Source: a virus
Taxonomy: Duplodnaviria > Heunggongvirae > Uroviricota > Caudoviricetes
Reading direction: 5' to 3' (one strand)
Length of the DNA stretch: 64,000 nucleotides
IMG/VR virus record: IMGVR_UViG_2671181136_000006
The position numbers were made by a program, and so were the translations under genes. Positions within the stretch are counted from its first letter, which is position 1. Each line of letters opens with the position of its first letter. The notes under the pieces were generated by a model. That model worked only from the letters and a program-made list of their open reading frames with translations, was not told the DNA's origin and ran no database searches. This document shows positions 1 through 64,000 of the stretch, piece by piece.

Positions 1-150
1 ACTAAGTGAGGCCTATAGTGCTTAACTTACTTTTCAAAATCGTGCCGCCTATGTTCGCAATCATCGAAGCGATCATTGAGTACGTCAACCAGCGCCCATA
101 ATGCTAGTTGTTACCGGCCCCATCCAAATGGGGCCATTTTATTGTATTGA

Positions 151-783
151 CTACATACTTTCTGATCTAATTGAGTTGTTCACTGCTCTGGCAATCTTCT
201 CCCGCAATTGCTGCGCTCCGTGGTACTGAACCGCAATATCCCGCAACTCGTTCACCAGTTCTCTAATCTGGTGATCTTTAAGCTCATTATTTGGGTGATG
301 GGTAACAACTCTGGTTAATTCACCCTTGTCTTTTGCTCTTACGTATGCAGCTCTTGTGCATTCGACCCATGTATTACCGCCTACATTAACTTCGTAGATT
401 AGGCTGGACTTATCTGTCAATTCGGAACAAATACGGGCCGTGGTCTGGCAACTAGAGCATTCGCAGTTATCGCGGAAACCGTGATCTACCGGTCGAGAAA
501 GAGGTTTAACTTTTTCATCCAACTTCATCACAGCATCGTGATAAGCGTTCCAGCCGTCATCTTTACCAAGTTGATAAATCTCTGAAGGCTCCATGTAGTC
601 TATATCGCAACCTTCTTCATCCGATCTATCTGGTCGCTTCCCTGGTAATCGCTCATAAAAACGATTTCTGTCTCGACGTTCGGCTCTCAGAGCTAACGCA
701 AGAAGTTGCTCAAGCGAGGTATTTGCACCAGCAATAATTTCATTGAGAATATCTTCTGTGAGATCTTTCGCTACCGTGCTCAT
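151..783 (-). CDS. hypothetical protein
   Basis: 210-aa ORF in co-directional operon; no motif recognised. Confidence 0.35.
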   Translation of the reverse strand: MSTVAKDLTEDILNEIIAGANTSLEQLLALALRAERRDRNRFYERLPGKRPDRSDEEGCDIDYMEPSEIYQLGKDDGWNAYHDAVMKLDEKVKPLSRPVDHGFRDNCECSSCQTTARICSELTDKSSLIYEVNVGGNTWVECTRAAYVRAKDKGELTRVVTHHPNNELKDHQIRELVNELRDIAVQYHGAQQLREKIARAVNNSIRSESM

Positions 784-1163
784 TTATCTCTCTCAGTATG
801 TTGCGATGGCGTAAATTTGACGACATCAAATATTTTGGATGGCATCAACTTTATCCGCGAGCTTAGTTCGGCTCTTCTCTGTAATGCGGTTAATAATGTT
901 TTCGTTCTGACGCCTTCGTGTATCCTCATCCCTGGCACAAGAACTACATCGCAGGGGAGATGCTCAGGTGACAAATCATTTTGGGCATCGCTAATCAGTC
1001 GTGTAATCTCTCTTTCAAGCCGACCGCCTAGCTCTGTTTTAGTGCAATGTTCTGACCAATCACCAGCCTCAAGCAGCGCGAGAATGCTTAAAATATCGTC
1101 CAATAGATCAGTGGTATTATCGACTTCCTTCTGAAGCTCACCGGCTACTGATTTATGCATCAT
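780..1163 (-). CDS. hypothetical protein
   Basis: 127-aa ORF, 4-bp overlap with neighbours (translational coupling). Confidence 0.35.
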   Translation of the reverse strand: MMHKSVAGELQKEVDNTTDLLDDILSILALLEAGDWSEHCTKTELGGRLEREITRLISDAQNDLSPEHLPCDVVLVPGMRIHEGVRTKTLLTALQRRAELSSRIKLMPSKIFDVVKFTPSQHTERDK

Positions 1164-1798
1164 TCGTCATCCTCATCACAGAATGAAAGTAGTGGGTTAG
1201 TCATTCGCCCTACCTGAGTAGCGTAGCCACGCCGACAGAGATTGCGCAGCACACTGTATATTTCGAACATCTCGGTTCGTTCACCGCCAACATCAAGCTC
1301 AGATGCTATAGCGTGACATTCAGTCGCGAGAGCCGATATTTTCTGAAATAACTCTGCTTTATTCACTGTTCGACTCCTGCGGCGTTCTGGTAGTGGCATC
1401 CAGTGTGTGACATTGCTAATCAGACCATATTCATTAGTTTGAGGATGGTTGCCGTTATCGTCTCCGTATTTAAGACTCTCCATAAAGCCATAATGCCTAT
1501 CACCATTAACGCTCACAAAGCCGTAATAAGCAGGTATAACGCCGATCTCACACATAACCAGTAAAGGAAAACTAGTTCTCCAATTTAGCTCGCCAATTAC
1601 AGGCATTCGCTCACTACAGCTTATCCAACCATCCTTAGATGCGGCTGTATTGGCATAGGCCTTACGGTGCTTCTGTAGCTCTGCTGCAATCGCTCTCACG
1701 ACTTCAACTGGTGCCCTTGCAGCAAACTCAATGTTGGTGATCAGCTCATTAAGATATTTCTCGCTTGGGTAGCATTTCTTATTGTTAACGGTGGTCAT
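1160..1798 (-). CDS. hypothetical phage protein (possible DUF551-like C-terminus)
   Basis: 212 aa; C-terminal THWMPLPE-type motif recalled from DUF551 phage proteins. Confidence 0.35.
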   Translation of the reverse strand: MTTVNNKKCYPSEKYLNELITNIEFAARAPVEVVRAIAAELQKHRKAYANTAASKDGWISCSERMPVIGELNWRTSFPLLVMCEIGVIPAYYGFVSVNGDRHYGFMESLKYGDDNGNHPQTNEYGLISNVTHWMPLPERRRSRTVNKAELFQKISALATECHAIASELDVGGERTEMFEIYSVLRNLCRRGYATQVGRMTNPLLSFCDEDDE

Positions 1799-1983
1799 TA
1801 GGCAGCTCTCTCAACAACAAGCAATTCGTCGTAGTCATAATCAGTTTCGGAACCATCCGTACCGAACAGAGTCACTTTGTCATTTTCCATCCAAAAAGAT
1901 TTAACCGCACATTGTTGACCTTTAGATGTTATGAGCACATCACCAGGGATTACGTCTTCAGCGCGAACCTCTAGTGTTCTCAT
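1798..1983 (-). CDS. small hypothetical protein
   Basis: 61-aa ORF abutting neighbours. Confidence 0.25.
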   Translation of the reverse strand: MRTLEVRAEDVIPGDVLITSKGQQCAVKSFWMENDKVTLFGTDGSETDYDYDELLVVERAA

Positions 1984-2402
1984 CGTGCTGCCCCCTCTTT
2001 GGTGAAAATGCCTGCTGCAATGCTGTTTATGATGCTGTCAGTGCATGGAGTAGAAAGCTGGGCATCTCCAGCAATTTTCATGACCTCAACATCCGCATAT
2101 CGAATACCGAGGTGTATCAGACCGGCTATACCTGACTTAAGTCGAACATTTTCCATAAACAGATCCTTTTCCCGCTGTTTAACGGTCTCCAGCTCAACAC
2201 GCAACTTCTCAATTTCGGCAGCCATGTAGTAACCAACCATAGCGAAAGTGGCGAAAGGGTAGTCCGAATCATCAGGAGATACGGCGGCCATTAGCAGACC
2301 ATCGTGCATGTTCTGGCTTCCATCAGTGATGGATACCGCATAAGAATCGCTGGTTTCCCGTTTATACAATACGACGACCGGGTTCTTGATTTTCTCTCTC
2401 AT
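1980..2402 (-). CDS. hypothetical protein
   Basis: 140-aa ORF. Confidence 0.35.
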   Translation of the reverse strand: MREKIKNPVVVLYKRETSDSYAVSITDGSQNMHDGLLMAAVSPDDSDYPFATFAMVGYYMAAEIEKLRVELETVKQREKDLFMENVRLKSGIAGLIHLGIRYADVEVMKIAGDAQLSTPCTDSIINSIAAGIFTKEGAAR

Positions 2403-2956
2403 TACGATGCCTCTAACTTGTCTAACTCTTTCAGCCCTTCACGTACCGCGTTCACAATGCGTTCCAGATACTGGTATTTCGGGTTTGGTACCGTTGGCCA
2501 GTCGGCATACCACGGATCATCACCAAAGAGATTCAGCAGTTTGTTACCGACGCCGAAACAACAGCAGCTTTCTTTTACGTCATCGGCGTTTTCCGCCTCG
2601 TCCCACATTTCACGAGCCAGTACGGCGTCGATTTCTCTCTCTCTTCGTAACTTTATGATTTCTGACTTCACGAAAAGCAGATTTGCATCGTTGTCATCGT
2701 CGACCGTGCTTCGCAGTTGAGAGTCGAAATAGCCGATTAGATACTCGTTGCTGACCCGCTTAATGAACGTCTGCACATCATCACCGCCCATAGCAAACCA
2801 AGCCGCAGTCCACGCTTTTCCGTAGCAGATGATGGTGATTCTTCCCTTACCAGGTTCGTAGTTTTCAATCATTACTCGAACCGGATCGAGGCGTTCCAGA
2901 TCCGTCAGCACAAAGGAAAGAACATCTATTTTTTCGACCTTCATGCAGCCTCCCAC
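2402..2956 (-). CDS. hypothetical protein
   Basis: 184-aa ORF. Confidence 0.35.
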   Translation of the reverse strand: MGGCMKVEKIDVLSFVLTDLERLDPVRVMIENYEPGKGRITIICYGKAWTAAWFAMGGDDVQTFIKRVSNEYLIGYFDSQLRSTVDDDNDANLLFVKSEIIKLRREREIDAVLAREMWDEAENADDVKESCCCFGVGNKLLNLFGDDPWYADWPTVPNPKYQYLERIVNAVREGLKELDKLEAS

Positions 2957-3582
2957 GCGCTCCAGATCAGCGATTTGTGTTTTTCATAACGTTTGATGTG
3001 TACCGGTTTCAGAAGCGCAATACCTTCAGTGACTTTCGCCATTGCGCTTAATAGCAACGGGTGTTCTATACCTATCCTCTCCATGTACTCGACAACATCA
3101 GCGTTGGCACCAATCTCTTTGCCGTGAAAGAGTACGTCCAGCATCAGTTCTTTCTCTGCGAGGTAGACAGCTGAAAACTCGGGATCGCGACTCACGATAG
3201 AAGAGGTATTGTCGAGCAGGTCAGCCAGCTTGATCATGCGCGTCTGCATGTCGAGATTTTGCTCCAGCTCCCGGACATTGATGATGAAACGCTGTATTCG
3301 ATTGCCGTCTTCTGGCCTTGCAATGTTGGTCAGAGCCTGAACCATTTCAGCTACGCGCTCACCGAAGTGATCACGAACCATCTCTATGGTTACATGGGTG
3401 TCTTCGACCACATCATGCAGAAGCGCCGCGATTTGCATCTCCACGGTTCCGTCATGCAATGCAACAATCTCTCGGACAGCAACCGGGTGGTTGATGTAGT
3501 CTTCGCCGGTATATTTTCTTTTCTGACCAACGCCACCATGAGCGCCAGCGGCGAACATATGAGCTTCGGAAATACTAGACAT
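2941..3582 (-). CDS. HD-domain phosphohydrolase, SpoT/Mesh1-like small alarmone ((p)ppGpp) hydrolase
   Basis: HPVAV...AALLHDVVEDT...IKLADLLDN motifs match the RelA/SpoT HD hydrolase domain; no synthetase domain; SD GGAG upstream of ATG at 3582. Confidence 0.7.
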   Translation of the reverse strand: MSSISEAHMFAAGAHGGVGQKRKYTGEDYINHPVAVREIVALHDGTVEMQIAALLHDVVEDTHVTIEMVRDHFGERVAEMVQALTNIARPEDGNRIQRFIINVRELEQNLDMQTRMIKLADLLDNTSSIVSRDPEFSAVYLAEKELMLDVLFHGKEIGANADVVEYMERIGIEHPLLLSAMAKVTEGIALLKPVHIKRYEKHKSLIWSAWEAA

Positions 3583-3701
3583 TCTTAACTCCGTTGTTTT
3601 CTAGTTGTGGTTATTTTCACAAATAAGAAAAGGTGGAAAACAATTTATTTAAGGCCACAACTTATGGCCTTTATTTATTCATGCCGAAGGATTTGTAGCG
3701 T

Positions 3702-4082
3702 CTAATTGCCGGATAAAATGGGGTGAGGTGCTTGCCAGTAGGCTCCACCGTTCCATGTGAACCCCATGCGAATAAGAGTGTTTATTGCGGCTTTGGTAGC
3801 CTCCGATTCGACACTGGCTTTTCGAAACTCTTGAACCTCTTTCGCCAACTTGTATGTAATTGTGCAGGGGACGATTGCAGCCCAGCCTTTCTCATGACTG
3901 TTAATGACCATCTGGATGTGACCATCCAGAATAGGTTGATTAGGCATGTTATTGAAAATGTCTGCCTGTTTTTGAATGTGAAGAAAAAGCCTTGCCAGCT
4001 CCATTTGCTCACTACGAGACAAGGGATTATCAAGAGGGCTTTTTGCAAAAGCGGCTATACGCTGTGCGTCAATGCCAAACAT
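3702..4082 (-). CDS. hypothetical protein
   Basis: 126-aa ORF. Confidence 0.35.
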   Translation of the reverse strand: MFGIDAQRIAAFAKSPLDNPLSRSEQMELARLFLHIQKQADIFNNMPNQPILDGHIQMVINSHEKGWAAIVPCTITYKLAKEVQEFRKASVESEATKAAINTLIRMGFTWNGGAYWQAPHPILSGN

Positions 4083-4786
4083 CAGCGCACCTCACCATCT
4101 TTATGGCTGGAGTTAACTTCCGCCATTAAATGTCTGACGTAATCGACAAGAGAGCCACCTGGTGGAATCTGGCATTCCTCAACTAACTGGAAGTAGATAT
4201 CCGCTGCATTACGTGTATTGCTACCCGCACATATTCTTTCTTCCCGAAGTGCATGAAGCTCGTTGATCAAACGGTCACACTCTCCGTTACGCTGATCCAC
4301 AACGGCCTCAAGCTCTGCGACGCGTTCACCTGGCGTCTTACCTTCTTTGCGTTGGATGGTAACGACGAAATCGCCAATTGCAGGGACGTTGTAATCCAGC
4401 TCAAGGTAGTTTTTGGCACCGCTGCGGACGAACTCACCCGCGAACATGGTGGCGAACATCGCAGAGGCCACTTCGCCGTTGAAAAGTGACTCCAGATCTA
4501 ACGGAGTCCCGGCAGCAAGAGCTTCTTTTGCTGTATCCATTGCATCCATGAACCGATCAAACTCACTAGCGCGCTTTTCCAGGTCTTTCCATTGCTCGCT
4601 CCAACGTTTGGCAACGAAGTCTATGAATGTTTTCGCGGATTCATCAAAATTCCCCTCAAACTTAACGATGCCTTTATCAATAATGATCTGGCCTACCGCA
4701 TCCTCTGCATAACCTTTCAATGTAAACTTGAAAGGAAAATCAGAATGGCCTGTGACGTTAAAATGCTCTAACTGGAGGTTGTTCAT
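4082..4786 (-). CDS. hypothetical protein
   Basis: 234-aa ORF; palindrome motif 4831-4848 upstream. Confidence 0.4.
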   Translation of the reverse strand: MNNLQLEHFNVTGHSDFPFKFTLKGYAEDAVGQIIIDKGIVKFEGNFDESAKTFIDFVAKRWSEQWKDLEKRASEFDRFMDAMDTAKEALAAGTPLDLESLFNGEVASAMFATMFAGEFVRSGAKNYLELDYNVPAIGDFVVTIQRKEGKTPGERVAELEAVVDQRNGECDRLINELHALREERICAGSNTRNAADIYFQLVEECQIPPGGSLVDYVRHLMAEVNSSHKDGEVR

Positions 4787-4847
4787 GTGTTTTTCTCTTA
4801 TCGTTTAGTAACTACATTCTTACACAAATTAGGTAAGTATTTACCTA

Positions 4848-6533
4848 TCATTTAACGCGTTTGAAAACGTATACGCTGACTGTGATCCCTGTGTCTTCAA
4901 ACTCGTTGGTAAACGACTTCCCTCTGGCATAAACGTAATTATCCATCGTCATCCAGTCCAGTATTGGCGCAGTGCCCGGCAATACTGCTACAAGACGCCC
5001 GCCGACTTTCAGATGCCCAAGCGCAGCCAGAGTGTGCTCTCTATGACGACCAAGCGAGTACGGCGGGTTCATAACGATTTTGTCGAACTGATAACCTGCG
5101 TTGTCCTCAGACCACTTTATGAAGTCGCAGCAAATCGTGTTCGTATACCCTTTTCCACGCAGGATATCAGCGAAGAGAGGTGCGATTTCTATGCAGGTAA
5201 CATCTTCCAGATCGGCGTTAATATAGGCCAGAAGATCCCCACGTCCGGCTTGAGGCTCCAGCAGCTTCTCACCAGGCTTCAATTCAGTGGCTCTGGCAAC
5301 GTACTCAGCAATCAAGCGTGGGGTAGGGTAGAACTGGTGTGATTTTGTATCCGGTATTAATCCGGTAGCCACAATCGTATTTAGCGTATGGACGATGTCA
5401 TACGGGAACTGCCAGTGTTTTTTCTCCTGCACGCCGCCAATGAAGCTCAGTGTGCGCTCAAGCTCTTCCACCTGCGACTTCTGGAGAGCTGAATCAGAGA
5501 AGTACCATACGCCTTTGTCTTTGCTCAATCGCCCGTCACGAAGCGCAGTGCGAACCGGCACGGAGATCGTCTTCTGGATTAACCCGAACTGCTTTGGTGC
5601 CCGTGTTTTTGGCGCGGTGCGACATGGCGCGGGGATTGCAGCAGGCATACTGTAAGCCAGCACCTCATTCAACTTCCAGGCCACGTCAGGATGTATTTCA
5701 AAGTGAACGTTGCCGTTCTTGAACATCTTCACGCGCATCAGATTTCCATCGACGTTCATCCAGTCACCGGTCTGGCAGTCGTTTGCCCGATACGCAGCTG
5801 ATAGCACCTCAGCAGTGCGGTTGATGGTAATAAATTCTTTGTGCGCGAAGAAATGAAGCAAGACACGCAGATCGTCGATGTAGTCCTCTTTGCGATAGTT
5901 CACGCTAACGCTGTCCCGCCAGAAATCAGAAATGCAGTCAGCGATTATCAGCCGCTCGCTGAAACCGTTTGTCTTATTTGTCTTGTGCGCAGGACTCAGC
6001 GCCTTAAACAAGCCATACACGCGCTCAGAGAGATATTTGTGCCTGTCATTCAGCAAATTAAGCATCGTGGGTATGACCGTTTCTGCTTTGAACTCCGGTA
6101 CACCAACGAACTCTTTAACCTTCATCTGGTAGCCGGTTCTGTCAGTTTTGATGACTTCCTGTTTGCCCTCTATAAACTGCTCGCGCCACTCATCTCGACG
6201 GGAAGCTGGCATGATCAGCAAAACGTTAGTCATGTCCGTGACCTTCCTCCAGTACTCGGCCCAAATATTCTGTTTCACCCATTCCAGATCGACTTTATCC
6301 AACCAACCTCGATTTAAACGCGAGCGATCTTCATCTGGTCGATGGTTTAGTCTCAGCAGGCGATTAATCATGTTGTGGCGTTCGTCGCCATAAACGAAGT
6401 CGTGTACCTGATACATGAAGGCGATCTCTTTCTCGCACTCGGCCACGATTTCGTGGATGACATTCATTTCCTGACGATAGTCGATAGCCGTGTTTGAGCT
6501 GGCATCGTCGATGATGGAAAGGGCTGTATTCAT
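4848..6533 (-). CDS. DNA N6-adenine methyltransferase with large uncharacterised N-terminal domain
   Basis: C-terminal third carries EPQAGRGDL (AdoMet-binding-like) and NPPY catalytic motif; about 330 aa N-terminal region without recognised motif. Confidence 0.65.
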   Translation of the reverse strand: MNTALSIIDDASSNTAIDYRQEMNVIHEIVAECEKEIAFMYQVHDFVYGDERHNMINRLLRLNHRPDEDRSRLNRGWLDKVDLEWVKQNIWAEYWRKVTDMTNVLLIMPASRRDEWREQFIEGKQEVIKTDRTGYQMKVKEFVGVPEFKAETVIPTMLNLLNDRHKYLSERVYGLFKALSPAHKTNKTNGFSERLIIADCISDFWRDSVSVNYRKEDYIDDLRVLLHFFAHKEFITINRTAEVLSAAYRANDCQTGDWMNVDGNLMRVKMFKNGNVHFEIHPDVAWKLNEVLAYSMPAAIPAPCRTAPKTRAPKQFGLIQKTISVPVRTALRDGRLSKDKGVWYFSDSALQKSQVEELERTLSFIGGVQEKKHWQFPYDIVHTLNTIVATGLIPDTKSHQFYPTPRLIAEYVARATELKPGEKLLEPQAGRGDLLAYINADLEDVTCIEIAPLFADILRGKGYTNTICCDFIKWSEDNAGYQFDKIVMNPPYSLGRHREHTLAALGHLKVGGRLVAVLPGTAPILDWMTMDNYVYARGKSFTNEFEDTGITVSVYVFKRVK

Positions 6534-6674
6534 AATTACACCATTAAATAATTTGTTTTCTGATTGGTGTAATTATCGCAAACTTGAAAAGGCATAAAAG
6601 CTGCATTCATAGGCGTTACAGCAGATTTAAGGCGTAAAAATGGGGGCTGTCGCCCCCTGTCGAATGGTGCTGTA

Positions 6675-7241
6675 TTAGAGTGCGTATTGCGTTTTGTGCG
6701 GCTGCTTATTCAAGTCATGGCGATGCGTAAGCTCCCGCATCATGTCTTCAAGGCGACTCTTTGTGTCGTCGAGCTGGTCGGCCATTGCACCTAAAAGCTG
6801 GCGAACGGCCATCGGATCGTCGCTGTTTAGTGATGGCATTTTAGAACCTGCTTTAGAAGACATAAGGTTGATTGCAGACATCAACATCGTTAGAGAGGAT
6901 TTAAGCCCGGCAATTTCACGATCTTTGCTGGCAATAATCGTCTCACTTTTGTTACCGTCATCAGTTTCTTGAGTCTCGCTCACCATATCCAAAGTCGCTT
7001 GCAACTTATCAGCTCTCTCTTTTTCAGCAAGGTAATGAACACCGAAATGGTGTGCCAAAGCTACAATCTGAGTTGGCTCTTCAAAGGTGGAATTAAAATT
7101 AAGTATTGTAAACAGTCTCTCAAATATGGAAACGTCTTCTATTCCTCGAAGAATGGCTAACATTTTGACCAGTTCATTAGCATCCATTTCTTCGAATAAG
7201 GCGTTTTGTTCATCAGCTATCGCTTTGCATTTCTTGCACAT
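6675..7241 (-). CDS. hypothetical protein
   Basis: 188-aa ORF with conserved upstream motif at 7261-7279. Confidence 0.4.
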   Translation of the reverse strand: MCKKCKAIADEQNALFEEMDANELVKMLAILRGIEDVSIFERLFTILNFNSTFEEPTQIVALAHHFGVHYLAEKERADKLQATLDMVSETQETDDGNKSETIIASKDREIAGLKSSLTMLMSAINLMSSKAGSKMPSLNSDDPMAVRQLLGAMADQLDDTKSRLEDMMRELTHRHDLNKQPHKTQYAL

Positions 7242-7538
7242 GTGTTTTTCCTAATACTTAAACAAGTTGTTTTCTTATTGGCTTTATTGTGATGTGGCAT
7301 AAAAGGGGAGCAAGCTAAACGTAAAGGTGCAAACTCTCTATTTCGGTCAACGAAACACAAGGGCCATTTGGCCCTTGTCATTAACACTTTGCTTTACGAA
7401 CTAACGGATAAGCGAAGTAGATCGCCAAACCAATGAGGACGCCATCAGAAATGACAGACATCATCTTTCCCGTAAAATCCACCAACACCGCCATCACCAG
7501 AAGAGCAATGACGATCACAAGCCGGAATCTCTCAAGCA

Positions 7539-7964
7539 TTAGAGATAAGCATCCAGTGACAACTGAAGCGCCTGGGCGATCTTTTTCAGTGCCTGCTCTT
7601 CTTGTTCACCAATGCCGTCCTGATCGGCAATATCAAGGCACAGACACAGAACATCGACCGCCTCTGGAGTACCCGCAATATCAGACAGCTCACGAATAGC
7701 CTGTGCATTAGCAGAACGAGGGGACGCTTCGTAACGAGCACGGATATTGGCGCTCATTTGGGCAATTTCACCAGCAAACGGAGAAAACGCAGGCAGAGCT
7801 GCAATTGTCTTCTCAAGAATGGCAATTTCTTTTGCGTCACATGTGCCGTCAGCATAGGAGATCATGTACGCGCCCCACACGGTGGCCTCAACCGCATCAC
7901 GGTTCTCCATTTTTTTGACTTCGATAACAGCTTTACGAGTTTTCTTTTTGAAGAAACCTAACAT
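7539..7964 (-). CDS. hypothetical protein, possible TerB-like domain
   Basis: 141 aa; repeated YADG / DxDG...EE helical pattern reminiscent of TerB; weak. Confidence 0.3.
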   Translation of the reverse strand: MLGFFKKKTRKAVIEVKKMENRDAVEATVWGAYMISYADGTCDAKEIAILEKTIAALPAFSPFAGEIAQMSANIRARYEASPRSANAQAIRELSDIAGTPEAVDVLCLCLDIADQDGIGEQEEQALKKIAQALQLSLDAYL

Positions 7965-8255
7965 GTGCTTTCCTTTTATTATTTGTCAAAACAAGTTGTT
8001 TTCTAATTACATAAATAGCTTACGCAGAGATGGTCAATGCATATGCACTAACAGCCGTCAGAAATAACCAAGTACCGAACCAACTGGAAAAACAAAAATC
8101 CCAACTACACGAGCCAAGGTCATGCCAGCCTGAAACTGGAGATCGCCAGAGCAAACAAGTTTTATAATGTTCGATACCCAACCGGCGGCCATAAGGGCAA
8201 GAATTGCCAGCCAAATTTTTCCAAAGTGATTTGAAAACCAGTTCATACAACCGCC

Positions 8256-8750
8256 TTAGTCACAGCATGATCCTGAGTAACTGGATGAACTTGAGGTATC
8301 GCATCCACCGCCATCCCATCCAGAGTGACAGGACGCTCCACTGGAGTGGTGGTAATTGTCGTCGACGAAGGTGTGGTGATGGATGAATCCGGCATCAAAA
8401 GGCTCTGACCGGCTGGAACGGCTACCGTCGCCAGTGAAACTATAATGAGAACGTAGGCCATTGGTTTCAGCCTCTTTCTTTGAAAATTTTCCATTCGAAC
8501 TGTCCTTGTTGTTTTTCTCCTTCACTAAAGGCCGTGCATTTTTCGCTTCGCGTGAAGAACCAGAGGCAACAATCGCCCCCACGTTCGCAACAACTGACGC
8601 TTGATTATCTAAACGTTCATTCAGCAACCGAACGGTAGTCTCTAGTTCATCAAGGCGTGACATAACCCGACCGCTAAATAATTCGGCCAAAATTTGACGT
8701 AAAGAACGAGGACGTTTAGTTACAGAAGTGAAATAGGTTTGACGTGCCAT
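8256..8750 (-). CDS. hypothetical protein (C-terminal half may be out of frame)
   Basis: 164-aa ORF; overlapping alternative-frame ORF 8243-8494 has signal-peptide-like N-terminus. Confidence 0.3.
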   Translation of the reverse strand: MARQTYFTSVTKRPRSLRQILAELFSGRVMSRLDELETTVRLLNERLDNQASVVANVGAIVASGSSREAKNARPLVKEKNNKDSSNGKFSKKEAETNGLRSHYSFTGDGSRSSRSEPFDAGFIHHHTFVDDNYHHSSGASCHSGWDGGGCDTSSSSSYSGSCCD

Positions 8751-8898
8751 GTGGACTCCATCCAGTGTCAGAAAGAGTTGCGGCTGGCGATTGCCAGCCG
8801 CCTTTCTCGTTCCATCCTGGAACTGTGTCTTACCGACACATTGTCATCCTGACGCCGATAAGATACATGATTTAAAATAATAGGTAAACACTTACTTA

Positions 8899-9489
8899 CT
8901 ATTTATTATAAACAAAACCAATATCTTTCTTGTGAGGCATATCTGCTGCTGAAAAAGCTGCGATCTTCGCGAGTCGATCACATATTTCATTTTCACGATG
9001 CCCGGCGTGACCTTTAACCCACTTCCAGCGAACATTATGTCGACTTGCGGCCTCATCCAGACGCTTCCACAGATCAACATTCTTTACTGGTTTTTTGTCA
9101 GAAGTCATCCATCCATTGCGTTTCCACCATTTCATCCACTGTGTCATGCCGTTTTTCAGATACTGGCTATCAGAGTGCAAAATAACGTTGCATGGATATT
9201 TCAAACGCTCCAGCCCGATAAGTGCCCCCATCATCTCCATGCGGTTATTGGTGGTGCTATGAAAACCATCTGAGAACTCGCGTTCCTCACCACGATACTG
9301 GAGAACGATACCGTAACCGCCCGGGCCACCCGGATTTTTAAGGCAAGAGCCATCACTAAAGATTTTCACGGTTTTAAGCTGGGGATTGAACTCTACGACA
9401 GGCGTTGTGGGATTGGTGCGGGGGGAATTTTTGTTTTTGGCTTTTTTGCGAGTTTTTGCTTGCGATCGGGCTGGTGTCTTCGTCGTCAT
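8899..9489 (-). CDS. rnhA: ribonuclease HI
   Basis: FSDGSC..NPGxGGYG...TNNRMEMMG...DSQY...KGHAGH..NE.CD motifs near-collinear with E. coli RNase HI; start set to ATG 9489 preceded by AGGAG; basic N-terminal extension. Confidence 0.9.
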
Positions 9490-10071
9490 ATAAACTCCTG
9501 AATCAAGCGCCGCGCCGATTTTTCCTCGCGCGTGCGCACACGCGTGCGTGTTAATAATTATTAAAATAAACAAATTACTTCCCAGAACAGGTTTTTATAA
9601 ACCTGAACTGAACGAACGAAGTGAGTGAAGTTCACCTCGAACGAAGTGAGAGGTTGTCTTTTCAGGTAATACTCTCCCAGGGAGGTGAGTATAAAAATCT
9701 CTCACCAACCTGGTCGTTTCATAACCTGAAAAGTTATGGTCTAAGTCTACTGCCAGCTTAGACTTGGGAAGTTATGGATGACAGCACCCCAGAACCGAGA
9801 TCTTCCCACACTTTATGAAGGGGAGTACTGGATTCAACCTCTCGAAACACCCCAGACTCGACAATCATAAAGTGACCCTTGTCTCTGCTCACTTTGGTTC
9901 CCCCTTCCCCGACACCTAAACGGCACCAGTTCTACGCTGGTAGTGAGCTTTTTTAAACCTGACGCCAGTGACGCTTACCCCCACCCATCAGGTCGAGTCT
10001 CCAGTCTACGACTGGAAACTATCAGATCTTAGCACTTACAATTCACTTTATGAATAGTTTGTACTTATCTA

Positions 10072-10326
10072 TCATTGTGATTGATTATTTTCTCTACCAT
10101 GTAGTTGAACATTCAAGGCAAACACCTCATTGATCAACTCACCTAAAAGCTGTTCAACAAGTTCGCGATGCTCGCCAAGATGCAAGCACTTAATTGCCCA
10201 TTCGTACAAGTTGAAAGCCTGCTCACGATCTTTCATCATTTCACGAGCCTGGGCCAGAAAATCGCTCTCTACGAGCGCAACGACATTAGTCGGGTATGAC
10301 ATGTTGGTTTCCTTAAAGTGGTTCAT
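10072..10326 (-). CDS. hypothetical protein
   Basis: 84-aa ORF. Confidence 0.35.
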   Translation of the reverse strand: MNHFKETNMSYPTNVVALVESDFLAQAREMMKDREQAFNLYEWAIKCLHLGEHRELVEQLLGELINEVFALNVQLHGRENNQSQ

Positions 10327-10404
10327 AAAATCGATTTTAAAGCGTCTGGTAAGGGGTTCTAGTGGATTCTGTAGTGATGTTCAGGTCTGGAGTCTCTGAT
10401 ACAA

Positions 10405-10468
10405 AGCTGCCTGCTTCCGTATATTAATAATTAATATGTAGTTATTTATATATACAGAAGCAGGCTAA
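10405..10468. repeat. about 60-bp element: 14-bp inverted arms (CCTGCTTCCGTATA) flanking AT-rich spacer; second copy at 56495-56555
   Basis: direct sequence comparison of the two loci. Confidence 0.7.
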
Positions 10469-10487
10469 TTACAGACGCCAGAACAAA

Positions 10488-11081
10488 CTAAGCAGCCTTC
10501 TTTGATGGTCTTTTTTTCCTGATCACATTCGCAGGATCATACCCTCCCAGACTTTTCATGACGTCCAAAGGGATCTTGCTTATAGAGTGCCCAGCGTCCT
10601 GACAGAATCCTCGAAAAACAACGAGCATACTGCCACCTGGGTTGATGTTTACTTCTACCTGACCCAGATTTACGTCAGGCTCGACAAACGCTACGCGGCC
10701 ACCAGACAGAATAATCGTCTCATTCGCACACTCTGTTGCACGCTCATACCACTTTGTATCTAGGGATTGAGGAATTAGCATCACTGTTGTAACTCCGCGA
10801 GCCTGCTCACGTATAGCCGCATCAATCCAGGGGTAGATTTTGGAGTAGGGTGGATTGAGGAAGGCAATTGTACCTGGCTGTCCCCATTCAGATTTCAAAG
10901 CATCACGCTCAACGCCTATGAAATTAGGCAGCTTTGCATTGTCCTTGTTGCAGGCAACGTCAACATCAAATGTCACTCCAAGATAACGTTGAATGGCAGA
11001 AAACAGCCAGTCAGGTGTTCTCCAGAGGTCACGAAGAGAGTTGTCGCGCTTTCGCTGTTTGATTTTTTCGGCTGCAATCAT
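10488..11081 (-). CDS. dam: Dam-family phage DNA N6-adenine methyltransferase
   Basis: 197 aa; NPPY motif and overall pattern of the small phage Dam MTase family. Confidence 0.7.
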   Translation of the reverse strand: MIAAEKIKQRKRDNSLRDLWRTPDWLFSAIQRYLGVTFDVDVACNKDNAKLPNFIGVERDALKSEWGQPGTIAFLNPPYSKIYPWIDAAIREQARGVTTVMLIPQSLDTKWYERATECANETIILSGGRVAFVEPDVNLGQVEVNINPGGSMLVVFRGFCQDAGHSISKIPLDVMKSLGGYDPANVIRKKRPSKKAA

Positions 11082-11264
11082 CTTCTTTCTCGATAGGTAA
11101 GTATATACCTATTTTTGCATTTGATTTTATGTCTGGCAATCAAATAAAACGCGCCAGAAATGCAAACGAGAAGCTCTCTGGCGCGTTTTTGTGGTGCTGG
11201 GTATGTGATTGGCTTACCCAGTACTATAAAGCTCTCTATGGGCTTTATTTTAAGTAGGGGAACG

Positions 11265-12074
11265 TCATCCAATAGTGTACTCCGCGACAAACTTCTTAAC
11301 GATCGGTGATTCTTCGTTCAATGTTAGATTTCCACCGTCTCTAACGGCAATTCCTGTCGCTGGAAATACAGCCATCATTTGCCCAGCCTGAGTTGACGCA
11401 GTATTAAGCGGATACGGTTTTTCTGGATTGCTCATTAAAGCAATCTTAATACTATTACTTGTAGCCTTCTTTTCTGTGAGAAGGTGTCTCATGGAAATTA
11501 CCGTGTAAACACTAATATCTGGACCTCCGCTAAACCAATTAAGAAGGTTTAATATCTTATCCTTTGCTTTGACAGGCGCGTTATCGTAAGCGTCTAAGAA
11601 AATATCTTTTTCTAAGCCCGCTTTATTGAAAAACGAATCATCTTTATCACTTAAAGTAAAACGAGGACCTCTTGCAGTACGAGCTTTTTTATTTGTATTG
11701 CTATCATTTGACTGTTGAACTTTTAATTCATCATTAACCTCAACACACTCTTCAACCTCAATAAATCCCAATTGTTCTGGCTCGTTTTCGGCAGCTTCAA
11801 CACTTTCAGCGTTAATTACGTTTATAGGCTCATGCGCTAACTCCAACTCATTTAAAGCAGAGCTGAAATCACCTGCTTTTTCTTCATTGAACAGTTCTTC
11901 GGCAACATCATCAGAACTCATGGCTACGCCAGCATCTAGGCCGAGCAGCAGATCGTCAATATCATCAGTATTTTCAACCTGTGCAGCTTTTTTTACTGGT
12001 TCATCAAGTGATTGCAACATGGCTGTCAGCTCGTCCAGATCATCATTTGTCATTACATTTTCAACCGAACTCAT
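11265..12074 (-). CDS. acidic hypothetical protein
   Basis: 269 aa, strongly acidic N-terminal half (D/E-rich). Confidence 0.4.
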   Translation of the reverse strand: MSSVENVMTNDDLDELTAMLQSLDEPVKKAAQVENTDDIDDLLLGLDAGVAMSSDDVAEELFNEEKAGDFSSALNELELAHEPINVINAESVEAAENEPEQLGFIEVEECVEVNDELKVQQSNDSNTNKKARTARGPRFTLSDKDDSFFNKAGLEKDIFLDAYDNAPVKAKDKILNLLNWFSGGPDISVYTVISMRHLLTEKKATSNSIKIALMSNPEKPYPLNTASTQAGQMMAVFPATGIAVRDGGNLTLNEESPIVKKFVAEYTIG

Positions 12075-12190
12075 GTAAGTCTCCTTCTGTTTGGTTACAT
12101 TTGCGTTTCGATGGCTGCATTTTGACTAAACCTATCAGGCGGAAAAGTATTAAATACAGGCAGGAAATGATTGAAAGGCGACTGTTCTTT

Positions 12191-12232
12191 AAAAAAAAGC
12201 CTACTTTAAACTTTTTAAAGTAGGCTTTTGTT
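12191..12232 (-). terminator. rho-independent terminator (minus-strand sense)
   Basis: AGCCTACTTTAAA / TTTAAAGTAGGCT hairpin followed by T-run on minus strand. Confidence 0.55.
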
Positions 12233-12790
12233 TTACACAATTTCAGAGGGTAATTTAAAAAATCCGTACTTATTACGTGCCTTAAAGAAGCATTGCATCA
12301 TTAAGTTTGTGTCATATAAGGCACTATGTGCTTTGGCATGATCGTATATAAAGCCAAGAGAGAAGGCCAACTCTTCAAGGCGGGGACGTTTACCGTCTTC
12401 TGTGGCCCACAATCCCGATAACATAGTATCTATAACAGGAACTTCTGGCAGTCTTACTCCATACCCTGAAAACTCGTGTCGAATAAATGGTATATCAAAT
12501 GCTTCGCCGTTATGAGCAACCCACACACTACATGCCCCCATATAAGCGCCAATTTCGCTGGCATGATTTGACAACAAAGGTTCAGCTGCGAGCTGTTCCA
12601 ATGAAATGCCATGAACGGCTTGAGCTTTCGGATCTATGTTTCTGCGAGGGTTAAAACGCATCTCCAGACTATCAATATGTCTCTGTGTCTCCAGTTCATA
12701 GCGGGTAATTGCGATTTCAATAATTTTATGACCAGCAAGGAAATCCAGTCCCGTAGACTCGATATCGATGCCTGCAACAATCGTTGTCAT
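12233..12790 (-). CDS. DnaQ-like 3'-5' exonuclease (DEDDh family)
   Basis: GIDIESTGL (Exo I), HNGEAFDIPF (Exo II), H...LYD (Exo III) motifs. Confidence 0.75.
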   Translation of the reverse strand: MTTIVAGIDIESTGLDFLAGHKIIEIAITRYELETQRHIDSLEMRFNPRRNIDPKAQAVHGISLEQLAAEPLLSNHASEIGAYMGACSVWVAHNGEAFDIPFIRHEFSGYGVRLPEVPVIDTMLSGLWATEDGKRPRLEELAFSLGFIYDHAKAHSALYDTNLMMQCFFKARNKYGFFKLPSEIV

Positions 12791-12799
12791 CAGAACTCC

Positions 12800-13219
12800 T
12801 TACAACTTCTTAGCGCCCTTAAGTAGTGCGCTACGTACAAATTGAGCCGCTTTTTTCAAAGTTTCTTCACTGGTTTCACAGACAATCGGATCTTTCCACT
12901 TACCTGACACAGTGTTGAGAATATTGATTTGGTTGCTATCCAGACAAACAGAGATATAAAGCACCGTGCCACCAGCCAGCATCAAATGCATAGGAAACAG
13001 AGGCTTTTTACTGCCTTCACTGAACTGAGACATGGCGATGTTAATGGCTTCACCCACTTGTGTACCAACAAGCCCCTGCGCAGTTTCGAATATGGCACGA
13101 ATAGCCAGACGAGCCTCTCGATCGCTCATAAGCGACCGGGAATGTTCGTCCGCTACACGAATCAAAGCCTCTGTTGTTTTCCGATCCAGTTCATCTTCAA
13201 GCAACATTTCACTAAACAT
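12800..13219 (-). CDS. hypothetical protein
   Basis: 139-aa ORF. Confidence 0.35.
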   Translation of the reverse strand: MFSEMLLEDELDRKTTEALIRVADEHSRSLMSDREARLAIRAIFETAQGLVGTQVGEAINIAMSQFSEGSKKPLFPMHLMLAGGTVLYISVCLDSNQINILNTVSGKWKDPIVCETSEETLKKAAQFVRSALLKGAKKL

Positions 13220-13280
13220 TTTTTATCCTTAACCCATTTTGAGAGTTTTATTGTCGCAATGTCGAAGAGGCGAACAATTT

Positions 13281-13925
13281 CTAATGAACGGTCACTCGGC
13301 CACAGAACCGGTTTTCTATCTTTTCTACAGCGTTATCTAGCATTCTCATCACTGATCTGGCTCTTGCTTCAACTGTGCGATACCGGTTGGAAACGACGAA
13401 GGTTTGCAGATCTCCCCTTTGCGGATGCAGGTGAATTTTTGTCAGTTCCCCGCACATCAACGCATCAATACGAGCGACATACAGACGGTCTAATGATGCT
13501 CGTTGTGACCGCAAGTAATCTCGCTCTGAGAGAGCGACCCCCGGGCGTAGGCCAGCAATGGCGTTAAAGTTTGAAATAGCAGTTTTGTGGCAAAACTTTT
13601 CGATATCGAGGGCTAACTCAATACACCGATCTTCATTTGTATGGCCGACCAAATCCAACGTGTAGGCCATAACATCAGCAGGTGTGCGATCGATAACAAA
13701 GCCTTCAGCACCACGCGTAAGTAGCTCTATATGCTTTGCTATTTCCATTTGAATCTGAAGCCGCTCATATAGAGGCATAGAATCACCTACTCGAACACCG
13801 AGGCGGCTCATCAAACTTCCGACACCAGCATCCACGTAAGGGATTCCGTAATGTTTGTCGATATATTTAGCCAGGGTTGTTTTCCCACTGCCCTGAGCAC
13901 CAGTGATCCCAATCCGGTAATCCAT
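13281..13925 (-). CDS. P-loop nucleotide kinase, probable deoxynucleoside monophosphate kinase
   Basis: Walker A GAQGSGKTT near N-terminus; position in nucleotide-metabolism operon. Confidence 0.5.
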   Translation of the reverse strand: MDYRIGITGAQGSGKTTLAKYIDKHYGIPYVDAGVGSLMSRLGVRVGDSMPLYERLQIQMEIAKHIELLTRGAEGFVIDRTPADVMAYTLDLVGHTNEDRCIELALDIEKFCHKTAISNFNAIAGLRPGVALSERDYLRSQRASLDRLYVARIDALMCGELTKIHLHPQRGDLQTFVVSNRYRTVEARARSVMRMLDNAVEKIENRFCGRVTVH

Positions 13926-14401
13926 TACGACCTTCTGTATACGATCTGCGAAAAGCCAGGCTCTTCCTCGCTGGCTCGTTGGGTATAAGCTGTTTCAACA
14001 GGCACAAAGCCTAAATTACGCATCATGCTTGCCGGGAAGAATGCATCGGCGTTTGGCACATCAACGCCGATGTGGGAGAGCCAAATCTCTTCAACATGCG
14101 GCATGAATAGCGAGTAAATTTGTTCCCCGCCAATCACCCACACAGGCTCTGGTAATCGCAACACATCATCCACACCAGCAGGGTAGAATCCATTTGGTAC
14201 AAAGCCATGAGAGCGCGTCAAAACGAGGTTATGACGCTCTGGAAGAGGGCGTTTGAGACTTTCCATCGTTTTACGCCCCATAACGACAGTGGCGTTTTTG
14301 GTGAGTCTCTTAAATAGCTTCAGATCGGTAGAACAACGCCAGGGCAGTTCGTTCGCTATGCCGATCTCATAGTTACGGCCAACAGCAGCTATCATCTTCA
14401 T
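13925..14401 (-). CDS. folA: dihydrofolate reductase
   Basis: MIAAVGRN.EIG..N.LPW....DLK.FK..T....V.MGRKT.ESL..PLP.R.N.VL.R pattern matching DHFR. Confidence 0.85.
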   Translation of the reverse strand: MKMIAAVGRNYEIGIANELPWRCSTDLKLFKRLTKNATVVMGRKTMESLKRPLPERHNLVLTRSHGFVPNGFYPAGVDDVLRLPEPVWVIGGEQIYSLFMPHVEEIWLSHIGVDVPNADAFFPASMMRNLGFVPVETAYTQRASEEEPGFSQIVYRRS

Positions 14402-14811
14402 TTGCTCACCTCATAGATGACCGGTCTATGATGAGAGTCAGCTAAAGCGGCACGGAGTCGAGGATCGTGCACCAGCGCAGCGATAAGCAGATCGCCTTTA
14501 TGCTCCGCTAATGTGCGCTTAATATGCTTCTCATAACTGGTGCTATTCGGTACGAGGTGAAGCCAGTCGTAATCAACACCAAAATCTTTCAGCCATCGTT
14601 TAGTGGGCGCTTCAAGAGTTTCAGAGCGGCTACTGATAAGCACCACTTCAGCCCCTGAGCGAGCAAAACCACGCAACATACGGCTGGTGGGGAAAATGAG
14701 TTCATCACCGGCAATGAATTGGCCTGCATCCGAGTCAGATACAGATTTACGATGGCTGGTATTTGCCAGCACACCTTCAATTTCGCATAAGACATACATA
14801 CCTCTTGCCAT
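14398..14811 (-). CDS. hypothetical protein, possible HAD-like 5'-deoxynucleotidase
   Basis: start moved to ATG at 14811 immediately after thyA stop; IEGVLAN resembles DxDGVLxD of NT5C-type nucleotidases with substitutions; weak. Confidence 0.3.
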   Translation of the reverse strand: MARGMYVLCEIEGVLANTSHRKSVSDSDAGQFIAGDELIFPTSRMLRGFARSGAEVVLISSRSETLEAPTKRWLKDFGVDYDWLHLVPNSTSYEKHIKRTLAEHKGDLLIAALVHDPRLRAALADSHHRPVIYEVSK

Positions 14812-14812
14812 A

Positions 14813-15943
14813 TCACACCGCCACTGGAACCTTGATCCACGGTAGAGGGGCATAGCCAAGAATAAGAATCTCGTCCCATTTGAAATCATCCAGCTCAGAC
14901 CATTCATTAGGGAATATAACGACCGGATCTGAATGCTCTGGAGCCTGTCGTTGCATTAGCTCACACACACCTTCCATGTGGTTGTTGTACAAATGCACGT
15001 CAAAGCCAAAATGCACAAATGCACCGGCCATGTGACCCGTAATCTTCGCGAGAAAATGAGTGAGAATGCCATAGCCAGCAATATTGAATGGCATACCAAC
15101 AAAAGTGTCTACGCTACGCTGTACGAGGCAGGAGTTGAGGATGCGTTTGGGGATTCCAAGTTCATCCAGTTCAGCTTCAGTAACACTGCCGTCCATCTCC
15201 AGATCGTATAGCATCTTGGTGTAGATAGACTCGTAACCGAGGCGACTGTGTTGAAGACCAATGTCAGTTGCCATCGTTAAACGGGTTTCAAAATCCAGTT
15301 CACGACTCCACAAAGAGAAGACAAAGTGGCAAGGTGGCAGTTTCATATCCTCAAGCTCGCCTACGTTCCATGCGTTAAGCATGATGCGACGATCGGTAGG
15401 GTTCGTGCGCAGTGTATCGACAATACGCTGTAGCTGATCGATTTCACGGGACAGCACTACGCGATCTTCACTGATACCCAGGTATCCCTCGACTTTGTAC
15501 CCGCGTTCACGGAAAGTAGCGATCTTGCTCAGATATTCACTATGGCTCACGATGCGGGTATCTTCCCATCGACGCCACTGCTTACCGTAAACCGGCCCCA
15601 AATCGCCATTCTCATCGGCCCATGCATCCCAAATCTTAACGCCGTTATCCTTGAGAAATTGGATGTTGCCCGTGCCTTTCAGATACCACTCAAGTTCGAC
15701 AAGCAGTGGCTTAAGATTTACCGCCTTTCCAGAAATAAGCGGCACAGTCCCACCAGTAAGCATGTAGTAAGAGGGAACGTAACAGGTGCTTAAAGTACCA
15801 GTGCCTGTGCGATCATCAGCCTGCACGCCGCTTTTAAGCACCGTCTCAATAACTTTTGCATACGATGCGTTTGTTACCTGACCGTTCGTATGCTCACGAT
15901 TCAAAAGGAGTGACACAAAAACCTCACAAAGATAAGTAACCAC
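14813..15943 (-). CDS. thyA: thymidylate synthase (ThyA type) with two insertions
   Basis: DRTGTGTLS, GPVYGKQWR, MKLPPCH (catalytic Cys), GMPFNIAGY, HLYNNH motifs; GTG start in track, true start uncertain. Confidence 0.9.
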   Translation of the reverse strand: MVTYLCEVFVSLLLNREHTNGQVTNASYAKVIETVLKSGVQADDRTGTGTLSTCYVPSYYMLTGGTVPLISGKAVNLKPLLVELEWYLKGTGNIQFLKDNGVKIWDAWADENGDLGPVYGKQWRRWEDTRIVSHSEYLSKIATFRERGYKVEGYLGISEDRVVLSREIDQLQRIVDTLRTNPTDRRIMLNAWNVGELEDMKLPPCHFVFSLWSRELDFETRLTMATDIGLQHSRLGYESIYTKMLYDLEMDGSVTEAELDELGIPKRILNSCLVQRSVDTFVGMPFNIAGYGILTHFLAKITGHMAGAFVHFGFDVHLYNNHMEGVCELMQRQAPEHSDPVVIFPNEWSELDDFKWDEILILGYAPLPWIKVPVAV

Positions 15944-15993
15944 TTATTCATTGCGTGAGTTTACATTTATTGAGAGAACAAGACCAGACAGAT

Positions 15994-16025
15994 AAAAAAA
16001 TGGTGGCCATAGGCCACCAAAAACG
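15994..16025 (-). terminator. rho-independent terminator
   Basis: GGTGGCCATAGGCCACC hairpin flanked by A-run/T-run. Confidence 0.55.
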
Positions 16026-16087
16026 AATAGTTGTTTCAGAAATTTAACGCGCCAGCGCAATATACACAGATAGATAACTACCTACAA

Positions 16088-16957
16088 TTATTTTTTGATC
16101 ATTCCGTACATTGCTGAGGCTTTAGCTTGCTCAACAAAGGAGGATAAATCGACATCACTATAGGTTGGAGACTTCAGAATCTTTCCATCGGAAATTCGAA
16201 AACCGATCATCTTATCGGTGCCATCAGCATGGCGAAATCCCAGGTCAGAAGAGTCGTATTTGCAGTTGGCCACAGCATGGCGACGCTCTTCGGCATCTGC
16301 AGGCCATAATTTTGTCATGTTGGACCGATGAATTTCGCCAACCAGCTCGACGACATTGATACCGAGAAAATCAGCCAGTCGATAAGTCATCATGCACGCC
16401 ACATAGATTTTGTTCATTACACGGCGCAGTTCCTGAATCAGCTCAGAATCCTTAACAGTCTTCTTCTCAAGTTTATCTGCCAGCTCTTCGAGCATACATG
16501 ACGCCTCACGAGCTTCCTGAAATGGCATTGCCATATCATCGAAAACAGTGTTACCAGGCACAAAAATTGTCTGCATAAAGCGATCAATGCTCTGTTCCTG
16601 CGTGTAATAAGTCATGCCGGTAGAAATACCACCTTTGATGGCGACCATCGTACCAACACCAACGTATAAAAAGTCGGCCATTGCATCCAGCAGTTGCTCA
16701 ATATCCCCATTCATTGCGGCTGGAATACCTTCCACTACAGCTTCTTCATGAATCAGGCTTGCACGGAGACGAAGCAGCTCTGGTGTCGGCATAACGCGTC
16801 TCGGATGCTGGAAGAGTTCATGAAACTGATCGACCATCTTGTAAATACTTTCAGTGGCTACACCATGGCCTTCATGCAACTCATATGGTTCTGGCTTAAA
16901 TCCAATGAGTCGATCGGTGGCAAGTTTCAGGTGGTCAGTCAGTTTGGTAAAGTTCAT
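16088..16957 (-). CDS. putative MazG-like nucleotide pyrophosphohydrolase (tandem all-alpha NTP-PPase)
   Basis: EE..VE......D.EQLLDAMADFLY and LEELADKLE...ELVGEI...SNMTKL patterns resemble MazG/HisE-type domains; not verified. Confidence 0.4.
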   Translation of the reverse strand: MNFTKLTDHLKLATDRLIGFKPEPYELHEGHGVATESIYKMVDQFHELFQHPRRVMPTPELLRLRASLIHEEAVVEGIPAAMNGDIEQLLDAMADFLYVGVGTMVAIKGGISTGMTYYTQEQSIDRFMQTIFVPGNTVFDDMAMPFQEAREASCMLEELADKLEKKTVKDSELIQELRRVMNKIYVACMMTYRLADFLGINVVELVGEIHRSNMTKLWPADAEERRHAVANCKYDSSDLGFRHADGTDKMIGFRISDGKILKSPTYSDVDLSSFVEQAKASAMYGMIKK

Positions 16958-17034
16958 GCTAGTTTTGCTCCTTCTTAATTCTTGTGATCCATTGTGGCCC
17001 AGCGTTGCCAGGCCACATAATGCTTTGTATCGGT

Positions 17035-18177
17035 TTACAGGTCTGCAAACTGGCTTAGAGAAGCCTTATCCACGGTAGAATCGATCTGACCTACCAGATA
17101 TGTGCTTTGCTCTGCCTCTTGTGGTGCAATTTGCAGTGTGTCGGTTAACAACCACTTGTTCATCCAGACCAGCGGATCAGTGGTAACTTCTGGAAATAAA
17201 GCCTTCAGGCCAAGACGATTCATAGCCAGATTGGTGCGGTATTTTACATAGGTTTTGAGAATATCCGCGTTTAAACCAATCATCGAACCGTCTTTGAAGA
17301 GATAGTCTGCCCAGTTCATTTCTTGTTCGGCGACTGATTTCATGGTGTCGTAAATGACGTTTTCTTCATCAGCAGCAATCTCTTTCCACAATAAACCTTC
17401 GCGACCGGTACGCATGAAGCGGATCATGCGTTCAGTTCCTTCGCAATGCAGAGCTTCATCACGGGCAATAAAGCGCATAATTTTGGTGTTACCCTCAAGC
17501 AACTTCCGTTCACCAAAGGCAAACGTACATGCAAAACTTACGTAGAAACGGATCGCCTCAAGCGCATTAATGGACACCAACGTGCGGAAAAGCTGACGAT
17601 GCAAAGGGTATGGCTCCCAGCCATATTCATTTACGTACAGACGCTCAAATTCCTTCTCACCTAACGACTGGCGCTCGCAGGTCATCCCATAAAGCCTGTC
17701 ATATTCAGCAGAGATACTGATCGCTCGGTTGATGATTTCTTCATCCGTAACAATACCGTCAAAAACAATGCTCGGATCGTCCACCATGCCACGAATAATG
17801 TGGGTGTAGCTGCGGCTATGGATAGTCTCAGAGAAAGACCACGTTTCAACCCACGTTTCCAGTTCAGGAATAGAGATAAGCGGCAGCAGCGTTGCATTTG
17901 GACTACGTCCCTGAACTGAATCGAGTAACGTTTGATAACGGAGATTGCTCAGAAAAATGTGACGTTCGTGGTCCCGCAGCTTCGTGTTGAAGTCGATACG
18001 ATCGCTCGAAATATCAACTTCTTCCGGCCGCCAGAAGAAAGACAATTGACGTTCAATCAACTTTTCAAAATCACGGTATTTTTGCTGATCGTAACGTGCC
18101 ACGTTGACAGATTGTCCGAGGAACATAGGCTCTTTGGTTGCATCATTAGCACCCAAACGGAACGTTGAATATGACAT
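17035..18177 (-). CDS. nrdB: ribonucleotide reductase class Ia beta subunit
   Basis: 380 aa; di-iron ligand pattern ([11 protein letters not shown] in CEG...) typical of NrdB. Confidence 0.95.
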
Positions 18178-18283
18178 GTGTTTTTCCTTTTTCTTTTTTG
18201 GTGCGTTTAAACAAGTTGTTATCTTATGTGTTTAAACAAGGCTTACAAATCAAAGAGAAGGTGGGGATATCCCCCACCATATG

Positions 18284-20599
18284 TCAGATTTTGCAGGCTC
18301 CGTCGCACTCATCTTCTGGCTCGACGGCTACAGCTTGCGCCAGTGGATTCTGCGGTTCGTCGTCATCACGCTTTCCTGCACCATCTCTGGTGTTGTGGTA
18401 GTAAAGCGTTTTAACTCCCATCTTGTAGGCGAGAAGCAAATCTGACAGTAGCGTCATCATTGGGACTTTATCGCCTTCAAAGCGAGAAGGGTCATAGTTG
18501 GTATTGGCTGAAATAGCCTGGTCAAAGAACTTCTGGATGATCGCCACCTTTGTCAGATAGCCGCGGTTGTCCGGCATATCCCACAGGTATTCATACTGTT
18601 CCTTCAGTTTTTCAAACTCAGGCACGACCATCTTAACGATGCCGTCCTTAGAAGATTTCACCGACACCGGGCCACGAGGCGGTTCGATGCCGTTGGTGGA
18701 ATTAGTGATCTGGCTGGAAGTCTCGCATGGCATTTGTGCCGTCAGTGTGGAGTTGCGAAGGCCGTATTTTGCAATACGTTCACGCAGTTCTTCCCACGGC
18801 ATCTTTAACTCAAAGTTGGTTTCGCCACTTTCGTCTAATGAAGAACGGTAATGGTCGATCGGCAACTGACCAATTGCGTACTTGGTCTGCTCAAACCAGT
18901 CACACTCACCTTTTGCTTCAGCAAGTCGGCAGCTGGCATCAAGAAGGTAATACTGGATAGCTTCGAATGTTTCATGCACCAGTTTATTGCCAGCGGTATC
19001 AGAATAACGAACGCCATTCTTTGCCAGGTAATAAGCAAAGTTGGTTACACCAATTCCCAAGCTACGACGAGCTTTGGCAGGCACTTCGGCTGCCTCCATC
19101 GGATAGTCTTGATAATCCAGTAACGAATCCAGTGCAGCAACGGCATAGAACGCCACCTCTTTAAGAGACTCCAGTGAACGGATGGCTCCGAGGTTAAAAG
19201 CGGATAAAGTGCATAGCGCGATCTCACCGTTCGGGTCGTCGGTAAATGCCAGTGGACGGGTGGGTAGGGTGATCTCCATACACAGGTTTGACTGGCGGAC
19301 AGGTGCAAGAGCAGGAATGAAAGCGCCATGCTCATTAATATGATCGACGTTCGCAATATAAATTCGGCCCGTGGACGCTCGTTCCTGCATCAGAGATGAG
19401 AACAGCTCAATGGCAGGTACTGACTTCTTGCGAATTGAATCATCGGCTTCGTATTTATGGTACAGCTTTTCAAACAGCTCCTGGTCTGTGAAGAAGGCTT
19501 CGTACATATCAGGCACATCATGCGGGCTGAACAGAGTGATGTTCTCGCTTCTGACGAGTCGACGGTACATTAGACGGTTACTCATGACGCCGTAATCAAG
19601 ATGGCGAACGCGGTTTTCATCAATACCACGGTTATTTTTCACCACCAGCAGACTTTCAACTTCAAGATGCCAGATCGGGTAAAACGCTGTTGCTGCGCCA
19701 CCACGAACACCACCTTGCGAACAAGATTTAACAGCCGTCTGGAAATGCTTCAGGAATGGAATAACTCCGGTATGGGTGGCTTCACCATTGCGGATCTCGC
19801 TGCCCAGCGCACGGATACGGCCAAAACCAATACCAATTCCAGCACGACGTGAAACGTAGTCGATAATTGCGGCTGAAGCTGCACTAATCCCTTTCAGACT
19901 ATCGCCAGACTCAATCAGCACACAACTGGAGAACTGACGGGTTGGAGTACGGACGCCGGCCATGATTGGTGTGGGCAGAGACAGTTTGAACGTACTTGTA
20001 ACGTCATAGAAACCTTTGACCATCTCCATACGTGTTTTGCCAGCGCAGTCGTCTTCCCAATTCTGGAACAGACACATGCCTACCAGCATATAGATATGTT
20101 GCGGCCCCTCATGAATCTCACCAGTAACACGGTTTTGAACGAGGTATTTGCTTTGCAACTGCACCGTAGCTGCATAGCCAAAAAGATCGTCACGTTTAGG
20201 CTTAATGTAATTGCCGAGTTCTTCGATCTCTTCAAACGAATAATGTGTCAGCAAATCCTTGTCATAAACGCCCTTGTTAACGTTCTTGACAATGTGTTGG
20301 TAGAAGTTCGGATAGTCGTAACGACCGAAGGCATCTTTGCGGATTTTAAAAATGTTCAGGCGGGCAGCCACCTGTGAGTAATTTGGTGCTTCTGGTGAGA
20401 TCAAATCAGCGGCAGATTTAACCAAAGCCTCATGCAACTGGCTGGTGGTCATCCCATCAAAAATGCTGGCCGCAGCTCCCATTGCTACAGCGGATGCGCT
20501 TACACCACGAATGCCTTCTACGCCATACATTACGACGCGGTTGTATTTTTCTTCGGATAACGGCTCTGTTTGGCCGTTACGTTTTACGATGCTTATCAT
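18284..20599 (-). CDS. nrdA: ribonucleotide reductase class Ia alpha subunit
   Basis: 771 aa; N-terminal ATP-cone (VKRNG..E....K), catalytic-site motifs, C-terminal CxxC tail. Confidence 0.95.
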   Translation of the reverse strand: MISIVKRNGQTEPLSEEKYNRVVMYGVEGIRGVSASAVAMGAAASIFDGMTTSQLHEALVKSAADLISPEAPNYSQVAARLNIFKIRKDAFGRYDYPNFYQHIVKNVNKGVYDKDLLTHYSFEEIEELGNYIKPKRDDLFGYAATVQLQSKYLVQNRVTGEIHEGPQHIYMLVGMCLFQNWEDDCAGKTRMEMVKGFYDVTSTFKLSLPTPIMAGVRTPTRQFSSCVLIESGDSLKGISAASAAIIDYVSRRAGIGIGFGRIRALGSEIRNGEATHTGVIPFLKHFQTAVKSCSQGGVRGGAATAFYPIWHLEVESLLVVKNNRGIDENRVRHLDYGVMSNRLMYRRLVRSENITLFSPHDVPDMYEAFFTDQELFEKLYHKYEADDSIRKKSVPAIELFSSLMQERASTGRIYIANVDHINEHGAFIPALAPVRQSNLCMEITLPTRPLAFTDDPNGEIALCTLSAFNLGAIRSLESLKEVAFYAVAALDSLLDYQDYPMEAAEVPAKARRSLGIGVTNFAYYLAKNGVRYSDTAGNKLVHETFEAIQYYLLDASCRLAEAKGECDWFEQTKYAIGQLPIDHYRSSLDESGETNFELKMPWEELRERIAKYGLRNSTLTAQMPCETSSQITNSTNGIEPPRGPVSVKSSKDGIVKMVVPEFEKLKEQYEYLWDMPDNRGYLTKVAIIQKFFDQAISANTNYDPSRFEGDKVPMMTLLSDLLLAYKMGVKTLYYHNTRDGAGKRDDDEPQNPLAQAVAVEPEDECDGACKI

Positions 20600-20672
20600 G
20601 TATCACCAAATAAAGAGGGCCACTAAATATAGTGGCCCATGTTAATAGATAAGTACTTACCTATCAATGAAA

Positions 20673-21242
20673 TCAAATGAGAGACTTAAGAACATCGCGC
20701 ACCTGGCGGAACTGATCTGTTTGCATACCGGTATGGATGGCAGCCACCGCATCAGCCAAATGTTCGTTTTTGTTCACGAGAACATCCTGTCCAGATTGCT
20801 TACGACGCAGCCACGGTGCTTTAGGGTGTTTTTTCGTAGCCCACTGGATAATCTCTTCTTTCGATGTAGTAAGTTTATTGCCGACAAAATGCTTAATTTC
20901 GTTTGGAGTAACCTGGATCAATGGCTTATCCACACACGCAAGTACACCGATACAAATACCGTAAGACGTCTGCGAACGAGAGCTTTGGCTCCCAACCGGT
21001 AGCTCACAAAAAACCATATTTGCCTTATCAATGATTGGCTTCGCAACACGCCATATTTCACTGGCACGACGCAGATCGTCACTGTTCACACGAACGGTCT
21101 TTTTGTTACTCCCCGCCTTAGTCTCAACAAGAGTAAGGCCGTGAATCTCAAGTTCGTCCGTTTCAAGGTCTAAAGTGCCCACAGCAAGCCCAAAGTTGCT
21201 CATAGAGGGATCAACACCAACTACGCTGATTTTTTTACTCAT
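20673..21242 (-). CDS. RuvC-like Holliday-junction resolvase (RNase H fold)
   Basis: VVGVDPSMSNFGLAVG N-terminus and C-terminal ADAVAAIH resemble RuvC; moderate. Confidence 0.5.
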   Translation of the reverse strand: MSKKISVVGVDPSMSNFGLAVGTLDLETDELEIHGLTLVETKAGSNKKTVRVNSDDLRRASEIWRVAKPIIDKANMVFCELPVGSQSSRSQTSYGICIGVLACVDKPLIQVTPNEIKHFVGNKLTTSKEEIIQWATKKHPKAPWLRRKQSGQDVLVNKNEHLADAVAAIHTGMQTDQFRQVRDVLKSLI

Positions 21243-21251
21243 ATAGTCTCC

Positions 21252-21995
21252 TTACCATGTTCCCCATATAGGGTTTTCCAATAATCTCGCCTCCAACGAA
21301 TTGGTTACTATTGCCGTTTGCAACGTTGGTTGGGGAGAGTTTGCAAAGTCTGAATACTCATTTTCCTGCGTGACACGTTTATCTGCGGCATGTTTAACAC
21401 CACTTGCTATGAAATGACGCATGATGCCCAACAGCCTCCGACTGTCTGCACTATCGTTTGCTAAAACATGAGGGAGCTGAAGTTCGATTTCTACCATTTC
21501 TCCATACTTACCAACAAACTGTAGTTTGTCCGCACTGTACTTTTTATCCCTCCTTTGGATAAGGAAACCAGTAAAAGCATCACCTGGCGATGCCAAACTA
21601 TCTACCCGCTTATTGGCAAGTCGAATAAGGTTCGTGAAAGCCATACAGTGATGCGCACCCATTCCCCCAAAGAACCCTTCGCTATTAATGTTAAGATCTT
21701 CATTTTCATGGGATGCAATAAACCCAGGCCCGACGTTGGGAAGATATCCCCCCTCAACAAAAGGATTAATCAGGATCGGCGCAATACATCCAGGTGGTAG
21801 TGATTTCAAACTTTGCATCAATGGCGTCTCGGATATTAGACCAAGCAACGCGGCGAATTGTACTCCGTCAATATTGTTGCTGCCCCACAGAATACGTGGA
21901 GCCGCACCATTGGAAGTATGCCCATTGATCAGTTTTATCGACTGCATCACTGCAAATACCTGCAAAAACTGCGAGCGGCTTAATTTAAACGACAT
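21252..21995 (-). CDS. hypothetical protein
   Basis: 247-aa ORF. Confidence 0.4.
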   Translation of the reverse strand: MSFKLSRSQFLQVFAVMQSIKLINGHTSNGAAPRILWGSNNIDGVQFAALLGLISETPLMQSLKSLPPGCIAPILINPFVEGGYLPNVGPGFIASHENEDLNINSEGFFGGMGAHHCMAFTNLIRLANKRVDSLASPGDAFTGFLIQRRDKKYSADKLQFVGKYGEMVEIELQLPHVLANDSADSRRLLGIMRHFIASGVKHAADKRVTQENEYSDFANSPQPTLQTAIVTNSLEARLLENPIWGTW

Positions 21996-23901
21996 AGCTG
22001 CGCCCCTCTTTAACTTCCAGCGTAATAGTTTCCCGGAACCATGACTTCATCTCTTTATGGGAGATAATCAGCACAGTACCTCGCTCGCGAGCTTTGGACT
22101 CCAGAATCCCCATGAGGCGTTCAAGACCGGCTGTATCGAGTGCATCGTCAATTTCGTCGCCGATAAACAAATCGATGTTTTTACTCGCCCGGTTACTAAC
22201 CAGATCCTGCAATGCCAAAGAACACGCAATGCGAACCTTCCGCTTCTCACCACCAGAGAGGGTCTGGAACGACTTACTTGAACCTTTCTTCTGCACACTA
22301 ATGTTGAATTTGTCGCGATACTCACCTTTTTTAGTGACATCCATCGTCGACCACTCAGCAGTAATATTCCCGTCAGACAACGTATTGAGATACTCGGCAG
22401 TGCGTGTATTCAGGAAAGGCGTAACAGACGTCAAAATATGAGAACGCACCCCGGCAGGAGAGTAGACCTGACGAGCTTTTTCCAATAGCAACGTTTGTTC
22501 CTGAATAGCCTTCAGCTCATCTTTTAAGGACTTGAAGGTAGACTTACTGGATACCAGGTTATCTTCGTGTCTGGCGATAAGAGCAATAAACGGATTAATC
22601 TCTTTTGATATACGATCGACCTCAGTACGAGCACGAGTCACAAGAGACTCAATAGCAACAACCTCCTTCTCACGATGACGCAAAGATGAGAGTTGTTTCG
22701 TAAGCTCTTCAATCCGGGCAATGATAGCCGTTACATCAGGTGTCGTTTTAACAAGGGCAGACTCAATGCTTAACGCTTTCTCAAGATTCGTTTTGTGTTT
22801 AGCCATTGCCTCTGCAAGTGTCTTCGCCTGACCAATTTCCTGACGTGCTTGTTCAATGAAATTCTCCTTCACCGTTGATAGATCTTCTTCGCAGTAGGCT
22901 TTGCCACAAGTAGGGCATGGTGATCCCACTTTAGTACCAACCTCTTCTGCTTTGGTCTTAAAATTACGCGCGCGGTTCATTGCATCAGCCTGACTATTTT
23001 CTGTAGCTTTGATGCTTGCCCGAATATCAGTTATCGCACCACGAACTTTGAGCAACTTGGCGTCATGTTCTTCTTTTGAGGCTAACTTTTTGCGCTCACT
23101 TTCGATTGCCTTCTCGGTATCACGGATCTGTTCGGGAAGAGTGCGGATCTCAAGTTCAACTTCCGTTAACTCAACTTCGGCACTTGCCAGCCCAGCCAGG
23201 GCATCGTCATAACGTTTAGAACGCTCTTGTTCCCATGATTCAGAAGAGGCTTTCGCGGACTCAATTTCTGACTGTGTTGCCTCAATGGTCGAGATTGTCG
23301 ACTCCAATTTGGTTTTAACCACGTCCATGCGTGCGGCAGCTGCGTTAGCTCGTTCACGAGCAATAGCGTAGGCGCGTGTCAGTCTGTCAACGCCAGCGGC
23401 TTCTTCTACGATGGTTTTGAGGTTTTTGTCGGACATTCCAGGTAAATCTGGCATAGCTTCTTGGCTCGCATAGATGGAAGCCATGAAAACCTCTTTAGAT
23501 GCACCGATCAGACGCTCGACGAACTCTTGCGTCAGCGCATCTTTGCCTTTCGTCATATCGCCGTCTTCACCACGAACGATAAGCCGATTTTTGAACTCTT
23601 TGTGTTTACGGTGACGAATGATCGCATATCTTTTGCCTTCATCCTCGATGGTTACTGCAACACGACAGTTCTTTTCATGGTCGGTAGACAACACATCGTC
23701 ACCCTTCACACCATGAGCTGTTTCGCCATAAAGACACCACATCAGGCTATTCATTAGCGTTGACTTTCCAGAGCCATTACTTGATGCGGAACTATCATCA
23801 CTATTAACACCCTGAATGAGCACTAAACCACGCTGATCTAACTCGACCTCCGCGCTGGCGATAGCCATAAAATTCTCAACCTGGAGCTTTAAAAACTTCA
23901 T
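21985..23901 (-). CDS. sbcC: SbcC/Rad50-like ATPase
   Basis: N-terminal NFMAI...LIQGVN..SSNGSGKST Walker A, long coiled-coil, C-terminal LSGGE signature and Walker B/D-loop. Confidence 0.85.
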   Translation of the reverse strand: MKFLKLQVENFMAIASAEVELDQRGLVLIQGVNSDDSSASSNGSGKSTLMNSLMWCLYGETAHGVKGDDVLSTDHEKNCRVAVTIEDEGKRYAIIRHRKHKEFKNRLIVRGEDGDMTKGKDALTQEFVERLIGASKEVFMASIYASQEAMPDLPGMSDKNLKTIVEEAAGVDRLTRAYAIARERANAAAARMDVVKTKLESTISTIEATQSEIESAKASSESWEQERSKRYDDALAGLASAEVELTEVELEIRTLPEQIRDTEKAIESERKKLASKEEHDAKLLKVRGAITDIRASIKATENSQADAMNRARNFKTKAEEVGTKVGSPCPTCGKAYCEEDLSTVKENFIEQARQEIGQAKTLAEAMAKHKTNLEKALSIESALVKTTPDVTAIIARIEELTKQLSSLRHREKEVVAIESLVTRARTEVDRISKEINPFIALIARHEDNLVSSKSTFKSLKDELKAIQEQTLLLEKARQVYSPAGVRSHILTSVTPFLNTRTAEYLNTLSDGNITAEWSTMDVTKKGEYRDKFNISVQKKGSSKSFQTLSGGEKRKVRIACSLALQDLVSNRASKNIDLFIGDEIDDALDTAGLERLMGILESKARERGTVLIISHKEMKSWFRETITLEVKEGRSYVV

Positions 23902-24176
23902 ATAACACCTTTGATACCGTGTGTTAGCTTTTGACCTTCTTTCAATCTGAACTCCGTATGCGCCGGGAAGGATCTGCGCCTCAATACGCCTTTTCTGGTT
24001 AACCTTCCAAGATAAAACGCTACGGGATTTCCTTGTGGCGGGTAGGGCTTGTGAAACATCACCGTCTGGCCTCGTTCAAGTCTTTTCATCGTGATGGCAA
24101 AGTCTCGAAAGCTCCCATAACGACTTTGCCTCACACAGCCTCCGAACTCTCCGCTTCGGTGAGGATTTCCTGACAC
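23898..24176 (-). CDS. small hypothetical protein
   Basis: 92-aa ORF between sbcD and sbcC, overlaps both. Confidence 0.3.
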   Translation of the reverse strand: MSGNPHRSGEFGGCVRQSRYGSFRDFAITMKRLERGQTVMFHKPYPPQGNPVAFYLGRLTRKGVLRRRSFPAHTEFRLKEGQKLTHGIKGVI

Positions 24177-25216
24177 AAAATATCCAACTTGCTCAGATCA
24201 AATCCGCCGTCAGTATCGTGGACAATCTTGCAATAAGCAGATACCGACTCTCCCAGGCTATCGATTTTGCTGGTTTCCGTTGTGCTTGCTGTCCCTTCCA
24301 TCATTGATGACTTACGGATGAAGTTGCACACGACACCTTTTGCACCCATTGTTTTGAGGATGTTCTGGTACTTAATGCCTTCTTCATCGTTCTCAATTAC
24401 GGCGCGGAAACGCACGTAGTTGCCGCGAATTTGGTCATCGGCAACATAATCTTCCAGGTTAATGAATTTAGGCGCACTGGTTTCGTAGTGACTGAAACTG
24501 CCATCCGGGTTTACGATCATGTAACCAGCCAGAGATCCAACATCTCCCCAATTTTGATGGGTCAGCGCACCGACACTGATAACTCCAGGAATGACCTCTT
24601 TGTGGTTGTGGTAATGCCCACTAAGCACGAGACGAAAGCCGATATCCTTTAACTCCTGCGCATCGATACCGACGTCAGGCATTGTTGGAATGGCTTTGTT
24701 AATGGATGTATGGATAACAACGTCATGATTATCACCTTCTACACTCTTACGTAATGCTTTCAGATCGCTGATAAGCTCCGCATGATTGTTACGCCAGCTA
24801 ATCAGGTGGACAGTCACATCACCAATTTTTATTGAGTGTGGGCGTTTGCCACATACGATTACCACGCCGATAGAACTCAGCGATGCTGCTGCGTTGGCGC
24901 TATATACTGAATCGTTGGTTTCAAGATCGTGATTACCGGCCAGCATTACTACTGTCAGATCAAGCTCGTTGATAATCCACTTGTACGTTTCAGTTACGTA
25001 ATGCAAAACAGAAGGGGACACAGTTCCTCGGACGTGAAATGTATCACCGGCAACCAACATGTACTTACAACCGGCCTTCTTCATGGCGATGGCTGCTTCT
25101 TTCGTTGCTTCCAACTGTATTTCAAGTCTGGAGTTAAGCCCCTCTGCGTTCGTCGTGGAGAACGCATCCCATTTGTGGTAGTGGCAGTCAGAAATGACGC
25201 CGTATGGCAAAGTCAT
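24131..25216 (-). CDS. sbcD: SbcD/Mre11-like nuclease (calcineurin-like phosphoesterase)
   Basis: SDCHYH, AGDTFH, GNHD, GHYH metallophosphoesterase motifs. Confidence 0.85.
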   Translation of the reverse strand: MTLPYGVISDCHYHKWDAFSTTNAEGLNSRLEIQLEATKEAAIAMKKAGCKYMLVAGDTFHVRGTVSPSVLHYVTETYKWIINELDLTVVMLAGNHDLETNDSVYSANAAASLSSIGVVIVCGKRPHSIKIGDVTVHLISWRNNHAELISDLKALRKSVEGDNHDVVIHTSINKAIPTMPDVGIDAQELKDIGFRLVLSGHYHNHKEVIPGVISVGALTHQNWGDVGSLAGYMIVNPDGSFSHYETSAPKFINLEDYVADDQIRGNYVRFRAVIENDEEGIKYQNILKTMGAKGVVCNFIRKSSMMEGTASTTETSKIDSLGESVSAYCKIVHDTDGGFDLSKLDILCQEILTEAESSEAV

Positions 25217-25470
25217 GTGTTTTTCCTTTGTGGTTATTTTGATACAAATTTTAAGAGCAATGAGAAGGTAAACAACTATGCATAACGGTATGTTAGGAAT
25301 GAAACGAGCGTCTTAATATACAAAATTTATAAGTAAGTATATACCTATTTATTGTGGCGCAACTTTGCTTGTCTGTATGACTAAAAATAAGACAGGATCA
25401 CTGTAGAACGCTATGAGAGCTATTTTGAGGAGGCGTAGATTCTATCTACGCCAATATACGATCTGGAGGG

Positions 25471-26115
25471 TTACAGCGCGTCAGTGGGCTTTTTACGCGC
25501 TGCGTTTATGCTTATGACGCCAGCTTTTGGACGTGGGTCAACAAGGTTAAGCTCTTCTTCGCTGTGGTATTCGAGGTCGAACTCACGTTTTACATGTCTG
25601 ATGTAGATTGCGGTGAGCAGGCTATCTTTGGTCAGAAAGTGTCCGTAGGATTTGCGGATCACTTCTTCTACCTTCTCGATTTTCTCACCACCCATACAGA
25701 GATGATTAAACCGGCTGTGTTTCCGCAACATTTCGTCTACTGGGCCTGAGTAAACCTTGTCTACTTTCCCAAAACGGATGATTTTCCCTGTGTCTGCGGA
25801 TACGAGGCAAATCAGCTTGTCTGGTGATAAACGATCTCGCCACGTCACACCTGAACGGAGTGTGTTGAAGTAGGGAGCATCCAATCCGATGATCGGTTTA
25901 CGAAATGCGAGTAATGGAACGTACCTGATGCAACTGTTTAAATGAAAATTCACACCAGCCTTATCAAGTTTAATTCTGGTTTCGTAGATCGGGCACTTCG
26001 CCGCTATACCGCAGATGTCACAAAGCAACTTCTGCTTATTCAGGTTGGAATTTGATTCGATAGTGTAGGAGCCGTCTTCAAGACGACGAACCCAGCGCGT
26101 GCGTTTTAGATCCAT
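25471..26115 (-). CDS. hypothetical protein
   Basis: 214-aa ORF. Confidence 0.4.
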   Translation of the reverse strand: MDLKRTRWVRRLEDGSYTIESNSNLNKQKLLCDICGIAAKCPIYETRIKLDKAGVNFHLNSCIRYVPLLAFRKPIIGLDAPYFNTLRSGVTWRDRLSPDKLICLVSADTGKIIRFGKVDKVYSGPVDEMLRKHSRFNHLCMGGEKIEKVEEVIRKSYGHFLTKDSLLTAIYIRHVKREFDLEYHSEEELNLVDPRPKAGVISINAARKKPTDAL

Positions 26116-26199
26116 ATGTCATTTTTCTGTGATTGTTAGCCGAGGCAACGATAACCCACCAGGTGCGCCGAAGGTAGTAAATGCCTGTTTTAATTATTC

Positions 26200-26300
26200 A
26201 CATATCCACAGGATAGATCCTAATAAAGAGATCCATAGATAGATCCTTGTATAGATCAAATAAGATCCCCGATCGCTGTAAGCCGCGCCACGACTGGTCT
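26200..26300. promoter_or_regulatory. origin-like region: DnaA-box-like ATATCCACA plus six GATC sites in about 60 bp
   Basis: ATATCCACA at 26203-26210 (8/9 to TTATCCACA); GATC at 26216, 26230, 26242, 26254, 26264, 26271; directly upstream of iterons. Confidence 0.55.
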
Positions 26301-26315
26301 GAAGCCATGTTCATG

Positions 26316-26416
26316 TATGCTGTCAGCGGTAATTGATAGTCTGTCAGCGGTTCACCGTATGCTGCCAACTGTTTTTGGTATTCTGTCAGCGGCAAATCAA
26401 GTATGCTGTCAGCGGT
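26316..26416 (+). repeat. upstream iteron cluster (about 5 copies of TATGCTGTCAGCGGT and variants)
   Basis: copies at 26316, about 26337, about 26358 (partial), about 26389, 26402. Confidence 0.8.
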
Positions 26417-26436
26417 TGAATGACAAAGGTGTCCAC

Positions 26437-27531
26437 ATGTCCACAAAAAATAAAAAAGGTAAAAATAACAAAGAAGTAGAAGATAATCTCGACAACTTTG
26501 AAGAAGGTTCCCTTGAATTGTACACAGGGGAACTTGTCCCTAATAGCAACAATACAGTCCAACCAATTGCGTTGATGCGGCTGGGATTGTTCGTGCCCAC
26601 GCTCAAGGGGACAAAATACAGCAAGCGTAACAAGCCAAATGAGATCGATGCTTCAAAGGAGCTTGTTCAGCTCGAAGTAGCCCGTTCTGAAGGCTATTCC
26701 GATATCAAGATAACCGGTCCTCGTCTCGACATGGATCATGATTTCAAAACGTGGGTGGGCGTTGTGCGTTCGCTGGCAGAATACGGCGAACCTAACGGTC
26801 GTGTCGAGTTAAGCATCACGAAATTTGCGAAGTTTTGTGGCTATCCATCGTCACAGATCCGCAAAACACTCCGCGACCGGCTTACAAACAGTCTTTTGAA
26901 GATCATGCGTACAACTCTGTCTTTCCAGAGAACGTATGAAGAAAAGAACGTCGACGGCTCTAACAAGATCTCGCTTCTGATGGTGCACCTCATCAATAGC
27001 GTGGACTACAACGAGCAGAAAGATACGGTGGTGTTCTATGCAGAACCGAAGCTGGCCGAACTATATCGCTTTGACCATAAGGTTCTTTTGCAGTTAAAGG
27101 TTATCAATAAGCTACCACGCAAAGAAACAGCACAGGCTCTGTACACCTTCATCGAAAGTCTTCCAACCAAGCCTGCGCCGGTATCGCTTGCTCGATTGCG
27201 TGCGCGACTCAATTTGAGTAGCAGGAATGTCAGCTCGCAGAATCAGACTATACGCAACGGCTTAAAAGCTCTCCAAGATTTGGGCTATCTCGAATACAGC
27301 GAGATTAAGCGTGGGCGGTCGATCTATATCCAGATTCACAGCCGCAATCCAAAACTCAAAGTCGCACCGCCAAAACCTGAAGACATCGAACCCAAAAAAC
27401 TAGATGAGAAAGCTGGGGAAATTGATGCCAAACAGAACATTATCAACAAGATAACCGAACTTTCGCAGAATTTGACGCCTGAAAATATCAAGATGATTGA
27501 GATCCTTTCCAATAGTCTCAAACTGCTTTGA
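26437..27531 (+). CDS. repA: iteron-binding replication initiator (RepA/RepE-like)
   Basis: basic N-terminus, winged-helix-like pattern, flanked on both sides by 15-bp iterons; start set to ATG 26437 because the longer ORF runs through the iterons. Confidence 0.75.
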   Translation: MSTKNKKGKNNKEVEDNLDNFEEGSLELYTGELVPNSNNTVQPIALMRLGLFVPTLKGTKYSKRNKPNEIDASKELVQLEVARSEGYSDIKITGPRLDMDHDFKTWVGVVRSLAEYGEPNGRVELSITKFAKFCGYPSSQIRKTLRDRLTNSLLKIMRTTLSFQRTYEEKNVDGSNKISLLMVHLINSVDYNEQKDTVVFYAEPKLAELYRFDHKVLLQLKVINKLPRKETAQALYTFIESLPTKPAPVSLARLRARLNLSSRNVSSQNQTIRNGLKALQDLGYLEYSEIKRGRSIYIQIHSRNPKLKVAPPKPEDIEPKKLDEKAGEIDAKQNIINKITELSQNLTPENIKMIEILSNSLKLL

Positions 27532-28062
27532 TATGCTGTCAGCGGTGAAATGTATGCTATCAGCGGCTATTTTTCTGAAAAGTATGCTGTGAACGGTTAA
27601 AGATATGCTACCAGCGGTATAGTGAGATGAACGTATGCTGTGAGCGGTAAATCATCTATCACCACTCAATGCTCTGTCATACCTCCCCAGTGGTTACTAA
27701 CCTCGAAGAGTGCATTCCATATAGGTTTGCGCTCACTAACATTCTATTGCTATTGCGCTGATTGCTTGTAGTGAAAGGCATTTATTGCCTGCTACTCCCT
27801 GATAGAACGTATGCTGTCAGCGGTGTGTTATTGAGGAATTTTTGTTTGGATATGCTATCAGCGGTAATTAATGGTATATGTCAGACATTCGTATGCTGCC
27901 AGCGGTAATTTTGTTCTGGTTATACCCATACCGGGACACATTATTCATGCAATTTCTTAAGTATGCTGTCAGCGGTAAAAAATCGAGTAAAGTATGCTGT
28001 GAGCGGTGAGATAGACTCTCGATATGCTATCAGCGGTAGTTGATTGTGTATGCTGTCAGCGG
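27532..28062 (+). repeat. downstream iteron clusters (about 12 copies, two groups)
   Basis: TATGCT(G/A)(T/C)(C/G)A(G/A)CGGT at 27532, 27553, 27583, 27604, 27634, 27810, 27851, 27892, 27962, 27992, 28023, 28048; followed by GACTGCGGAACGTGCCGCAGTC hairpin. Confidence 0.8.
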
Positions 28063-28110
28063 TGACGACTATGAAATATGACTGCGGAACGTGCCGCAGT
28101 CAGTTTGCAT

Positions 28111-28323
28111 TTAGTGTATTTTCTTTAACAGACCCCAAAGTGTTCCGGCTTTTGTAGTCAGTTTTCCTGTTTCTGGATCGTACATACGCCATTCACGCCG
28201 CTGGTGGACGATATACCCATCTTCACGTTCCAGACGCTCAAGAATGCCAGGCTGCTTGAAACCCTTAGCACGCCAGTAGCCGCTTGTTTTCTCGATTTCC
28301 AGACCTGCCAGTGTTAATGCCAT
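28111..28323 (-). CDS. hypothetical protein
   Basis: 70-aa ORF. Confidence 0.3.
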   Translation of the reverse strand: MALTLAGLEIEKTSGYWRAKGFKQPGILERLEREDGYIVHQRREWRMYDPETGKLTTKAGTLWGLLKKIH

Positions 28324-28658
28324 TACCCAACCTCCTTGCAGTCATCGAAAAGGTAGCTTTGCTGAGAAGCGTGAACGCCATAGAAGCCCTTGTATTTGTT
28401 GTATACGAAGTGGTCTTCTCCGACGCCGGTTAATTTGCCATTACGATTTGTGAGATATGGGGATGACAACACTCGATCGTCACGCACAACATAGAACTGG
28501 TCGCCGCTGTCTACGACCATCGCTCCATATGGTGCTTTTATGACGTCGGTAAGAGTGCCATTCTTAACGTCGGCTACAGACATTTCACACTGATAAACAG
28601 TGGTGTCGGCCACAACGATCGAAGAAAGAAACAACAGCGCGAATGGGATGGTCTTCAT
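28323..28658 (-). CDS. secreted hypothetical protein
   Basis: N-terminal signal peptide MKTIPFALLFLSSIVVA. Confidence 0.45.
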   Translation of the reverse strand: MKTIPFALLFLSSIVVADTTVYQCEMSVADVKNGTLTDVIKAPYGAMVVDSGDQFYVVRDDRVLSSPYLTNRNGKLTGVGEDHFVYNKYKGFYGVHASQQSYLFDDCKEVG

Positions 28659-28834
28659 GCTGCCACCTCTTTGATTACATCAAATGCTGAATTAAATACG
28701 AGCACGATAGCCAAAGCGTTTATGACTACGTCGTGCACCGGGGAAAAGACTTTACGAATGACACCAGTGAAAATGCAGTCGATGACAAAAGCTATTGAAA
28801 CGATGAGTAACAAGTATTCAATAAAAATCTTCAT
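28655..28834 (-). CDS. small membrane protein (not in ORF track)
   Basis: 59-codon ORF, two hydrophobic segments, stop overlaps next start (ATGA). Confidence 0.3.
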   Translation of the reverse strand: MKIFIEYLLLIVSIAFVIDCIFTGVIRKVFSPVHDVVINALAIVLVFNSAFDVIKEVAA

Positions 28835-28873
28835 GATAGGTAGATACTAACTTATATAAACTTTACTGTAAAC

Positions 28874-29149
28874 TCACTCAAAAGTGCTGATGCTTAAAAT
28901 ACGCTCAAGATGTTCAGCATCTTCATTACTGATTTGTTGAGTCTCTTCTACGTACCAACAGTTGCCGTTATGCCAACAAACACCATCATCATCAACCATC
29001 ACTGAATCAGCGTCATGACCTGTATATTCAACAAGAGTACGCTGGATCAGCGCGTCAGTTTCTTCATCGTTAAGGCCATCGACTTTGACCATAAAAAGCG
29101 GAAACACGTCATAGACAGTGCTGGTAACGATTCGAACTAAAACTCTCAT
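28874..29149 (-). CDS. hypothetical protein
   Basis: 91-aa ORF. Confidence 0.35.
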   Translation of the reverse strand: MRVLVRIVTSTVYDVFPLFMVKVDGLNDEETDALIQRTLVEYTGHDADSVMVDDDGVCWHNGNCWYVEETQQISNEDAEHLERILSISTFE

Positions 29150-29204
29150 GTGTTTTTCCTTTTGTGGTTAGTGTTTACTTATTTTGTTAGTTATGAATAG
29201 GCGA

Positions 29205-29630
29205 TCAATCTTCTTGGTTAGGGAAAAACTGTTCAATAACTCTGTCAACGGCTGTGTCTATATGGAGTAGATGCCACACAACCATATCTTTGCTTCCCAT
29301 GCCTTGTGTGAATATCACGTCATACTTACGCCATGCGCAGTGGAACCAATATGCTGAGTCATCAATTGGTAAATCCTCTCCCGCCTCTTTGAAGTATTTC
29401 AGCAGCATTGCCTGCTCTGCCGTTGGCGTTGGACCTATTTCCTGAGCGTACATACGGATGAATCGCTGCCAGTCTGTCTCGTCGGGGGTTGGATCTGATG
29501 GGGTCATTTCTGCGATAGCGTTTCGTAGCTGATGCGCCCAATCAGGTTCAGGAAAGCCTTTTGATACTTCATCATCAATAACATCCAGAGCCGCGTTTGC
29601 GGCATCGTAGAGTTTCTTAATTGCTGCCAT
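29205..29630 (-). CDS. hypothetical protein
   Basis: 141-aa ORF. Confidence 0.4.
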   Translation of the reverse strand: MAAIKKLYDAANAALDVIDDEVSKGFPEPDWAHQLRNAIAEMTPSDPTPDETDWQRFIRMYAQEIGPTPTAEQAMLLKYFKEAGEDLPIDDSAYWFHCAWRKYDVIFTQGMGSKDMVVWHLLHIDTAVDRVIEQFFPNQED

Positions 29631-29691
29631 GTTTACTTCTCCTTATAAATAGGAAAATAATCACCTTTGAAAAAATAAAGCAAAGATATAT

Positions 29692-30081
29692 TCACTCCGA
29701 TACAAGACGTTTATATGCTTCGATGTCTCGACGTGCTTCACCGAGTTTTCTTCTTAGGTCCATATTTTCTGATTCAAGTTTTTCAATGTTTTTTTGGTAT
29801 CGGCCACGATGTTCTTCCCAGGCATCCTGATATGCCTTCATATATGTCGTATTAGCCTTTCTTTTTGCCTGACGAACCGCGTGGTGATTTTCTACAAACC
29901 AGTCAGGGTCGTTAAATGCTGCTCTTGCGCATTTATACCAATAATCGGTTGACTCTCTGTTTAACCAATGAATGGTGATAAATGGTAATCGAATAGACAG
30001 AATTTTTCGTTTGGAATCTCGCTCACCAAACATATGCCCTTTTTTTATCTTTAAACCGAACCCAGGTTGAATTAAAAGCAT
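29692..30081 (-). CDS. hypothetical protein
   Basis: 129-aa ORF. Confidence 0.35.
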   Translation of the reverse strand: MLLIQPGFGLKIKKGHMFGERDSKRKILSIRLPFITIHWLNRESTDYWYKCARAAFNDPDWFVENHHAVRQAKRKANTTYMKAYQDAWEEHRGRYQKNIEKLESENMDLRRKLGEARRDIEAYKRLVSE

Positions 30082-30101
30082 TGTCAGTACCTCAGATGCA
30101 T

Positions 30102-30842
30102 TTATGGCAGTAATTCTTTACCGCTTTCCATTTTGGTGATAGAGACAGTAGGATCATCGTTAATGCATGATTCTGTGCCTAATGCTGCTAACCCTTTACG
30201 CATAACCGTGCCCGCAACATACGCCTCAATCTCCGCCTTTCCAGATGAGACAATTTCATCCATTTGTTCCTGCATTAATTCGGTAGCAAAGCACAGATTT
30301 TCAGGAAGGTTAGCTACAGCAGATGCTAGTTTTCTATATAGTTCTTCAAGGTCACGTTTTCCAGCTCTTCCTTTTTTTACAAGTTCACCTAGCTCTGAAA
30401 CTTGCTGATTAAGTCGATCAATCTCACTATTCGTAGCGGCCTTTATTTGATCGTTGAATTTTTGCCGAATACTTTTTTGCTCGGCAATATCATGAACTCT
30501 AATTGAGTCTCCAATGGTTTTATATGAAATAGTGCATGGCACACCTTCGCCCACTCCAAAACTGCTAACCATAGCAGCCCATTGTGCCTGGCTAAGTCTA
30601 ATTTCAACTAAAGGCCGTCTATTGCAACTTCTTTGTGGGCGGGTTCGTTCATTGTCTAAGGACAGTTCCGCCTCGTAAACGCCTATTTCAATATAGTCTC
30701 TATGTTCCAGTTCTGAATCAAATAGGCGAATGCCAGTTGTGCTAACACGGCTTGTTTTCACAAGACCGAACGCTGGATGTGTTTGAATTTTTTCCCCATG
30801 TTTATTAAGGGTCGTTTTTGGTTCTTCAATTTTTCTTTTCAT
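30102..30842 (-). CDS. hypothetical protein
   Basis: 246-aa ORF. Confidence 0.4.
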   Translation of the reverse strand: MKRKIEEPKTTLNKHGEKIQTHPAFGLVKTSRVSTTGIRLFDSELEHRDYIEIGVYEAELSLDNERTRPQRSCNRRPLVEIRLSQAQWAAMVSSFGVGEGVPCTISYKTIGDSIRVHDIAEQKSIRQKFNDQIKAATNSEIDRLNQQVSELGELVKKGRAGKRDLEELYRKLASAVANLPENLCFATELMQEQMDEIVSSGKAEIEAYVAGTVMRKGLAALGTESCINDDPTVSITKMESGKELLP

Positions 30843-30888
30843 CTTATTAACCTCTATGCTTCATGCGTAAAGCTAAATGACAATTTTT

Positions 30889-31713
30889 TTAATATCCGGC
30901 GTATTCGTATTCTTCATTTAGACCGTATTCTTGTGGAGTGATACCAGGACAACATAACTCAAAGGCGAACTTGCGCCATTTGATTTTTTCTTCTGACGAT
31001 TGTTTGTTATTCGCCGGTGCAATGTAGTCATATTCCCATTTGCCGTTGCGAAGTAAAATGAATCCGCAGTTATTGCCGAAGTCTTCGTCTGCATAACGTA
31101 TTACAAACTCAAGGTGCGGGAACTTTCTAGCCATCGCTTGATAAATTGGTTTTGGCATAGACCAGGCTGTTTCAAAGCGAATCACCAACTCACCACCAGT
31201 TGCGGCATGTCTTGCAAGACGTTTTTTATAGATTCGTTTTGCATATGCTCGAACGTGTGTATGGCGGAAATTATGGCCGTACTTAATACGTGTAGGGATA
31301 CGTTTTACGGGCATTTCGATGTTGTAGGCATTCCATTTTGTTCCCCAATTAGCTCGCGACCAGTCAAACCATGAGTAATAGCCATAGCGACGATAATTCT
31401 CAAGCCGCATAAGAGCCTGCTCTTTGATTTTGCGAATTTCCTTGCGTGTCATTCCTGATTCACGCATAGCTAATTCGACCTGTTCTGGAGTCTTTAATTC
31501 ACCGAACATGTGGTCGTAAACTGTTTCGCCCGCCATTGCAGAGGCCATGCGCCTGATATGATTGTTTTCTTCCATTTCTATACTTTTCGGACGTCTGCAA
31601 ATGGTATTAAAGTCAATTAGACCTTTTTTGTTAGTTATGGCACGTATGAAATCTAAGCGTTGTTTATTTGTACCACCTATGACTCGGATTTCGTTTGTAA
31701 TGTGGTTGGGCAT
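30889..31713 (-). CDS. hypothetical protein
   Basis: 274 aa; W/Y-rich central motif WFDWSRANWGTKWNAY, family not recognised. Confidence 0.4.
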   Translation of the reverse strand: MPNHITNEIRVIGGTNKQRLDFIRAITNKKGLIDFNTICRRPKSIEMEENNHIRRMASAMAGETVYDHMFGELKTPEQVELAMRESGMTRKEIRKIKEQALMRLENYRRYGYYSWFDWSRANWGTKWNAYNIEMPVKRIPTRIKYGHNFRHTHVRAYAKRIYKKRLARHAATGGELVIRFETAWSMPKPIYQAMARKFPHLEFVIRYADEDFGNNCGFILLRNGKWEYDYIAPANNKQSSEEKIKWRKFAFELCCPGITPQEYGLNEEYEYAGY

Positions 31714-31764
31714 AATTAACTTAACCTTTTAACAAATTGTTTTCTTGTGTGTGATAATAACGAG

Positions 31765-31792
31765 AATAAAACGGCGTCCAACTGGACGCCTG
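31765..31792 (-). terminator. rho-independent terminator
   Basis: GGCGTCCAACTGGACGCC hairpin plus T-run on minus strand. Confidence 0.5.
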
Positions 31793-31808
31793 ATCTTCTT
31801 AATGAGAG

Positions 31809-32639
31809 TTATTTCACTGTAATGAAAGGAGTGTTAGCCCCTTGAGTCATGTACTGCGGTAACTGGCCATTCCATTTATTGATGGCTTCCAGCTCCATAA
31901 CGTTCGGGTTTTGACGCAGAGCTTCACCGCGCAGACGAATGGCGTCGGCTTCTGCTTGCGCACGAGCACGGATAGCATCAGCTTCACCATTAGCCTGTTC
32001 ACGTAGCATATTTGCCTCAGCTTTACGCTGTTCAACTTCCTGCTGACGTTGCAGAGTACGCTGGTTAGCCGTTACTTTGGCGTTGATAGATTCAATGACG
32101 GTTTTTGGGTAATCAGGCTTTCCAACCCATGACAGGCTCAGTACCTCAATACCAACCGGAGACATCTCTTTCTGAATATCTTTCAGTGCGTTGTCCAGCA
32201 ATTGCGCCTTACCACCGTCGATAAATGAGTCAGTGGTCATACGGCTGGCCAAACGGTTTAGAGAGTCGGCAATTTTCTGACGCAGATCTGATTCGGTGAT
32301 ATCGTCTACGCCTTTGCGATAGGTCTGGAACACCGTCGTTACCTTGTCACGATTAACCAGATACGCAACGCCAATTTTGTGACCAATAGCAGTACCGTCA
32401 CTCATCTGGAATGTGAACGGCTCGTCGTAGGTCTTCATTTGTTTGAAGGTCGGGAATACGTAAAGTTCGGTGTTAAGACCTGTCCATTGGCGACCAACGC
32501 CAACCACTTCACCGATCCCTTTGTCTTCACCTAGTTTGTTTACTTTGATGCCAACGTATCCAGGCTCCACGCGATCACAGCCAGTAAGACCCATTGTGCA
32601 AATAGCCGCCAGAGCAACTGCAAGTAAACCTTTCTTCAT
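31809..32639 (-). CDS. SPFH/band-7 domain lipoprotein
   Basis: lipoprotein signal (LTGC), SPFH-like core, C-terminal coiled-coil with EA-repeat typical of HflK/C-like proteins. Confidence 0.7.
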   Translation of the reverse strand: MKKGLLAVALAAICTMGLTGCDRVEPGYVGIKVNKLGEDKGIGEVVGVGRQWTGLNTELYVFPTFKQMKTYDEPFTFQMSDGTAIGHKIGVAYLVNRDKVTTVFQTYRKGVDDITESDLRQKIADSLNRLASRMTTDSFIDGGKAQLLDNALKDIQKEMSPVGIEVLSLSWVGKPDYPKTVIESINAKVTANQRTLQRQQEVEQRKAEANMLREQANGEADAIRARAQAEADAIRLRGEALRQNPNVMELEAINKWNGQLPQYMTQGANTPFITVK

Positions 32640-32642
32640 TAC

Positions 32643-32843
32643 TTATTTCCCCTTTGCTTTGATTAATGAGTTGATAAACTTACGACCAGCAATAAGACCG
32701 ATTACAGGAGCACCAAAACCAACGATAACTCCAAACATGACGGCTAAATCACTCTTGGTAGAAATCAGCGACGGAACCAGTAAACCGTAGATGAGAGCCA
32801 CTGAAACGCCTGTGGCTACTGCCAATAGATAGATTTTGATCAT
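32643..32843 (-). CDS. small two-TM membrane protein
   Basis: 66 aa, two hydrophobic helices; immediately upstream of SPFH gene. Confidence 0.4.
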   Translation of the reverse strand: MIKIYLLAVATGVSVALIYGLLVPSLISTKSDLAVMFGVIVGFGAPVIGLIAGRKFINSLIKAKGK

Positions 32844-32904
32844 GTGTTTTCCTATGTGGTTGTTATGCGAAAATAATAAGTAAGTACTTATATATTTTCA
32901 AGAG

Positions 32905-32932
32905 ATAAAAAAGGCGTCCTGTGGACGCCTTG
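32905..32932 (-). terminator. rho-independent terminator
   Basis: GGCGTCCTGTGGACGCC hairpin with T-run on minus strand. Confidence 0.5.
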
Positions 32933-32935
32933 TGT

Positions 32936-34009
32936 TTACTCTTCTACTGACTCGGTGGGGTTGTCTTTTGCTCTTCGGTCGTCGATTGCCTGCAAAGCCG
33001 CAATGATTTCAGCCAGTGGCTTCTCCCGATACATCTCGACGATCTGCGATTTGGTGTATTTCTTGTCACCAATTTCAACTCGCCCGCTGGCGTTCTTTGG
33101 CAGGTATCCTTCTTCCAGCATGTACTCGACGAGCGATTCGATAACGTCGAGGCCACGAGTAGGATCGAAGTAGAATTTCCAGGTGCATTTGCCATACGGT
33201 GGTGCAACTTTGTTTTTGATGCATTCTGCGCCTACGTCCTGGCCGATCTTCTCTTTACCATCCTTCATCACCGATGCACCAAGACGGATACGTACAGAAG
33301 CGTAGAACTTCGGTGAATCTCCACCTGGCGACGTAGTAGGGTCGCCAAACATTACACCGATTTTTGTGCGAACCTGATTCAAGAAGATGATGCAGGCGTT
33401 GTATTTGCGTGCCCACAAAGCCAGAGTAGGGAAGTTCGCACTTGTCGCACGAGCCAGTGCCGTATTGTCGTTCATGTTCAGCTGATCTTTGTCTTTGGCA
33501 GTGCCTTCAGCCATCTTTTCGAACTTCTCGGCTTTGGAGTTCGGAACCATAGACGCAAGTGAGTCAGCCACGATACAGATAGGTGCTGATTCAGGAATAA
33601 GCTCTTCATCACGTACCAATTTAAGAATTGTGCCGATCAACTCTACAGAGTCTTCGAAGGTATCAGGCTGCTTGTATACCCACTGACCGTCATCCTCATC
33701 TGCGTTCAGGCCATTGGCTACAGCCAGGCCAACGTCAAAACTGTTTTCATGATCGAGGAATACCGCCAGACCATCTTGTTTTTGAGCGGAGATCATCGCT
33801 GCTGTTGCAAGGAACGTTTTCCCTGCACTTGGAGGACCGAATACTTCGACGATACGACCACATGGGAAGCCGCCATCGTAACGACCAGAAATAGCTTTGT
33901 TTAACGGTGGAAAGCCTGTATCAATCCAATGAGTTACTTTCTGAATTTCGTCGTTGCTACCGATTTTCTTTTTCAGAGCAAGTGCCAGTGCGGATTTTCC
34001 TTTTGCCAT
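32936..34009 (-). CDS. recA: RecA-family recombinase
   Basis: GRIVEVFGPPSAGKT Walker A, NQVRTKIGVMFGDPTTSPGG L2-like region near-identical in pattern to RecA. Confidence 0.85.
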   Translation of the reverse strand: MAKGKSALALALKKKIGSNDEIQKVTHWIDTGFPPLNKAISGRYDGGFPCGRIVEVFGPPSAGKTFLATAAMISAQKQDGLAVFLDHENSFDVGLAVANGLNADEDDGQWVYKQPDTFEDSVELIGTILKLVRDEELIPESAPICIVADSLASMVPNSKAEKFEKMAEGTAKDKDQLNMNDNTALARATSANFPTLALWARKYNACIIFLNQVRTKIGVMFGDPTTSPGGDSPKFYASVRIRLGASVMKDGKEKIGQDVGAECIKNKVAPPYGKCTWKFYFDPTRGLDVIESLVEYMLEEGYLPKNASGRVEIGDKKYTKSQIVEMYREKPLAEIIAALQAIDDRRAKDNPTESVEE

Positions 34010-34011
34010 GA

Positions 34012-34284
34012 TCAGGCTCCTTTTGTTTCGTTGATTCGTTTTAAAGCGGCGGATTCGTCGAATACAATCGCATCGTGGTTAAGGAGTCTGGATACACGAG
34101 CGAGGATTTTTACGACCTGCTCGCTGACTAATCCAAACTCGCGATCTGTCGCTTTCATTCCGGCAGCGCCTAGAATTGACGGCAGTGCGATGACAGCGTA
34201 CTCACCGTGATAAAAGACAATTTCTTTTGCCAGTTGGGCAGGGGTGGTTGTAGCGCCATTGATAATCGATTTAAGCATTAGCAA
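34012..34284 (-). CDS. hypothetical protein
   Basis: 90-aa ORF. Confidence 0.35.
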   Translation of the reverse strand: MLMLKSIINGATTTPAQLAKEIVFYHGEYAVIALPSILGAAGMKATDREFGLVSEQVVKILARVSRLLNHDAIVFDESAALKRINETKGA

Positions 34285-35273
34285 TACCTTTCGAATGGAA
34301 GAACAAACACTTCAAGGTCTTCAAGGAACGAACGGAAATTCAGCTCGTAGCACAGTTGCTCGAATGCTTTCACGTCACGATTGCCTTTGATTGTTTCGAT
34401 TTCGGTAGGCGGAAACTTCGTCTCAATCAGGTTCATTAGCGTGATGTTTCTCTTGAACGCTTCGAGCATTCGACAGCCTGTTTTCTCGTTGAAGGCATTC
34501 TTCGCTAGTTTGTTGAAGGCGGTCTTATGGCGTCCTTTGTCAACCACGATTGAGCCGTCGTTGATACCGCGTACCATCGTTGCGACACTTCCCCATTCAT
34601 GCAGCAGCTCTTTCGCACCGCCAGCACCAATGCCACCAACACCGCTAATGTTGTCCGATTTATCGCCTTGTAATGCTTTTGCTTCCAAAAATGCGCGAGG
34701 AGTAGCGAATCCTGTCAGTTCCGCAAATTGCTCAAAATTAACCTGCTTGTTTTTGGCGTCTTCGCGCAGGCTTACCCAGCTTACGTTTTCGCGAACTAAC
34801 TGAAGCCAGTCGCTATCGCCTGTTAACAGATAGATGTGTTCAACGATTGGCTGCGGTGCAATGCTGGCTACCAGCAGCCCGGCCAGATCATCCGCTTCTG
34901 CATCTTTTGCAATGAGTTGGGTAACTCCAAGCGCGGTCATCATTTTGAGGATGTATGGCTTCTGGATAGCAAAGCCTTCCTTCATCTTTTTCATATCAGG
35001 ATCGTCGTCGCGATTTGCTTTGTAGTCCGGGTAAAAGTCGCGACGCTTGTCACTAAATCCATCCCAAAGAATCATAGGTCGGGCATGGAGGATGGAGGCA
35101 TAACGACGGACGTTCTTAACAAAGCCGAAAGCAGCCTGTACTTCCATTTCGCCGTTGTGCAATTTGTCAGATTGTTGGTGGTAATAACCCAGGCTATTGC
35201 CATCTACGAAGAGATAATTCACCGGTACATTCCTTCCAAAAAGTAAGGCGTCCGTAGACGCCTTACTGGTCAC
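34278..35273 (-). CDS. 5'-3' exonuclease / flap endonuclease (Pol I N-terminal-like)
   Basis: LFVDGNSLGYY N-terminal motif, acidic clusters, H3TH GIGAGGAKEL; 5' end overlaps a hairpin so true start may be downstream. Confidence 0.8.
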   Translation of the reverse strand: MTSKASTDALLFGRNVPVNYLFVDGNSLGYYHQQSDKLHNGEMEVQAAFGFVKNVRRYASILHARPMILWDGFSDKRRDFYPDYKANRDDDPDMKKMKEGFAIQKPYILKMMTALGVTQLIAKDAEADDLAGLLVASIAPQPIVEHIYLLTGDSDWLQLVRENVSWVSLREDAKNKQVNFEQFAELTGFATPRAFLEAKALQGDKSDNISGVGGIGAGGAKELLHEWGSVATMVRGINDGSIVVDKGRHKTAFNKLAKNAFNEKTGCRMLEAFKRNITLMNLIETKFPPTEIETIKGNRDVKAFEQLCYELNFRSFLEDLEVFVLPFERYC

Positions 35274-35282
35274 GTAATGGGA

Positions 35283-36311
35283 TTACAGAGAGTCCAGCTC
35301 TCTCAGTAGGTCATCCAGACCTTCATCTTCCGTCGCAGATGCGGCTGCTACAGATGTCGCTGCGACTGCTTCAGACTCTTTGACTGATACTGCAACGGCA
35401 GCGGGACTTGCTTCTGGTTTAAATTCAGTTTCAACGGCACGGAGGATTTCTTCATCAACCAGACTGGTTGGTTCAGAAGCTGGGGTATGAGCGGTAGCTA
35501 CAGCAGTCGCACCCTCCGTATGACCAGTGACAGAGCCAAATCCAGGTAGTGCCGCAGCCGATGTTTTCGCGGTTGAGGAAATTGCTGGTGCAGATGCTGC
35601 GGCAGTTGGTGCAGCGATGCCAATCAGACGACCCATAGTGCGAACTGTCGACAGAAGACGAGTTTCATCAGCCTGATTTGCGTATGCGATCAGATCATGC
35701 TGGGTATTCCAGAATTTATCTTCGATATCGCCTTTGTAGACTTTACGCTTAGGCGAGACGTCATATTTGGTATCGCGACCAGAGCCAGTACGTTTAATCA
35801 GGAATGCGTAGCCTTCCTCTTTGCTCAGTGGATTGCCGATATCATCAGCGATGTCTTCGGTGATTGCTTTGCAGATATCATCGAATACAGTAGACGGCAG
35901 CTCGATTAACTGGCATTTCTCAGCATCTGCGAAATCCTCACGAGCAGAAAGAATGCCGTTGACCAGGTAGCGAGGAGTGGCACGCATTTGACCGATGCGT
36001 TCTTCCATTGCTTTGTTACCCTTGTGACGAGCGCGACCTTCCATCACCATTTCGCATAGCTGACAAGCGCGACCGTGAGTATGTTGCTCACAAATATAAG
36101 CGTTGGTTGCTTCTTTACCTTCCTCGTTCTGATACTTAACGTAGTGCATACCGAAAGTCTGGAAGAACTTACCGTTTGGGTCGTCTTTATTCGGGAAGAT
36201 GCGGATATAGTTGACGCCGTCTTTTAAGCGAGTCAGATCAACGTTGTTACCACGTTTGGCGGCAATGTCTTCACGAGTTTTGTTAAGCAAATCAAGTAAT
36301 GTCTTAGACAT
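35283..36311 (-). CDS. putative ssDNA-binding protein
   Basis: C-x2-H...C-x2-C zinc-like cluster (CEQHTHGRACQLC), Ala/Ser-rich linker, acidic C-terminal tail EDEGLDDLLRELDSL. Confidence 0.45.
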   Translation of the reverse strand: MSKTLLDLLNKTREDIAAKRGNNVDLTRLKDGVNYIRIFPNKDDPNGKFFQTFGMHYVKYQNEEGKEATNAYICEQHTHGRACQLCEMVMEGRARHKGNKAMEERIGQMRATPRYLVNGILSAREDFADAEKCQLIELPSTVFDDICKAITEDIADDIGNPLSKEEGYAFLIKRTGSGRDTKYDVSPKRKVYKGDIEDKFWNTQHDLIAYANQADETRLLSTVRTMGRLIGIAAPTAAASAPAISSTAKTSAAALPGFGSVTGHTEGATAVATAHTPASEPTSLVDEEILRAVETEFKPEASPAAVAVSVKESEAVAATSVAAASATEDEGLDDLLRELDSL

Positions 36312-36428
36312 GTGTTTCTCCTTGTTGTGATTTGGCCGATGGCGCTATGCGCGTTGGGCTTTCGTTCATTCGTGGCTCTTTCGAGCTGTTAAATGATAGA
36401 TCAGTACTTACTTATTATCTATCAAAAA

Positions 36429-36860
36429 TCAACGGGGAGTAATAAAGCGTTCAGAGCCTAATCGCTCTAATTCAACGATGGCCATCTTTGACGCCTGAAC
36501 GATCATGTCTCGGCGATGCGAAAAGGCGGCGACAGCATGTTTGTATATGTCTGCGATGTGCCGTGCTTCATCCAACTTCTGCCTTTTAGACAGATACTGT
36601 GGGTTTGTTTTAACCTTAGCGTCCAGTACAGATTCGTTGAACTTAATGCCGTTCATACTCAAGTTCTTACGCTCTGTGTCGTATAGCTTTGCTTCAACAG
36701 CTTCAAGGTTAAGTTTTGCCTCTGCGACACTTCTTTCTGCATGAGCGAGTTTTGAGCCATACTCCATTAAAAGGCGGGGTTGTCTGCGCCAGACTTCCTC
36801 CAGATTGTCTCGGTCAAACTCGAGATCAGACATTATTTTCTCGTAAATATCGGTGAACAT
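36429..36860 (-). CDS. hypothetical protein
   Basis: 143-aa ORF. Confidence 0.4.
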   Translation of the reverse strand: MFTDIYEKIMSDLEFDRDNLEEVWRRQPRLLMEYGSKLAHAERSVAEAKLNLEAVEAKLYDTERKNLSMNGIKFNESVLDAKVKTNPQYLSKRQKLDEARHIADIYKHAVAAFSHRRDMIVQASKMAIVELERLGSERFITPR

Positions 36861-36954
36861 GTGCTTTCCTTTTTACTTATCATCTTATATTGATTATATC
36901 ATTGTGATGATAAGGCAAGGAGTTCGAGGATAGGGGATATGAGGGGATAAGAGA

Positions 36955-36982
36955 AAACATGGCCATAGAGGCCATGTTTATT
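36955..36982 (-). terminator. rho-independent terminator
   Basis: CATGGCCATAGAGGCCATG hairpin with T-run on minus strand. Confidence 0.5.
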
Positions 36983-36985
36983 GGA

Positions 36986-39900
36986 TCACGACTTAATAGT
37001 TTCTGCTACGTCGGCTAATATCGCTTCTAGTCGTTCTCCCTCTTCAGGTCTGAAGTAAAGAATGTTGGGGTTAAACCCGTAAAAGACAGTAACGTCAAGG
37101 TCTGGAAGATACTCCTTCCTGCCGACCAAATCGGATGGCTTGTTTTTGTTGTTAAACAATGAAGTTGCCCGGCTGCCACACGTCAGCACATAGGTCGGAC
37201 GCACCAGATTGATCTCTTCACGCATAAAGTCGGTGAACTGGCCGATCTCGTCTTTGGTGTAGTCTTTTTCTTTGTCTTTAACCTTCTTGCAAACACCTGT
37301 GACATAGAGATCGCCCATGCGTAAATCTCCAGCCGTCAATAGCTTGGCCTTAAAGTCGTCGTATCCGTTCTCCATAAAGTAACCGGTTCGAGCATCATTG
37401 CCGTTCGCATTGTCCAGAATGATCATGATTTTCGGCTTAATACCAATGCTGGGGCGGATTAGTTCATCACCTAAGCCCATTTCAGCCGCCATCCGCGTCA
37501 TGAGTACGTTAATCTCAGCCGAACGTTTGGGGTTCATCTCAAACGGACGTGAGGCTTTAACTGCGTCTATGACAAGGTTTCCCATCAATTCAGCCTGGTC
37601 GCGTAGGCGCTCTGGATCAGTTGCTGGCAGACTACCTGGCTCGATGGATGCAAACGCCCCTACTTTTTGCAGCGATTCGCGCACTCGACTATTACAGGCA
37701 CGTTTCTCGACAGCTTCTTCGAATTGCGCCAGTGACTCGAATTTGCCGCCAACTTTTTCTCGCGCTCTCATGATGGCTTGGCAGCCATTCTCAGAACACC
37801 CTTTCACAGCAGAGAAGGGCGCATACAGCACCTGGCTGCCATCTTCAAGCGTGCGGATCTCGATTCGGTTAGATGACACGTTAACGTCTGGTGGCAATAC
37901 GCGAATACCATAGGTCAGCGCATCTTTAACCAGCCCCTGGTGTTTATCTTCGCCAAGAATAGTGAGAGCAGCAGCGAAAAACTCTGCGGGATAATGAGTT
38001 TTCAACCACATAGATTGATAACTGATTAAGGAGTAAGCAACAGAGTGTGATTTGTTGAACTGGTAGGCACCATTCTTTTCGAATGCGGTCCAGATCTCCT
38101 TCGCTTTCATCTCTGATAGCCCTGGATGTGACGCTGTAACGCGTACTGCGTTTATAGGTAGTTTTGCGCCGTACTCAAGTGCCTCTTCGACAGTTTTCAG
38201 TGTTCCGTCTTCGCATTTAAAATGTTCCGCACGGTGAATGCGCTGTGTAGTGCCATCTTCCAGCTCAACGTCTATCCAGCCAGCTTGAGCCTGAACGATG
38301 AACTTCTCACCCATGCTCTTCATTTTCTCCATGTCTTTTTTGCCGATCGCTTTACGAACGCCGTCAGCTTCAGCCATTGTGAAGCCAGCAAGCAATCGAG
38401 TCGCGTTCATCGTCTGTTCCTGATAAAGAATCACGCCATTTGTTTCTGCGGTAAGTTCATCAAGAACGGGGTGTAATGATTCCGGCGTCATAAAGCCTTT
38501 GGCGACAGAAACATAATCATCCAACATGCCTGACTGAATTGGCCCCGGCCGGAAGAGCGCAGTCGTAGCAACAACCGTTTTAAAGCTCATTGGCTCAATT
38601 CCACCACCTAAATCTTTAAGCAGCTTGCGCATTGGGCCTGATTCAAGCTGGAAAACACCTTGAGTGTACCCAGCAGCAAAACCATCCAGCACCTTGCGAT
38701 CTTCAAGAGAAATGGCATCAAGATTGATATCTTCACCTGTGTTCTCTTTTATGTAGCGTTTTGCACTATCGAGCAAATCGAGAGTTGCCAGACCGAGTAC
38801 GTCCAGCTTAATTAGGCCCATAGCCTCGCAGTAACGCTTGTCAAATGCGATACAACGCGCGTCACCACGGCGTTCAACCGGTGTACGTTCTGTCAGAGGA
38901 ACACCTGCTACGATCATCCCTGCCGCATGTCTACCAAAGCCACGCATAAGGCTTTGTAACTTGCAGGCTGCATTGAATGCATCAGGATATTTTGTTGCGT
39001 ATTTGTCGAGACTTGCCAGTTGTTCGCGCAGCTCCTCCAATGGAAGGCTATCATCCTCGACGTTCTTCAGCTCTTTTGATACCGCCATATCTGCGGACTC
39101 CACACCATAAATACGAGCGGTATCACGTAGTGCAGAGGCTGCGCCCAGGTAGGTGAAGTTCGGAATGCCTGCAACGTAATCTTCGCCGTAGCGTTCATTC
39201 AGATACTCGATCACCTCATGGCGACGTGCCTGGCTGAAGTCCAAGTCCGCATCCGGCAAGTCGAGACGCTCAGGGTTGATGAAACGCTCAAACAGAAGAC
39301 CGTGACGGATTGGGTCGACGTTGGTTATGCCTATGCACCACGCCACCAGAGAACCGGCAGAGGAACCACGACCAGGCCCAACGGGAATGCCAGTTTCACG
39401 ACTATGATTCATCAGATCGCGCACCATCAGGAAGTAACCACAGAATCCCAGGCGAGTCAGCGTGTCCATTTCGTACTTTAGCCGCTCAACATAAACCCTG
39501 TTCTCAGAAGCAGGTGGTGTGTATCCAAACTCTTTTGTGGTAAGACGTTTACGCAGCCCTGCAACAGCCAGTTTCATCAGCGTTGCAGGCTCGTCGTCTG
39601 CCATCTTTGGCAGTGCTGGCGGCAATTCATGCCAGCGCCATGTGCAGGCATCGATAATGGTATCCTGCGTTGTTGAGGCCATTGCAGCTGTTACCGGCAC
39701 ATCCATGCGAACGGAGAAGGCTTTAAGCGCCTCAAGGAGATGGCGGCGACCATTGACGGCGTTATCTCGCTGGTGGGGGATACGCAGACGATGCGGCTGG
39801 TCGATTTTGATGTTGTTCGTAACCATGTGCGCAATGTCTTTAATGTCTGCATCGTCGATCGATTCGTAATAAGCGGGATAGAACGCCACTGGCTCTATTT

Positions 39901-40504
39901 TCAATGCGCTGGCGACTTTCATCGCCCGGACGTTAATCTGGTCGTAGAATGGGGTAGGGTGCGGATAAACCACACTATAGAAGTTGTCTTTTCCACCCGC
40001 TGTAATCAGTGTGCTTATGATTTTTGCAAAATCGTTGCGTTGGAACACGCTACCGATGTCGGAAGTAAGCAGGATGATGTTGCCTTTGGCATATGTAGAA
40101 ACCAACTGTTCGAGCGAGAGACGCGGTACAAAGTAGAACTGTTCTCGTGTGTTGGCCGCCGTCATTAGTTCGCAGATGTCGCGATATCCTTTCTCATTTT
40201 TAATTAGAGCGGTAAACGAGTAGTTACGTCCTCGCTCTAATGATTCCATACATCTCATAGATTCTTTAGCAAGTTTAGCCCGGTGCTCGTATGTGGGATC
40301 ATCAACAATGTTTAGTTTCACACCACAAATAACCGCCATGTCGTCACCAGCGGCACGTTGTAGTGGAATAACGCTCGCAATATTCATGCTATCTGCTGAA
40401 ATTACAGCGGTGTAGCCAGCTTCTCTGGCAATCTTCACCGCGTTTTCTGCTTTTAGAGCCGACTCCCCAAGTGAGAAGTCAGTTCGAACCATCAGTGCCT
40501 TCAT
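36986..40504 (-). CDS. dnaE: DNA polymerase III alpha subunit (DnaE family, PHP domain N-terminal)
   Basis: 1172 aa; N-terminal PHP domain pattern, central polymerase core and GxGRGSSAGSLV-type motifs typical of bacterial replicative pol C family. Confidence 0.9.
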   Translation of the reverse strand: MKALMVRTDFSLGESALKAENAVKIAREAGYTAVISADSMNIASVIPLQRAAGDDMAVICGVKLNIVDDPTYEHRAKLAKESMRCMESLERGRNYSFTALIKNEKGYRDICELMTAANTREQFYFVPRLSLEQLVSTYAKGNIILLTSDIGSVFQRNDFAKIISTLITAGGKDNFYSVVYPHPTPFYDQINVRAMKVASALKIEPVAFYPAYYESIDDADIKDIAHMVTNNIKIDQPHRLRIPHQRDNAVNGRRHLLEALKAFSVRMDVPVTAAMASTTQDTIIDACTWRWHELPPALPKMADDEPATLMKLAVAGLRKRLTTKEFGYTPPASENRVYVERLKYEMDTLTRLGFCGYFLMVRDLMNHSRETGIPVGPGRGSSAGSLVAWCIGITNVDPIRHGLLFERFINPERLDLPDADLDFSQARRHEVIEYLNERYGEDYVAGIPNFTYLGAASALRDTARIYGVESADMAVSKELKNVEDDSLPLEELREQLASLDKYATKYPDAFNAACKLQSLMRGFGRHAAGMIVAGVPLTERTPVERRGDARCIAFDKRYCEAMGLIKLDVLGLATLDLLDSAKRYIKENTGEDINLDAISLEDRKVLDGFAAGYTQGVFQLESGPMRKLLKDLGGGIEPMSFKTVVATTALFRPGPIQSGMLDDYVSVAKGFMTPESLHPVLDELTAETNGVILYQEQTMNATRLLAGFTMAEADGVRKAIGKKDMEKMKSMGEKFIVQAQAGWIDVELEDGTTQRIHRAEHFKCEDGTLKTVEEALEYGAKLPINAVRVTASHPGLSEMKAKEIWTAFEKNGAYQFNKSHSVAYSLISYQSMWLKTHYPAEFFAAALTILGEDKHQGLVKDALTYGIRVLPPDVNVSSNRIEIRTLEDGSQVLYAPFSAVKGCSENGCQAIMRAREKVGGKFESLAQFEEAVEKRACNSRVRESLQKVGAFASIEPGSLPATDPERLRDQAELMGNLVIDAVKASRPFEMNPKRSAEINVLMTRMAAEMGLGDELIRPSIGIKPKIMIILDNANGNDARTGYFMENGYDDFKAKLLTAGDLRMGDLYVTGVCKKVKDKEKDYTKDEIGQFTDFMREEINLVRPTYVLTCGSRATSLFNNKNKPSDLVGRKEYLPDLDVTVFYGFNPNILYFRPEEGERLEAILADVAETIKS

Positions 40505-40682
40505 GTGTTTTTACCTTTCTGGTTTTTTTGATTTTGTCATTGGGGAAGCCTACGAACTTCCCATGCATCGAAATCGCAACTTCTTTTGCTGATTGGTGAC
40601 AATCGGGCTTGTCTGGACACACCAGACAAGCCTTACCAGTTTCAGAAGCAGCGATAAGAGAGCCGAAACATCCTTTACGCAC
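40479..40682 (-). CDS. small Cys-rich hypothetical protein
   Basis: 67-aa ORF with CLVCPDKPDC. Confidence 0.25.
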   Translation of the reverse strand: MRKGCFGSLIAASETGKACLVCPDKPDCHQSAKEVAISMHGKFVGFPNDKIKKTRKVKTHEGTDGSN

Positions 40683-40684
40683 GA

Positions 40685-41920
40685 TTAACCAAATATTTTT
40701 TGAACAACTTCACGAGCCGCTTGTGCAGAAGCTGAAGGGAGTTTGTTAATGAAAGAACGCTCAATACCTGTCACAAAGTCGCCTCGCATCATTCCAATCT
40801 TGGCCGACAACAAAAGTTCACGAGGGCCAATTGGCTGACTAATGAGGTGTTCTTCGTATCCATCGCGAACGATACCGGCAAACTTAACCATCTTTTCAGC
40901 GTATTCATCCACGATGCCTGCATTTGTCAGCATGTTGATCTCTGCGTCTTTGCTCATGTATTTCACATTCGAAACGATGCCAAAACGCGAAAAGTTCGCG
41001 GCGTTCTGGATGTTTGTACCCTGGTACAAGCCGGTTTCATCACCAGATCCGTTCGTGTTGCCAGTGCCAATGAAAGCAAACCGTTCATGCGGAGTAATGC
41101 GACGCCATTCTGGAGTTGCCTCTTTGATGACCAACGCTTCACCTTCCAGCACTGGCTGATACACGCCAAGAATTTGTGGAAACGCAAAGTCGTATTCATC
41201 CGCGAGGTAAACCCAGCCATGCTTCATTGCGAGCGCAAGCAAGCCAGGTTCGAAATACGTAGAGCCATCACGCGCCAGAATTTGCCCCGTAACATGTGCC
41301 TCTTCCATTGATGCTGTATGTTGGGCACGGATCAACGGACGATTGAGCAAAGCACATAGCTGTGTAGGCAATGACGATTTGCCTGTTCCTGCATGACCCC
41401 ACAAATAGCCAGGTATGCCAAGTTCAAGCATCATGAAAATATCTTTGATCAGTTCGAAGTCGCCATATACGTAGCCTTTCTTCACTTCGGGAACGAACTC
41501 TGGATACGGCGTATTGACGTTGACGCTAACCATGAGCGGCGTCCCACGTTTTGTTCCGAGTTCTTCCACCGTTACGTTTAGCAGTTCGTGAGCTGCGACC
41601 AGATCTGTCTTGTACTCAACTGTGCCTGTGTAGCCAGGGCTACTGGTCAAGCCAGAAGATTTGGCCATTTCGCTTTTTTGCTCGGCACGTTTAGCTTGAA
41701 TTGCATCAAGTGCCTTTTTCGATAGCGTTGGTTCATCTGGAAACTGCGTTGTGTACATTTTCAGTACGGTGTCAGGATCGGCATCTTTTACTGACTCAGG
41801 AATGCCCTCGCAATTACCATTGGCTACATGGGACTTAAAATAGTGAAATGATTTGCCGCACCACTTGCAAACAAGGTAATCAGAAGGATTTTTTTCATTT
41901 TGCAGTGCAGTAGTCGTCAT
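40685..41920 (-). CDS. CobS-like AAA+ ATPase (MoxR family)
   Basis: Walker A GHAGTGKSS, N-terminal Cys cluster; paired with downstream vWA protein. Confidence 0.65.
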   Translation of the reverse strand: MTTTALQNEKNPSDYLVCKWCGKSFHYFKSHVANGNCEGIPESVKDADPDTVLKMYTTQFPDEPTLSKKALDAIQAKRAEQKSEMAKSSGLTSSPGYTGTVEYKTDLVAAHELLNVTVEELGTKRGTPLMVSVNVNTPYPEFVPEVKKGYVYGDFELIKDIFMMLELGIPGYLWGHAGTGKSSLPTQLCALLNRPLIRAQHTASMEEAHVTGQILARDGSTYFEPGLLALAMKHGWVYLADEYDFAFPQILGVYQPVLEGEALVIKEATPEWRRITPHERFAFIGTGNTNGSGDETGLYQGTNIQNAANFSRFGIVSNVKYMSKDAEINMLTNAGIVDEYAEKMVKFAGIVRDGYEEHLISQPIGPRELLLSAKIGMMRGDFVTGIERSFINKLPSASAQAAREVVQKIFG

Positions 41921-42015
41921 GCGTTTTTCCTTTGTTCTCTAATGAGCGTTCAACTTCTTATATAAATATATCATCATCTATCGTAAGTGGTTACTTATCA
42001 TTAAGGCTGTTTTGT

Positions 42016-44124
42016 TCACTTTAAAATGATACGAGATAGTTCAGTAACTACAGATGAACCAAGACTATCAACGCTCGTTACCAGGGCATGATTTGAGTAA
42101 AATCTCTCCGGTGCGTCAGTCATGATGCCAATTGCCATCAAATCAATATCAGTCTGCGTTTCAATTTGCTTCGCAACTGAACGCAAATGAGCGTCAAAAC
42201 CTCTCCCAACAGCCCACGGCGCGCCATCACTCAGAACAAGCATGATCTTCCTGTCCTCCAAGCGACCGGAAAATAACGATGCAAGGCTGGCTATGCTTTC
42301 ACCATCCACGTTATTAAGAAGTGGGAATGTGTAGCCTACGCACCCCATACGTGAGCGAACTTCGCGAGAATTTACCTTTTCATTCCAATTTTTGATGATA
42401 GGTAGCATTAAAGATTCAAAGCGAGAGAACTCATACTTGACAGCCTTAAGTTCTCCTGCCGCCATATGACTACCAAATGTAGTGAAGCCGGTGATAATGT
42501 TGGGAACATTTATTCGATCAAGGGCATCGGCGATGGTATATGCACTTGCAAGAGCCAATTGTATCGTTATACCACTCATTGAACCTGATAAATCAATCAC
42601 TTGTTGAACACAGGCGTTAACGGCTTTAGATTCTTCTTTTTTACGAAACACGCGAGCATCATTCATTGCTAATCTGTAGATACTAGAACCATGAATGCGC
42701 CCCCGACGCTGGCCCGGTATAAACTGAACTCTGTTTCTGCTTGCTATTGCTCGCTCCAGGTCTTTTGCCAGCGTCGACGAAACACCTGACGAAAGATGCT
42801 TTTCAATATATTTGTCGAAGAGCTGGTTGCCTTCAGGAACGATGCGATAGCGGCTGATTGGATATCCTCCCAAATCAATATCGGAGAATGTTTTAATAAG
42901 CCGTTTGATATGGGCTTCTGCCTGATCAATCGAGCCGATGAAGTCGTATGAGCGATTGTATGGCCTGTATTCGCTTTTCGAGCTTTCTGTTAACTCGCTT
43001 TTAATCGTTTCGGATAGCGCATCTTCTGTCATGCCTCCGACTTCATCTTCCATGCTATCCAACTCCTCTAAAGCCTCTTCCAGACTCATTTTTGACGGAG
43101 TTGGGATATCTGAAGAGCCGTCTTCTGTCGTTTTTCTTTTTTCGTGGTCAGCGGTTAATGATTCTGACGCCGCGTTATCAGAAGCATCAGAATCTGATAC
43201 CTCTTTATCATTTTCTGTATCATCGAATATTGTTTCTGATGATTCAGAATTATCTGAATCATCACTGTCGTTATTATCATGTTTGTGCTTACTGTGTGAT
43301 TCTGATTTGATAGATTTGTGATTATCTAACACTGAGGGTGTCTCATGATCTTCGTTGTCTTCACTGTTTTCTCCAGAGGCATCCGTCTGGTCAGCGTCTG
43401 AAGGATCGGAAGTTTTTCCCGGAGCTGACTCCTTACCTTTGCTTTCACTTTCAGTGTCTTTGAGGATCTTAGCTATGGTCGCAGCCACCTTTACACAATC
43501 CTCGGTGCAAGACATGTTACGCACGGCCACATCGATACCATGTTCTTTTAATAATGAAATTGGTTTCTCAATGACAGGCCAATATTCATCCATGAAATCT
43601 ACGAACGGTGCTTGGCCATCCCAGGCTCTTACAACCGGACAGAGAAAGAAGTTTAGAAAAAGCGCGCGCTGATCTTTGCCACAATAAGCAATAGCCTCTG
43701 AAGCCTTTGGTTTAAAGACTTTTTCGATTATAAGGCGCTGAGTTGCCATCAGATTACGTCTTGTTCCGTTAAAGACCTGACCCATTTTTCGCTCGATGAA
43801 CACGTCTTCTAAGGCATTCCATAGCGACCAGGAAGGAACGCGTCCTTTTTCTCTCATTTTGTTGGACACACGAATATCGGTAAACAAAATGTGAGCAACC
43901 TCATGATCGAGAAATCCGCGCACAGCATTCATCAATGCCGGTGTTGCGTTATCCGGGATTGATGGGATGTTTACGAGAATTGGCTCTCCATCATCGTTAT
44001 AGCGAACATAAGCGTCGTCCCCTCGTTCTGCAACAGGGATGTTTTTACCTGAAAGGAGAGCGACTACTCGTTTTACACTGTCACGGAAGTCCTGAACCTC
44101 TTTGATGGAACGTTTTTTAGACAT
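42016..44124 (-). CDS. CobT-like protein with acidic low-complexity region and C-terminal vWA domain
   Basis: D/E/S-rich stretch (about aa 230-340), vWA MIDAS-like DLSGSMSG. Confidence 0.6.
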   Translation of the reverse strand: MSKKRSIKEVQDFRDSVKRVVALLSGKNIPVAERGDDAYVRYNDDGEPILVNIPSIPDNATPALMNAVRGFLDHEVAHILFTDIRVSNKMREKGRVPSWSLWNALEDVFIERKMGQVFNGTRRNLMATQRLIIEKVFKPKASEAIAYCGKDQRALFLNFFLCPVVRAWDGQAPFVDFMDEYWPVIEKPISLLKEHGIDVAVRNMSCTEDCVKVAATIAKILKDTESESKGKESAPGKTSDPSDADQTDASGENSEDNEDHETPSVLDNHKSIKSESHSKHKHDNNDSDDSDNSESSETIFDDTENDKEVSDSDASDNAASESLTADHEKRKTTEDGSSDIPTPSKMSLEEALEELDSMEDEVGGMTEDALSETIKSELTESSKSEYRPYNRSYDFIGSIDQAEAHIKRLIKTFSDIDLGGYPISRYRIVPEGNQLFDKYIEKHLSSGVSSTLAKDLERAIASRNRVQFIPGQRRGRIHGSSIYRLAMNDARVFRKKEESKAVNACVQQVIDLSGSMSGITIQLALASAYTIADALDRINVPNIITGFTTFGSHMAAGELKAVKYEFSRFESLMLPIIKNWNEKVNSREVRSRMGCVGYTFPLLNNVDGESIASLASLFSGRLEDRKIMLVLSDGAPWAVGRGFDAHLRSVAKQIETQTDIDLMAIGIMTDAPERFYSNHALVTSVDSLGSSVVTELSRIILK

Positions 44125-44222
44125 GGCTAATCCTTTGTTATGAAAACAAATTATTTACTAGTGTGTTTAATGTAGCACTGCGCGAACAGGGAACTAAGCC
44201 ATTCGCGCAGGGAGAAGAGGGG

Positions 44223-44435
44223 TTAACAGATTCTGACGGCTAAAGACCCGGAGCCGGTATTGAGAAGCGTGAAGCGTTTGTTGTTAAATTCGAATATAAA
44301 GCCAGTTGTGTCATTCACACCAACCTGAATCTGCTCATTCGGTAGATCGGTGAGGATGTCAGCTACACACTCATCAGCTAATTTCTGTACGTGTCCGATC
44401 TCAAGAGCGATTAGGCTGGAAATAGTGGTGTTCAT
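44223..44435 (-). CDS. hypothetical protein
   Basis: 70-aa ORF. Confidence 0.3.
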   Translation of the reverse strand: MNTTISSLIALEIGHVQKLADECVADILTDLPNEQIQVGVNDTTGFIFEFNNKRFTLLNTGSGSLAVRIC

Positions 44436-44612
44436 TCAATCAATCCATTCTAACTTATACTATGGTAAGGAATACTACTAAAATTTATATCAATACTGAA
44501 TACATTCATATCATATACAAGTTAATTTTCTTACCTGTTTTGGGCTAATTTTTCTCCGTGCAATGGCCTTTAACCGGTCTTTTAAGTGCCTATCGAAAAA
44601 AATGATAATAGC

Positions 44613-44657
44613 TTTACAACCCTAACCTTTGATGTAATATCGGTAAGCACTTACCAG
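44613..44657 (+). promoter_or_regulatory. sigma70-like promoter (TTTACA-16-TAATAT) with palindromic operator CGGTAAGCACTTACCAG just downstream
   Basis: -35 at 44613-44618, -10 at 44635-44640, palindrome 44641-44657 belongs to the dispersed GGTAAG..CTTACC family. Confidence 0.55.
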
Positions 44658-44686
44658 TGAGAATTGAACGCGCAAAGGTTGTAACA

Positions 44687-45073
44687 ATGTCTGACAACAA
44701 GATTGAATTTATAGAAAGTCGCTATGCTGCTTTTATCGCAGGGCTGATTGAATCCTCACCTATGAGTCAGGCCCAAATAGCCAGACTTATTGGTTATAAA
44801 AATGCCAACAACCTTTCTTTAATTAAAAGTGGCAAAATTCCTTTGCCTATCGATAAGGTTCGTCCGTTGGCGCTGGCGCTGGGTATTGAGCCAAGTCGTC
44901 TTATGATGATGGTGCTGGAAGAACGCCAACCTGAACTCGCAGCATTTTTATACAAAGAAGGCACCGCTCCTCTTAACGAGGACGAAAAACAGGTTCTTGC
45001 TGCATATAACGAGCGATTCGGTAAAGAGAAAGGCGCATCACAAAAGGTTGTTGAGGCTATAAAGTCTCTATGA
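44687..45073 (+). CDS. HTH DNA-binding protein (XRE-like), candidate repressor
   Basis: SQAQIARLIGYKNANNLSLIKSG helix-turn-helix pattern; start set to MSDNK (ORF track starts 44657). Confidence 0.5.
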   Translation: MSDNKIEFIESRYAAFIAGLIESSPMSQAQIARLIGYKNANNLSLIKSGKIPLPIDKVRPLALALGIEPSRLMMMVLEERQPELAAFLYKEGTAPLNEDEKQVLAAYNERFGKEKGASQKVVEAIKSL

Positions 45074-46171
45074 AAAATTTACACGAATAAGCTCTGTTGA
45101 TAGACGATCTCCCTTGAATTTGTGGTCAATTTCGTCTAAATCCGGTTGCTCTACGATTGATGCGATGTACGTCGAGAAACTTTCTAAGGCGTCTCGCATC
45201 TCGTCCATATAATCGTGCCGGTCGTAGACTCGATCTATCCCCTCAAGACTGTGGTTCATGATTTTGCGTGATACCTCCTGGCTTATGCCTAATGCTGGGA
45301 AGTAACTACGCGCAGTACGGCGCAAGTCTCGGGGTGTAAATGGCTCAAGCTCCATCAGTTCTGGTCGTTCCAGAATACGACGTAATGCCTGGGCTATTGC
45401 CACTTTAGACATAGGAAGGTCTTTCCCGATTTTTTTATTCGAAGGCACGAGCCACTGGCTGCCTTTACCGTATTCGAACAACTCTTCAATACATGTGCGC
45501 ATTAATGTGCTTAAAGGCAGCGAATGCTCACGGGCAGATTTGTTCCTCTTGCCTTGATTCCAAACCCCACGCTTAAGATTGAACTCACTTTTTTTAGCCC
45601 GCAGTACTTCGTCAGGTCGTCTTGCGGATACAAGACACAGCCTGGCCGCCCATTTTGTACCAGCGCACACATTGAAGTAGTCCCATATATTCCAGAACAC
45701 CCATACCTCTGCGTCGGTCAGCTTCCGCTCGCGAGGTGTGGGCTTTGCGCCACCGGCAACTTTGTTTAGTGACATATCGTTTAACGGTGACACGTCTATC
45801 ATCCCCTGGAAGGCGCACCAGCTAAGGAACTGCTTCATCAGAGAGAAAACGCGGCGGCCCATAACAATTTTGCCATCCAGTATTAGTGGGTTGACCAGTT
45901 GGTTCACCATGAACCTATTAATGTCACTTACTTTTACATCGGCAATGTGCGGCAAAACATGTATCAAAATACAATGAACAGCGATCTCTGGCCGACGTCT
46001 GGTTATCAGCAGAGATAAGCGAGTGAATAACATGAATGCGTCCGAGAATCTCATGTCATTGCTGACCTGGGAGATCATAACGGCCTGCATTTGAGATGCT
46101 CTTTCGAGATACTCAATCGCCTCTTTTGAGGTGTTCTCCGCAGCGCGTGCTCTGTCAAAGCTATTTTTCAT
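45068..46171 (-). CDS. tyrosine site-specific recombinase (integrase/resolvase family)
   Basis: C-terminal catalytic pattern R...H..R...Y (RDLRRTARS; HSLEGIDRVYDRHDY). Confidence 0.8.
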   Translation of the reverse strand: MKNSFDRARAAENTSKEAIEYLERASQMQAVMISQVSNDMRFSDAFMLFTRLSLLITRRRPEIAVHCILIHVLPHIADVKVSDINRFMVNQLVNPLILDGKIVMGRRVFSLMKQFLSWCAFQGMIDVSPLNDMSLNKVAGGAKPTPRERKLTDAEVWVFWNIWDYFNVCAGTKWAARLCLVSARRPDEVLRAKKSEFNLKRGVWNQGKRNKSAREHSLPLSTLMRTCIEELFEYGKGSQWLVPSNKKIGKDLPMSKVAIAQALRRILERPELMELEPFTPRDLRRTARSYFPALGISQEVSRKIMNHSLEGIDRVYDRHDYMDEMRDALESFSTYIASIVEQPDLDEIDHKFKGDRLSTELIRVNFS

Positions 46172-46269
46172 ATGACAATCACCGAGTTACGCCGATTCAC
46201 TGTATAAGTAAACAGTATATTAGGCATAGATTCTTATAGGATCAAGAGTAAAAGTAACTCATTTTCACT

Positions 46270-46302
46270 AATGATTCCATACATAGTAGGTATGGAATCA
46301 TT
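46270..46302. other. candidate recombination site: perfect 13-bp inverted repeats AATGATTCCATAC / GTATGGAATCATT around 7-bp spacer ATAGTAG
   Basis: read directly; about 100 bp upstream of recombinase start; arm repeated at 48885 and 49895. Confidence 0.5.
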
Positions 46303-46438
46303 GAGGATGCGTTTTTTGAAATCTACCCTTCGTTCTAGGAGGTAATATTGAAAATCAAAATAATACATAACAATGCATATAAACGTTTGGTAGGGTACAA
46401 TAAGACAACTTATACTAATAAAGAGGGATTCGAGACAG

Positions 46439-46993
46439 ATGCACTTGCATAAGTTGGTTACACCTGGTTTGGCTTCATTGCCGGGTGATCTGTCATATTT
46501 AGATATAGACTTTGTTTTCTCTGGCAATGAAGCTCGTAAGGCTAGATACCGTTTAGTCTTTTGCCCTCCTTCTTTAGATCCTGTTGCCGCAGAAACTATG
46601 CATAATATGTTAGGTGCTGATGTTTATGGGTTGTGTGTATCTGTCGTTAGTTTTGTGGACATGATTCAACTTGACAGGCAGCAAGAACAGCTCCAGAATG
46701 TCGCTCTTGGAGCGGAAGAGCCAATTAACGTATTTGCCAAACCCGAAGGGTCTTTTAATCTTACTTTAGGTGAACTTCAATACCTTTACGGTACTTTAGT
46801 TGACTTAATGCTCAAAGTTGCCGACAATGAAGGCATACAGATTTTATTCTTTGCGGCAGAACGCGAAGAACTGATGGCCACATACAAGAGATATGTGAAG
46901 AGATTTACACAAGAGCGTGGCCTAACTTATTTAAATGACGGAGCTTCCTATGCGATACGAACACAACACTACCCAAAACAAAGGGAAGATTGA
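46439..46993 (+). CDS. hypothetical protein
   Basis: 184-aa ORF after AT-rich region. Confidence 0.4.
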   Translation: MHLHKLVTPGLASLPGDLSYLDIDFVFSGNEARKARYRLVFCPPSLDPVAAETMHNMLGADVYGLCVSVVSFVDMIQLDRQQEQLQNVALGAEEPINVFAKPEGSFNLTLGELQYLYGTLVDLMLKVADNEGIQILFFAAEREELMATYKRYVKRFTQERGLTYLNDGASYAIRTQHYPKQRED

Positions 46994-47113
46994 TTTTAAA
47001 ACTATCCATGCTAGCAAAGTCGAAATGATCAAACGATTCATGACTGCTAAAGCTGAAGCTGAACGCAAGGGTGAAGTGGTCTTTAAGCCACTGTAGTGGT
47101 TAGCTAGAAGTTA

Positions 47114-47140
47114 TGAAAAAGGCCCATATGGGCCTTTTTT
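47114..47140. terminator. bidirectional rho-independent terminator
   Basis: AAAAAGGCCCATATGGGCCTTTTTT between convergent genes. Confidence 0.7.
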
Positions 47141-47177
47141 GTTATATGTACTATATGTACAAAGATGTGGCTTTTAC

Positions 47178-47423
47178 TTATAAGAAACTTACGAAAGATG
47201 CCATCTCTGTGTATCCGCCAATCGGCTGGCCATCGATCAGCACCTGGGGGATAGTCTCTACCGGTTTACCAACAATTTCACTAAGTTTTTCCTTGTCGAT
47301 ACCGGCAGTGGTGATGTCGATGTACTCATAATCACCGTAGCCATGTCCCTTTAGTTGCTTCGCCAGCTCGACTGCACGTTTGCAGTATGAGCAGTTATCT
47401 CGTCCGTAGATAGTGATCGTCAT
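47178..47423 (-). CDS. glutaredoxin
   Basis: 81 aa; CSYC active site, KPVETIPQVLIDGQPIGGYTE matches Grx fold motifs. Confidence 0.85.
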   Translation of the reverse strand: MTITIYGRDNCSYCKRAVELAKQLKGHGYGDYEYIDITTAGIDKEKLSEIVGKPVETIPQVLIDGQPIGGYTEMASFVSFL

Positions 47424-47770
47424 TGCTTTGCCTCATGCCACTTTTGCTTCAGGAGATAGCCTTCCAGGGGCCAGATTTGATCGATAGCATCTTTTCGAGC
47501 GTACTCGCGACCAACATCAAAGTTGAAGATTTCTGGTCTTACGCACGCAGATTTTCCCGTTACGGTATATCCATTTTTGAGAACCATAACGCAGAACGTT
47601 AAGAGTTTTAACGACTCATGACCTTTGTCGATATCTGTTTTTGAATTGTAAACAGAGATGAAGTTATCCCCGTGGCTGGCATCATATGCAGTGAAATAAT
47701 GTTCACTTTGAATGAGTTGTTCAATGTGTTCAGGGGTGACTTTTAGTGGTGTGTTCTCTTTGCTGGTCAT
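47420..47770 (-). CDS. hypothetical protein
   Basis: 116-aa ORF. Confidence 0.4.
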   Translation of the reverse strand: MTSKENTPLKVTPEHIEQLIQSEHYFTAYDASHGDNFISVYNSKTDIDKGHESLKLLTFCVMVLKNGYTVTGKSACVRPEIFNFDVGREYARKDAIDQIWPLEGYLLKQKWHEAKQ

Positions 47771-47811
47771 TATTTCTTCCTACAAAGTTCGTAGACTTGA
47801 CTCTTTCAGTT

Positions 47812-47845
47812 GCAAAAAAGGGGCCGAAGCCCCTTTGAATTTTGC
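47812..47845 (-). terminator. rho-independent terminator downstream of tRNA cluster
   Basis: GGGGCTTCGGCCCC hairpin followed by TTTTTTT on minus strand. Confidence 0.7.
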
Positions 47846-47992
47846 GCTGAAAAAAAAGTGTTGCTAGGATGTTAGCAAGCTATGGTTAAGAACGTCTGCC
47901 GTAATTGTCTATCACAGCGTTGAGCGGTCTGGTTTATGTTAGCGGAGTCTTAATCTGGGTGATTAAAAGGCCAAACCGCTCAACGCTGTGTC

Positions 47993-48079
47993 TGGCGGAG
48001 AGTAATGGAATCGAACCATCATCGCTTGCGCAATGGGACGGTTTTCAAGACCGCTTGAGCACCATGCTCCCTACTCTCC
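47993..48079 (-). tRNA. tRNA-Ser (anticodon TGA), class II with long variable arm
   Basis: manual fold: 7-bp acceptor GGAGAGT/ACTCTCC, anticodon loop CTTGAAA, T-loop TTCGATT, encoded CCA. Confidence 0.75.
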
Positions 48080-48443
48080 GGCCGTTGTGGTGGCCGGTAC
48101 TGAATCTCCGGCATACGGTGCAGCCAATTAGGACTACGGACGATCACCGCTCGCGAAAGGGAAGATTTGCGGCCGCATTTCCCTAACATCCAAGAAAGCT
48201 ATCGCATCAGTCTGCGAATCCACCACAACGGTAAGATCACTACCTTTCGACCAGTCATTGTGCACATGAACGACGATTAACCGTAATGATCTTATCGTTG
48301 TGTTGTGAAGCCAGATGCTTATCTTCTGGTTGCCTCAAAGAGCTGCACTTCCTCACAACGGTAAGAGCACTGGTCTGACTCTATCGATTTACGGGCTTGT
48401 GGGTCAGTATCGCCGATTCGCCCAATGCACTTACCTGTTGTGT

Positions 48444-48519
48444 TGGTGCCGGTTAACGGACTCGAACCGCTGACATCCTGCTTACAAGGCAGACGCTCTA
48501 CCAACTGAGCTAAACCGGC
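48444..48519 (-). tRNA. tRNA-Thr (anticodon TGT)
   Basis: acceptor GCCGGTT/AACCGGC, D-loop AGCTCAGTTGGTAGAGC, anticodon loop CTTGTAA, T-loop GGTTCGAGTCC, CCA. Confidence 0.85.
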
Positions 48520-48523
48520 AATT

Positions 48524-48610
48524 TGGTGGGGAGTGATGGAGTCGAACCACCCGAGTCGCCATGACAGTAGATTTACAGTCTACCCCGCTGCCCCTACGGA
48601 CTAACTCCCC
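48524..48610 (-). tRNA. tRNA-Tyr (anticodon GTA), long variable arm
   Basis: acceptor GGGGAGT/ACTCCCC, anticodon stem GTAGA/TCTAC loop CTGTAAA, T-loop GGTTCGACTCC, CCA. Confidence 0.8.
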
Positions 48611-48615
48611 TAAAT

Positions 48616-48690
48616 TGGCGATGGTGGGTGGATTCGAACCACCGACCAGTTGGTTAACAGCCAACTGCTCTACCGCTGAGCTACACCATC
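48616..48690 (-). tRNA. tRNA-Asn (anticodon GTT)
   Basis: acceptor GATGGTG/CACCATC, anticodon stem GTTGG/CCAAC loop CTGTTAA, T-loop GGTTCGAATCC, CCA. Confidence 0.85.
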
Positions 48691-49468
48691 AATTCAGCAC
48701 TGCCAGTATTTATTACTCAACAGTGCCAATCGCGACGGTTTAGTTTCTGCCAGGAAACGCACCGCTACTTGCACTTTTCGTTAGTGCCAGACGCTTTCGA
48801 CTTCGCTCAATAGTAGAAGGCAAAATCTTTAAGTAGATGATGTTTCTGAGGACAGCACCTACTTTGTAATTTATACAATGTGATGTATGGAATCATTTGT
48901 TGTGAAAACAGGCACCAATGGCAACAGTGGTTAAACCTACACAACAATCCTGTCTTCACAACGTTGAGGCCACTACTCCGATTGAATGTTTGCCCAACAT
49001 GTTACATATCAACGCTCGCCGGTATCTCTGTGAATAGAACCTTAGAATTGATAAAAATGTAATGGCCTCAACGTTATGTGCTGGCTAACCATACCAGCCG
49101 GGCTACGTCGCCGCTTTTTAACCCAGTATAAACGACATAATTGAACAAAATGACGTAACAGGATGGGCGGTCAGTGGCTAAGAATCCGGGAGTCATATGG
49201 AGTTGAAAATATACCAACCGCCCATTCTGTTACTTCATCGGAGGGAACATGAATGTTCCCTCCTGCGTTCTGCAATCACACTCGCTCAGTGTGTCCCATT
49301 TCGGTAACGAGGCTGGAAACTGACCTCGCTGGTGTTTGGCTTATTAGGCTACTGCCAGATAGACTTCTTCGTTTGCACTTGTATTTAAGTTCAAACAGTC
49401 GCGTCTCAACGAAAACAAAGTCATCTTATACACAAAAGATAAGTAAGTAAATACTTATCAATATGTTT

Positions 49469-49759
49469 TTATTCGGTTGTGACTTTTTTGATCAAGGCCA
49501 CTCTACGACTAGGTGTTCTTGTAATGGTGGCAGTGAATCGTTTCGCTTGGATAGTAATGGTTTCGTTCTCCTTAAGTTGCCCGTAGCGAGTTTCCACCAG
49601 GGTGCCAAGACGCCACAGACCATCATCGATACGTTTATGACTAGCAAATTTAATCAGCAACAGTTTTACGACTAACTGACCTACGTAAAAGGCGAATGCG
49701 ACTCCGGCCGCTAAGAAATAGGTGGCCAACCACCATTCCCAAGAAGTTAAATTGCTCAT
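49469..49759 (-). CDS. membrane protein, hypothetical
   Basis: 96 aa, N-terminal hydrophobic helix. Confidence 0.35.
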   Translation of the reverse strand: MSNLTSWEWWLATYFLAAGVAFAFYVGQLVVKLLLIKFASHKRIDDGLWRLGTLVETRYGQLKENETITIQAKRFTATITRTPSRRVALIKKVTTE

Positions 49760-49904
49760 TTTTTCACCTTTGTTTCATGAACTACCCGATACACACGCTT
49801 TCCGATGCACAGTGTTTTGGTTTTAAGTTCCTGCTTAATTAAATCACGACAGATGCCGAAGCCGATAAGGAAGCCACCCATAAAAGCTAATGAGATGTAT
49901 GGAA

Positions 49905-50120
49905 TCATTTTAACGCTCCTGATTCTACTAATTGCTGTAGCAATACTTTCCCTTTATCAGTTAACTGGTAGTTGGCCGAACACCACGTTTCAGAAACGTT
50001 TGCAACCAACCCTAAACGCTCTAACTTAGCTCGCGTTTTAGGCTTCCAGTACTCAGGGAACTCCGGCCACTTACTGATTTCATGAAGCGTTTCCTTCTCC
50101 CGTTTACTTAATACGATCAT
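49905..50120 (-). CDS. hypothetical protein
   Basis: 71-aa ORF; competing plus-strand ORF 49805-50029. Confidence 0.3.
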   Translation of the reverse strand: MIVLSKREKETLHEISKWPEFPEYWKPKTRAKLERLGLVANVSETWCSANYQLTDKGKVLLQQLVESGALK

Positions 50121-50279
50121 CCTTAATCTCCTTCAGGGTGTTGGTTATTTCTACAATGCGATAAATACGACCGCGTCTTTCTATAACACCGCTTTTAATG
50201 TAGTCATTGATGCAACTGGACATCACCACAATACCTATGAAAAAACCAACTGCTAAAAATGCAATCATCCAGCCGAGCA

Positions 50280-51602
50280 TCATTCTTTATCTCCGATTCG
50301 ATCTTCTGTATCGCGTAAGCAACGCGGCCATTTCAGTCGTGGGTGGCGTAAGCTGCCGTCCGGTGTTTTCTCGTGACAATGAACCTCGACAATACGACCA
50401 CGGTACTTCTCTTTGTTGTTCCAGATCTCATCCAGATATTTATGCTTAATGCCGCTCGCACGAACGATGACGCCGTTTTCAAGACGAATAACAATTTTTC
50501 CAAGTGTGTTGGCAAAACCAGAGTCCGGGTCGCCCGGCTCAAAGTCGATAATTTCACCATCTTCTGAATCTTCGTCTTTTAACTTCCACCAGCTGCGGGT
50601 ACGTTTAAACTCGTAAACAGAGTTCGGATCTTTGCCCATCTCCCCTTCTTCGTTATCGTCCAGGCGTTTCATGAAGCGTTCGATGAAGTCTTCGTGGCTA
50701 TGGATGATATAGAACGGATGCAGGTGAATGTCTTGTGTGTAGCCTTCACTGCGATCGTTTTTGAACAACGCCACCAGCATAGCCAGGCGCTCTTTCAGCT
50801 TCATACCTGTCTTTGCATACTCTTTGGATTTAGCCTGTGCTCGCCATTCCGGTAGGAAGAAGTCGAAAACATGATAAATAGCGCCAATTGCCTGCACGTT
50901 CTTTTTGCGCAATGCAGATACGGACTGGTTAAATGAACCGGCAGTTCCTTCACCATCGAAGAAGATGTGTTTGTGGCCTGAAAGTTTGCCTAATTCGAGC
51001 ATTGCTGGCTTTAGGTGATCGAGAGACGTGATTGGATTACCAGTACGAGAAAGGAAGTTAACCTCTTCCTCGTCAACAATAACCTCGCAAATTACTCGCA
51101 AACCATCGAGCTTAAGACTGCCAATCATCGGCCATTTTGCTTTAGGATTTGGCTTGAAGGGGTATTTGTCGCCTTTTTCTTTATACGGTGACGCCAGCTG
51201 CACCTCGAATTTCGGAATGGGATTTTCAAAAACCTTGTTGCATAGGCTAATCCCAACACCTGCTTTCGGGTCTTTTAAGAGGAAACGACGGAACACGTCC
51301 TGCCCATCGGCGCACATTGACGCCACGATAGACTCAACAGCTGCTATTGCTGCGTTCCCCGTTAGCTCGCGAGAGGCCAGCTTATTCAGTACATCAATGG
51401 CTTTTTCGTCACTTGGGATGGACTCACTAAGCGGCTCTGCCACTTTGTATTTCTTTACCCCAAAACGGATGAAAGGGTTGAGCATCAATGAAACCATGCT
51501 TTGCTCGAAGTCATCCATGTTGGCCAATGCCTCTTTTTTTGCATTGGTTCCCATAGCTTTCATTTCGTCCAGCTTATGCTTAAGTGCGATCAACTTTTTC
51601 AT
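50280..51602 (-). CDS. ATP-dependent DNA ligase
   Basis: adenylation motif I KLDG (SLKLDGLRV), followed by nucleotidyltransferase and OB-like region. Confidence 0.8.
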   Translation of the reverse strand: MKKLIALKHKLDEMKAMGTNAKKEALANMDDFEQSMVSLMLNPFIRFGVKKYKVAEPLSESIPSDEKAIDVLNKLASRELTGNAAIAAVESIVASMCADGQDVFRRFLLKDPKAGVGISLCNKVFENPIPKFEVQLASPYKEKGDKYPFKPNPKAKWPMIGSLKLDGLRVICEVIVDEEEVNFLSRTGNPITSLDHLKPAMLELGKLSGHKHIFFDGEGTAGSFNQSVSALRKKNVQAIGAIYHVFDFFLPEWRAQAKSKEYAKTGMKLKERLAMLVALFKNDRSEGYTQDIHLHPFYIIHSHEDFIERFMKRLDDNEEGEMGKDPNSVYEFKRTRSWWKLKDEDSEDGEIIDFEPGDPDSGFANTLGKIVIRLENGVIVRASGIKHKYLDEIWNNKEKYRGRIVEVHCHEKTPDGSLRHPRLKWPRCLRDTEDRIGDKE

Positions 51603-52081
51603 TGTTGTTTTACCTCCATATGTTGATCGATTTGCTCATGTGTTTCTTTTGTTGTTTCTTCAAGCAACGCCGCATACACGTCAGTGATCGCTGTTTGTGA
51701 TGTGGTGCTCTTCTTAACCATGCTATTAATCGTTACACTGTCACGTTTTCGTTTTAAAGTTCTGGCTTGTTTATTCCGTTCTTCAACCTCCTTAATGAGC
51801 GCGGTCATATCTTCGAAATACAGAGATTCTCCTTTACGAATCTCTTCAACCATCATTTTTAACGCCTTGCATTTGCCTGCTTTGATAGCGGTTGCGCACG
51901 ACTGGAATGAAGTTCGAGGAAGACGGTTTTCTTTGAAGGCAAGAATGGTGTGCTGGCAAACGGAGTAGCTGCAATATGCCGACTCACCGTTTATCTTTAC
52001 TTCCTCACAACGAAGTGAATAACCATTATTTCCTGAAATAGAGGGGATTTTTGACAAATCAGCTTTCACAACTACCGCCAT
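51599..52081 (-). CDS. hypothetical protein
   Basis: 160-aa ORF. Confidence 0.35.
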   Translation of the reverse strand: MAVVVKADLSKIPSISGNNGYSLRCEEVKINGESAYCSYSVCQHTILAFKENRLPRTSFQSCATAIKAGKCKALKMMVEEIRKGESLYFEDMTALIKEVEERNKQARTLKRKRDSVTINSMVKKSTTSQTAITDVYAALLEETTKETHEQIDQHMEVKQQ

Positions 52082-52136
52082 AAATAATCTTGTACTTACC
52101 TATCGTTATTTGCGTAAAAAACGACGCGCGGAGAGA

Positions 52137-52919
52137 TTACCAACTTCCCCAGCTAATCATCTTGCGCTGATCGCTTTCTAAGCGATAGGGGACAAGAAGC
52201 TCTGTGACATGATTGGTGGCGTATGATTTAGCCTCTTGCTCTATCATCGGTAATTCGTTAGCAATCCTGACCATCTTCCCAGCAAACTCCGCCATTACGC
52301 CATCACATGCCTTCCCAGCATCAATAACGATATGCACCAGATCCAACTGGCTTTTGCACATGTCGCAAAGAGACGCATACTCACTCTCTCTGATTACATT
52401 TACGGCATCATTAGCCCCTTTATTAAGCAAGACTTCCAACAGGTTTGTCGGGGTAACGAAATCGGCTTTAAGTGACAATGTTCTCTCACCTTTTATCGAC
52501 CGTAAGTACTCTTCGTAGTTTTGCTTGTCTTCCAGCAAAAATAAGCTATGCATAGTTAGAAGTGATTCTTGAATAGCCTCTTCAATAATACTGTCATTTG
52601 ACGCACAAAAAACGGTATTTGTGTAGATCACTTTGCCATCCATCCATGCCCCAACCTGCACTTTAAGACTGATCGGGTTTTCTTTGCTAATAAAAACAAC
52701 TAATGCAGAACGCCGTGCACAAGAAGGTTCACCCCATACGTGTAACTTAACCTTCAGATAAGGTAGCCCCGGTAGCGGGATCTCGACCAAACGAGTGGCG
52801 ATATGATCCATTGCTGTTTTTACGGCTTTTTCAATGATGTCTAGCCGATTGCTCTCGCTGATTTCTAAACCAGTTTTATCAATGATGTCGCAGGCTAATT
52901 TCTGAATTTCGTCTTTCAT
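52137..52919 (-). CDS. hypothetical protein
   Basis: 260-aa ORF. Confidence 0.4.
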   Translation of the reverse strand: MKDEIQKLACDIIDKTGLEISESNRLDIIEKAVKTAMDHIATRLVEIPLPGLPYLKVKLHVWGEPSCARRSALVVFISKENPISLKVQVGAWMDGKVIYTNTVFCASNDSIIEEAIQESLLTMHSLFLLEDKQNYEEYLRSIKGERTLSLKADFVTPTNLLEVLLNKGANDAVNVIRESEYASLCDMCKSQLDLVHIVIDAGKACDGVMAEFAGKMVRIANELPMIEQEAKSYATNHVTELLVPYRLESDQRKMISWGSW

Positions 52920-52994
52920 ACCAACTCCTAGCTAACAGATGAAAGTATTCTCACAGAAAGATAAGTAATCATCTACTTATTTTAAAGGTGATTG

Positions 52995-54176
52995 TTATGA
53001 TAGAGCCTTAATGCCCAAAACCTTGCTTTGCAACTCCAACTGTTTGGTATACGGTTTTGCCCGATAATAGGCTTTGATGATTTGCTCTGGCGTTGCATCG
53101 CCCGGGTCGAGTCCTTCCTCGCCCAAACACGCCACTTTGACATTAAGACCAATACTGGTCAGTCGCCTGGCTGCGGCCATCGTGTTGCGTATAGCTTGCT
53201 TTTCACTATCCCACATCATGATCACATTACGTAATCCACGCGCCTTGAGCGTCAGGAACGCGCCCAACTGATCTTCTGCATCCTGAGTGGTGTTGCCAGA
53301 TAGATGCATCCCGAACGTTCCTATTGGCTCCACGTAATCACGTAATGTTTCTTCGTCGAAAATAGCTCGTTTGACCCCCATAACATCGAACGCACCCTCA
53401 CAGACAACTACAGTCTGTTTGCCGACTGCATTATGGCCGTTGTAGAGAAATTTACCTGAAGCTGGAAGTTGCATAGGAAAGAGGTAGCGGCGTTCTGCTG
53501 TACCGGTAATGTCTCGTCCCTGAAATGTCTTCATTACCCCATCCAGATCGTAAACCGGTATCAGTATTCGCATATCGAATATCTGTCCTTTAACCTGATC
53601 TGTATACGGATCTACATAGGCGTGCTTGCCTTCGACGCAGTATCGTAGGTCAAAATACTTTGCCATTTCAGGCGATATGTTTCGTTCAACCAGATAGTCT
53701 GGAAGACGGCCATCTATAGGAAGCTCGTAATGACGAGGGAGTGCAACTGGCTCCTCTAACTCGACTGTGCTTGCAAGCACTAGCTCTTCTTTCTTTGGTG
53801 CCCACCCCTGGGAAAGAAGGGCGTTCTGCACATATTCCTCGAACTGTCGTCGTGATTTGCCGCTGTAGTGCTTGAGGAAGACCAGCTTATTGAACTGAAT
53901 CTCTTCGGGATGATCACCAGCGAAGCATTTACCGACGCCACTGGTCAGATTGAAATATACCTTCCAGTTGGAGCTGCCACATACCGGACACTCCTTGATA
54001 TTCACTTCACGACCGCGAGTACTCACGCCTCCACGTCGATAAACGATACCTTCAGTATCCAACCATTGTTCAAAATCTAATTCGGTAATTAGCTCTTTCA
54101 GCTCGCTCACGATAATTCCACTTTTAACAGGCAATATTGTGACCAACCTAAATGTTGATATAACATAAAGGCTCAT
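52995..54176 (-). CDS. DNA primase (zinc-ribbon + Toprim)
   Basis: CPVCGSS...C zinc ribbon, Toprim VVVCEGAFDVMG; start set to internal ATG 54176 which has the conserved upstream motif. Confidence 0.65.
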   Translation of the reverse strand: MSLYVISTFRLVTILPVKSGIIVSELKELITELDFEQWLDTEGIVYRRGGVSTRGREVNIKECPVCGSSNWKVYFNLTSGVGKCFAGDHPEEIQFNKLVFLKHYSGKSRRQFEEYVQNALLSQGWAPKKEELVLASTVELEEPVALPRHYELPIDGRLPDYLVERNISPEMAKYFDLRYCVEGKHAYVDPYTDQVKGQIFDMRILIPVYDLDGVMKTFQGRDITGTAERRYLFPMQLPASGKFLYNGHNAVGKQTVVVCEGAFDVMGVKRAIFDEETLRDYVEPIGTFGMHLSGNTTQDAEDQLGAFLTLKARGLRNVIMMWDSEKQAIRNTMAAARRLTSIGLNVKVACLGEEGLDPGDATPEQIIKAYYRAKPYTKQLELQSKVLGIKALS

Positions 54177-54257
54177 GTGTTTTTCTTTTGTGGTTTGGCA
54201 AAAGAAAAGTTGTTTCACCAATGAATCAAGCGTGGAGGTGTTCTCCACGCTTATTTT

Positions 54258-55598
54258 TTAGGTAACGTCTAAGATTCGCTCAATGAAGCGCATTTGTTCG
54301 AGGTTTTGTTTAACGCGAATGCTGATCCCTCCCTGCTGGTTACGTGAACCAGCAAAGTAGAGACGAGCCTCTCCTTTCGCTTCTTCTTCTTCGGTTTTGT
54401 TGATCGTTATTACCAGGTCAGCAATACGTACTTTTTCGATGTTGTCGGCAGCGTGCATCATTGTGGCAACTTCTGACGCGCCACCTTCACGGTTTGTCTG
54501 CGATGCCGTGATCCCAGCAACGTTATGCTTGTCATAAAGAGCACGTAAATCGGTGTAGATACTACGAATGTTGGCGCGATCATCACGAAGGTCATAACTG
54601 GCACGCATCAAATCTGCGTAGTCGACAACAACCATGTCAGGCACCATGCCATTGGCTTTCATACTGTTAAGCATACGGTCCAGATCTGCCGGTGACATAC
54701 TTCCTGACGGACGCTCAACAACCCACAAACTACCAATCCCCTTCGTGGCTCCCAACTCTGCCAACTTACGATGAACCTCATCGCGCCGTTCCACCAGCTT
54801 GGACATTTCTGTCTCCGACAATCTTGCATCAAAACGGTCGGATAAAATGGTGGTGTGAACCTCCAGCGAGAGATACAGAACATTGTAGCCAGCAAGCGTT
54901 GCGTTTATGGAAAACTCACCCATTGCGGTCGATTTACCGGATTTAGCGAACCCCATGAAGAGCACCATTTCGCGCTTTGCCCAGCCTTTTTGGTACAGCA
55001 ACCTATCGAGAAGAGGGAGTCCAGTTGTAATACTGTTTGGTACATACTCCTCTGAAGCCTCATATTCACGCGCTTTCAATCGCTCACTTGCGGAGGTGTA
55101 GTAGTCATAGATTCCGGTCGCTTCGTTCGATCCAATCTGCTGAACCTTGGCCATGATTGCCATCGCCCCCTGAAAGTCGCCTTTCTCTTTCAGTTCAGCA
55201 GCCTTAATCAGAGCATCATCAAACGCTACACTTTTTGCGAAGGTTGATACCTGGTCAACCATGTACGAGGTATCGGACAATTTTTCTGCAAGAATGCGCT
55301 TAAACGCAGCAACAACATCGGCGAATAGTTCCTCACGGATAGTCTTATCGCGTTTCGCACGCTTAAGCATATCCAGAATTGCAGATGAAGAGGGCGCGCT
55401 CTTGTACATACGGTAATAGCCCGAAACCATATTAACCAATATGGCATTGGCCGCATTGGCAAACTGGCTAGGCACAACCAGATCTCCCGCACGAGTAAGA
55501 AACTCGTGATCACGACAAAAATATGCCGTCAGTCTGTTCTGGAAATCTTCATCAAACTCTTCGGACAGCCCGCGTCCTGTATGGCAAAGTTCGGTCAT
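54258..55598 (-). CDS. DnaB-like replicative helicase
   Basis: Walker A GFAKSGKST, Walker B VVVDYADLM, RecA-like core in C-terminal half. Confidence 0.75.
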   Translation of the reverse strand: MTELCHTGRGLSEEFDEDFQNRLTAYFCRDHEFLTRAGDLVVPSQFANAANAILVNMVSGYYRMYKSAPSSSAILDMLKRAKRDKTIREELFADVVAAFKRILAEKLSDTSYMVDQVSTFAKSVAFDDALIKAAELKEKGDFQGAMAIMAKVQQIGSNEATGIYDYYTSASERLKAREYEASEEYVPNSITTGLPLLDRLLYQKGWAKREMVLFMGFAKSGKSTAMGEFSINATLAGYNVLYLSLEVHTTILSDRFDARLSETEMSKLVERRDEVHRKLAELGATKGIGSLWVVERPSGSMSPADLDRMLNSMKANGMVPDMVVVDYADLMRASYDLRDDRANIRSIYTDLRALYDKHNVAGITASQTNREGGASEVATMMHAADNIEKVRIADLVITINKTEEEEAKGEARLYFAGSRNQQGGISIRVKQNLEQMRFIERILDVT

Positions 55599-55641
55599 GT
55601 GCTTTCCTTTGTTTTTTAAACAAATTGTTTTCTAGTATTAG

Positions 55642-56391
55642 TTAATTAGATAGGGGATCAATAAACCGCCGTGCTTCTTCCAGTTCTTCTGGAAAGTGGG
55701 CGGAAATAAGGCGCTCTGGAACGATTTCCATTAGCCAGATAGCGGAGAAAATTGCGCGTATGCGCTTGCTGCGAGGGATGGTGCGCAAACGCTCCAGAAT
55801 CCACTCAAAATAGCTTTCCTGAATCGGGTTGAACTGCATGTCTCCCATATGCTTAAAGCTAACCAGAGAGTCATCCAGACGGGTTGTTGCGCGTCTGGCT
55901 AATTTCTCTTCAAATATCTCAATCAGTTCTGGCTGCCATAAATGCTGTGGGCGCGGCAGCTTGTCCCACAGCCGTCGTGCAGCTGCGGAAAGAACGGTGG
56001 AGATAAAGTAGTCGTATGAGCAGCAATAGCGGTCAGCAAACTGGCGTGCTTTCCATAGAGACGTTTTATTGGCAGTCGACAACTCCTGATAAGGCAGGCG
56101 TTTTAACCCGGTGGTGAACGGAGCTGTTTCAAAGTGTTCGCGACCGTGCGTCAGCATGATATTTGAGTACTGACGTTTGTATGCCTCCGTAAACAGACAG
56201 GTGGCCATAAGAGGATGCATGTCGCGGTAATCAAACCACTTCGTCTCGAAGAGTTCAGCCTCATCTTTACAGCGCGACAAACCAATGTTTTCAGCGACCC
56301 ACTTGTCCATAACAGCGGTATTCCACTCTGTCATGAAGTCGTACTGGTCGTTGTCGATGGTATCGAAAAAGATTTGGCTCATGTGGCTCAC
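55642..56391 (-). CDS. hypothetical protein
   Basis: 249-aa ORF. Confidence 0.4.
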   Translation of the reverse strand: MSHMSQIFFDTIDNDQYDFMTEWNTAVMDKWVAENIGLSRCKDEAELFETKWFDYRDMHPLMATCLFTEAYKRQYSNIMLTHGREHFETAPFTTGLKRLPYQELSTANKTSLWKARQFADRYCCSYDYFISTVLSAAARRLWDKLPRPQHLWQPELIEIFEEKLARRATTRLDDSLVSFKHMGDMQFNPIQESYFEWILERLRTIPRSKRIRAIFSAIWLMEIVPERLISAHFPEELEEARRFIDPLSN

Positions 56392-56494
56392 CCGGTAGGT
56401 AGTTACTTACTTATCACAATGAGCGGATGATAGCGACTGGTGGCAGTTTTTGGAAGTGAAAACGGAAGGGAGTTGTTCTGGTGGTGTCTTTTAA

Positions 56495-56555
56495 AAGACC
56501 TGCTTCCGTATATATTTAATAAGTTACTTATTATTTATATACAGAAACAGGCTCC
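56495..56555. repeat. second copy of about 60-bp inverted-arm element (see 10405-10468)
   Basis: CCTGCTTCCGTATAT...TATACAGAAACAGG in divergent intergenic region. Confidence 0.7.
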
Positions 56556-56656
56556 TAATGGATACCAAGAACAACATAATTTGACTCCAACCCCAGATGC
56601 TATGTCATTGACAGATTTATCAAGGGAGATCATGTTAGAATCAGTGTTTTAGCCTC

Positions 56657-57730
56657 GTGGATATTGTCACCATGCGCATGAATAGACTTCCAGGATATGG
56701 CCTTCCCGAACTGGCTTTTTGGCCTCAGCCTAAATATGAACGGAATAAATGGTCGATGTTCTGTCTGAAACTCCGTAATGATGGAACCCTTGCTTGGTAT
56801 CGGCGATATGTTGATCGTGGTATGCCAAACCACGCTTTTGATGACGACTACGATAACTATCCTGAAGCAAGAAAAGCGGCATTAGAGCTGAATAAAAACG
56901 TGAGCTTTGACATTGAAAAACTTCCTCTATCTATGTTTCAAAAGAAGTCATTGCGTTTGAAAGTTGACAAAGCACTCAAAGCCAAATCACGTCTCATGGA
57001 TGAAGAGCATATAATGCTCAACGAAGCAATTAAGGCACACGCCAACGATCCGCGAGTGACATTAAATGAGTTAATAATTAACCCAGATTACGAAACTTTG
57101 CGTCAACCCCTTTTTGACGTGCTAAGCGAGATGCCTTACTTACATTTTGTTTTTCTTCCCAAATTCCAAGTTTCACTTCAACTCGTTGCTCCTAACACTT
57201 GGGAATGTTCATATAACAACAAAGCTAAGACAGCGAAGATCTGCTACCAAGAACGCATAGCCAGAGGTTTTGGTTTATCAGGTGCTGCACATTGGGGAAA
57301 AACAAAAGCGACTATTCGCTCAATGCTTCTGCCGCGTGCTAACCGGTTACTGCAACTCGCCAGCGTAAAAAGAATGCTGGATGAAGCTCTCAGGAATGGG
57401 CAAAAGGTACTGGTTGTTGGCAACTTTGTTTTCTGGTTTGAGGACAAAAATCAGGTAGGTTGGAGTGTTAAAGTTGCTAGCGAAAGCGAAACCACCTCAA
57501 GAGGCAATACGCTCTGGAAAGAAGGAACTATCATTTCAAAAAATCACGGTCGAATTGTCGTGCTGCCGTATACAAAAGAAAACGGTAAACATGTAAAAGG
57601 TTATACCAAGAATGCCCCTAACGACGGCAACGCAATTCCGAGACATAAGGATGAGTATGTCGAGTTGCCCTTTGAAATTTTGGATGGTGACTTGATGTTC
57701 AGTCTGTTCGGTGAGCTTAACTACGAATAG
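56657..57730 (+). CDS. hypothetical protein
   Basis: 357-aa ORF. Confidence 0.4.
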   Translation: MDIVTMRMNRLPGYGLPELAFWPQPKYERNKWSMFCLKLRNDGTLAWYRRYVDRGMPNHAFDDDYDNYPEARKAALELNKNVSFDIEKLPLSMFQKKSLRLKVDKALKAKSRLMDEEHIMLNEAIKAHANDPRVTLNELIINPDYETLRQPLFDVLSEMPYLHFVFLPKFQVSLQLVAPNTWECSYNNKAKTAKICYQERIARGFGLSGAAHWGKTKATIRSMLLPRANRLLQLASVKRMLDEALRNGQKVLVVGNFVFWFEDKNQVGWSVKVASESETTSRGNTLWKEGTIISKNHGRIVVLPYTKENGKHVKGYTKNAPNDGNAIPRHKDEYVELPFEILDGDLMFSLFGELNYE

Positions 57731-57790
57731 CTTTCATAGAACGAAATATTTCTAAGGCTGTCCAATGCAGACCAGCCTTAGAGATTTATA

Positions 57791-58150
57791 TCAACCTTTC
57801 TTCATTAACTCGCGTTTAATTTCATCGGTACGCATCGTGACATCGGCAGCGGTGATCGCCTCATTCAATTTCACGATGTCCTCGATTTCCTGCGGTGACT
57901 TCTCTGCCAGATGGAAAATGGCTGCTCGAATCACGTCAGAACGAGTGAACTTCTCGAAGCGAGGGATGAACTTCATCATCTCCAGCAGTTCGAAGTATTC
58001 GTCCTCCAGTGACATTGTGCGGCTTTTAATTTTCTCTTTGCCACGAGTCGGGCGTCCCTGTGGTCTGACTGGTTGGCGCAAAGGAGTTGTGTTCTTAGCC
58101 GGTGCATCAGGCTCTTTGCGCTTTGCTAGGTCACCCATTTTCATGGACAT
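57791..58150 (-). CDS. small basic DNA-binding partition protein (ParG/RHH-like), candidate centromere-binding protein
   Basis: 119 aa, basic disordered N-terminus, directly downstream of and overlapping parA stop. Confidence 0.45.
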   Translation of the reverse strand: MSMKMGDLAKRKEPDAPAKNTTPLRQPVRPQGRPTRGKEKIKSRTMSLEDEYFELLEMMKFIPRFEKFTRSDVIRAAIFHLAEKSPQEIEDIVKLNEAITAADVTMRTDEIKRELMKKG

Positions 58151-58818
58151 TATTCTTCTTCCTCCAGACTCAACAGATAATCTACAAATTCTTCAAACTC
58201 GGCTTCCGCCTTTTTGTCGCGCTCGCTACCGGTCATTTCAAAGATAGAACGACCAGACTCTTCCGCATCATCATAGACGTTGCGGTTATATAGATTGACT
58301 GGCGCAGACTCGATTCCAAACGTCTCAACAATCTCTTTAGCCGCCAGAATGCGAGACACTTGTGATGGCAAAGCCGGGCACTGGTTCATGACCGCGCGGA
58401 CCTTCACTTTATCGTTTACATTGCGAACATTGTCGATAATAGGATCGATGTCACGTAAAGATTTCAAATCACGACGCTTAGGACGCAGCGGGATAATGAT
58501 AACGTCAGCCATCAGCATCGCTTGTCGCTGAATTTCGGAGTCGAAGCCACCAGCATCTACCACTACAAACTCAGCTCTACCCTGAAGCGATTTTAGGTGC
58601 TTAATGATGTCATCCTGAACGTATGCAAAAGGAATCAGCTCAAGGTCTTCGTTCTGTCGACGGTCTTCACACCAGCTCGTTGTCGTGCGCTGAATATCTA
58701 TATCGGTAATATAAACCTTCTTCTTCTTTTTGACTTTCAGGCAAACGGCAATTTGCTGGGCAACGGTGGATTTGCCAGGCCCGCCCTTTGTGCCGCCAAC
58801 CACAAAGATCTTGGTCAT
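58150..58818 (-). CDS. parA: ParA/Soj-family partition ATPase (small type Ib)
   Basis: deviant Walker A GGTKGGPGKST, 222 aa. Confidence 0.85.
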   Translation of the reverse strand: MTKIFVVGGTKGGPGKSTVAQQIAVCLKVKKKKKVYITDIDIQRTTTSWCEDRRQNEDLELIPFAYVQDDIIKHLKSLQGRAEFVVVDAGGFDSEIQRQAMLMADVIIIPLRPKRRDLKSLRDIDPIIDNVRNVNDKVKVRAVMNQCPALPSQVSRILAAKEIVETFGIESAPVNLYNRNVYDDAEESGRSIFEMTGSERDKKAEAEFEEFVDYLLSLEEEE

Positions 58819-59136
58819 TGGAGAGTTCCCTTTGCGTATATAATTATCGTCTGAAACAACTTGTTTTCTTATATGTGATATAGCCTAAATGCCTACGGCT
58901 GCGGTGTAAAGGTTAAATGGTAGGTTGTGATTAACAATTGGCAAACATAGCTTGTATTTGTCTGTTGAAAAAAGTAACAATGACCTCTATATTACAAGTA
59001 CGGTGATATGCCGTACACAATTTGATAATGCACACGTAATGGGCTATAGCCTTTTAAAGTAATTTTTGAGTCGAAAACTCAGTTTGAACAGAGGAGATTG
59101 ATGGCCTTCCTACATCACGGCCATCAGGAGGAATAC

Positions 59137-59406
59137 ATGTCAGCACTAAAAAAGCAGCGCATCGATTTGAGATTAACCGATGACGATAAAAGCATCATCG
59201 AGGAAGCTGCCGCAATGTCTAACCAGAGCATTACTCAGTTTATGGTTAGCAGTGCATCTGAACGTGCCGTGAAAGTTATAGAGCAACACCGTAGACTAGT
59301 TCTGAATGAAGAATCCTGGAATCTGGTTATGGACGCTATAAGCAATCCTCCGGCACCGAACGACAAGCTGAAACGAGCTGCTGATCGTCTGAAAAGCATG
59401 GAGTAG
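59137..59406 (+). CDS. ataR: RHH antitoxin of GNAT-toxin TA pair (AtaR/TacA-like, DUF1778)
   Basis: MSALKKQRIDLRLTDDDKSIIEEAA... closely resembles AtaR as recalled; AGGAGG SD 7 nt upstream of ATG 59137. Confidence 0.85.
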   Translation: MSALKKQRIDLRLTDDDKSIIEEAAAMSNQSITQFMVSSASERAVKVIEQHRRLVLNEESWNLVMDAISNPPAPNDKLKRAADRLKSME

Positions 59407-59413
59407 TTTACTC

Positions 59414-59935
59414 GTGGATAATATAAAGATAGAAATTTTCTCTGGAGAGAAAGATTATGATTTGAATGGTTTTGATTGCGGTGAAGAATCACTAAATGCC
59501 TTTTTAACCAACCACTTAAAAAGGCAGCATGAGGGAAAAATTCTTCGCGCTTATGTGCTTTGCACGAAAGAAGGCAGACCAAAAGTGTTAGGGTATTACA
59601 CTTTGTCAGGTAGCTGCTTTGAAAAGGAGTCCTTACCTTCAAGAAGCCAGCAAAAGAAGGTACCTTATCGGAATGTTCCAAGTGTTACTTTGGGTAGGCT
59701 GGCTTTGGACAAGTCCCTTCAAGGTCAAGGATTTGGCTCAATGCTTGTAACACATGCAATGCGCGTTGTGTACAATGCATCTCTTGCTGTAGGCATTCAT
59801 GGACTTTTCGTTGAGGCGTTAAATGACAAAGCCAAGGCGTTTTATAAAAGTTTAGACTTTATCCAGCTGGTTGGTAACAACGAGCGTTCTTTGTTCTATC
59901 CTACAAAATCTATCGAAAAATTGTTCGAAGAATAA
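59414..59935 (+). CDS. ataT: GNAT acetyltransferase toxin (AtaT/TacT-like)
   Basis: FDCGEE..N.FL..H, LGYYTL.GSCFE, SVTLGRLA.D.SLQGQG, GIHGLFVEALN.KA..FYKSL.F motifs near-collinear with AtaT as recalled; GTG start 8 bp after antitoxin stop. Confidence 0.9.
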   Translation: MDNIKIEIFSGEKDYDLNGFDCGEESLNAFLTNHLKRQHEGKILRAYVLCTKEGRPKVLGYYTLSGSCFEKESLPSRSQQKKVPYRNVPSVTLGRLALDKSLQGQGFGSMLVTHAMRVVYNASLAVGIHGLFVEALNDKAKAFYKSLDFIQLVGNNERSLFYPTKSIEKLFEE

Positions 59936-59966
59936 TGTACTCCCCTCAAGTGAGGGGAACTTCGCA

Positions 59967-60182
59967 TCACCAACCGCAAACTCTCTCTCCCATCGTATTG
60001 TGAAAAAGGATTTGGCGTTCGGTTTCTTCGGTCATCACATCATTATTGCTGATATAGATAGGCCCAGCTCCATCGCAGAACAATACGCTGGCGGTTTGTG
60101 GTTTAATGACGCACCCACTTATCATACAACTCACGATGAACGGCAGAAGCATCTTTCTGACGTATTTTATTGCTCGTCTCAT
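59967..60182 (-). CDS. o-spanin-like outer-membrane lipoprotein (Rz1-like)
   Basis: lipobox ...CMISGC, short Pro-containing periplasmic domain; overlaps 3' end of i-spanin ORF in another frame. Confidence 0.5.
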   Translation of the reverse strand: MRRAIKYVRKMLLPFIVSCMISGCVIKPQTASVLFCDGAGPIYISNNDVMTEETERQILFHNTMGERVCGW

Positions 60183-60354
60183 TCACCACTTCCACTGTGC
60201 TTTGAAGTCGTTTTCTGTCTTCCTGTTTTGCCTTCTCTTCCATTGCTCGTCGCGCCGCATTCCCGCCCATCGTGTAAGCGCCGACAAGAACGAAAAGAAC
60301 GGCAGCCAGCGTAATCAAAGCAACTTTTAGCTTTGTCATCAGGCTGCCTAGCAT
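60103..60354 (-). CDS. i-spanin-like protein (Rz-like)
   Basis: N-terminal TM helix followed by charged coiled-coil region; overlapped by o-spanin candidate. Confidence 0.5.
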   Translation of the reverse strand: MLGSLMTKLKVALITLAAVLFVLVGAYTMGGNAARRAMEEKAKQEDRKRLQSTVEVVNETSNKIRQKDASAVHRELYDKWVRH

Positions 60355-60355
60355 A

Positions 60356-60781
60356 TTAGACCATCCCTTTCTGGTGTTTTCTTACCTGCGACCAGGCAAT
60401 GAATCCTGCCACAACAATAGTGGCAATACCGAAGATGATGCGTACTGTATCCCCGCTAGAGATATGACCTTGTGCTTTATCCATAGCAGCGGAAACCTGC
60501 GGCATAACATCGGCCAGCTGCGCCAGACCAATACCTGCTGTAACAGTTGCGCCTGCGGTTTCTTTAGTTACAGGAACAGCCTTCACGGTTTTCACCGGCT
60601 TAACAACGCCAGCTCGACGCAGACCTTCCTCAATAACTTCTACCGCATACCAGGTGTTCAGCGTTTTTAGCGGGCCTCGGCCATTCTCGTGGCGAATGAT
60701 TGCCTCAACCAAAGGTCGAAGGATGTCGTAATCATGCAGATCGATGATCATGTCTGCGGTTACACCAACGGCTTTAGACAC
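60356..60781 (-). CDS. lysis-cassette protein with C-terminal TM segment, possibly N-terminally truncated by transposon insertion
   Basis: GTG start at 60781 sits 9 bp from the transposon IR; frame stays open 14 codons into the IR before a stop. Confidence 0.3.
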   Translation of the reverse strand: MSKAVGVTADMIIDLHDYDILRPLVEAIIRHENGRGPLKTLNTWYAVEVIEEGLRRAGVVKPVKTVKAVPVTKETAGATVTAGIGLAQLADVMPQVSAAMDKAQGHISSGDTVRIIFGIATIVVAGFIAWSQVRKHQKGMV

Positions 60782-60790
60782 CTCATTAAT

Positions 60791-60828
60791 GGGGGAACCG
60801 CAGAATTCGGAAAAAATCGTACGCTAAG
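60791..60828. repeat. Tn1721-type 38-bp terminal inverted repeat
   Basis: GGGGGAACCGCAGAATTCGGAAAAAATCGTACGCTAAG, near-identical to the Tn1721 IR as recalled. Confidence 0.85.
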
Positions 60829-60979
60829 CTAACGGTGTTCTCGTGACAGCTCTTTGACTAGGCTTTCTAAGGCCATTCTGATAGCCCTGACTTCCTGAAA
60901 AGCCATGGCTAAAATTTGTGCGGCTAAAAGGGATAACCGATGGTAAAGTAAGTTATCCCTGTCGAGATACTGAAAAGCG

Positions 60980-62557
60980 TTATCCTCGTTTTTCCCAAAA
61001 CTGTTTTGCCAGTTCGCTCAGAGCGCTAGTTAACTGAGCGACAGATTTCGCACTTTGCAAATTATTCTGCCCGGTCTGTACATTGGTATCAGCAGCATCG
61101 CGTATATTGATAATACTGCGGTTTATGTCTTCACTTACTGCTCCCTGCTGCTCGACCGCAGTCGCTATTTGCGCGTTCATGTCGGTAATTTCGTTAACGC
61201 GTTGGCCAATTCCATCAAGAGCTGTAGCTGCTTCCTCTGCGTGAGCTACACTCGTGTGCGCTTGCCGACTACTTTGCTCCATGACTGTAACAGCGGATTG
61301 CGCTCGCTCTTGTAGAGCGCTGATCATGCTTTGAATATCCGTTGTCGATTGCTGTGTGCGAGCAGCAAGACTGCGAACCTCATCGGCGACAACAGCAAAA
61401 CCACGCCCCTGCTCACCAGCACGCGCGGCCTCAATTGCTGCGTTGAGTGCCAACAAATTCGTTTGCTCGGCGATCCCTCGTATAACGTCAAGAACTTTTG
61501 ATATCTCGTTACTTTGACCTTCAAGCTCATGAATAACCTGAGTGGCTTGCCTAATTTCACCTTCAAGGGCAGTGATTGACTGGCTTGTGTGGGCTACCAG
61601 ACGCTGGCCAGATGCCGTCTCAGTGTCTGCTCTTCCGGCCGCATCTGCAGCATGCTGTGCATTGCTCGCAACCTCTTGAATGCTTGCCACCATTTGGTTT
61701 ACTGCCGTTGCTATTTGATCTGTCTCTGCCTGCTGCTCAACTGTAAGTACATTGCTTGACTCAATATCCTTTAGTAGGCCTCGGGTGTGTTCGCTAAGCC
61801 GATTTGATGCATCACCTATGCGACCTACTATGGCGCCTGTTTCAGCTTGCATCATTCGTAAAGCAAACTCTATTTGGCCAAACTCATCGGTGCGCCCAGT
61901 GTAGAGGGATTGACTTAATGGGTTATTGGAAATATTCCTGGCTCTTTCAACCAGTCTTCCAAGAGGAGAGAGAATAGCCAAAACACTAACAGAGCTTAAG
62001 CTTCCTGACATTAAAGTGGCTAACAATAAGCTGCTTATTGATGTATCAGTAAGCATGCCGGCAGCCATTGCGCTTGATATAATACTACCCCATATGAGCA
62101 AGAGTATTTTCACGGAAAAGCTAGCAGCCAATTTCGGCCTCGCGGCCTTCCCGCTTCTCAATTGAGCATATAATTTTTCCGCAGCCAAAACCTGCTCAGG
62201 TTCAGGCTTGGTCCTTACAGACTGGTATTCAACAATCGAACCATTCTTAGCTATTGGCGTTACATAAGCACTTACCCAATAGTGGTCGCCATTTTTACAG
62301 CGATTTTTTACTAGCCCCATCCATGAGCGGCCAGATTTTAATGTACTCCACATATGCTCAAATGCAGCAGGCGGCATATCTGGGTGTCTTACGATGTTGT
62401 GAGGCTGGCCTAATAGTTCTTCCTCAGTGAAACCACTGATTTTAATGAAGTCAGGATTAACGTACGTGATATGGCTTTGAGGGGAGGTAGTCGAAAGAAT
62501 ATTGGCATCTTTTGGGAGTTCTAAGTTTCGACCCGTCACTGGTAAATTCTGGCGCAT
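60980..62557 (-). CDS. methyl-accepting chemotaxis-like protein with N-terminal PAS domain (Tn1721 orfI-like passenger)
   Basis: Aer-like PAS N-terminus, TM region, highly conserved MCP signalling motif [37 protein letters not shown]. Confidence 0.85.
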
Positions 62558-62866
62558 AAGAACCTCAAGGGTTGGCTGTTTTATTTTATTGTTTTCGGCA
62601 TTAAGCCCAATTTCTTGAGCGTTACGATAAAGCTAGCATGGAAACGATAGGTGCAAGCAAGTTAAGGGTTGCATCGCGCATGTCAATCTAGGCTATACCC
62701 TAACTTGATGTCAGGCAGGGCCGCGCCGCTTCGTCAGAATAGAGTCTGCTTTCCCATTTTTTGACACATGCCCGCGAAGGTTATAGATTTCAGCCTGACA
62801 GAAATGGGCTTTGAGGCACAACGGAACAGAAAGTGCACTTAAGCCGCCTTCAACCAAGGAGACATC
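62558..62866. promoter_or_regulatory. res site / divergent promoter region
   Basis: between divergent orfI and tnpR; contains TGTCAGGC / GCCTGACAG inverted subsite-like repeats. Confidence 0.5.
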
Positions 62867-63427
62867 GTGCAGGGGCACCGCATCGGCTACGTCCGGGTCA
62901 GCAGCTTTGACCAGAACCCGGAACGCCAGCTGGAACAAACCCAGGTGAGCAAGGTGTTCACCGACAAGGCATCGGGCAAGGACACCCAGCGCCCCCAGCT
63001 CGAAGCGCTGCTGAGCTTCGTCCGCGAAGGCGATACAGTGGTGGTGCACAGCATGGATCGGCTGGCCCGCAACCTCGATGACCTGCGTCGCTTGGTACAG
63101 AAGCTGACTCAGCGCGGCGTGCGCATCGAGTTCCTGAAGGAGGGCCTGGTGTTCACTGGCGAGGACTCGCCGATGGCCAACCTGATGCTGTCGGTGATGG
63201 GGGCCTTCGCTGAGTTCGAGCGCGCCCTGATCCGCGAGCGGCAGCGTGAGGGCATCGCCTTGGCCAAGCAGCGTGGCGCGTACCGGGGCCGCAAGAAAGC
63301 CCTGTCCGATGAGCAGGCTGCTACCCTGCGGCAGCGAGCGACGGCCGGCGAGCCCAAGGCGCAGCTTGCCCGCGAGTTCAACATCAGCCGGGAAACCCTC
63401 TACCAGTACCTCCGCACGGACGACTGA
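62867..63427 (+). CDS. tnpR: serine resolvase TnpR
   Basis: IGYVRVSSFDQNPERQ with catalytic Ser, C-terminal HTH; near-identical to Tn21/Tn1721-subgroup resolvases as recalled; GTG start. Confidence 0.95.
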   Translation: MQGHRIGYVRVSSFDQNPERQLEQTQVSKVFTDKASGKDTQRPQLEALLSFVREGDTVVVHSMDRLARNLDDLRRLVQKLTQRGVRIEFLKEGLVFTGEDSPMANLMLSVMGAFAEFERALIRERQREGIALAKQRGAYRGRKKALSDEQAATLRQRATAGEPKAQLAREFNISRETLYQYLRTDD

Positions 63428-63430
63428 CAC

Positions 63431-64000
63431 ATGCCGCGTCGCTTGATCCTCTCGGCCACGGAGCGGGACACCCTGCTTGCGCTGCCGGAAAGCCAGGATG
63501 ACCTGATCCGCTACTACACCTTCAACGACTCCGACCTGTCGCTGATCCGCCAGCGACGCGGCGACGCCAACCGCCTCGGCTTCGCCGTGCAGCTCTGCCT
63601 GCTGCGCTACCCCGGTTACGCGCTGGGAACCGACAGCGAGCTGCCCGAGCCGGTCATCCTGTGGGTGGCGAAGCAAGTCCAGGCCGAGCCGGCGAGCTGG
63701 GCAAAGTACGGCGAGCGCGACGTGACCCGTCGCGAGCATGCCCAGGAACTGCGCACCTACCTGCAACTGGCCCCGTTCGGCCTGTCCGACTTCCGCGCCC
63801 TGGTGCGCGAGCTAACCGAGCTGGCCCAGCAGACCGACAAAGGCTTGCTGCTGGCCGGTCAGGCCCTGGAGAGCCTACGGCAGAAACGACGCATCCTGCC
63901 GGCGCTGAGCGTGATTGACCGGGCCTGCTCGGAAGCCATTGCGCGAGCCAATCGGCGGGGCTACCGCGCCCTGGTCGAACCACTCACGGACTCGCATCGG
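63431..64000 (+). CDS. tnpA: Tn3-family transposase TnpA, N-terminal part (truncated by window end)
   Basis: [44 protein letters not shown]... matches N-terminus of Tn21-subgroup TnpA as recalled; ATG 4 bp after tnpR stop. Confidence 0.9.

What the first reader, a model, noticed from the sequence alone, without database searches (positions are those of the whole stretch)
26200..28105. P1-like plasmid replicon inside a phage genome: DnaA box, GATC cluster, iterons, rep, second iteron array
A 15-bp iteron (TATGCTGTCAGCGGT and variants) is repeated about 5 times upstream and about 12 times downstream of a RepA-like gene. Upstream of the first array sit an ATATCCACA DnaA-box-like sequence and six GATC sites within 60 bp. 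This matches the origin and copy-control layout of iteron plasmids and of the P1 plasmid prophage. Together with ParA, its partner and the toxin-antitoxin pair, it indicates the lysogenic state is an extrachromosomal low-copy plasmid. The GATC cluster may link origin function to host Dam or to one of the two encoded adenine methyltransferases.
Basis: partly seen in the sequence, partly recalled or inferred. Interest (0 to 1): 0.6.

Follow-up and report, generated by a model that had tools for sequence, protein, structure and literature searches.

The report
P1-type plasmid replicon of a phage-plasmid
This stretch is the plasmid-maintenance replication origin of an SSU5-family phage-plasmid of E. 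coli, built almost part for part like the well-studied phage P1 plasmid origin, so it is real and correctly read but ordinary.

Summary
The region holds two tandem DnaA-box-like 9-mers (26194-26210) and six GATC sites in 59 bp (26216-26274), the only such cluster in the 64 kb. A GC-rich spacer follows, then five direct iterons 21-23 bp apart (26316-26416). Next come a 364-aa rep gene (26437-27531) and twelve more direct iterons (27532-28063), starting right after the stop codon.

Rep is 46% identical to P1 RepA over nearly its full length. The non-coding origin core aligns base by base with annotated P1 oriR (about 76% identity), more conserved than the rep gene (58%).

The window is a pECOH89/p09EL50-type member of the SSU5 phage-plasmid group. 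The same replicon occurs in 120 of 5,426 complete E. coli genomes, always on plasmids and never on a chromosome. ParA with a small partner gene, a TacA/GNAT toxin-antitoxin pair and a Dam-family methyltransferase are also present.

Differences from P1 are minor:
- twelve control iterons, all direct (P1 has nine, three direct and six inverted);
- a 161-bp iteron-free insert in the control array;
- a 55-aa C-terminal tail on Rep;
- par genes about 30 kb away rather than adjacent.

Function is inferred; nothing was tested experimentally. Low novelty.

The parts
26194..26210 (+). Two tandem DnaA-box-like 9-mers (TTATTCACA, ATATCCACA) at the left edge of the origin
   Evidence: one mismatch each to TTATCCACA. 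They align with the annotated 18-bp DnaA binding site of P1 oriR. They are conserved in 7 of 8 aligned origins.
26211..26275 (.). AT-rich (63% A+T) GATC-repeat region: five (A)GATC(C/A) units plus CGATCG, 7-14 bp apart. Presumed unwinding, Dam and SeqA target region.
   Evidence: It is collinear with P1 Dam methylation sites 1-5. Five to seven GATC are kept in all eight aligned origins.
26276..26315 (.). G+C-rich spacer (57% G+C) containing GCCGCGCCACG (26282-26292), which is identical in P1
26316..26416 (+). Origin iteron array (incC-like): five direct copies of TATGCTGTCAGCGGT, start-to-start 21/21/21/23 bp
   Evidence: P1 incC iterons have 21/21/21/22 bp spacing.
26375..26404 (+). Candidate rep promoter, TTGGTA-18 nt-AAGTAT, overlapping iterons 4-5 (inferred, weak consensus)
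   Evidence: Read from the sequence. It sits at the position of the annotated P1 PrepA (TTGCTA-18-TAGGAT) in iterons 12-10. It was not picked up by the consensus scan.
26429..26445 (+). Two weak DnaA-box-like motifs (GTGTCCACA, ATGTCCACA) at the right edge, overlapping the rep start
   Evidence: The Klebsiella relative has GTATCCACA here, one mismatch from the consensus. P1 has CTATCCACA between incC and repA. The function is inferred.
26437..27531 (+). rep gene, 364 aa: a P1 RepA-family iteron-binding initiator. It has about 30 extra N-terminal and 55 extra C-terminal residues relative to P1 RepA.
   Evidence: PF01051 Rep3_N, 37.5 bits; phrog_775, E 4.6e-133.
27532..27648 (+). Control array, cluster A (incA-like): five direct iterons starting at the base after the stop codon, spacing 21/30/21/30
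   Evidence: P1 incA begins at the last base of repA.
27649..27809 (.). 161-bp iteron-free insert in the control array. It holds the conserved element CCCAGTGGTTACTAACCT (27686-27703) ... AGGTTTGCGCTCACTAAC (27723-27740).
   Evidence: homologous pieces in the Klebsiella relative and in SSU5. Function unknown.
27810..28063 (+). Control array, cluster B: seven direct iterons, spacing 41/41/70/31/30/26
   Evidence: The copy number varies among near-identical elements: 9 downstream iterons in phage PhiR41_1 and 13 in p4_0.2.
28079..28102 (.). G+C-rich hairpin (9 bp stem). A terminator-like site on both strands, between the replicon and the convergent leftward genes.
   Evidence: (I1).
57791..58818 (-). 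Context, not part of the replicon: ParA-type Walker ATPase (58150-58818) and a 119-aa partner ORF (57791-58150)
   Evidence: MipZ, AAA_31, CbiA and ParA Pfam families; phrog_164 ParA-like; phrog_5111.
59098..59935 (+). Context: TacA-like antitoxin (59098-59406) and GNAT acetyltransferase toxin (59414-59935)
   Evidence: PF08681 TacA1, E 8.6e-26; GNAT domains.
10488..11081 (-). Context: Dam-family N6-adenine DNA methyltransferase, a possible methylase of the origin GATCs
   Evidence: PF05869, E 2.9e-38. Its sequence specificity was not determined.

Best explanation
This is the plasmid-maintenance (theta) replicon of an SSU5-family phage-plasmid, and it is a true homologue of the P1 oriR/RepA/incA replicon (the RepFIB family).

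Proposed mechanism, by analogy with P1:
1. Rep monomers bind the five phased origin iterons.
2. Host DnaA binds the tandem boxes at the left edge, and possibly the weak boxes at the right edge.
3. Together they open the adjacent AT-rich GATC-repeat region, so that the host helicase and replisome can load.
4. The GATC sites must be methylated for firing. When hemimethylated just after replication they are sequestered by SeqA, which blocks immediate re-initiation.
5. Rep bound to iterons 4-5 represses its own promoter.
6. The twelve downstream iterons hold copy number low, by titrating Rep and by Rep-mediated pairing ('handcuffing') with origin iterons.

What is shown here: the sequence anatomy, the homology of Rep and of the origin core to P1, and the exclusively plasmid location.

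What is inferred: every binding event, the methylation dependence, the autorepression and the copy-control role.
For: - Rep is 46% identical to P1 RepA over nearly its full length (E 4e-86). It is 52-53% identical to the SSU5 and Pantoea plasmid Reps. It has a Pfam Rep3_N WH1 domain.
- The origin core is 75.7% identical to P1 oriR over 115 aligned columns, against 58% for the rep genes.
- The eight-way alignment of origin cores has 75% mean column identity, although the iterons belong to at least five different sequence types.
- The layout matches the curated P1 features one for one: DnaA site, Dam sites 1-5, incC with five iterons, repA, then incA beginning at the stop codon.
- The iterons are far above chance, and so is the GATC cluster.
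- The origin core is found in 1,780 plasmids. Among those fetched, the Klebsiella pneumoniae, Yersinia pestis pMT and 322-kb Salmonella plasmids are typed IncFIB.
- The same replicon is in 120 of 5,426 complete E. coli genomes: 185 places on plasmids, 0 on chromosomes.
- It is the only replicon type listed for the two such plasmids whose typing was retrieved (rep_cluster_488).
- A 64-kb IS-bearing Escherichia albertii plasmid, little over half the usual size, keeps the replicon.
- pECOH89 was isolated as a plasmid (PMC3999498).
- A related phage-plasmid, Cyrano, was estimated at about 3 copies per chromosome (bioRxiv 10.1101/2022.10.28.514194).
Against: - Nothing was tested experimentally.
- No consensus sigma-70 promoter was found on the + strand upstream of rep, so autorepression rests only on positional analogy.
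- All twelve control iterons are direct, whereas P1 incA has three direct and six inverted. A 161-bp non-iteron insert also splits the array. The geometry of any handcuffing may therefore differ from P1.
- One-mismatch DnaA boxes are individually at chance frequency in the window.
- Sequence searches against solved structures found no relative. The single-sequence structure model was unusable (pLDDT 38). The winged-helix fold therefore rests on the Pfam match alone.
Confidence: 0.9

Rival explanations
1. The region is the lytic (vegetative) replication origin of the phage rather than the prophage-maintenance origin.
For: The window carries a full set of phage replication genes: DnaE, primase, a DnaB-like helicase, ligase, RNase H and NrdAB. 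These need an origin somewhere, and none has been identified.
Against: - The homology is to the P1 plasmid origin oriR and to RepA.
- The origin core is shared with large non-phage plasmids. One is a conjugative Pantoea plasmid with parAB next to it.
- A shortened, IS-bearing plasmid derivative keeps the replicon.
- A downstream iteron array of this kind is a copy-limiting device, which would be pointless for lytic amplification.
Confidence: 0.03
2. The upstream part is a P1-type origin, but the downstream array is not, or not only, a copy-control locus. It could be a second origin, a Rep reservoir needed for initiation, or a site where another protein acts through the embedded AGTGGTTACT element.
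For: - The array is longer than in P1, has a different orientation, and is split by a 161-bp insert.
- The core of that insert is conserved in Klebsiella and SSU5 relatives, although the SSU5 iterons are different.
- The 10-mer AGTGGTTACT recurs in two intergenic sites elsewhere in the window.
Against: - The position, starting at the rep stop codon, is the same as P1 incA.
- No GATC cluster or DnaA box accompanies the array.
- Natural variants with 9, 12 and 13 copies exist among deposited phage and plasmid records, which fits a dispensable tuning element.
- The second arm of the embedded element is degenerate in this window.
Confidence: 0.06
3. The replicon is an inactive relic, and the element is maintained by another, unrecognised origin.
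For: Only 64 kb of a genome of about 110 kb was examined. Function was not tested.
Against: - The rep ORF is intact.
- The region is 97-100% conserved, iteron by iteron, in about 120 plasmids.
- It is the only replicon type listed for the two records whose typing was retrieved.
- The GATC and DnaA motifs are conserved across distant relatives.
Confidence: 0.01

Closest known systems
Phage P1 plasmid replicon (oriR with incC, repA, incA)
   Same: - The order and the sequence of the origin core are the same: tandem DnaA boxes, GATC repeats, the GCCGCGCCACG spacer, then five iterons at 21-bp phasing.
- RepA is homologous (46% identity).
- The control array begins at the stop codon.
- The host element is a phage that lysogenises as a low-copy plasmid and has its own adenine methyltransferase.

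   Different: - The iteron sequence differs: TATGCTGTCAGCGGT here, TGTGTGCTGGAGGG in P1.
- There are six intact GATC here and five in P1.
- There are 12 control iterons, all direct and split 5+7 by a 161-bp insert. P1 has 9, three direct and six inverted.
- Rep is 78 aa longer.
- No parAB or parS follows the array. Partition is by a small ParA-type ATPase about 30 kb away.
- The virion genes belong to the SSU5 group, not to P1.
Klebsiella pKPHS1-group phage-plasmids ('IncpKPHS1'; e.g. p1_020037)
   Same: The iteron sequence is the same and Rep is 86% identical. There are five origin iterons with identical spacing, the same flanking genes, and downstream iterons all direct.
   Different: There are nine downstream iterons (4+5), and the AGTGGT(C/T)ACTAAC element lies after the array instead of inside it. 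The paper that defined the group reported only four iterons downstream of repA and no known domain in RepA (PMC6735626).
SSU5 / pHCM2 / pMT1 / pLF82 (Cyrano) RepA replicons
   Same: The phage-plasmid family and the genomic position are the same, between the 214-aa phrog_2105 gene and the 70-aa phrog_804 gene. The origin core is homologous (69-70% identity) and Rep is 52% identical.
   Different: The iterons are different ((A/T)ACCACTGTAGAGAG) and have mixed orientation downstream. SSU5 carries a tandem duplicate of the core-plus-iteron module. The two types are therefore probably compatible with each other.
RepFIB replicons of IncF plasmids (P307 / pColV-K30 REPI)
   Same: From established knowledge, RepFIB has a repA flanked by upstream and downstream iterons and shows sensitivity to Dam methylation. 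Relatives of this origin core are typed IncFIB by MOB-suite. The RepA variant of some P1-like phages that is 41% identical to this Rep is annotated 'RepFIB replication protein A'.
   Different: The RepFIB prototype was not fetched or aligned here, so the degree of identity is unknown. This element itself is typed rep_cluster_488, not IncFIB.

Membership tests
P1 oriR/RepA-type (RepFIB-family) iteron replicon | Initiator homologous to P1 RepA | tested here: met
   BLASTP gives 46% identity, E 4e-86, covering residues 20-284 of the 286-aa P1 RepA. tblastn finds P1, P7 and SSU5 RepA.
P1 oriR/RepA-type (RepFIB-family) iteron replicon | Initiator of the Rep_3 / winged-helix (RepE, pi) class | tested here: inconclusive
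   Pfam PF01051 Rep3_N (WH1) scores 37.5 bits against a cut-off of 22.4. There was no sequence match to solved structures, even with a 6-sequence profile. The single-sequence AlphaFold model was too poor to use (pLDDT 38).
P1 oriR/RepA-type (RepFIB-family) iteron replicon | Tandem DnaA boxes at the outer edge of the origin | tested here: met
   TTATTCACA and ATATCCACA at 26194-26210 align with the annotated DnaA site of P1. Binding was not tested.
P1 oriR/RepA-type (RepFIB-family) iteron replicon | AT-rich block of GATC-containing short repeats next to the DnaA boxes | tested here: met
   Six GATC in 59 bp, 63% A+T. They are collinear with P1 Dam sites 1-5.
P1 oriR/RepA-type (RepFIB-family) iteron replicon | G+C-rich spacer, then five direct iterons phased at two helical turns | tested here: met
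   GCCGCGCCACG is identical to P1. Iteron spacing is 21/21/21/23 here and 21/21/21/22 in P1.
P1 oriR/RepA-type (RepFIB-family) iteron replicon | rep promoter embedded in the origin iterons (autorepression) | tested here: inconclusive
   The consensus scan finds no + strand promoter. Only a weak TTGGTA-18-AAGTAT lies at the position of P1 PrepA.
P1 oriR/RepA-type (RepFIB-family) iteron replicon | Second iteron array immediately downstream of rep (incA-type control locus) | tested here: met
   Twelve iterons run from the base after the stop codon. P1 incA starts at the last base of repA. Orientation and number differ.
P1 oriR/RepA-type (RepFIB-family) iteron replicon | Autonomous replication dependent on Rep, DnaA, adenine methylation and DnaK/DnaJ chaperones, with incompatibility exerted by the iteron arrays | not testable with these tools
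   This needs cloning and host-mutant tests. The only indirect support is the exclusively plasmid location.
P1 maintenance region as a whole | parA-parB-parS operon directly downstream of incA | tested here: not met
   Downstream of the array are convergent small genes of unknown function. The ParA-type ATPase (222 aa) lies at 58150-58818.
SSU5 supercommunity of phage-plasmids | Synteny and high identity with known members, and circular plasmids of about 100-115 kb carrying phage genes | tested here: met
   - 99.5% identity to the 110-kb plasmid NZ_CP027358, 99.1% to p09EL50 (NC_018651) and 98.6% to phage PhiR41_1.
- The genes flanking rep are the same as in SSU5.
- The family is described in PMC7969092 and PMC3999498.

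The most novel reading that the evidence does not exclude
The iteron-free insert in the copy-control array carries a binding site (AGTGGTTACT) for a phage-encoded regulator. The core of the insert is conserved in relatives with different iterons, and the 10-mer recurs inside an identical 16-mer, TAAGTGGTTACTTATC, in two other intergenic regions of the window. On this reading, plasmid copy control is wired to the phage's lysogeny or lytic programme rather than being a purely P1-style autonomous circuit.
Probability: 0.07. Interest if true: 0.5.

Novelty: already known. Interest (0 to 1): 0.12.

Why it matters
It matters little for discovery. The kind of replicon is a textbook case. This replicon is already present in about 2% of complete E. 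coli genomes, its RepA is mentioned in the literature, and plasmid-typing tools give it a replicon cluster.

The practical value is in annotation:
- The origin, the iterons and the correct rep start can now be marked for the pECOH89/p09EL50 and pKPHS1 groups, which include carriers of CTX-M beta-lactamases.
- Published descriptions of the Klebsiella sister group missed the P1 homology and most of the iterons.
- The replicon is probably compatible with SSU5/pLF82-type and P1-type elements, because the iterons differ.

A modest evolutionary point also emerges. The host-factor part of the origin (DnaA boxes, GATC repeats, spacer) is more conserved than the initiator gene, across 1,780 plasmids with many iteron specificities.

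Tried and rejected
- Rfam scan of 25400-28900 at E up to 1 gave no RNA family, so no antisense-RNA control element is recognised.
- NCBIfam had no family for Rep.
- phmmer and a 6-sequence profile against PDB sequences gave no credible hit; the best was a glyoxalase at E about 1.
- Single-sequence AlphaFold2 of Rep gave pLDDT 38 and pTM 0.26, so it was not used for fold search. I ran no further search on a better alignment, because the P1 RepA homology already settles the family.
- The promoter scan found no + strand sigma-70 site upstream of rep.
- Iteron-like sequences elsewhere in the window (5931 and 48466, three mismatches each) are at chance level.
- The composition and skew profile around the origin shows nothing beyond the local AT-rich and GC-rich blocks.
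- The idea that the AGTGGTTACTAACCT element is a repeated centromere-like site in this window was not supported. Only four loose matches were found, and 4 of 100 shuffles do as well. The exact 10-mer does recur three times.
- Several papers could not be opened: the P1 genome paper, Abeles and Austin 1987, and a 2026 preprint on phage-plasmid heteroresistance.
Full report
**1. What is in the sequence**

The region was read directly and scanned for repeats. The 15-mer TATGCTGTCAGCGGT, allowing three mismatches, occurs 19 times in the 64-kb window against 1.4 expected, and no shuffle reached 19. Seventeen copies lie in this region, all on the + strand.

- Five copies are upstream of the rep ORF, at 26316, 26337, 26358, 26379 and 26402. 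Their start-to-start spacing is 21, 21, 21 and 23 bp.
- Twelve copies are downstream. Five lie at 27532-27648 and seven at 27810-28063, separated by a 161-bp stretch without iterons.
- The first downstream copy starts at the base after the TGA stop codon.

Left of the upstream array lie, in order:

- two adjacent DnaA-box-like 9-mers, TTATTCACA at 26194 and ATATCCACA at 26202;
- six GATC sites between 26216 and 26274;
- a G+C-rich spacer.

The GATC cluster is the only place in the window with four or more GATC in 60 bp. With the 270 sites placed at random, a maximum of six or more was seen in 20 of 20,000 trials. GATC is not enriched in the window overall (270 found, 261 expected). One-mismatch DnaA boxes are likewise at chance frequency overall, so they count only because of where they lie.

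**2. The gene**

The mechanical ORF runs from 26317 to 27531 (404 aa), and this is how PGAP annotates it in relatives. Its first 40 codons are the translated iterons.

The ATG at 26437 is preceded by AAGGTG. It is the start used in the PhiR41_1 record. It also matches the N-termini of the homologues in the alignment. I therefore take Rep to be 364 aa.

- It has the Pfam Rep3_N (WH1) domain at 37.5 bits, cut-off 22.4.
- It belongs to phrog_775 (E 4.6e-133).
- It is 46% identical to P1 RepA over residues 32-309, which covers 20-284 of the 286-aa P1 protein (E 4e-86).
- It is 52% identical to SSU5 RepA and 53% to the Rep of a conjugative Pantoea plasmid.
- It is 86% identical to the Rep of Klebsiella pKPHS1-type phage-plasmids.
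- Relative to P1 RepA it has about 30 extra N-terminal residues and a 55-residue C-terminal tail. The tail is present but poorly conserved in the other long homologues.

**3. The origin is homologous to P1 oriR, not merely similar in plan**

The curated P1 record (AF234172) annotates the following features:

- an 18-bp DnaA site and Dam methylation sites 1-5;
- five incC iterons, with the repA promoter inside them;
- repA;
- nine incA iterons beginning at the last base of repA.

The window sequence aligns with this base by base. The alignment runs TTAT(T/C)CACA-(T)TATCCAC, GGATAGATCC, the successive AGATCC units, GATCCC(C/T)GATCG, then GCCGCGCCACG.

Identity is 75.7% over 115 aligned columns. 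The rep genes are only 58% identical at the nucleotide level.

An eight-way alignment has 75% mean column identity and keeps five to seven GATC in every member. It includes this window, the Klebsiella relative, P1, a Pantoea plasmid, a Cronobacter phage-plasmid, SSU5, Yersinia pestis pMT and a 322-kb Salmonella plasmid. The iterons that follow this core belong to at least five unrelated sequence types.

A blastn search with the 136-bp core alone finds 1,780 plasmid records. Among those fetched, the Klebsiella, Y. pestis and 322-kb Salmonella plasmids are typed IncFIB.

**4. What the element is**

The 2-kb region is 99.5% identical to a 110-kb circular E. coli plasmid and 99.1% identical to p09EL50 of E. 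coli O104:H4. It is 98.6% identical to Escherichia phage PhiR41_1, whose record lists MG1655 as host.

The flanking genes are those of Salmonella phage SSU5. The window also carries DnaE, primase, a DnaB-like helicase, ligase, RNase H, NrdAB, ThyA and other typical SSU5-group genes.

The family is described as the SSU5 supercommunity of phage-plasmids (PMC7969092). The pECOH89 paper states that its RepA is identical to that of p09EL50 and 48% identical to that of pLF82 (PMC3999498). That is the same figure I obtain against Cyrano (pLF82) and SSU5.

In 5,426 complete E. coli genomes the replicon is found in 120. All 185 places are on plasmids and none is on a chromosome. Among the matching records are shorter plasmids of 62-76 kb that keep the replicon. 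The one whose annotation was retrieved, a 64-kb Escherichia albertii plasmid, carries IS elements close to it.

- a ParA-type ATPase and a small partner ORF (57791-58818);
- a TacA/GNAT toxin-antitoxin pair (59098-59935);
- a Dam-family methyltransferase (10488-11081);
- a second ORF (4848-6533) that matches a PHROG named 'DNA methyltransferase'.

**5. How it most likely works**

By homology with P1, Rep monomers would occupy the five phased iterons and DnaA the tandem boxes. There may also be a contribution from the weak GTGTCCACA and ATGTCCACA motifs at 26429-26445. The Klebsiella relative has a near-consensus GTATCCACA at that spot, and P1 has CTATCCACA in the equivalent place.

The AT-rich GATC block would melt and the host replisome would load. 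[quoted passage not shown] From established knowledge, SeqA binds the hemimethylated P1 origin core.

The conservation of the GATCs across all relatives argues that the same control applies here. The enzyme could be host Dam or the element's own Dam-family protein; which one cannot be decided from sequence.

The downstream array would limit copy number by titration and handcuffing. A related phage-plasmid, Cyrano, was estimated at about three copies.

All of these steps are inferred. Only the anatomy, the homology and the plasmid location are shown.

**6. Differences from P1**

- There are twelve control iterons, all direct. P1 has nine, three direct and six inverted. Other relatives show every mixture of orientations.
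- The array is interrupted by 161 bp (see section 8).
- Iteron number is polymorphic among nearly identical elements. PhiR41_1 has lost three by an 87-bp deletion between repeats, leaving nine. Plasmid p4_0.2 has gained one 26-bp unit, giving 13. The records examined across about 120 plasmids have twelve.
- Partition genes are not adjacent to the array.
- No convincing sigma-70 promoter is detected upstream of rep. The best candidate, TTGGTA-18-AAGTAT at 26375-26404, sits where P1 PrepA sits relative to the iterons.

**7. Novelty**

The replicon kind is a classic. This replicon is common in databases, is assigned a replicon cluster by plasmid-typing tools and is mentioned in the literature. 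The SSU5 group is a standard example of phage-plasmids.

I found no paper that sets out the origin anatomy of this branch. The paper defining the Klebsiella sister group reports only four iterons downstream of repA and no known domain in RepA (PMC6735626). The Klebsiella relative examined here, a different plasmid from those in that paper, has five upstream and nine downstream iterons. This is an annotation improvement, not a discovery.

**8. Loose end**

The 161-bp insert contains CCCAGTGGTTACTAACCT ... AGGTTTGCGCTCACTAAC. It is homologous to a better-preserved pair of AGTGGT(C/T)ACT repeats in the Klebsiella relative and in SSU5. In Klebsiella the pair lies after the array; in SSU5 it lies inside it.

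The exact 10-mer AGTGGTTACT occurs only three times in the window. The other two are inside an identical 16-mer, TAAGTGGTTACTTATC, in two intergenic regions at 15931-15946(-) and 41984-41999(+). This could be a regulator binding site, or it could be chance plus a decaying relic. I did not pursue it further.

Noticed in passing
window 27686-27740; L007:4296-4360; L004:4148-4205: The iteron-free insert in the control array holds a pair of AGTGGT(C/T)ACTAAC-like repeats. They are conserved in the Klebsiella and SSU5 relatives, although the SSU5 iterons are different. The second repeat is degenerate in this window. In Klebsiella the element lies after the array, not inside it.
   Followed up: partly
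window 15931-15946 (-) and 41984-41999 (+): An identical 16-mer, TAAGTGGTTACTTATC, occurs in two intergenic regions. One is just upstream of the thyA-like gene and after a terminator. The other is between ORFs 40685-41920 and 42016-44124. It shares the 10-mer AGTGGTTACT with the element in the control array, giving three exact copies in 64 kb where about 0.25 is expected. It may be a regulator binding site.
   Followed up: partly
window 27962-28063; L002 (PhiR41_1); L012 (p4_0.2): The downstream iteron count is polymorphic among elements that are more than 98% identical. PhiR41_1 has 9 (an 87-bp deletion between repeats), the other plasmids examined have 12, and p4_0.2 has 13 (an extra 26-bp unit). 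These are natural material for testing copy-number control.
   Followed up: partly
L004:2260-2500 and L004:2640-2900 (SSU5); the first module also in L008 (Y. pestis pMT): SSU5 carries two tandem copies of the origin-core-plus-iteron module upstream of repA. In the copy nearer repA most GATCs have decayed (GAACCA, GACCCA). The Y. pestis pMT sequence examined shows the intact first module.
   Followed up: no
window 26317-26436: The PGAP annotation of relatives starts Rep at the ATG inside iteron 1 (404 aa). The first 40 codons are translated iterons. The likely true start is ATG 26437 (364 aa), as in the PhiR41_1 record.
   Followed up: yes
window 25471-26115 (-): A 214-aa cysteine-containing protein of unknown function (phrog_2105, no Pfam match) is transcribed away from the origin. 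It keeps this position, with an identical length of 645 bp, in SSU5, Y. pestis pMT, Klebsiella and Cronobacter relatives. It is absent next to the P1 and Pantoea origins.
   Followed up: partly
window 59098-59935 (+): A TacA-like antitoxin and a GNAT acetyltransferase toxin (TacT/KacT type) lie directly beside the ParA gene.
   Followed up: yes
window 60980-62557 (-): A 525-aa PAS-HAMP-MCP (aerotaxis-receptor-like) gene is carried by the phage-plasmid. It is probably an accessory host-benefit gene ('moron').
   Followed up: no
window 47993-48690 (-): A cluster of four tRNA genes (Ser-tga, Thr-tgt, Tyr-gta, Asn-gtt). The pECOH89 paper reported only two tRNAs (Thr and Asn) for its plasmid.
   Followed up: no
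L013 (E. albertii p2014C-4015-1, 63.8 kb): This 64-kb Escherichia albertii plasmid keeps the identical replicon and neighbouring genes and has IS911- and IS110-family elements nearby. The search listings show other matching plasmids of 62-76 kb. They look like decayed phage-plasmids that survive as plain plasmids.
   Followed up: partly
window 45068-46171 (-): A tyrosine recombinase (Phage_integrase domain) in an element that is never found integrated. It is possibly a Cre-like dimer-resolution function.
   Followed up: no

Follow-up and report, generated by a model that had tools for sequence, protein, structure and literature searches.

Organisation of the locus

The window, i.e., the whole stretch of 64,000 nucleotides that was analysed, encodes two adjacent genes on the minus strand, both of which had been recognised in the first-pass annotation:

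32843..32643, minus strand: two-TM partner gene (66 aa; phrog_1130)
32639..31809, minus strand: SPFH/Band_7 lipoprotein gene (276 aa; phrog_200)

The two open reading frames share one reading frame and are separated by TAA GTA alone. They lie, as described before, between a RecA/UvsX-like recombinase gene (upstream) and uncharacterised, variable genes (downstream, 30102-31713); by Pfam, one flanking gene is RecA-like and the other matches DUF1281_C. The region shares 99-100% identity with E. coli and Shigella plasmids of ~108-110 kb and with the SSU5-like phages CMS-2020a, PhiR41_1, and Cyrano. This identity bears out the original call of a phage-plasmid, and on the same grounds we class the element as SSU5-like. 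Both genes are under purifying selection, with a dN/dS of ~0.03 for the SPFH gene (mean dN 0.02, dS 0.74) and of ~0.16 for the partner gene (dN 0.16, dS 1.0).

The SPFH lipoprotein

We delimited three features within the larger protein:

32577..32639, minus strand: lipoprotein signal peptide (aa 1-20) and lipobox Cys21 (Cys21 codon 32579..32577), then Asp22-Arg23
32013..32573, minus strand: SPFH (Band_7) domain, aa 23-209 (Pfam PF01145)
31911..32105, minus strand: single 65-residue helix, aa 179-243, of the AlphaFold2 model, the predicted equivalent of the coiled-coil wall helix of SPFH cages

The 276-aa protein matches Band_7 (PF01145) with E=2.6e-30 (106.2 bits for a cut-off of 23.6) and phrog_200, a family labelled "lipoprotein", with E=3e-108. 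These matches, together with the lipobox L-T-G-C, agree with its earlier description as a SPFH lipoprotein. The N-terminus reads MKKGLLAVALAAICTMGLTG-C-D-R; it conforms to the lipobox pattern [LVI][ASTVI][GAS]C and has an Asp at position +2. The predicted lipobox (LTG/C) is the N-terminal anchor, in place of a TM helix or hairpin. C-D-R is found in 95 of the 97 close homologues with a readable motif, and the lipobox Cys is invariant among nine distant phage homologues. Asp at +2 after a lipidated Cys is the rule for retention in the inner membrane; the Arg that follows it may make a weaker context for Lol avoidance. With Asp after the putatively lipid-modified Cys, the SPFH protein is predicted to remain attached to the inner membrane on its periplasmic side. 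Homologues that do not belong to the temperate enterobacterial clade have a variety of residues at +2 (S, T, E, G, Y), so that in some lineages the protein may be located in the outer membrane.

HflK/C, prohibitins, stomatins, flotillins, and erlins are SPFH proteins that build membrane cages. The AlphaFold2 monomer of the phage protein (mean pLDDT 76.7) has beta strands and helices at residues 21-176 (pLDDT mostly 75-92), followed by the 65-residue helix and, directly after it, by a conserved C-terminal motif (ELEAINKWNGxLP...PF); confidence is low in the C-terminal 25 residues. Foldseek returned 66 PDB matches to this model at E≤1e-3, the top ones being HflK, prohibitin, HflC, erlin, and stomatin. 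The match to HflK (7vhq_E) is nearly full-length (E=4.8e-14), and HflK is also the sole sequence match in the PDB (E=0.007). The protein had been called flotillin/HflC-like: HflK and HflC are indeed among its best structural matches, but the flotillin part of the label is imprecise, since Flot (PF15975) scores 19.9 bits for a cut-off of 27. Foldseek also matches the model to flotillin and QmcA cages, with flotillin structures ranking 30th or lower and QmcA ranking 36th. Some homologues are labelled "serine protease" or "transposase" in databases; Band_7 is the only domain present and we discarded both labels.

Thus HflK/HflC, the modulators of FtsH in E. coli (PDB 7vhq, 7wi3, 9cz2), are the best match in both sequence and structure. 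They share with the phage protein a SPFH domain, a single long wall helix, and a cap segment that is conserved at the C-terminus, and the phage domain is predicted to be, like theirs, periplasmic and anchored to the inner membrane. Unlike the tandem K and C paralogues, which have a TM helix each, the phage has one SPFH gene with an N-terminal lipid anchor, and this gene is accompanied by one for a 66-aa hairpin, to which nothing in the hfl locus corresponds. Prohibitin and erlin cages (PDB 8rrh, 9o9z, 9vvg, 9vvj) resemble the model over its full length (E about 1e-12 to 1e-13, TM 0.5-0.6) and face, as predicted for the phage protein, the non-cytoplasmic side. They are eukaryotic and TM-anchored, and their identity to the phage protein is only 15-19%.

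The two-TM hairpin partner

The small protein had been described as a membrane protein with two TM segments, which is what we find in the 66-aa open reading frame. It matches phrog_1130 ("membrane protein", E=9e-26), with TM1 at approximately residues 3-26 (hydrophobic segment 1-29) and TM2 at approximately residues 33-53 (segment 31-54). Between them lies a conserved turn, VPSLISTKSD (residues 23-32), and the C-terminal tail (RKFINSLIKAKGK) is basic. TM1 and the turn are conserved, whereas TM2 and the tail are variable. The turn motif P-x-L-(I/V)-S-x-x-(D/S) is common to the partners encoded by phages of Escherichia, Shigella, Erwinia, Vibrio, Pseudomonas, Burkholderia, and Desulfovibrio.

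No Pfam family matched the partner, even at E≤10, and we accordingly rejected its assignment to a holin family or to NfeD-type partners (PF01957/OB-fold). The gene pair follows the same two-gene logic as the SPFH-NfeD operons (QmcA-YbbJ, PDB 8z5g; YqiJ-YqiK; archaeal stomatin PH1511/PH1510), i.e., a scaffold and an adjacent small membrane protein, occasionally fused. It differs from them in that the phage partner lacks a NfeD/OB-fold domain or any other Pfam family. QmcA faces the cytoplasm, whereas the phage SPFH protein is predicted to be exported.

Linkage, fusions, and distribution of the module

We searched for related loci using an alignment of four SPFH sequences as the query. The two-TM partner was encoded directly upstream of the SPFH gene in 79 of the 80 close viral loci, on the same strand, and in 78 of the 80 distant ones (47 of 49 distinct SPFH sequences). 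The two genes are therefore an almost obligate module. Furthermore, the partner was fused to the N-terminus of the SPFH protein in 15 of the 150 family representatives (50%-identity clusters), in the order partner domain, signal peptide, lipobox, SPFH; a reversed-sequence control gave 0 matches. This order fits a topology in which the C-terminus of the partner is cytoplasmic and the SPFH domain periplasmic, at one membrane. We set aside two other sequences. P0304 is a frameshifted copy. P0259, in which the order is reversed, looks like a frameshift or a read-through at the SPFH C-terminus and for this reason was counted solely as a gene-order variant.

SPFH homologues were present in 413 phage records, including N4-like, rV5-like, FelixO1-like, LUZ24-like, T7-like, phiCbK, and other phages, where they adjoin genes for polymerases, exonucleases, or RNAP. 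The module occurs in strictly virulent phages as well as in temperate ones, and among its carriers are model phages (N4-like, P2-like, P1-like, and Stx phages). The phiP27 and P88 pairs sit in early operons adjoining int/xis or cox. The N4-like members are gp19/gp20 of N4; gp30/gp31 of Moo19, which are annotated as similar to them, align with the partner/SPFH pair of the window. The N4 pair and PHROG families 1130 and 200 thus belong to the same family as the window pair, and the databases give them no function label. Unlike the N4 genes, the copy in the window is carried by a phage-plasmid of temperate lifestyle, and a predicted promoter of its own and an operator-like site precede it. Among 5,426 complete E. 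coli genomes, 373 (about 7%) encode the module. A profile-based search of a set of 5.8 billion proteins recovered nearly the same set of close homologues, with little further diversity.

The small protein encoded upstream was different, or none was recognisable, in Pseudomonas phage TL, Erwinia phiEa104, phiCbK, and PhiSH19. The protein annotated as "superinfection exclusion protein" beside the SPFH gene of PhiSH19 is a soluble, acidic protein that bears no relation to the partner. What abuts the SPFH gene in this phage is another two-TM open reading frame, which lacks an annotation.

The pair is hence one copy of a conserved phage module and not a peculiarity of mobile elements. The first-pass annotation regarded SPFH modules on mobile elements as poorly understood. 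This holds for the literature, where our searches turned up remarks on phage SPFH proteins and N4 gp19/gp20 in genome annotations but no work on their function. The module is, however, not specific to mobile elements, given its presence in strictly virulent phages. The defence models of PADLOC-DB 2.0 matched neither protein, nor the two downstream genes, at E≤0.1, which speaks against a known anti-phage defence system.

Promoter, operator-like palindrome, and terminators

The pair had been proposed to form a unit with its own terminator. We found terminator-like hairpins on both sides of it, and a promoter-like site besides:

32911..32931, minus strand: hairpin terminator after the recA-like gene, AAGGCGTCC-ACA-GGACGCCTT then a T-run; upstream boundary of the unit
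32873..32901, minus strand: sigma-70-like promoter, TTGAAA-17 nt-TATTAT (10/12 consensus matches; a consensus-level prediction)
32876..32895, no strand: operator-like 20-bp palindrome, ATAAGTAAGTACTTATATAT on the plus strand, with core TAAGTACTTA
31773..31790, minus strand: hairpin terminator of the unit, GGCGTCC-AGTT-GGACGCC then GTTTTATTCT

The promoter hexamers and spacer are nearly invariant among alleles with a coding dS >1, and the terminators are conserved among them as well. The upstream hairpin is kept across 24 distinct upstream sequences, in which the changes preserve G-C/G-U pairs. The downstream terminator is kept in 22 distinct downstream sequences, and its pattern has no other match in the window. 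A unit bracketed by terminators is the classic layout of a moron, and we counted it against an explanation of the pair as a lytic module.

The palindrome lies in the promoter spacer and overlaps the -10 hexamer. The window has 11 sites with up to four mismatches to ATAGGTAAGTACTTACCTAT, as against 0.05 in shuffled sequences. All 11 are intergenic, most of them within ~200 nt upstream of an open reading frame of the minus strand. The predicted promoter-palindrome architecture of the pair is thus common to 10 other intergenic sites, and the palindrome recurs in at least 10 other promoters of the replication arm.

Expression of the homologues in Cyrano

The homologous pair of the phage-plasmid Cyrano, CYRAN_56/57, has zero or almost zero RNA-seq values in lysogens cultured in LB and is not among the 13 morons of this element (PMC9928086 Table 1, S1 Table). 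In macrophages at 6 h the two genes rise about 5-20-fold (log2 about 7.3-7.7), while the adjacent RecA (4.06) and the downstream CYRAN_58 (about 4) stay at background (PMC9928086). The SSB gene of Cyrano, with the same operator-like palindrome, rises only about 2-fold, and further genes rise too, the capsid gene included (PMC9928086). The response of CYRAN_56/57 hints at condition-specific expression in the lysogen, but it may reflect partial derepression because other Cyrano genes, e.g., the capsid gene, also increase. A constitutive role of the pair in the lysogen is weakened by the silence of CYRAN_56/57 in LB, by their absence from the morons, and by a promoter that carries the palindrome of the replication arm.

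Proposed assembly and function

We propose that the pair is a conserved two-component phage membrane module, i.e., a periplasm-facing scaffold of the inner membrane with a hairpin subunit, that has a role in lytic growth. We give this reading a probability of about 45%. The 276-aa protein would be exported, lipid-modified at Cys21, and kept on the periplasmic face of the inner membrane. By analogy with HflK/C, prohibitin, and erlin, its subunits should associate via the long helix and the conserved C-terminus, and the resulting ring or cage would enclose a patch of membrane. The 66-aa partner would be a N-in/C-in hairpin in the same membrane, with its periplasmic turn (P-x-L-I/V-S-x-x-D/S) as the putative contact with the SPFH subunit, and may be an integral-membrane subunit or a client of the cage. 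We infer this scheme (inner-membrane location, cage formation, and partner contact) from the sequences and the structural model.

The unit would be transcribed from its own promoter, overlapped by the palindrome that recurs in promoters of the replication/nucleotide-metabolism arm. From this common palindrome we predict that the unit is silent in the resting lysogen and switched on at an early stage of the lytic cycle. Early lytic expression, which we likewise infer, agrees with the position of the module in early/replication regions of virulent phages.

The pair may condition the inner membrane of the infected cell, and may thereby keep superinfecting DNA out, or maintain the integrity of the membrane and the timing of lysis. 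Such conditioning is, speculatively, the most likely function; superinfection exclusion and protease regulation are both possible. Any function is at present a guess, because we found no experiment on any member of the family. T4 Imm/Sp, P22 SieA, and HK97 gp15 are small inner-membrane proteins of phages that are made early and exclude superinfecting phages. They are functional analogues of the proposed module; they are not known to involve a SPFH scaffold, and Pfam and PADLOC detected no sequence or domain relation between them and the pair.

Alternative explanations

Several authors have informally suggested a role of the FtsH/HflKC type (PMC4936722, PMC10269572). A phage cage would then replace host HflK/C around FtsH, or compete with it, and alter substrate turnover. 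The substrates could be CII/CIII-like regulators, membrane proteins, or LpxC, with a bias of the lysis-lysogeny decision in temperate elements; in lytic phages, membrane proteins of the phage might be stabilised. The sequence and structural matches to HflK point in this direction, as does the predicted topology, a periplasmic SPFH domain on the inner membrane. So does the position of the phiP27 and P88 pairs beside int/xis or cox, where lysis-lysogeny modulators sit. The best NCBIfam matches are also hflC and hflK, but they score far under the equivalog cut-offs (TIGR01932, 30.2 vs 134.4 bits; TIGR01933, 18.7 vs 159.4 bits). Moreover, there is a single SPFH gene and no K/C pair, a lipid anchor replaces the TM helix, and the module is frequent in obligately virulent phages, for which there is no lysogeny to decide on. 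We thus regard mimicry of HflKC as unlikely.

The pair could also be a condition-dependent moron, whose own promoter is active in the lysogen during host-associated stress and which benefits the bacterium by envelope stress tolerance or as a lipoprotein that is exposed on the surface or on OMVs and detected by TLR2. The conserved promoter and flanking terminators suit this idea, as do the presence of the module in the above E. coli genomes and the rise of CYRAN_56/57 in macrophages while RecA and CYRAN_58 stay at background. There is also an analogy, drawn from its HflK/C-like description, with PM0222 of a Pasteurella multocida prophage, which is reported to be a virulence factor that is released in OMVs and acts as a TLR1/2 agonist (PMC9872710). 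Yet, CYRAN_56/57 are silent in LB lysogens, the rise in macrophages extends to the capsid and other genes and may be partial derepression, and virulent phages, which cannot bring about lysogenic conversion, have conserved the module too. The pair is probably not a lysogenic-conversion trait, and we find the moron explanation quite unlikely.

We give little credence to a device for lysis timing, in which the hairpin would be holin- or antiholin-like and the SPFH cage would corral it, or the true holin, so that the membrane is permeabilised later and the burst is larger. The partner does have the size, the two TMs, the N-in/C-in topology, and the charged C-terminus of class II holins, and the Foldseek matches include SPFH cages that enclose membrane proteins (HflK/C-FtsH, QmcA-YbbJ). 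Phage N4 has a long, lysis-inhibited infection, which would suit such a device. However, the pair lies outside the lysis cassette, the partner has no Pfam holin match even at E=10, and its conservation is concentrated in the periplasmic turn rather than in the TM helices, unlike in holins. Cyrano encodes its holin, endolysin, and Rz/Rz1 in a separate cassette (PMC9928086).

It is highly improbable that the SPFH protein is an outer-membrane lipoprotein that blocks a phage receptor as T5 Llp and phi80 Cor do, the small protein being a mere accessory. It is a phage lipoprotein, and many homologues of virulent phages have a +2 residue other than Asp. However, Asp+2 is conserved in the clade of the window copy. 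The tight linkage of its gene to that of an inner-membrane hairpin, and the in-frame fusions of the two, place the protein at the inner membrane, and with its 276 aa and cage-type SPFH fold it does not resemble the small lipoproteins that block receptors.

Implications

The elements that are new here are the linkage to the partner, the turn motif, the fusions, the wide spread among phages, the cage-type model, the Asp+2 prediction, the palindrome, and the silence of the homologues in LB. They turn a vague "SPFH gene on plasmid" into a defined, genetically tractable two-subunit module with a conserved candidate contact motif, natural fusions, a predicted topology, and a predicted expression programme. 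We tentatively raise the possibility that the pair represents an undescribed class of viral membrane organiser, a lipid-anchored periplasmic SPFH cage nucleated by the hairpin, or enclosing it, with which diverse lytic and temperate phages would close the infected cell to further DNA or seize a machine of the host inner membrane such as FtsH. If so, this would be the first function assigned to a viral SPFH protein, and the hairpin would be a type of SPFH partner distinct from NfeD. Should the module exclude superinfecting phages or rewire FtsH, it would bear on the competition between phage-plasmids, on the choice of phages for therapy cocktails, and on how SPFH cages select their clients.

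Gene pair and genomic setting

The unit consists of a 66-aa partner gene and a 276-aa SPFH lipoprotein gene, which lie in the same frame and are separated by TAA GTA. These genes and their neighbours are:

32936-34009, minus strand: RecA/UvsX-like gene, 357 aa, without intein
32931..32911, minus strand: hairpin and T-run, upstream boundary, directly after the recA-like gene
32901..32873, minus strand: promoter-like TTGAAA-17-TATTAT (sequence match)
32843..32643, minus strand: 66-aa partner ORF, MIKIYLLAVATGVSVALIYGLLVPSLISTKSDLAVMFGVIVGFGAPVIGLIAGRKFINSLIKAKGK, with two hydrophobic segments and a basic tail
32639..31809, minus strand: 276-aa ORF starting with MKKGLLAVALAAICTMGLTG-C-DR, a lipoprotein signal peptide and lipobox
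31790..31773, minus strand: hairpin and T-run, downstream boundary
30102-31713, minus strand: two downstream genes, for a 274-aa protein with a DUF1281_C/Api92-like ferredoxin-like domain and a 246-aa coiled-coil-like protein

The hairpins that bracket the unit are alike in sequence (GGCGTCC-N3/4-GGACGCC, then a T-run). The Band_7/SPFH domain spans residues 23-209 of the 276-aa protein (Pfam, E=2.6e-30), which matches phrog_200 'lipoprotein' (PHROG, E=3e-108); the partner matches phrog_1130 'membrane protein' (E=9e-26). The first-pass annotation had described an SPFH lipoprotein and a small two-TM partner with their own terminator: this gene pair is real and its anatomy was correctly described.

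The region matches E. coli and Shigella plasmids of ~108-110 kb at 99-100% identity and closely resembles the SSU5-like phages CMS-2020a, PhiR41_1 and Cyrano (SSU5 itself is 80% identical), which bears out the proposed phage-plasmid setting. With genes for a UvsX/RecA-like recombinase, a 5'-3' exonuclease and a gp32-like SSB nearby, the surroundings represent the replication arm of a phage-plasmid of the SSU5 type. The position given earlier, between recA and an uncharacterised block, also holds. The two genes of this block are covered by only one of 16 related phage records and appear to be a variable insert. PADLOC gave no match for either of them, nor for the proteins of the unit. The unit or a relative occurs in 373 of 5426 complete E. 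coli genomes, with 195 plasmid and 204 chromosomal locations.

Two further observations concern the flanks. The RecA/UvsX-like allele of Cyrano (L003:4215-6554) has 779 aa, with a 422-aa insertion exactly after the Walker-A motif GPPSAGK, and the parts flanking the insertion are 98% identical between window and Cyrano; this points to an intein presence/absence polymorphism. Just 3' of the unit's terminator (31720-31770, minus strand) lies an element like AAGAAAACAATTTGTT with ATTATC ahead of it. Because it is kept at equivalent positions in the related loci L010-L054 whichever gene comes next, it may serve the following transcription unit as promoter or operator.

Distribution and linkage of the two genes

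Of 50,697 phage records, 413 contain an SPFH homologue, and many of these phages are strictly virulent. When 1.84 billion cluster representatives were searched exhaustively, 195 clusters matched at E<=1e-30, a number that grew to 902 at E<=1e-10. Unrelated phage types share the pair: it is gp11/gp12 of the P2-like P88, inside the early operon, and is present in a P1-like phage, the N4-like Moo19 (whose record remarks similarity to N4 gp19/gp20), Vibrio CKB-S1, Pseudomonas U2, Burkholderia PR1 and the T7-like Desulfovibrio phage ProddE. One small gene lies between the two in the rV5-like 4MG and Erwinia pEa_SNUABM_55. The pair of the Stx phage phiP27, adjoining xis/int, is L05 and a 62-aa ORF.

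Of 80 close viral loci, 79 have a two-TM ORF immediately next to the SPFH gene. An HMM of 12 stand-alone partners was applied to 80 distant loci, and in 78 of them (47 of 49 distinct SPFH sequences) it located a partner immediately upstream in the same orientation. Partners share the turn P-x-L-(I/V)-S-x-x-(D/S) between TM1 and TM2, and the enterobacterial alignment shows no variation at P24, S28, G38 or P46. In the remote lineages TL, phiEa104, phiCbK and PhiSH19 the small upstream protein is of another kind, or no such protein is recognisable. This distribution indicates that the two genes are a conserved phage module and not a plasmid oddity. The copy in the window is a typical representative of the pair, which is widespread among phages and already annotated in databases.

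Some records deserve correction. Two two-TM ORFs abutting SPFH genes are absent from the deposited annotations: that of phiP27 (L001:3304-3492, minus strand), a clear partner homologue, and that of PhiSH19 (L176:1432-1650, minus strand), a different protein with a basic loop. The labels 'serine protease', 'SPFH serine protease', 'putative transposase' and 'transposase fusion protein', seen on phiP27, Stx2_95, KpCHEMY26, TL, phiM6 and DLP_6 among other phage records, look like propagated errors, with only Band_7 detectable in these proteins. In locus L042 (IMG/VR UViG_2791354933_000005) a premature stop at partner codon 10 in an otherwise intact module may mark a pseudogene or stem from a sequencing error.

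Among the best 150 cluster representatives (50% identity), 15 carry the partner domain at the N-terminus (HMM E-values 1e-13 to 1e-3; no match in the reversed-sequence control), followed by a hydrophobic segment, the lipobox Cys and the SPFH domain. Such fusions are Rosetta-stone evidence that both proteins would act jointly in one membrane, and their order fits an N-in/C-in partner with a periplasmic SPFH domain. One representative with the partner after the SPFH gene is probably a frameshift and was counted only as a gene-order variant.

Across 27 distinct haplotypes of the SSU5-like clade, mean dN and dS were 0.02 and 0.74 for the SPFH gene and 0.16 and 1.0 for the partner gene. Both genes are functional. 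Partner divergence is concentrated in TM2 and the tail, TM1 and the turn being nearly fixed. Partner and SPFH alleles have been shuffled against each other: in locus L054, for example, the SPFH protein is 100% identical but the partner only 71%.

Structure and membrane location

The AlphaFold2 model of the SPFH monomer (mean pLDDT 76.7) comprises an SPFH domain (21-176), one 65-residue helix (179-243), a short helix and a disordered C-terminus. Nearly full-length Foldseek matches were HflK (7vhq_E, E=4.8e-14), prohibitin, HflC, erlin, stomatin, flotillin, QmcA and the vault shoulder; sequence-only detection gave HflK alone (E=0.007), and viral structural neighbours were all unnamed 'Band 7' proteins. 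The flotillin half of the earlier description 'flotillin/HflC-like' is imprecise: the Pfam Flot match is below threshold. The NCBIfam hflC/hflK matches are weak, far under equivalog cut-offs. A C-terminal K-W-x-G-x-L-P, invariant across distant phages, fits a putative role in oligomer closure.

In E. coli lipoproteins Asp at +2 causes inner-membrane retention, and the +3 residue modulates sorting. Of 97 close homologues with a readable motif, 95 have C-D-R after the signal peptide, and from Asp+2 the SPFH lipoprotein is predicted to stay at the inner membrane; the +2 residue varies in other lineages. Independently of Asp+2, the same location is suggested by the fusions and by the obligate inner-membrane hairpin partner. 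The unit combines a lipoprotein-anchored SPFH scaffold with a non-NfeD hairpin partner.

Promoter, operator and expression

Alleles with saturated synonymous sites hardly differ in the promoter, its spacer or the two terminators, and one of the two hairpins carries a compensatory change. The palindrome TAAGTACTTA sits in the promoter spacer. Its extended 20-bp form, ATAGGTAAGTAyTTACCTAT, matches 11 sites in the window when up to four mismatches are allowed (0.05 in shuffled sequences):

4829, 8880, 11093, 20645, 25329, 28836, 32876, 36396, 44639, 49439, 56395

All 11 are intergenic. Most precede a minus-strand ORF by no more than about 200 nt, and they typically overlap a -10-like TAT(C/T)AT; two are the RNR and SSB promoters. 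The palindrome looks like a dispersed operator of the phage-plasmid's early/replication regulon, comparable to the scattered C1 operators of P1. Given these shared intergenic promoter palindromes, the SPFH unit appears to be part of such a regulon of the replication arm.

The homologous pair of Cyrano, CYRAN_56/57 (L003:3087-4121), lies outside the 13 morons of that phage-plasmid (PMC9928086). Its expression is log2 2.32/2.32 and 4.3/3.0 in LB-grown lysogens (PMC9928086 S1 Table) and rises from background to 7.6/7.7 and 7.25/7.4 in macrophages at 6 h, where RecA (4.06) and the downstream gene (about 4) show no rise (PMC9928086). Because the pair rises between flat flanks, these data confirm that the unit is transcribed independently of its flanks, and the rise of CYRAN_56/57 is a condition-specific signal. 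Several further genes rise too, including the capsid gene, and the SSB gene rises only about 2-fold, though it has the same operator-like palindrome (PMC9928086).

Possible roles

The best-supported reading is that the pair forms a predicted periplasm-facing, lipid-anchored HflK/C-like inner-membrane scaffold with a dedicated hairpin subunit. It would be switched on together with the early/replication genes of lytic development. Of five putative roles, conditioning of the infected cell's inner membrane ranked first; it might exclude superinfecting DNA, or serve membrane integrity and lysis timing. Two observations speak against a constitutive lysogen trait, namely the occurrence in virulent phages and the silence in LB lysogens; both are compatible with exclusion during lytic growth. 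Mimicry of FtsH/HflKC ranked second, followed by a condition-dependent role in lysogenic conversion. A holin-related device came fourth, and an outer-membrane receptor blocker last.

Literature searches on phage SPFH proteins turned up annotation-level remarks only. SPFH ORFs of T4-like and Vi01-like phages are listed, the reason for an SPFH domain in a phage genome was called unclear (PMC13239085), and HflC was linked speculatively to lysogeny (PMC4936722, PMC10269572). In Pasteurella, an HflK/C-like prophage protein has been described as a virulence factor that activates TLR1/2 (PMC9872710). None of the papers found mentions the pairing rule, the conserved turn, the natural fusions or the putatively operator-controlled promoter, which together make the module experimentally tractable.

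What the first reader, a model, noticed from the sequence alone, without database searches (positions are those of the whole stretch)
40685..44124. CobS/CobT-like AAA+ (MoxR) and vWA pair next to the replicative polymerase
A MoxR-type ATPase and an acidic vWA-domain partner resemble cobaltochelatase CobS/CobT, but no other cobalamin genes are present. In phages such pairs are widespread and functionally unassigned. Placement directly upstream of dnaE suggests a chaperone-like role in replisome or nucleoprotein assembly rather than cobalt insertion.
Basis: partly seen in the sequence, partly recalled or inferred. Interest (0 to 1): 0.45.

Follow-up and report, generated by a model that had tools for sequence, protein, structure and literature searches.

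The report
Phage CobS/CobT-like AAA+ motor pair
Two adjacent genes of an E. coli phage-plasmid are relatives of the CobS/CobT motor that inserts cobalt during vitamin B12 synthesis. Neither the element nor its host has the third subunit, the CobT-like protein keeps a protease-type metal site that the real enzyme has lost, and the pair always sits among the phage's DNA-replication genes, so it most likely does a different, still untested job.

Summary
Window 40685-41920 (-) encodes a 411-aa MoxR-class AAA+ ATPase (CobS-like). Window 42016-44124 (-) encodes a 702-aa protein with a CobT N-domain, an acidic linker and a MIDAS-vWA domain. They lie in one tightly packed minus-strand unit that ends with dnaE. 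The window is an SSU5/pHCM2-like phage-plasmid of E. coli.

The pair is homologous to cobaltochelatase CobS/CobT but is not that enzyme:
- It scores far below the NCBIfam equivalog cut-offs.
- No CobN is encoded, and E. coli has no CobN pathway.
- The element's own ribonucleotide reductase is class I, which does not use B12.
- Gene order is reversed.
- CobS-like has a zinc-knuckle N-extension and lacks the C-terminal helix of real CobS.

The CobT N-domain was recently shown to have an M48-peptidase fold in Brucella. Here it keeps an intact HExxH...E motif: 148 of 150 representative clusters have it, against 0 of 80 canonical CobT.

The order CobT-CobS-DnaE holds in 47 of 52 divergent viral contigs. 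Other phage lineages place the pair beside other replication machinery.

Best reading: an ATP-driven motor-adaptor that grips, and perhaps cleaves, a protein client during phage DNA replication. The client is unknown. The genes are already catalogued; the reinterpretation is computational.

The parts
44436..44656 (.). Intergenic region between the divergent HTH regulator gene (44657-45073, +) and the minus-strand unit. Probable promoter/operator region.
   Evidence: Gene layout. The HTH protein hits PHROG 8 'transcriptional regulator'. A 14-nt inverted repeat lies at 44583-44596 / 44640-44653. An HTH homologue sits next to cobT-like in most related viral contigs. The promoter itself was not demonstrated.
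44223..44435 (-). 70-aa ORF, first gene of the unit. Function unknown.
   Evidence: PHROG 2627, E 3.1e-40. Found only in SSU5-like relatives.
42016..44124 (-). CobT-like adaptor, 702 aa: M48-like N-domain (aa 1-225), acidic disordered linker (aa 226-400), shaft-equivalent segment (about aa 462-500) and vWA domain (aa 492-702).
   Evidence: Pfam CobT plus CobT_C; PHROG 1576. PDB CobT. Linker composition. Domain mapping onto B. melitensis CobT.
43792..43905 (-). Zincin-type motif of the N-domain: H74-E75-V-A-H78 (43891-43905) and E106-D107-x3-E111 (43792-43809).
   Evidence: D73, H74, E106 and E111 are invariant, and E75, H78 and D107 nearly invariant, in 108 homologues. HExxH is present in 148 of 150 representative clusters and in 0 of 80 canonical CobT. 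The AF2 model (pLDDT 93.3) places the two motifs on consecutive long helices that follow a three-stranded sheet.
42580..42594 (-). MIDAS motif D511-L-S513-G-S515 of the vWA domain. The remaining MIDAS residues fall in the conserved F547-T548-T549 stretch (GFTT) and at D633 (SDG).
   Evidence: D511, S513, G514, S515, D633 and G634 are invariant in alignment A3. Equivalent to the B. melitensis CobT MIDAS residues D422/S424/S426/N518/D546.
40685..41920 (-). CobS-like MoxR-class AAA+ ATPase, 411 aa.
   Evidence: AAA_5; PHROG 249; PDB CobS 9ujv, E 1.1e-25. Walker A G175-S182, Walker B D241-E242, and R312, R352, R367 are invariant in 40 family members.
41828..41869 (-). Zinc-knuckle-like motif C18-x2-C21-x4-H26-x4-H31 at the start of a ~140-aa N-terminal extension (41501-41920) that canonical CobS lacks.
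   Evidence: The motif is found in 34 of 55 viral CobS-like proteins. Many of the others carry a C-x2-D variant. C18 is invariant and H26 nearly invariant. There is no Pfam hit. The PDB alignment to CobS begins only at residue 142.
40479..40682 (-). 67-aa Cys-rich ORF between cobS-like and dnaE, apparently translationally coupled to both.
   Evidence: PHROG 6337, E 3.2e-45. Starts 2 nt after the cobS-like stop and overlaps the dnaE start by 26 nt. Restricted to SSU5-like relatives.
36986..40504 (-). DnaE-type replicative polymerase, last gene of the unit.
   Evidence: Pfam PHP, DNA_pol3_alpha, finger and HHH_6 domains; PHROG 405.
36955..36979 (-). Terminator-like hairpin (10 pairs) 7 nt after the dnaE stop. 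No other minus-strand terminator-like site lies between 44435 and 36986.
   Evidence: Consensus scan. This is a pattern match only; function was not shown.

Best explanation
The pair is a phage-type motor-adaptor machine of the MoxR AAA+/vWA kind. It shares ancestry with cobaltochelatase CobS/CobT but is not a chelatase.

Inferred by homology to the B. melitensis CobST structures:
- CobS-like forms a hexameric ATPase ring.
- CobT-like docks on it, with its N-domain on the ATPase lid and a 'shaft' segment ahead of the vWA domain entering the ring pore.
- A protein client is held between the N-domain and the MIDAS face of the vWA domain, where CobN sits in the real enzyme.

Shown here:
- The phage-type N-domain keeps a complete HExxH...E metal-binding and catalytic motif, on the M48-peptidase-like fold that has become a dead scaffold in real CobT.
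- The genes are packed with dnaE into one apparent transcription unit inside the phage's replication and recombination module.

Inferred:
- ATP hydrolysis remodels the client, and the zincin site cleaves it or holds a metal for it.
- The client is a phage or host protein whose removal, activation or processing is needed for lytic phage DNA replication. Its identity is unknown.
For: Family and active sites:
- Homology to CobS/CobT and to PHROG 249/1576.
- ATPase residues are intact and the MIDAS motif is intact.

N-domain:
- HExxH at about residue 70 in 148 of 150 clusters at 50% identity, out of 1138 clusters that hit the N-domain. Also in 120 of 120 close relatives and 51 of 55 viral loci.
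- Canonical CobT reads D-S-M-A-L-R at the same place in 0 of 80 cases with HExxH.
- AF2 model with pLDDT 93.3 and topology helix, three strands, then helices. This matches the crystal structure of B. melitensis CobT_N, described there as M48C-peptidase-like.

Docking:
- The polar lid contact R312/Q311 with D80/N130 of the Brucella complex is kept as K408 (R in 39 of 40) and Q407, with D73 invariant and N124 nearly invariant.
- The shaft-equivalent segment has invariant G475 and near-invariant G471, L482 and F493.

Context:
- CobT-CobS-DnaE order in 47 of 52 viral contigs at 25-46% CobT identity.
- Replication neighbours in Nickievirus, Rhizobium, ICP2-like and T4-like cyanophages.
- Tight spacing, with a terminator-like hairpin only after dnaE.

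Selection in a host without CobN:
- dN/dS 0.06-0.14 for cobS-like and 0.10 for the CobT N-domain, against 0.035-0.066 for dnaE.
- Present on plasmids of 219 of 5426 complete E. coli genomes.
Against: - There is no experimental evidence for this family.
- HExxH has been lost in a Nickievirus-like clade (DSEISK/DGEIAK) and in real CobT. The scaffold therefore works without it, and proteolysis may not be the core activity.
- Pore residues that grip the shaft in Brucella CobS (S102, I104, D110, I112, R147) are not conserved. CobS-like also lacks the C-terminal helix that binds CobT_N. The assembly may therefore differ in detail.
- Synteny within one broad lineage can be inherited rather than selected. 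Early and nucleotide-metabolism genes cluster with replication genes in phages anyway.
- DnaE and the pair are not obligate partners.
Confidence: 0.45

Rival explanations
1. Auxiliary metabolic gene. The viral CobS/CobT join the host's CobN to raise cobalamin synthesis. This is the standard reading for cyanophages and archaeal viruses.
For: - Sequence homology to CobS/CobT.
- Proposed in PMC8651126 and PMC1079782.
- Some hosts of such phages have CobN (rhizobia, cyanobacteria; my own knowledge).
Against: - NCBIfam equivalog scores are 86.6 against a cut-off of 558.55 (CobS) and 66.7 against 759.05 (CobT). Canonical controls score 649.6 and 1165.9.
- No CobN-sized or CobN-annotated gene is in the window or in the parts of the related plasmid that I read.
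- E. coli makes B12 only after heterologous cobN/S/T and the whole upstream pathway are added (PMC6249242).
- The element's RNR is class Ia NrdAB. Sullivan et al. noted the same mismatch in 2005.
- A 48.7-kb Vibrio cholerae podovirus carries the pair without any RNR.
- The N-domain surface that binds CobN in Brucella carries a different, catalytic-type motif here.
Confidence: 0.04
2. Metal-insertion chaperone without proteolysis. Like NorQ/NorD, CoxD/CoxE or real CobST, the pair uses ATP to load a metal into a phage or host metalloenzyme of DNA synthesis. The HExxH...E site would hold that metal.
For: - The MoxR/vWA paradigm is summarised in the CobSTN preprint.
- The HExxH...E and MIDAS sites are both conserved.
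- Metalloenzymes are encoded nearby: NrdB, the DnaE PHP domain, primase.
Against: - No metalloenzyme is common to all carriers. The ICP2-like phage has no RNR and no DnaE, and cyanophages have no DnaE.
- The PHP N-terminus of this DnaE reads R-T-D where, from my own knowledge, active PHP domains have H-x-H.
- A Glu after the first His (HExxH) is the catalytic base of zincins, not a metal ligand. Its near-invariance is better explained by hydrolysis.
Confidence: 0.2
3. Host-takeover or counter-defence machine. It would be an early-expressed AAA+-coupled protease or remodeller that removes a host protein unrelated to the replisome, and it sits beside replication genes only because early genes cluster.
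For: - The pair is placed in early or replication arms in several lineages.
- The unit is divergent from a repressor-like HTH gene.
- cobT/cobS are more diverged and more mosaic than dnaE: dS is about 3 or saturated against about 1. That pattern fits genes engaged with hosts.
Against: - No meaningful match to any PADLOC defence model; that library does not cover anti-defence proteins.
- The N-domain is under strong purifying selection (dN/dS 0.10), not diversifying selection.
- The family spans phages of proteobacteria, cyanobacteria, actinobacteria and haloarchaea. That argues for a conserved target, not a lineage-specific defence protein.
Confidence: 0.15
4. Decaying passenger genes with no current function in enterobacterial phage-plasmids.
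For: - Some plasmids carry IS insertions or lack annotation for neighbouring genes (H29 and H32).
Against: - Intact ORFs across hundreds of plasmids.
- dN/dS 0.06-0.24.
- All catalytic motifs are conserved.
Confidence: 0.02

Closest known systems
Aerobic (class I) cobaltochelatase CobS-CobT of the CobNST complex (B. melitensis structures 9ujv/9uka; bioRxiv 10.64898/2026.07.21.739949)
   Same: - Clade-6-type AAA+ motor with conserved ATPase residues.
- Adaptor with the same three parts: M48-like N-domain, acidic disordered linker, and shaft plus MIDAS-vWA.
- The polar lid/N-domain contact is kept (R312/Q311 with D80/N130, here K408/Q407 with D73/N124).
   Different: - No CobN partner and no corrin pathway.
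- Far below the equivalog cut-offs.
- HExxH...E is intact here and absent there (S-M-x-x-R).
- Gene order is T then S instead of S then T.
- CobS-like has a ~140-aa N-extension with a zinc knuckle. It lacks the CobS_N motif and the C-terminal helix alpha10.
- Shaft-gripping pore residues are not conserved.
Viral cobST cluster: cyanophage core gene cobS plus the 'peptidase' T4-like GC146, PHROG 249/1576 (described in PMC8651126, PMC3037559, PMC1079782)
   Same: This window's pair is a member. It matches PHROG 249 (E 1e-106) and PHROG 1576 (E 1e-299). It has the same T-then-S order, the same HExxH in the CobT-like protein (Syn33 HEVGH, JSF27 HECYH) and the same position among replication genes.
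   Different: - The SSU5, Nickievirus and Rhizobium lineage adds the zinc-knuckle N-extension to CobS-like. Cyanophage and ICP2-like versions lack it.
- That lineage places the pair immediately before dnaE.
- The literature reads the cluster as a B12 auxiliary metabolic gene and calls the 'peptidase' annotation a mistake. The evidence here points the other way.
MoxR AAA+/vWA motor-adaptor pairs: NorQ-NorD, CbbQ-CbbO, CoxD-CoxE, RavA-ViaA, and midasin
   Same: An AAA_5-type ATPase next to a MIDAS-vWA adaptor that links the motor to one protein client. These are the next-best PDB hits after CobS.
   Different: As far as I know, those adaptors have no zincin-type N-domain. Their clients are respiratory or carbon-fixation enzymes, none of which is present here.
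M48 zincin peptidases (Ste24/ZMPSTE24, HtpX, Oma1/BepA). FtsH is the known case of an AAA+ motor joined to an HExxH peptidase.
   Same: - HExxH on a helix that follows a small beta-sheet, with a downstream acidic helix.
- Like FtsH, motor and zincin would act on one substrate.
   Different: - No sequence-profile match to any peptidase family.
- Only 28-33 residues separate HExxH from the acidic helix.
- The protein is soluble, not membrane-bound.
- Motor and peptidase are on separate chains joined through a vWA adaptor.
- Activity is untested.

Membership tests
Cobaltochelatase subunit CobS (NCBIfam TIGR01650, EC 6.6.1.2) | Score at or above the curated equivalog cut-off (558.55 bits) | tested here: not met
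   86.6 bits, covering only residues 141-411. The Sinorhizobium control scores 649.6 bits.
Cobaltochelatase subunit CobS (NCBIfam TIGR01650, EC 6.6.1.2) | AAA+ core with Walker A/B, arginine finger and sensor residues | tested here: met
   K181, D241 and E242 are invariant and align with Brucella K77, D141 and E142. R312, R352 and R367 are invariant.
Cobaltochelatase subunit CobS (NCBIfam TIGR01650, EC 6.6.1.2) | CobS_N motif (PF12556) and the C-terminal helix alpha10 that binds CobT_N | tested here: not met
   No PF12556 hit, whereas the canonical control hits at E 3.2e-17. The protein ends at the residue equivalent to Brucella G315, so residues 316-328 are missing.
Cobaltochelatase CobNST complex | A CobN subunit and its substrate pathway (hydrogenobyrinic acid a,c-diamide) in the element or the host | tested here: not met
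   dnaE is the only window ORF of 1000 aa or more. Nothing is annotated as CobN in the parts of plasmid pERB3f3 that I read. Absence from E. coli rests on the literature (PMC6249242) and established knowledge; I did not search E. coli chromosomes.
Cobaltochelatase subunit CobT (NCBIfam TIGR01651) | Score at or above the curated equivalog cut-off (759.05 bits) | tested here: not met
   66.7 bits, covering residues 297-697 only. The canonical control scores 1165.9 bits.
Cobaltochelatase subunit CobT (NCBIfam TIGR01651) | Pfam CobT N-domain (PF06213) plus CobT_C vWA (PF11775) with a MIDAS motif | tested here: met
   95.8 bits against a cut-off of 26.1, and 274.8 bits against 21. D511, S513, S515 and D633 are invariant.
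Cobaltochelatase subunit CobT (NCBIfam TIGR01651) | N-domain in its canonical, non-catalytic form (D-S-M-A-L-R in place of D-H-E-x-x-H) | tested here: not met
   The window has D73-H74-E75-V-A-H78. None of 80 canonical proteins has HExxH. The canonical sample is limited to alphaproteobacteria close to the solved protein.
MoxR-class AAA+ / vWA motor-adaptor pair | AAA_5-type ATPase encoded next to a MIDAS-containing vWA protein | tested here: met
   AAA_5, E 2.1e-15. PDB neighbours are CobS, midasin and CbbQ/NorQ. The vWA partner lies 95 nt upstream.
Viral cobST cluster (PHROG 249 + PHROG 1576) | Full-length profile matches and adjacent T-then-S arrangement in a phage genome | tested here: met
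   E 1.1e-106 over residues 11-410 and E 9.7e-300 over residues 5-702. The arrangement is the same in ZY21, RHph_N1_10 and JSF27. In Syn33 the order is the same but two small genes lie between the two.
Zincin (gluzincin, M48-like) metallopeptidases | HExxH motif plus a downstream acidic ligand on the next long helix | tested here: met
   H74-E75-x-x-H78 with E106, D107 and E111. The motif is conserved in 148 of 150 clusters. Helices 62-81 and 97-117 in the AF2 model.
Zincin (gluzincin, M48-like) metallopeptidases | Zincin fold | tested here: inconclusive
Zincin (gluzincin, M48-like) metallopeptidases | Match to a curated peptidase sequence family | tested here: not met
   Only Pfam CobT matched in 39 N-domains scanned at E up to 5.
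Zincin (gluzincin, M48-like) metallopeptidases | Zinc binding and peptide-bond hydrolysis | not testable with these tools
   This needs purified protein, metal analysis and a substrate.

The most novel reading that the evidence does not exclude
The phage-type CobS/CobT is the catalytically active form of this machine. It would be an AAA+-driven, vWA-adapted M48-like metalloprotease that processes or clears a protein at phage replication forks, working like FtsH or like SPRTN/Wss1 with Cdc48. The B12 cobaltochelatase CobST would then be a pseudo-protease offshoot whose dead peptidase cleft was re-used to hold CobN. If so, the 'cobS/cobT auxiliary metabolic genes' counted in viromes say nothing about vitamin B12.
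Probability: 0.15. Interest if true: 0.8.

Novelty: new variant of a known kind. Interest (0 to 1): 0.5.

Why it matters
cobS and cobT are routinely reported as cobalamin 'auxiliary metabolic genes' of marine, gut and archaeal viruses. cobS is a core gene of T4-like cyanophages. Its role has been an acknowledged puzzle since 2005, because the phages' own ribonucleotide reductases do not use B12.

This window offers a tractable test case. The host is E. coli, which has no CobN and no corrin pathway, yet the element keeps both genes under purifying selection and packs them into one unit with its replicative polymerase.

The intact HExxH...E motif sits on a fold that was shown experimentally only in July 2026 to be M48-peptidase-like in real CobT. 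That gives a concrete, mutable hypothesis. If it holds, a widely used virome marker would need re-annotation, a new type of AAA+-coupled protease or remodeller in phage replication would be defined, and the origin of the chelatase motor would be clarified.

If it fails, the pair remains an ordinary, already catalogued phage gene cluster of unknown function.

Tried and rejected
- **B12 for a class II RNR.** Rejected. The element encodes class Ia NrdA/NrdB. The ICP2-like carrier has no RNR at all.
- **Obligate DnaE accessory factor.** Rejected. There are 1213 DnaE phage records against 494 CobS-like records, with little overlap of host groups, even at E 1e-3.
- **Defence or counter-defence family.** PADLOC gave only a weak, low-complexity DrmE hit (E 9e-4) in the acidic linker.
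- **Sequence link of the N-domain to a peptidase family.** None was found in Pfam for 39 members. The PHROG 459 'peptidase' hit is circular, because it is the cyanophage CobT-like family itself.
- **Foldseek of the N-domain model against PDB.** No hit below E 2.7.
- **BFVD search.** It returned only other viral vWA/CobT-like proteins, with non-significant zincins at E > 0.3.
- **First word-indexed homologue search.** It returned only close SSU5-like relatives. Diversity came from the representative library instead.
- **afdb50 fold library.** Unavailable.
- **dN/dS against ~80%-identical relatives.** Unusable for cobT/cobS because synonymous sites are saturated. Closer relatives were used instead.
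- **Literature.** No paper in the searchable library links CobT to HExxH or zincins, or reports an experiment on phage CobS/CobT.

Full report
**1. What is there**

The window is an SSU5/pHCM2-like phage-plasmid of E. coli.
- Region 36900-44500 is 99.6% identical to plasmid pERB3f3.
- It is 95-98% identical to Escherichia phages CMS-2020a, PhiR41_1 and Cyrano, and about 80% identical to Salmonella phage SSU5.
- The two genes occur on plasmids, never chromosomes, of 219 of 5426 complete E. coli genomes.
- Related DNA occurs in 783 plasmid records, mainly from Klebsiella, Escherichia, Enterobacter, Yersinia and Salmonella.

On the minus strand the order is:
- a 70-aa ORF (44223-44435);
- CobT-like, 702 aa (42016-44124);
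- CobS-like, 411 aa (40685-41920);
- a 67-aa Cys-rich ORF (40479-40682);
- DnaE (36986-40504);
- a UvsY-like protein, a gp32-type SSB, a 5'-3' exonuclease and RecA.

Upstream lie a divergent HTH regulator, an integrase, glutaredoxin, four tRNA genes, ligase, primase and a DnaB-like helicase.

Spacing points to one transcription unit. The 67-aa ORF starts 2 nt after the cobS-like stop and overlaps dnaE by 26 nt. The only minus-strand terminator-like hairpin between the 70-aa ORF and uvsY lies 7 nt after the dnaE stop. This is a pattern match, not a demonstrated terminator.

**2. Family assignment**

- CobS-like: Pfam AAA_5 (E 2e-15) and PHROG 249 (E 1e-106). Its best solved relative is cobaltochelatase CobS (9ujv, E 1e-25), followed by midasin and CbbQ/NorQ.
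- CobT-like: Pfam CobT (E 4e-27), CobT_C (E 7e-82) and PHROG 1576 (E 1e-299), with PDB CobT as its solved relative.
- The Walker A/B, arginine-finger and sensor residues are invariant across the family, and so is the MIDAS motif (D511-x-S-x-S ... D633).
- Residues 226-400 of CobT-like are 29% Asp/Glu and 26% Ser/Thr, with net charge -35.

**3. It is not the cobaltochelatase**

- Against NCBI's equivalog models the pair scores 86.6 bits (cut-off 558.55) and 66.7 bits (cut-off 759.05). A Sinorhizobium cobS-cobT pair fetched as a control scores 649.6 and 1165.9.
- dnaE is the only window ORF of 1000 aa or more. The parts of the related plasmid outside the window that I read hold structural, partition and small genes and no CobN.
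- E. coli makes B12 only when heterologous cobN, cobS and cobT and the upstream pathway are introduced. Its own 'CobS/CobT' are unrelated nucleotide-loop enzymes (PMC6249242).
- That name clash explains the wrong annotations in phage Cyrano and a conflation in Sullivan et al. 2005.
- The element's RNR is class Ia NrdAB. Sullivan et al. noted the same inconsistency for cyanophages.
- A 48.7-kb Vibrio cholerae podovirus spends 2.9 kb on the pair although it has no RNR and no DnaE.
- Yet the genes are constrained in E. coli elements. dN/dS is 0.06-0.14 for cobS-like. For cobT-like it is 0.10 in the N-domain, 0.31 in the linker and 0.17 in the shaft plus vWA. For dnaE it is 0.035-0.066.

**4. What distinguishes the phage-type proteins**

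A phmmer search with residues 1-230 of CobT-like against 1.84 billion representative proteins found 1138 clusters.
- Of the best 150, 148 carry HExxH at about residue 70 (HEV[AG]H).
- Nearly all the long ones also carry DxSGS.
- In 108 aligned full-length members D73, H74, E106 and E111 are invariant, and E75, H78 and D107 are nearly so.

In 80 canonical CobT proteins from alphaproteobacterial genomes the same stretch reads R-G-L-G-D-S-M-A-L-R.
- That means H74 becomes S, E75 becomes M and H78 becomes R. None of the 80 has HExxH.
- This canonical sample is narrow: all are close relatives of the solved Brucella protein.

An AF2 model of the N-domain (pLDDT 93.3, pTM 0.89) shows a helix, a three-stranded sheet, the HExxH helix, then a helix bearing E106/D107/E111.
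- Foldseek against PDB and Pfam peptidase models found nothing.

Independent support came from a July 2026 preprint on B. melitensis CobSTN (10.64898/2026.07.21.739949).
- The crystal structure of canonical CobT_N has exactly this topology, and its authors describe it as M48C-peptidase-like.
- The paper does not mention HExxH, zinc or phages.

Real CobT is therefore a pseudo-peptidase, and the phage-type family keeps the catalytic signature. Cyanophage and ICP2-like versions keep it too: HEVGH and HECYH. A Nickievirus-like clade has lost it: DSEISK/DGEIAK.

Further differences from the canonical pair:
- Gene order is T then S in phages. cobS lies upstream of cobT in most of the 76 canonical loci where both were found.
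- CobS-like has a ~140-aa N-extension that begins with C-x2-C-x4-H-x4-H. This occurs in 34 of 55 viral homologues, and many of the others carry a C-x2-D variant.
- CobS-like lacks the CobS_N motif and the C-terminal helix alpha10.

**5. Mechanistic inference from the solved chelatase**

In the Brucella complex:
- six CobS subunits form a ring;
- a CobT 'shaft' (Q373-R413) enters the pore when nucleotide binds;
- CobT_N sits on the CobS lid through R312/Q311 paired with D80/N130, plus a hydrophobic patch on alpha10;
- CobN is clamped between the beta-sheet side of CobT_N and the MIDAS face of the vWA domain.

Mapping these onto the window:
- R312 corresponds to K408 (R in 39 of 40 family members) and Q311 to Q407 (Q in 30 of 40).
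- D80 corresponds to D73 (invariant) and N130 to N124 (nearly invariant).
- The shaft corresponds to about S462-K500, with invariant G475.
- The pore residues that touch the shaft (S102, I104, D110, I112, R147) are not conserved, and alpha10 is missing.

I therefore infer the same motor-adaptor-client architecture with a different client and altered contacts. The client would lie against what in a zincin is the substrate-binding edge. Together with the near-invariant catalytic Glu, this makes cleavage or metal-dependent processing the most economical reading. This step is inference.

**6. Where it works**

- In 47 of 52 IMG/VR contigs recovered with a profile of distant CobT-like proteins (25-46% identity), the order is (helicase-primase-ligase)-(HTH)-CobT-CobS-DnaE-(UvsY-gp32). 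Four of the others are cut by contig ends and one has a different order.
- Pseudomonas phage ZY21 and Rhizobium phage RHph_N1_10 show the same module.
- In the ICP2-like phage the pair sits in the early arm with helicase, PolA, exonuclease and ligase.
- In cyanophage Syn33 the 'peptidase' (the CobT-like gene) and cobS lie between gp46/gp47 and the clamp and clamp-loader genes.
- BFVD shows the same N-domain fused to vWA in actinophages and haloarchaeal viruses.

The common denominator is DNA replication machinery of any type, not DnaE. Most DnaE phages lack the pair and most carriers lack DnaE. Inherited synteny and co-regulation of early genes remain alternative explanations.

**7. Verdict**

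- The feature is real and already catalogued. RefSeq now names the proteins 'cobaltochelatase CobT-related protein' and 'AAA family ATPase'. The viral cobST cluster is described in PMC8651126.
- What appears new, within the literature I could search, is the evidence that the viral family is a distinct variant. It keeps an intact M48-type motif, is not a chelatase in hosts such as E. coli, and is tied to replication modules.
- All of this is computational. The client and the activity are unknown.
- Confidence is about 0.95 that this is not a cobalt chelatase in this host, and 0.45 for the motor-adaptor-client model with a replication-linked client. The stronger claim, that it is an active protease and the ancestor of the chelatase motor, gets 0.15.

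Noticed in passing
window 36986-37480 (-), C-terminal ~160 aa of DnaE: This segment gives a weak Pfam UDG-superfamily hit (E 7.7e-4, 20 bits, below the 24.3 cut-off). It also matches PHROG 13175/4335 'unknown function'. It may be a uracil-DNA-glycosylase-like domain fused to the phage polymerase.
   Followed up: partly
window 60980-62557 (-), and GC content of 62001-64000: An Aer-like chemoreceptor (PAS, HAMP and MCP signalling domains) is encoded near the window end, where GC rises from about 0.45 to 0.575. It looks like host-derived cargo on a phage-plasmid.
   Followed up: no
window 40479-44124 compared with 36986-40504, using loci L032-L068: Between the E. coli-type and the more distant SSU5-like relatives (about 80% identical CobS), synonymous divergence is about 1 for dnaE and about 0.3 for the 67-aa ORF. 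It is about 3 or saturated for cobS-like and cobT-like. This indicates a recombination mosaic with a boundary near cobS-like and the 67-aa ORF.
   Followed up: partly
L002 (Escherichia phage Cyrano) 15645-19084; PMC1079782: Cyrano annotates the pair as 'cobalamin synthetase' and 'dimethylbenzimidazole phosphoribosyltransferase'. This confuses the Pseudomonas-type CobS/CobT names with the unrelated Salmonella/E. coli CobS/CobT. The 2005 cyanophage paper makes the same conflation.
   Followed up: yes
window 47993-48690 (-): Four tRNA genes (Ser-tga, Thr-tgt, Tyr-gta, Asn-gtt) lie between the glutaredoxin gene and the ligase module.
   Followed up: no
window 44583-44596 and 44640-44653: A 14-nt inverted repeat (86% complementary) lies just upstream of the start codon of the HTH regulator gene, which is divergent from the cobT-cobS-dnaE unit. 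It may be an operator.
   Followed up: no
L002 10261-11109; L234 41106-44397: Accessory insertions in close relatives. Phage Cyrano has hicAB between dnaE and uvsY. Plasmid pERB3f3 carries host-type metG and apbC.
   Followed up: no
L105 3260-3898 (Sinorhizobium americanum): A J-domain (DnaJ-like, HPD motif) ORF lies immediately upstream of the canonical cobS-cobT pair, with a similar arrangement of reading frames. I did not check whether this is conserved.
   Followed up: no
phage records H184-H194 (Staphylococcus Kayvirus, Listeria P100-like phages): At a relaxed threshold, about 300 Herelleviridae genomes show a distant AAA_5 relative of CobS-like (about 25% identity, E 1e-6 to 1e-8). One is annotated 'putative porphyrin protein'. 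I did not examine whether a vWA/zincin partner is adjacent.
   Followed up: no
window 14813-20599 (-) and 21985-25216 (-): The same element encodes thymidylate synthase, a MazG/PRA-PH-like protein, class Ia NrdA/NrdB and an SbcC/SbcD-like nuclease pair. This is a large nucleotide-supply and DNA-processing set for a ~110-kb temperate element.
   Followed up: partly
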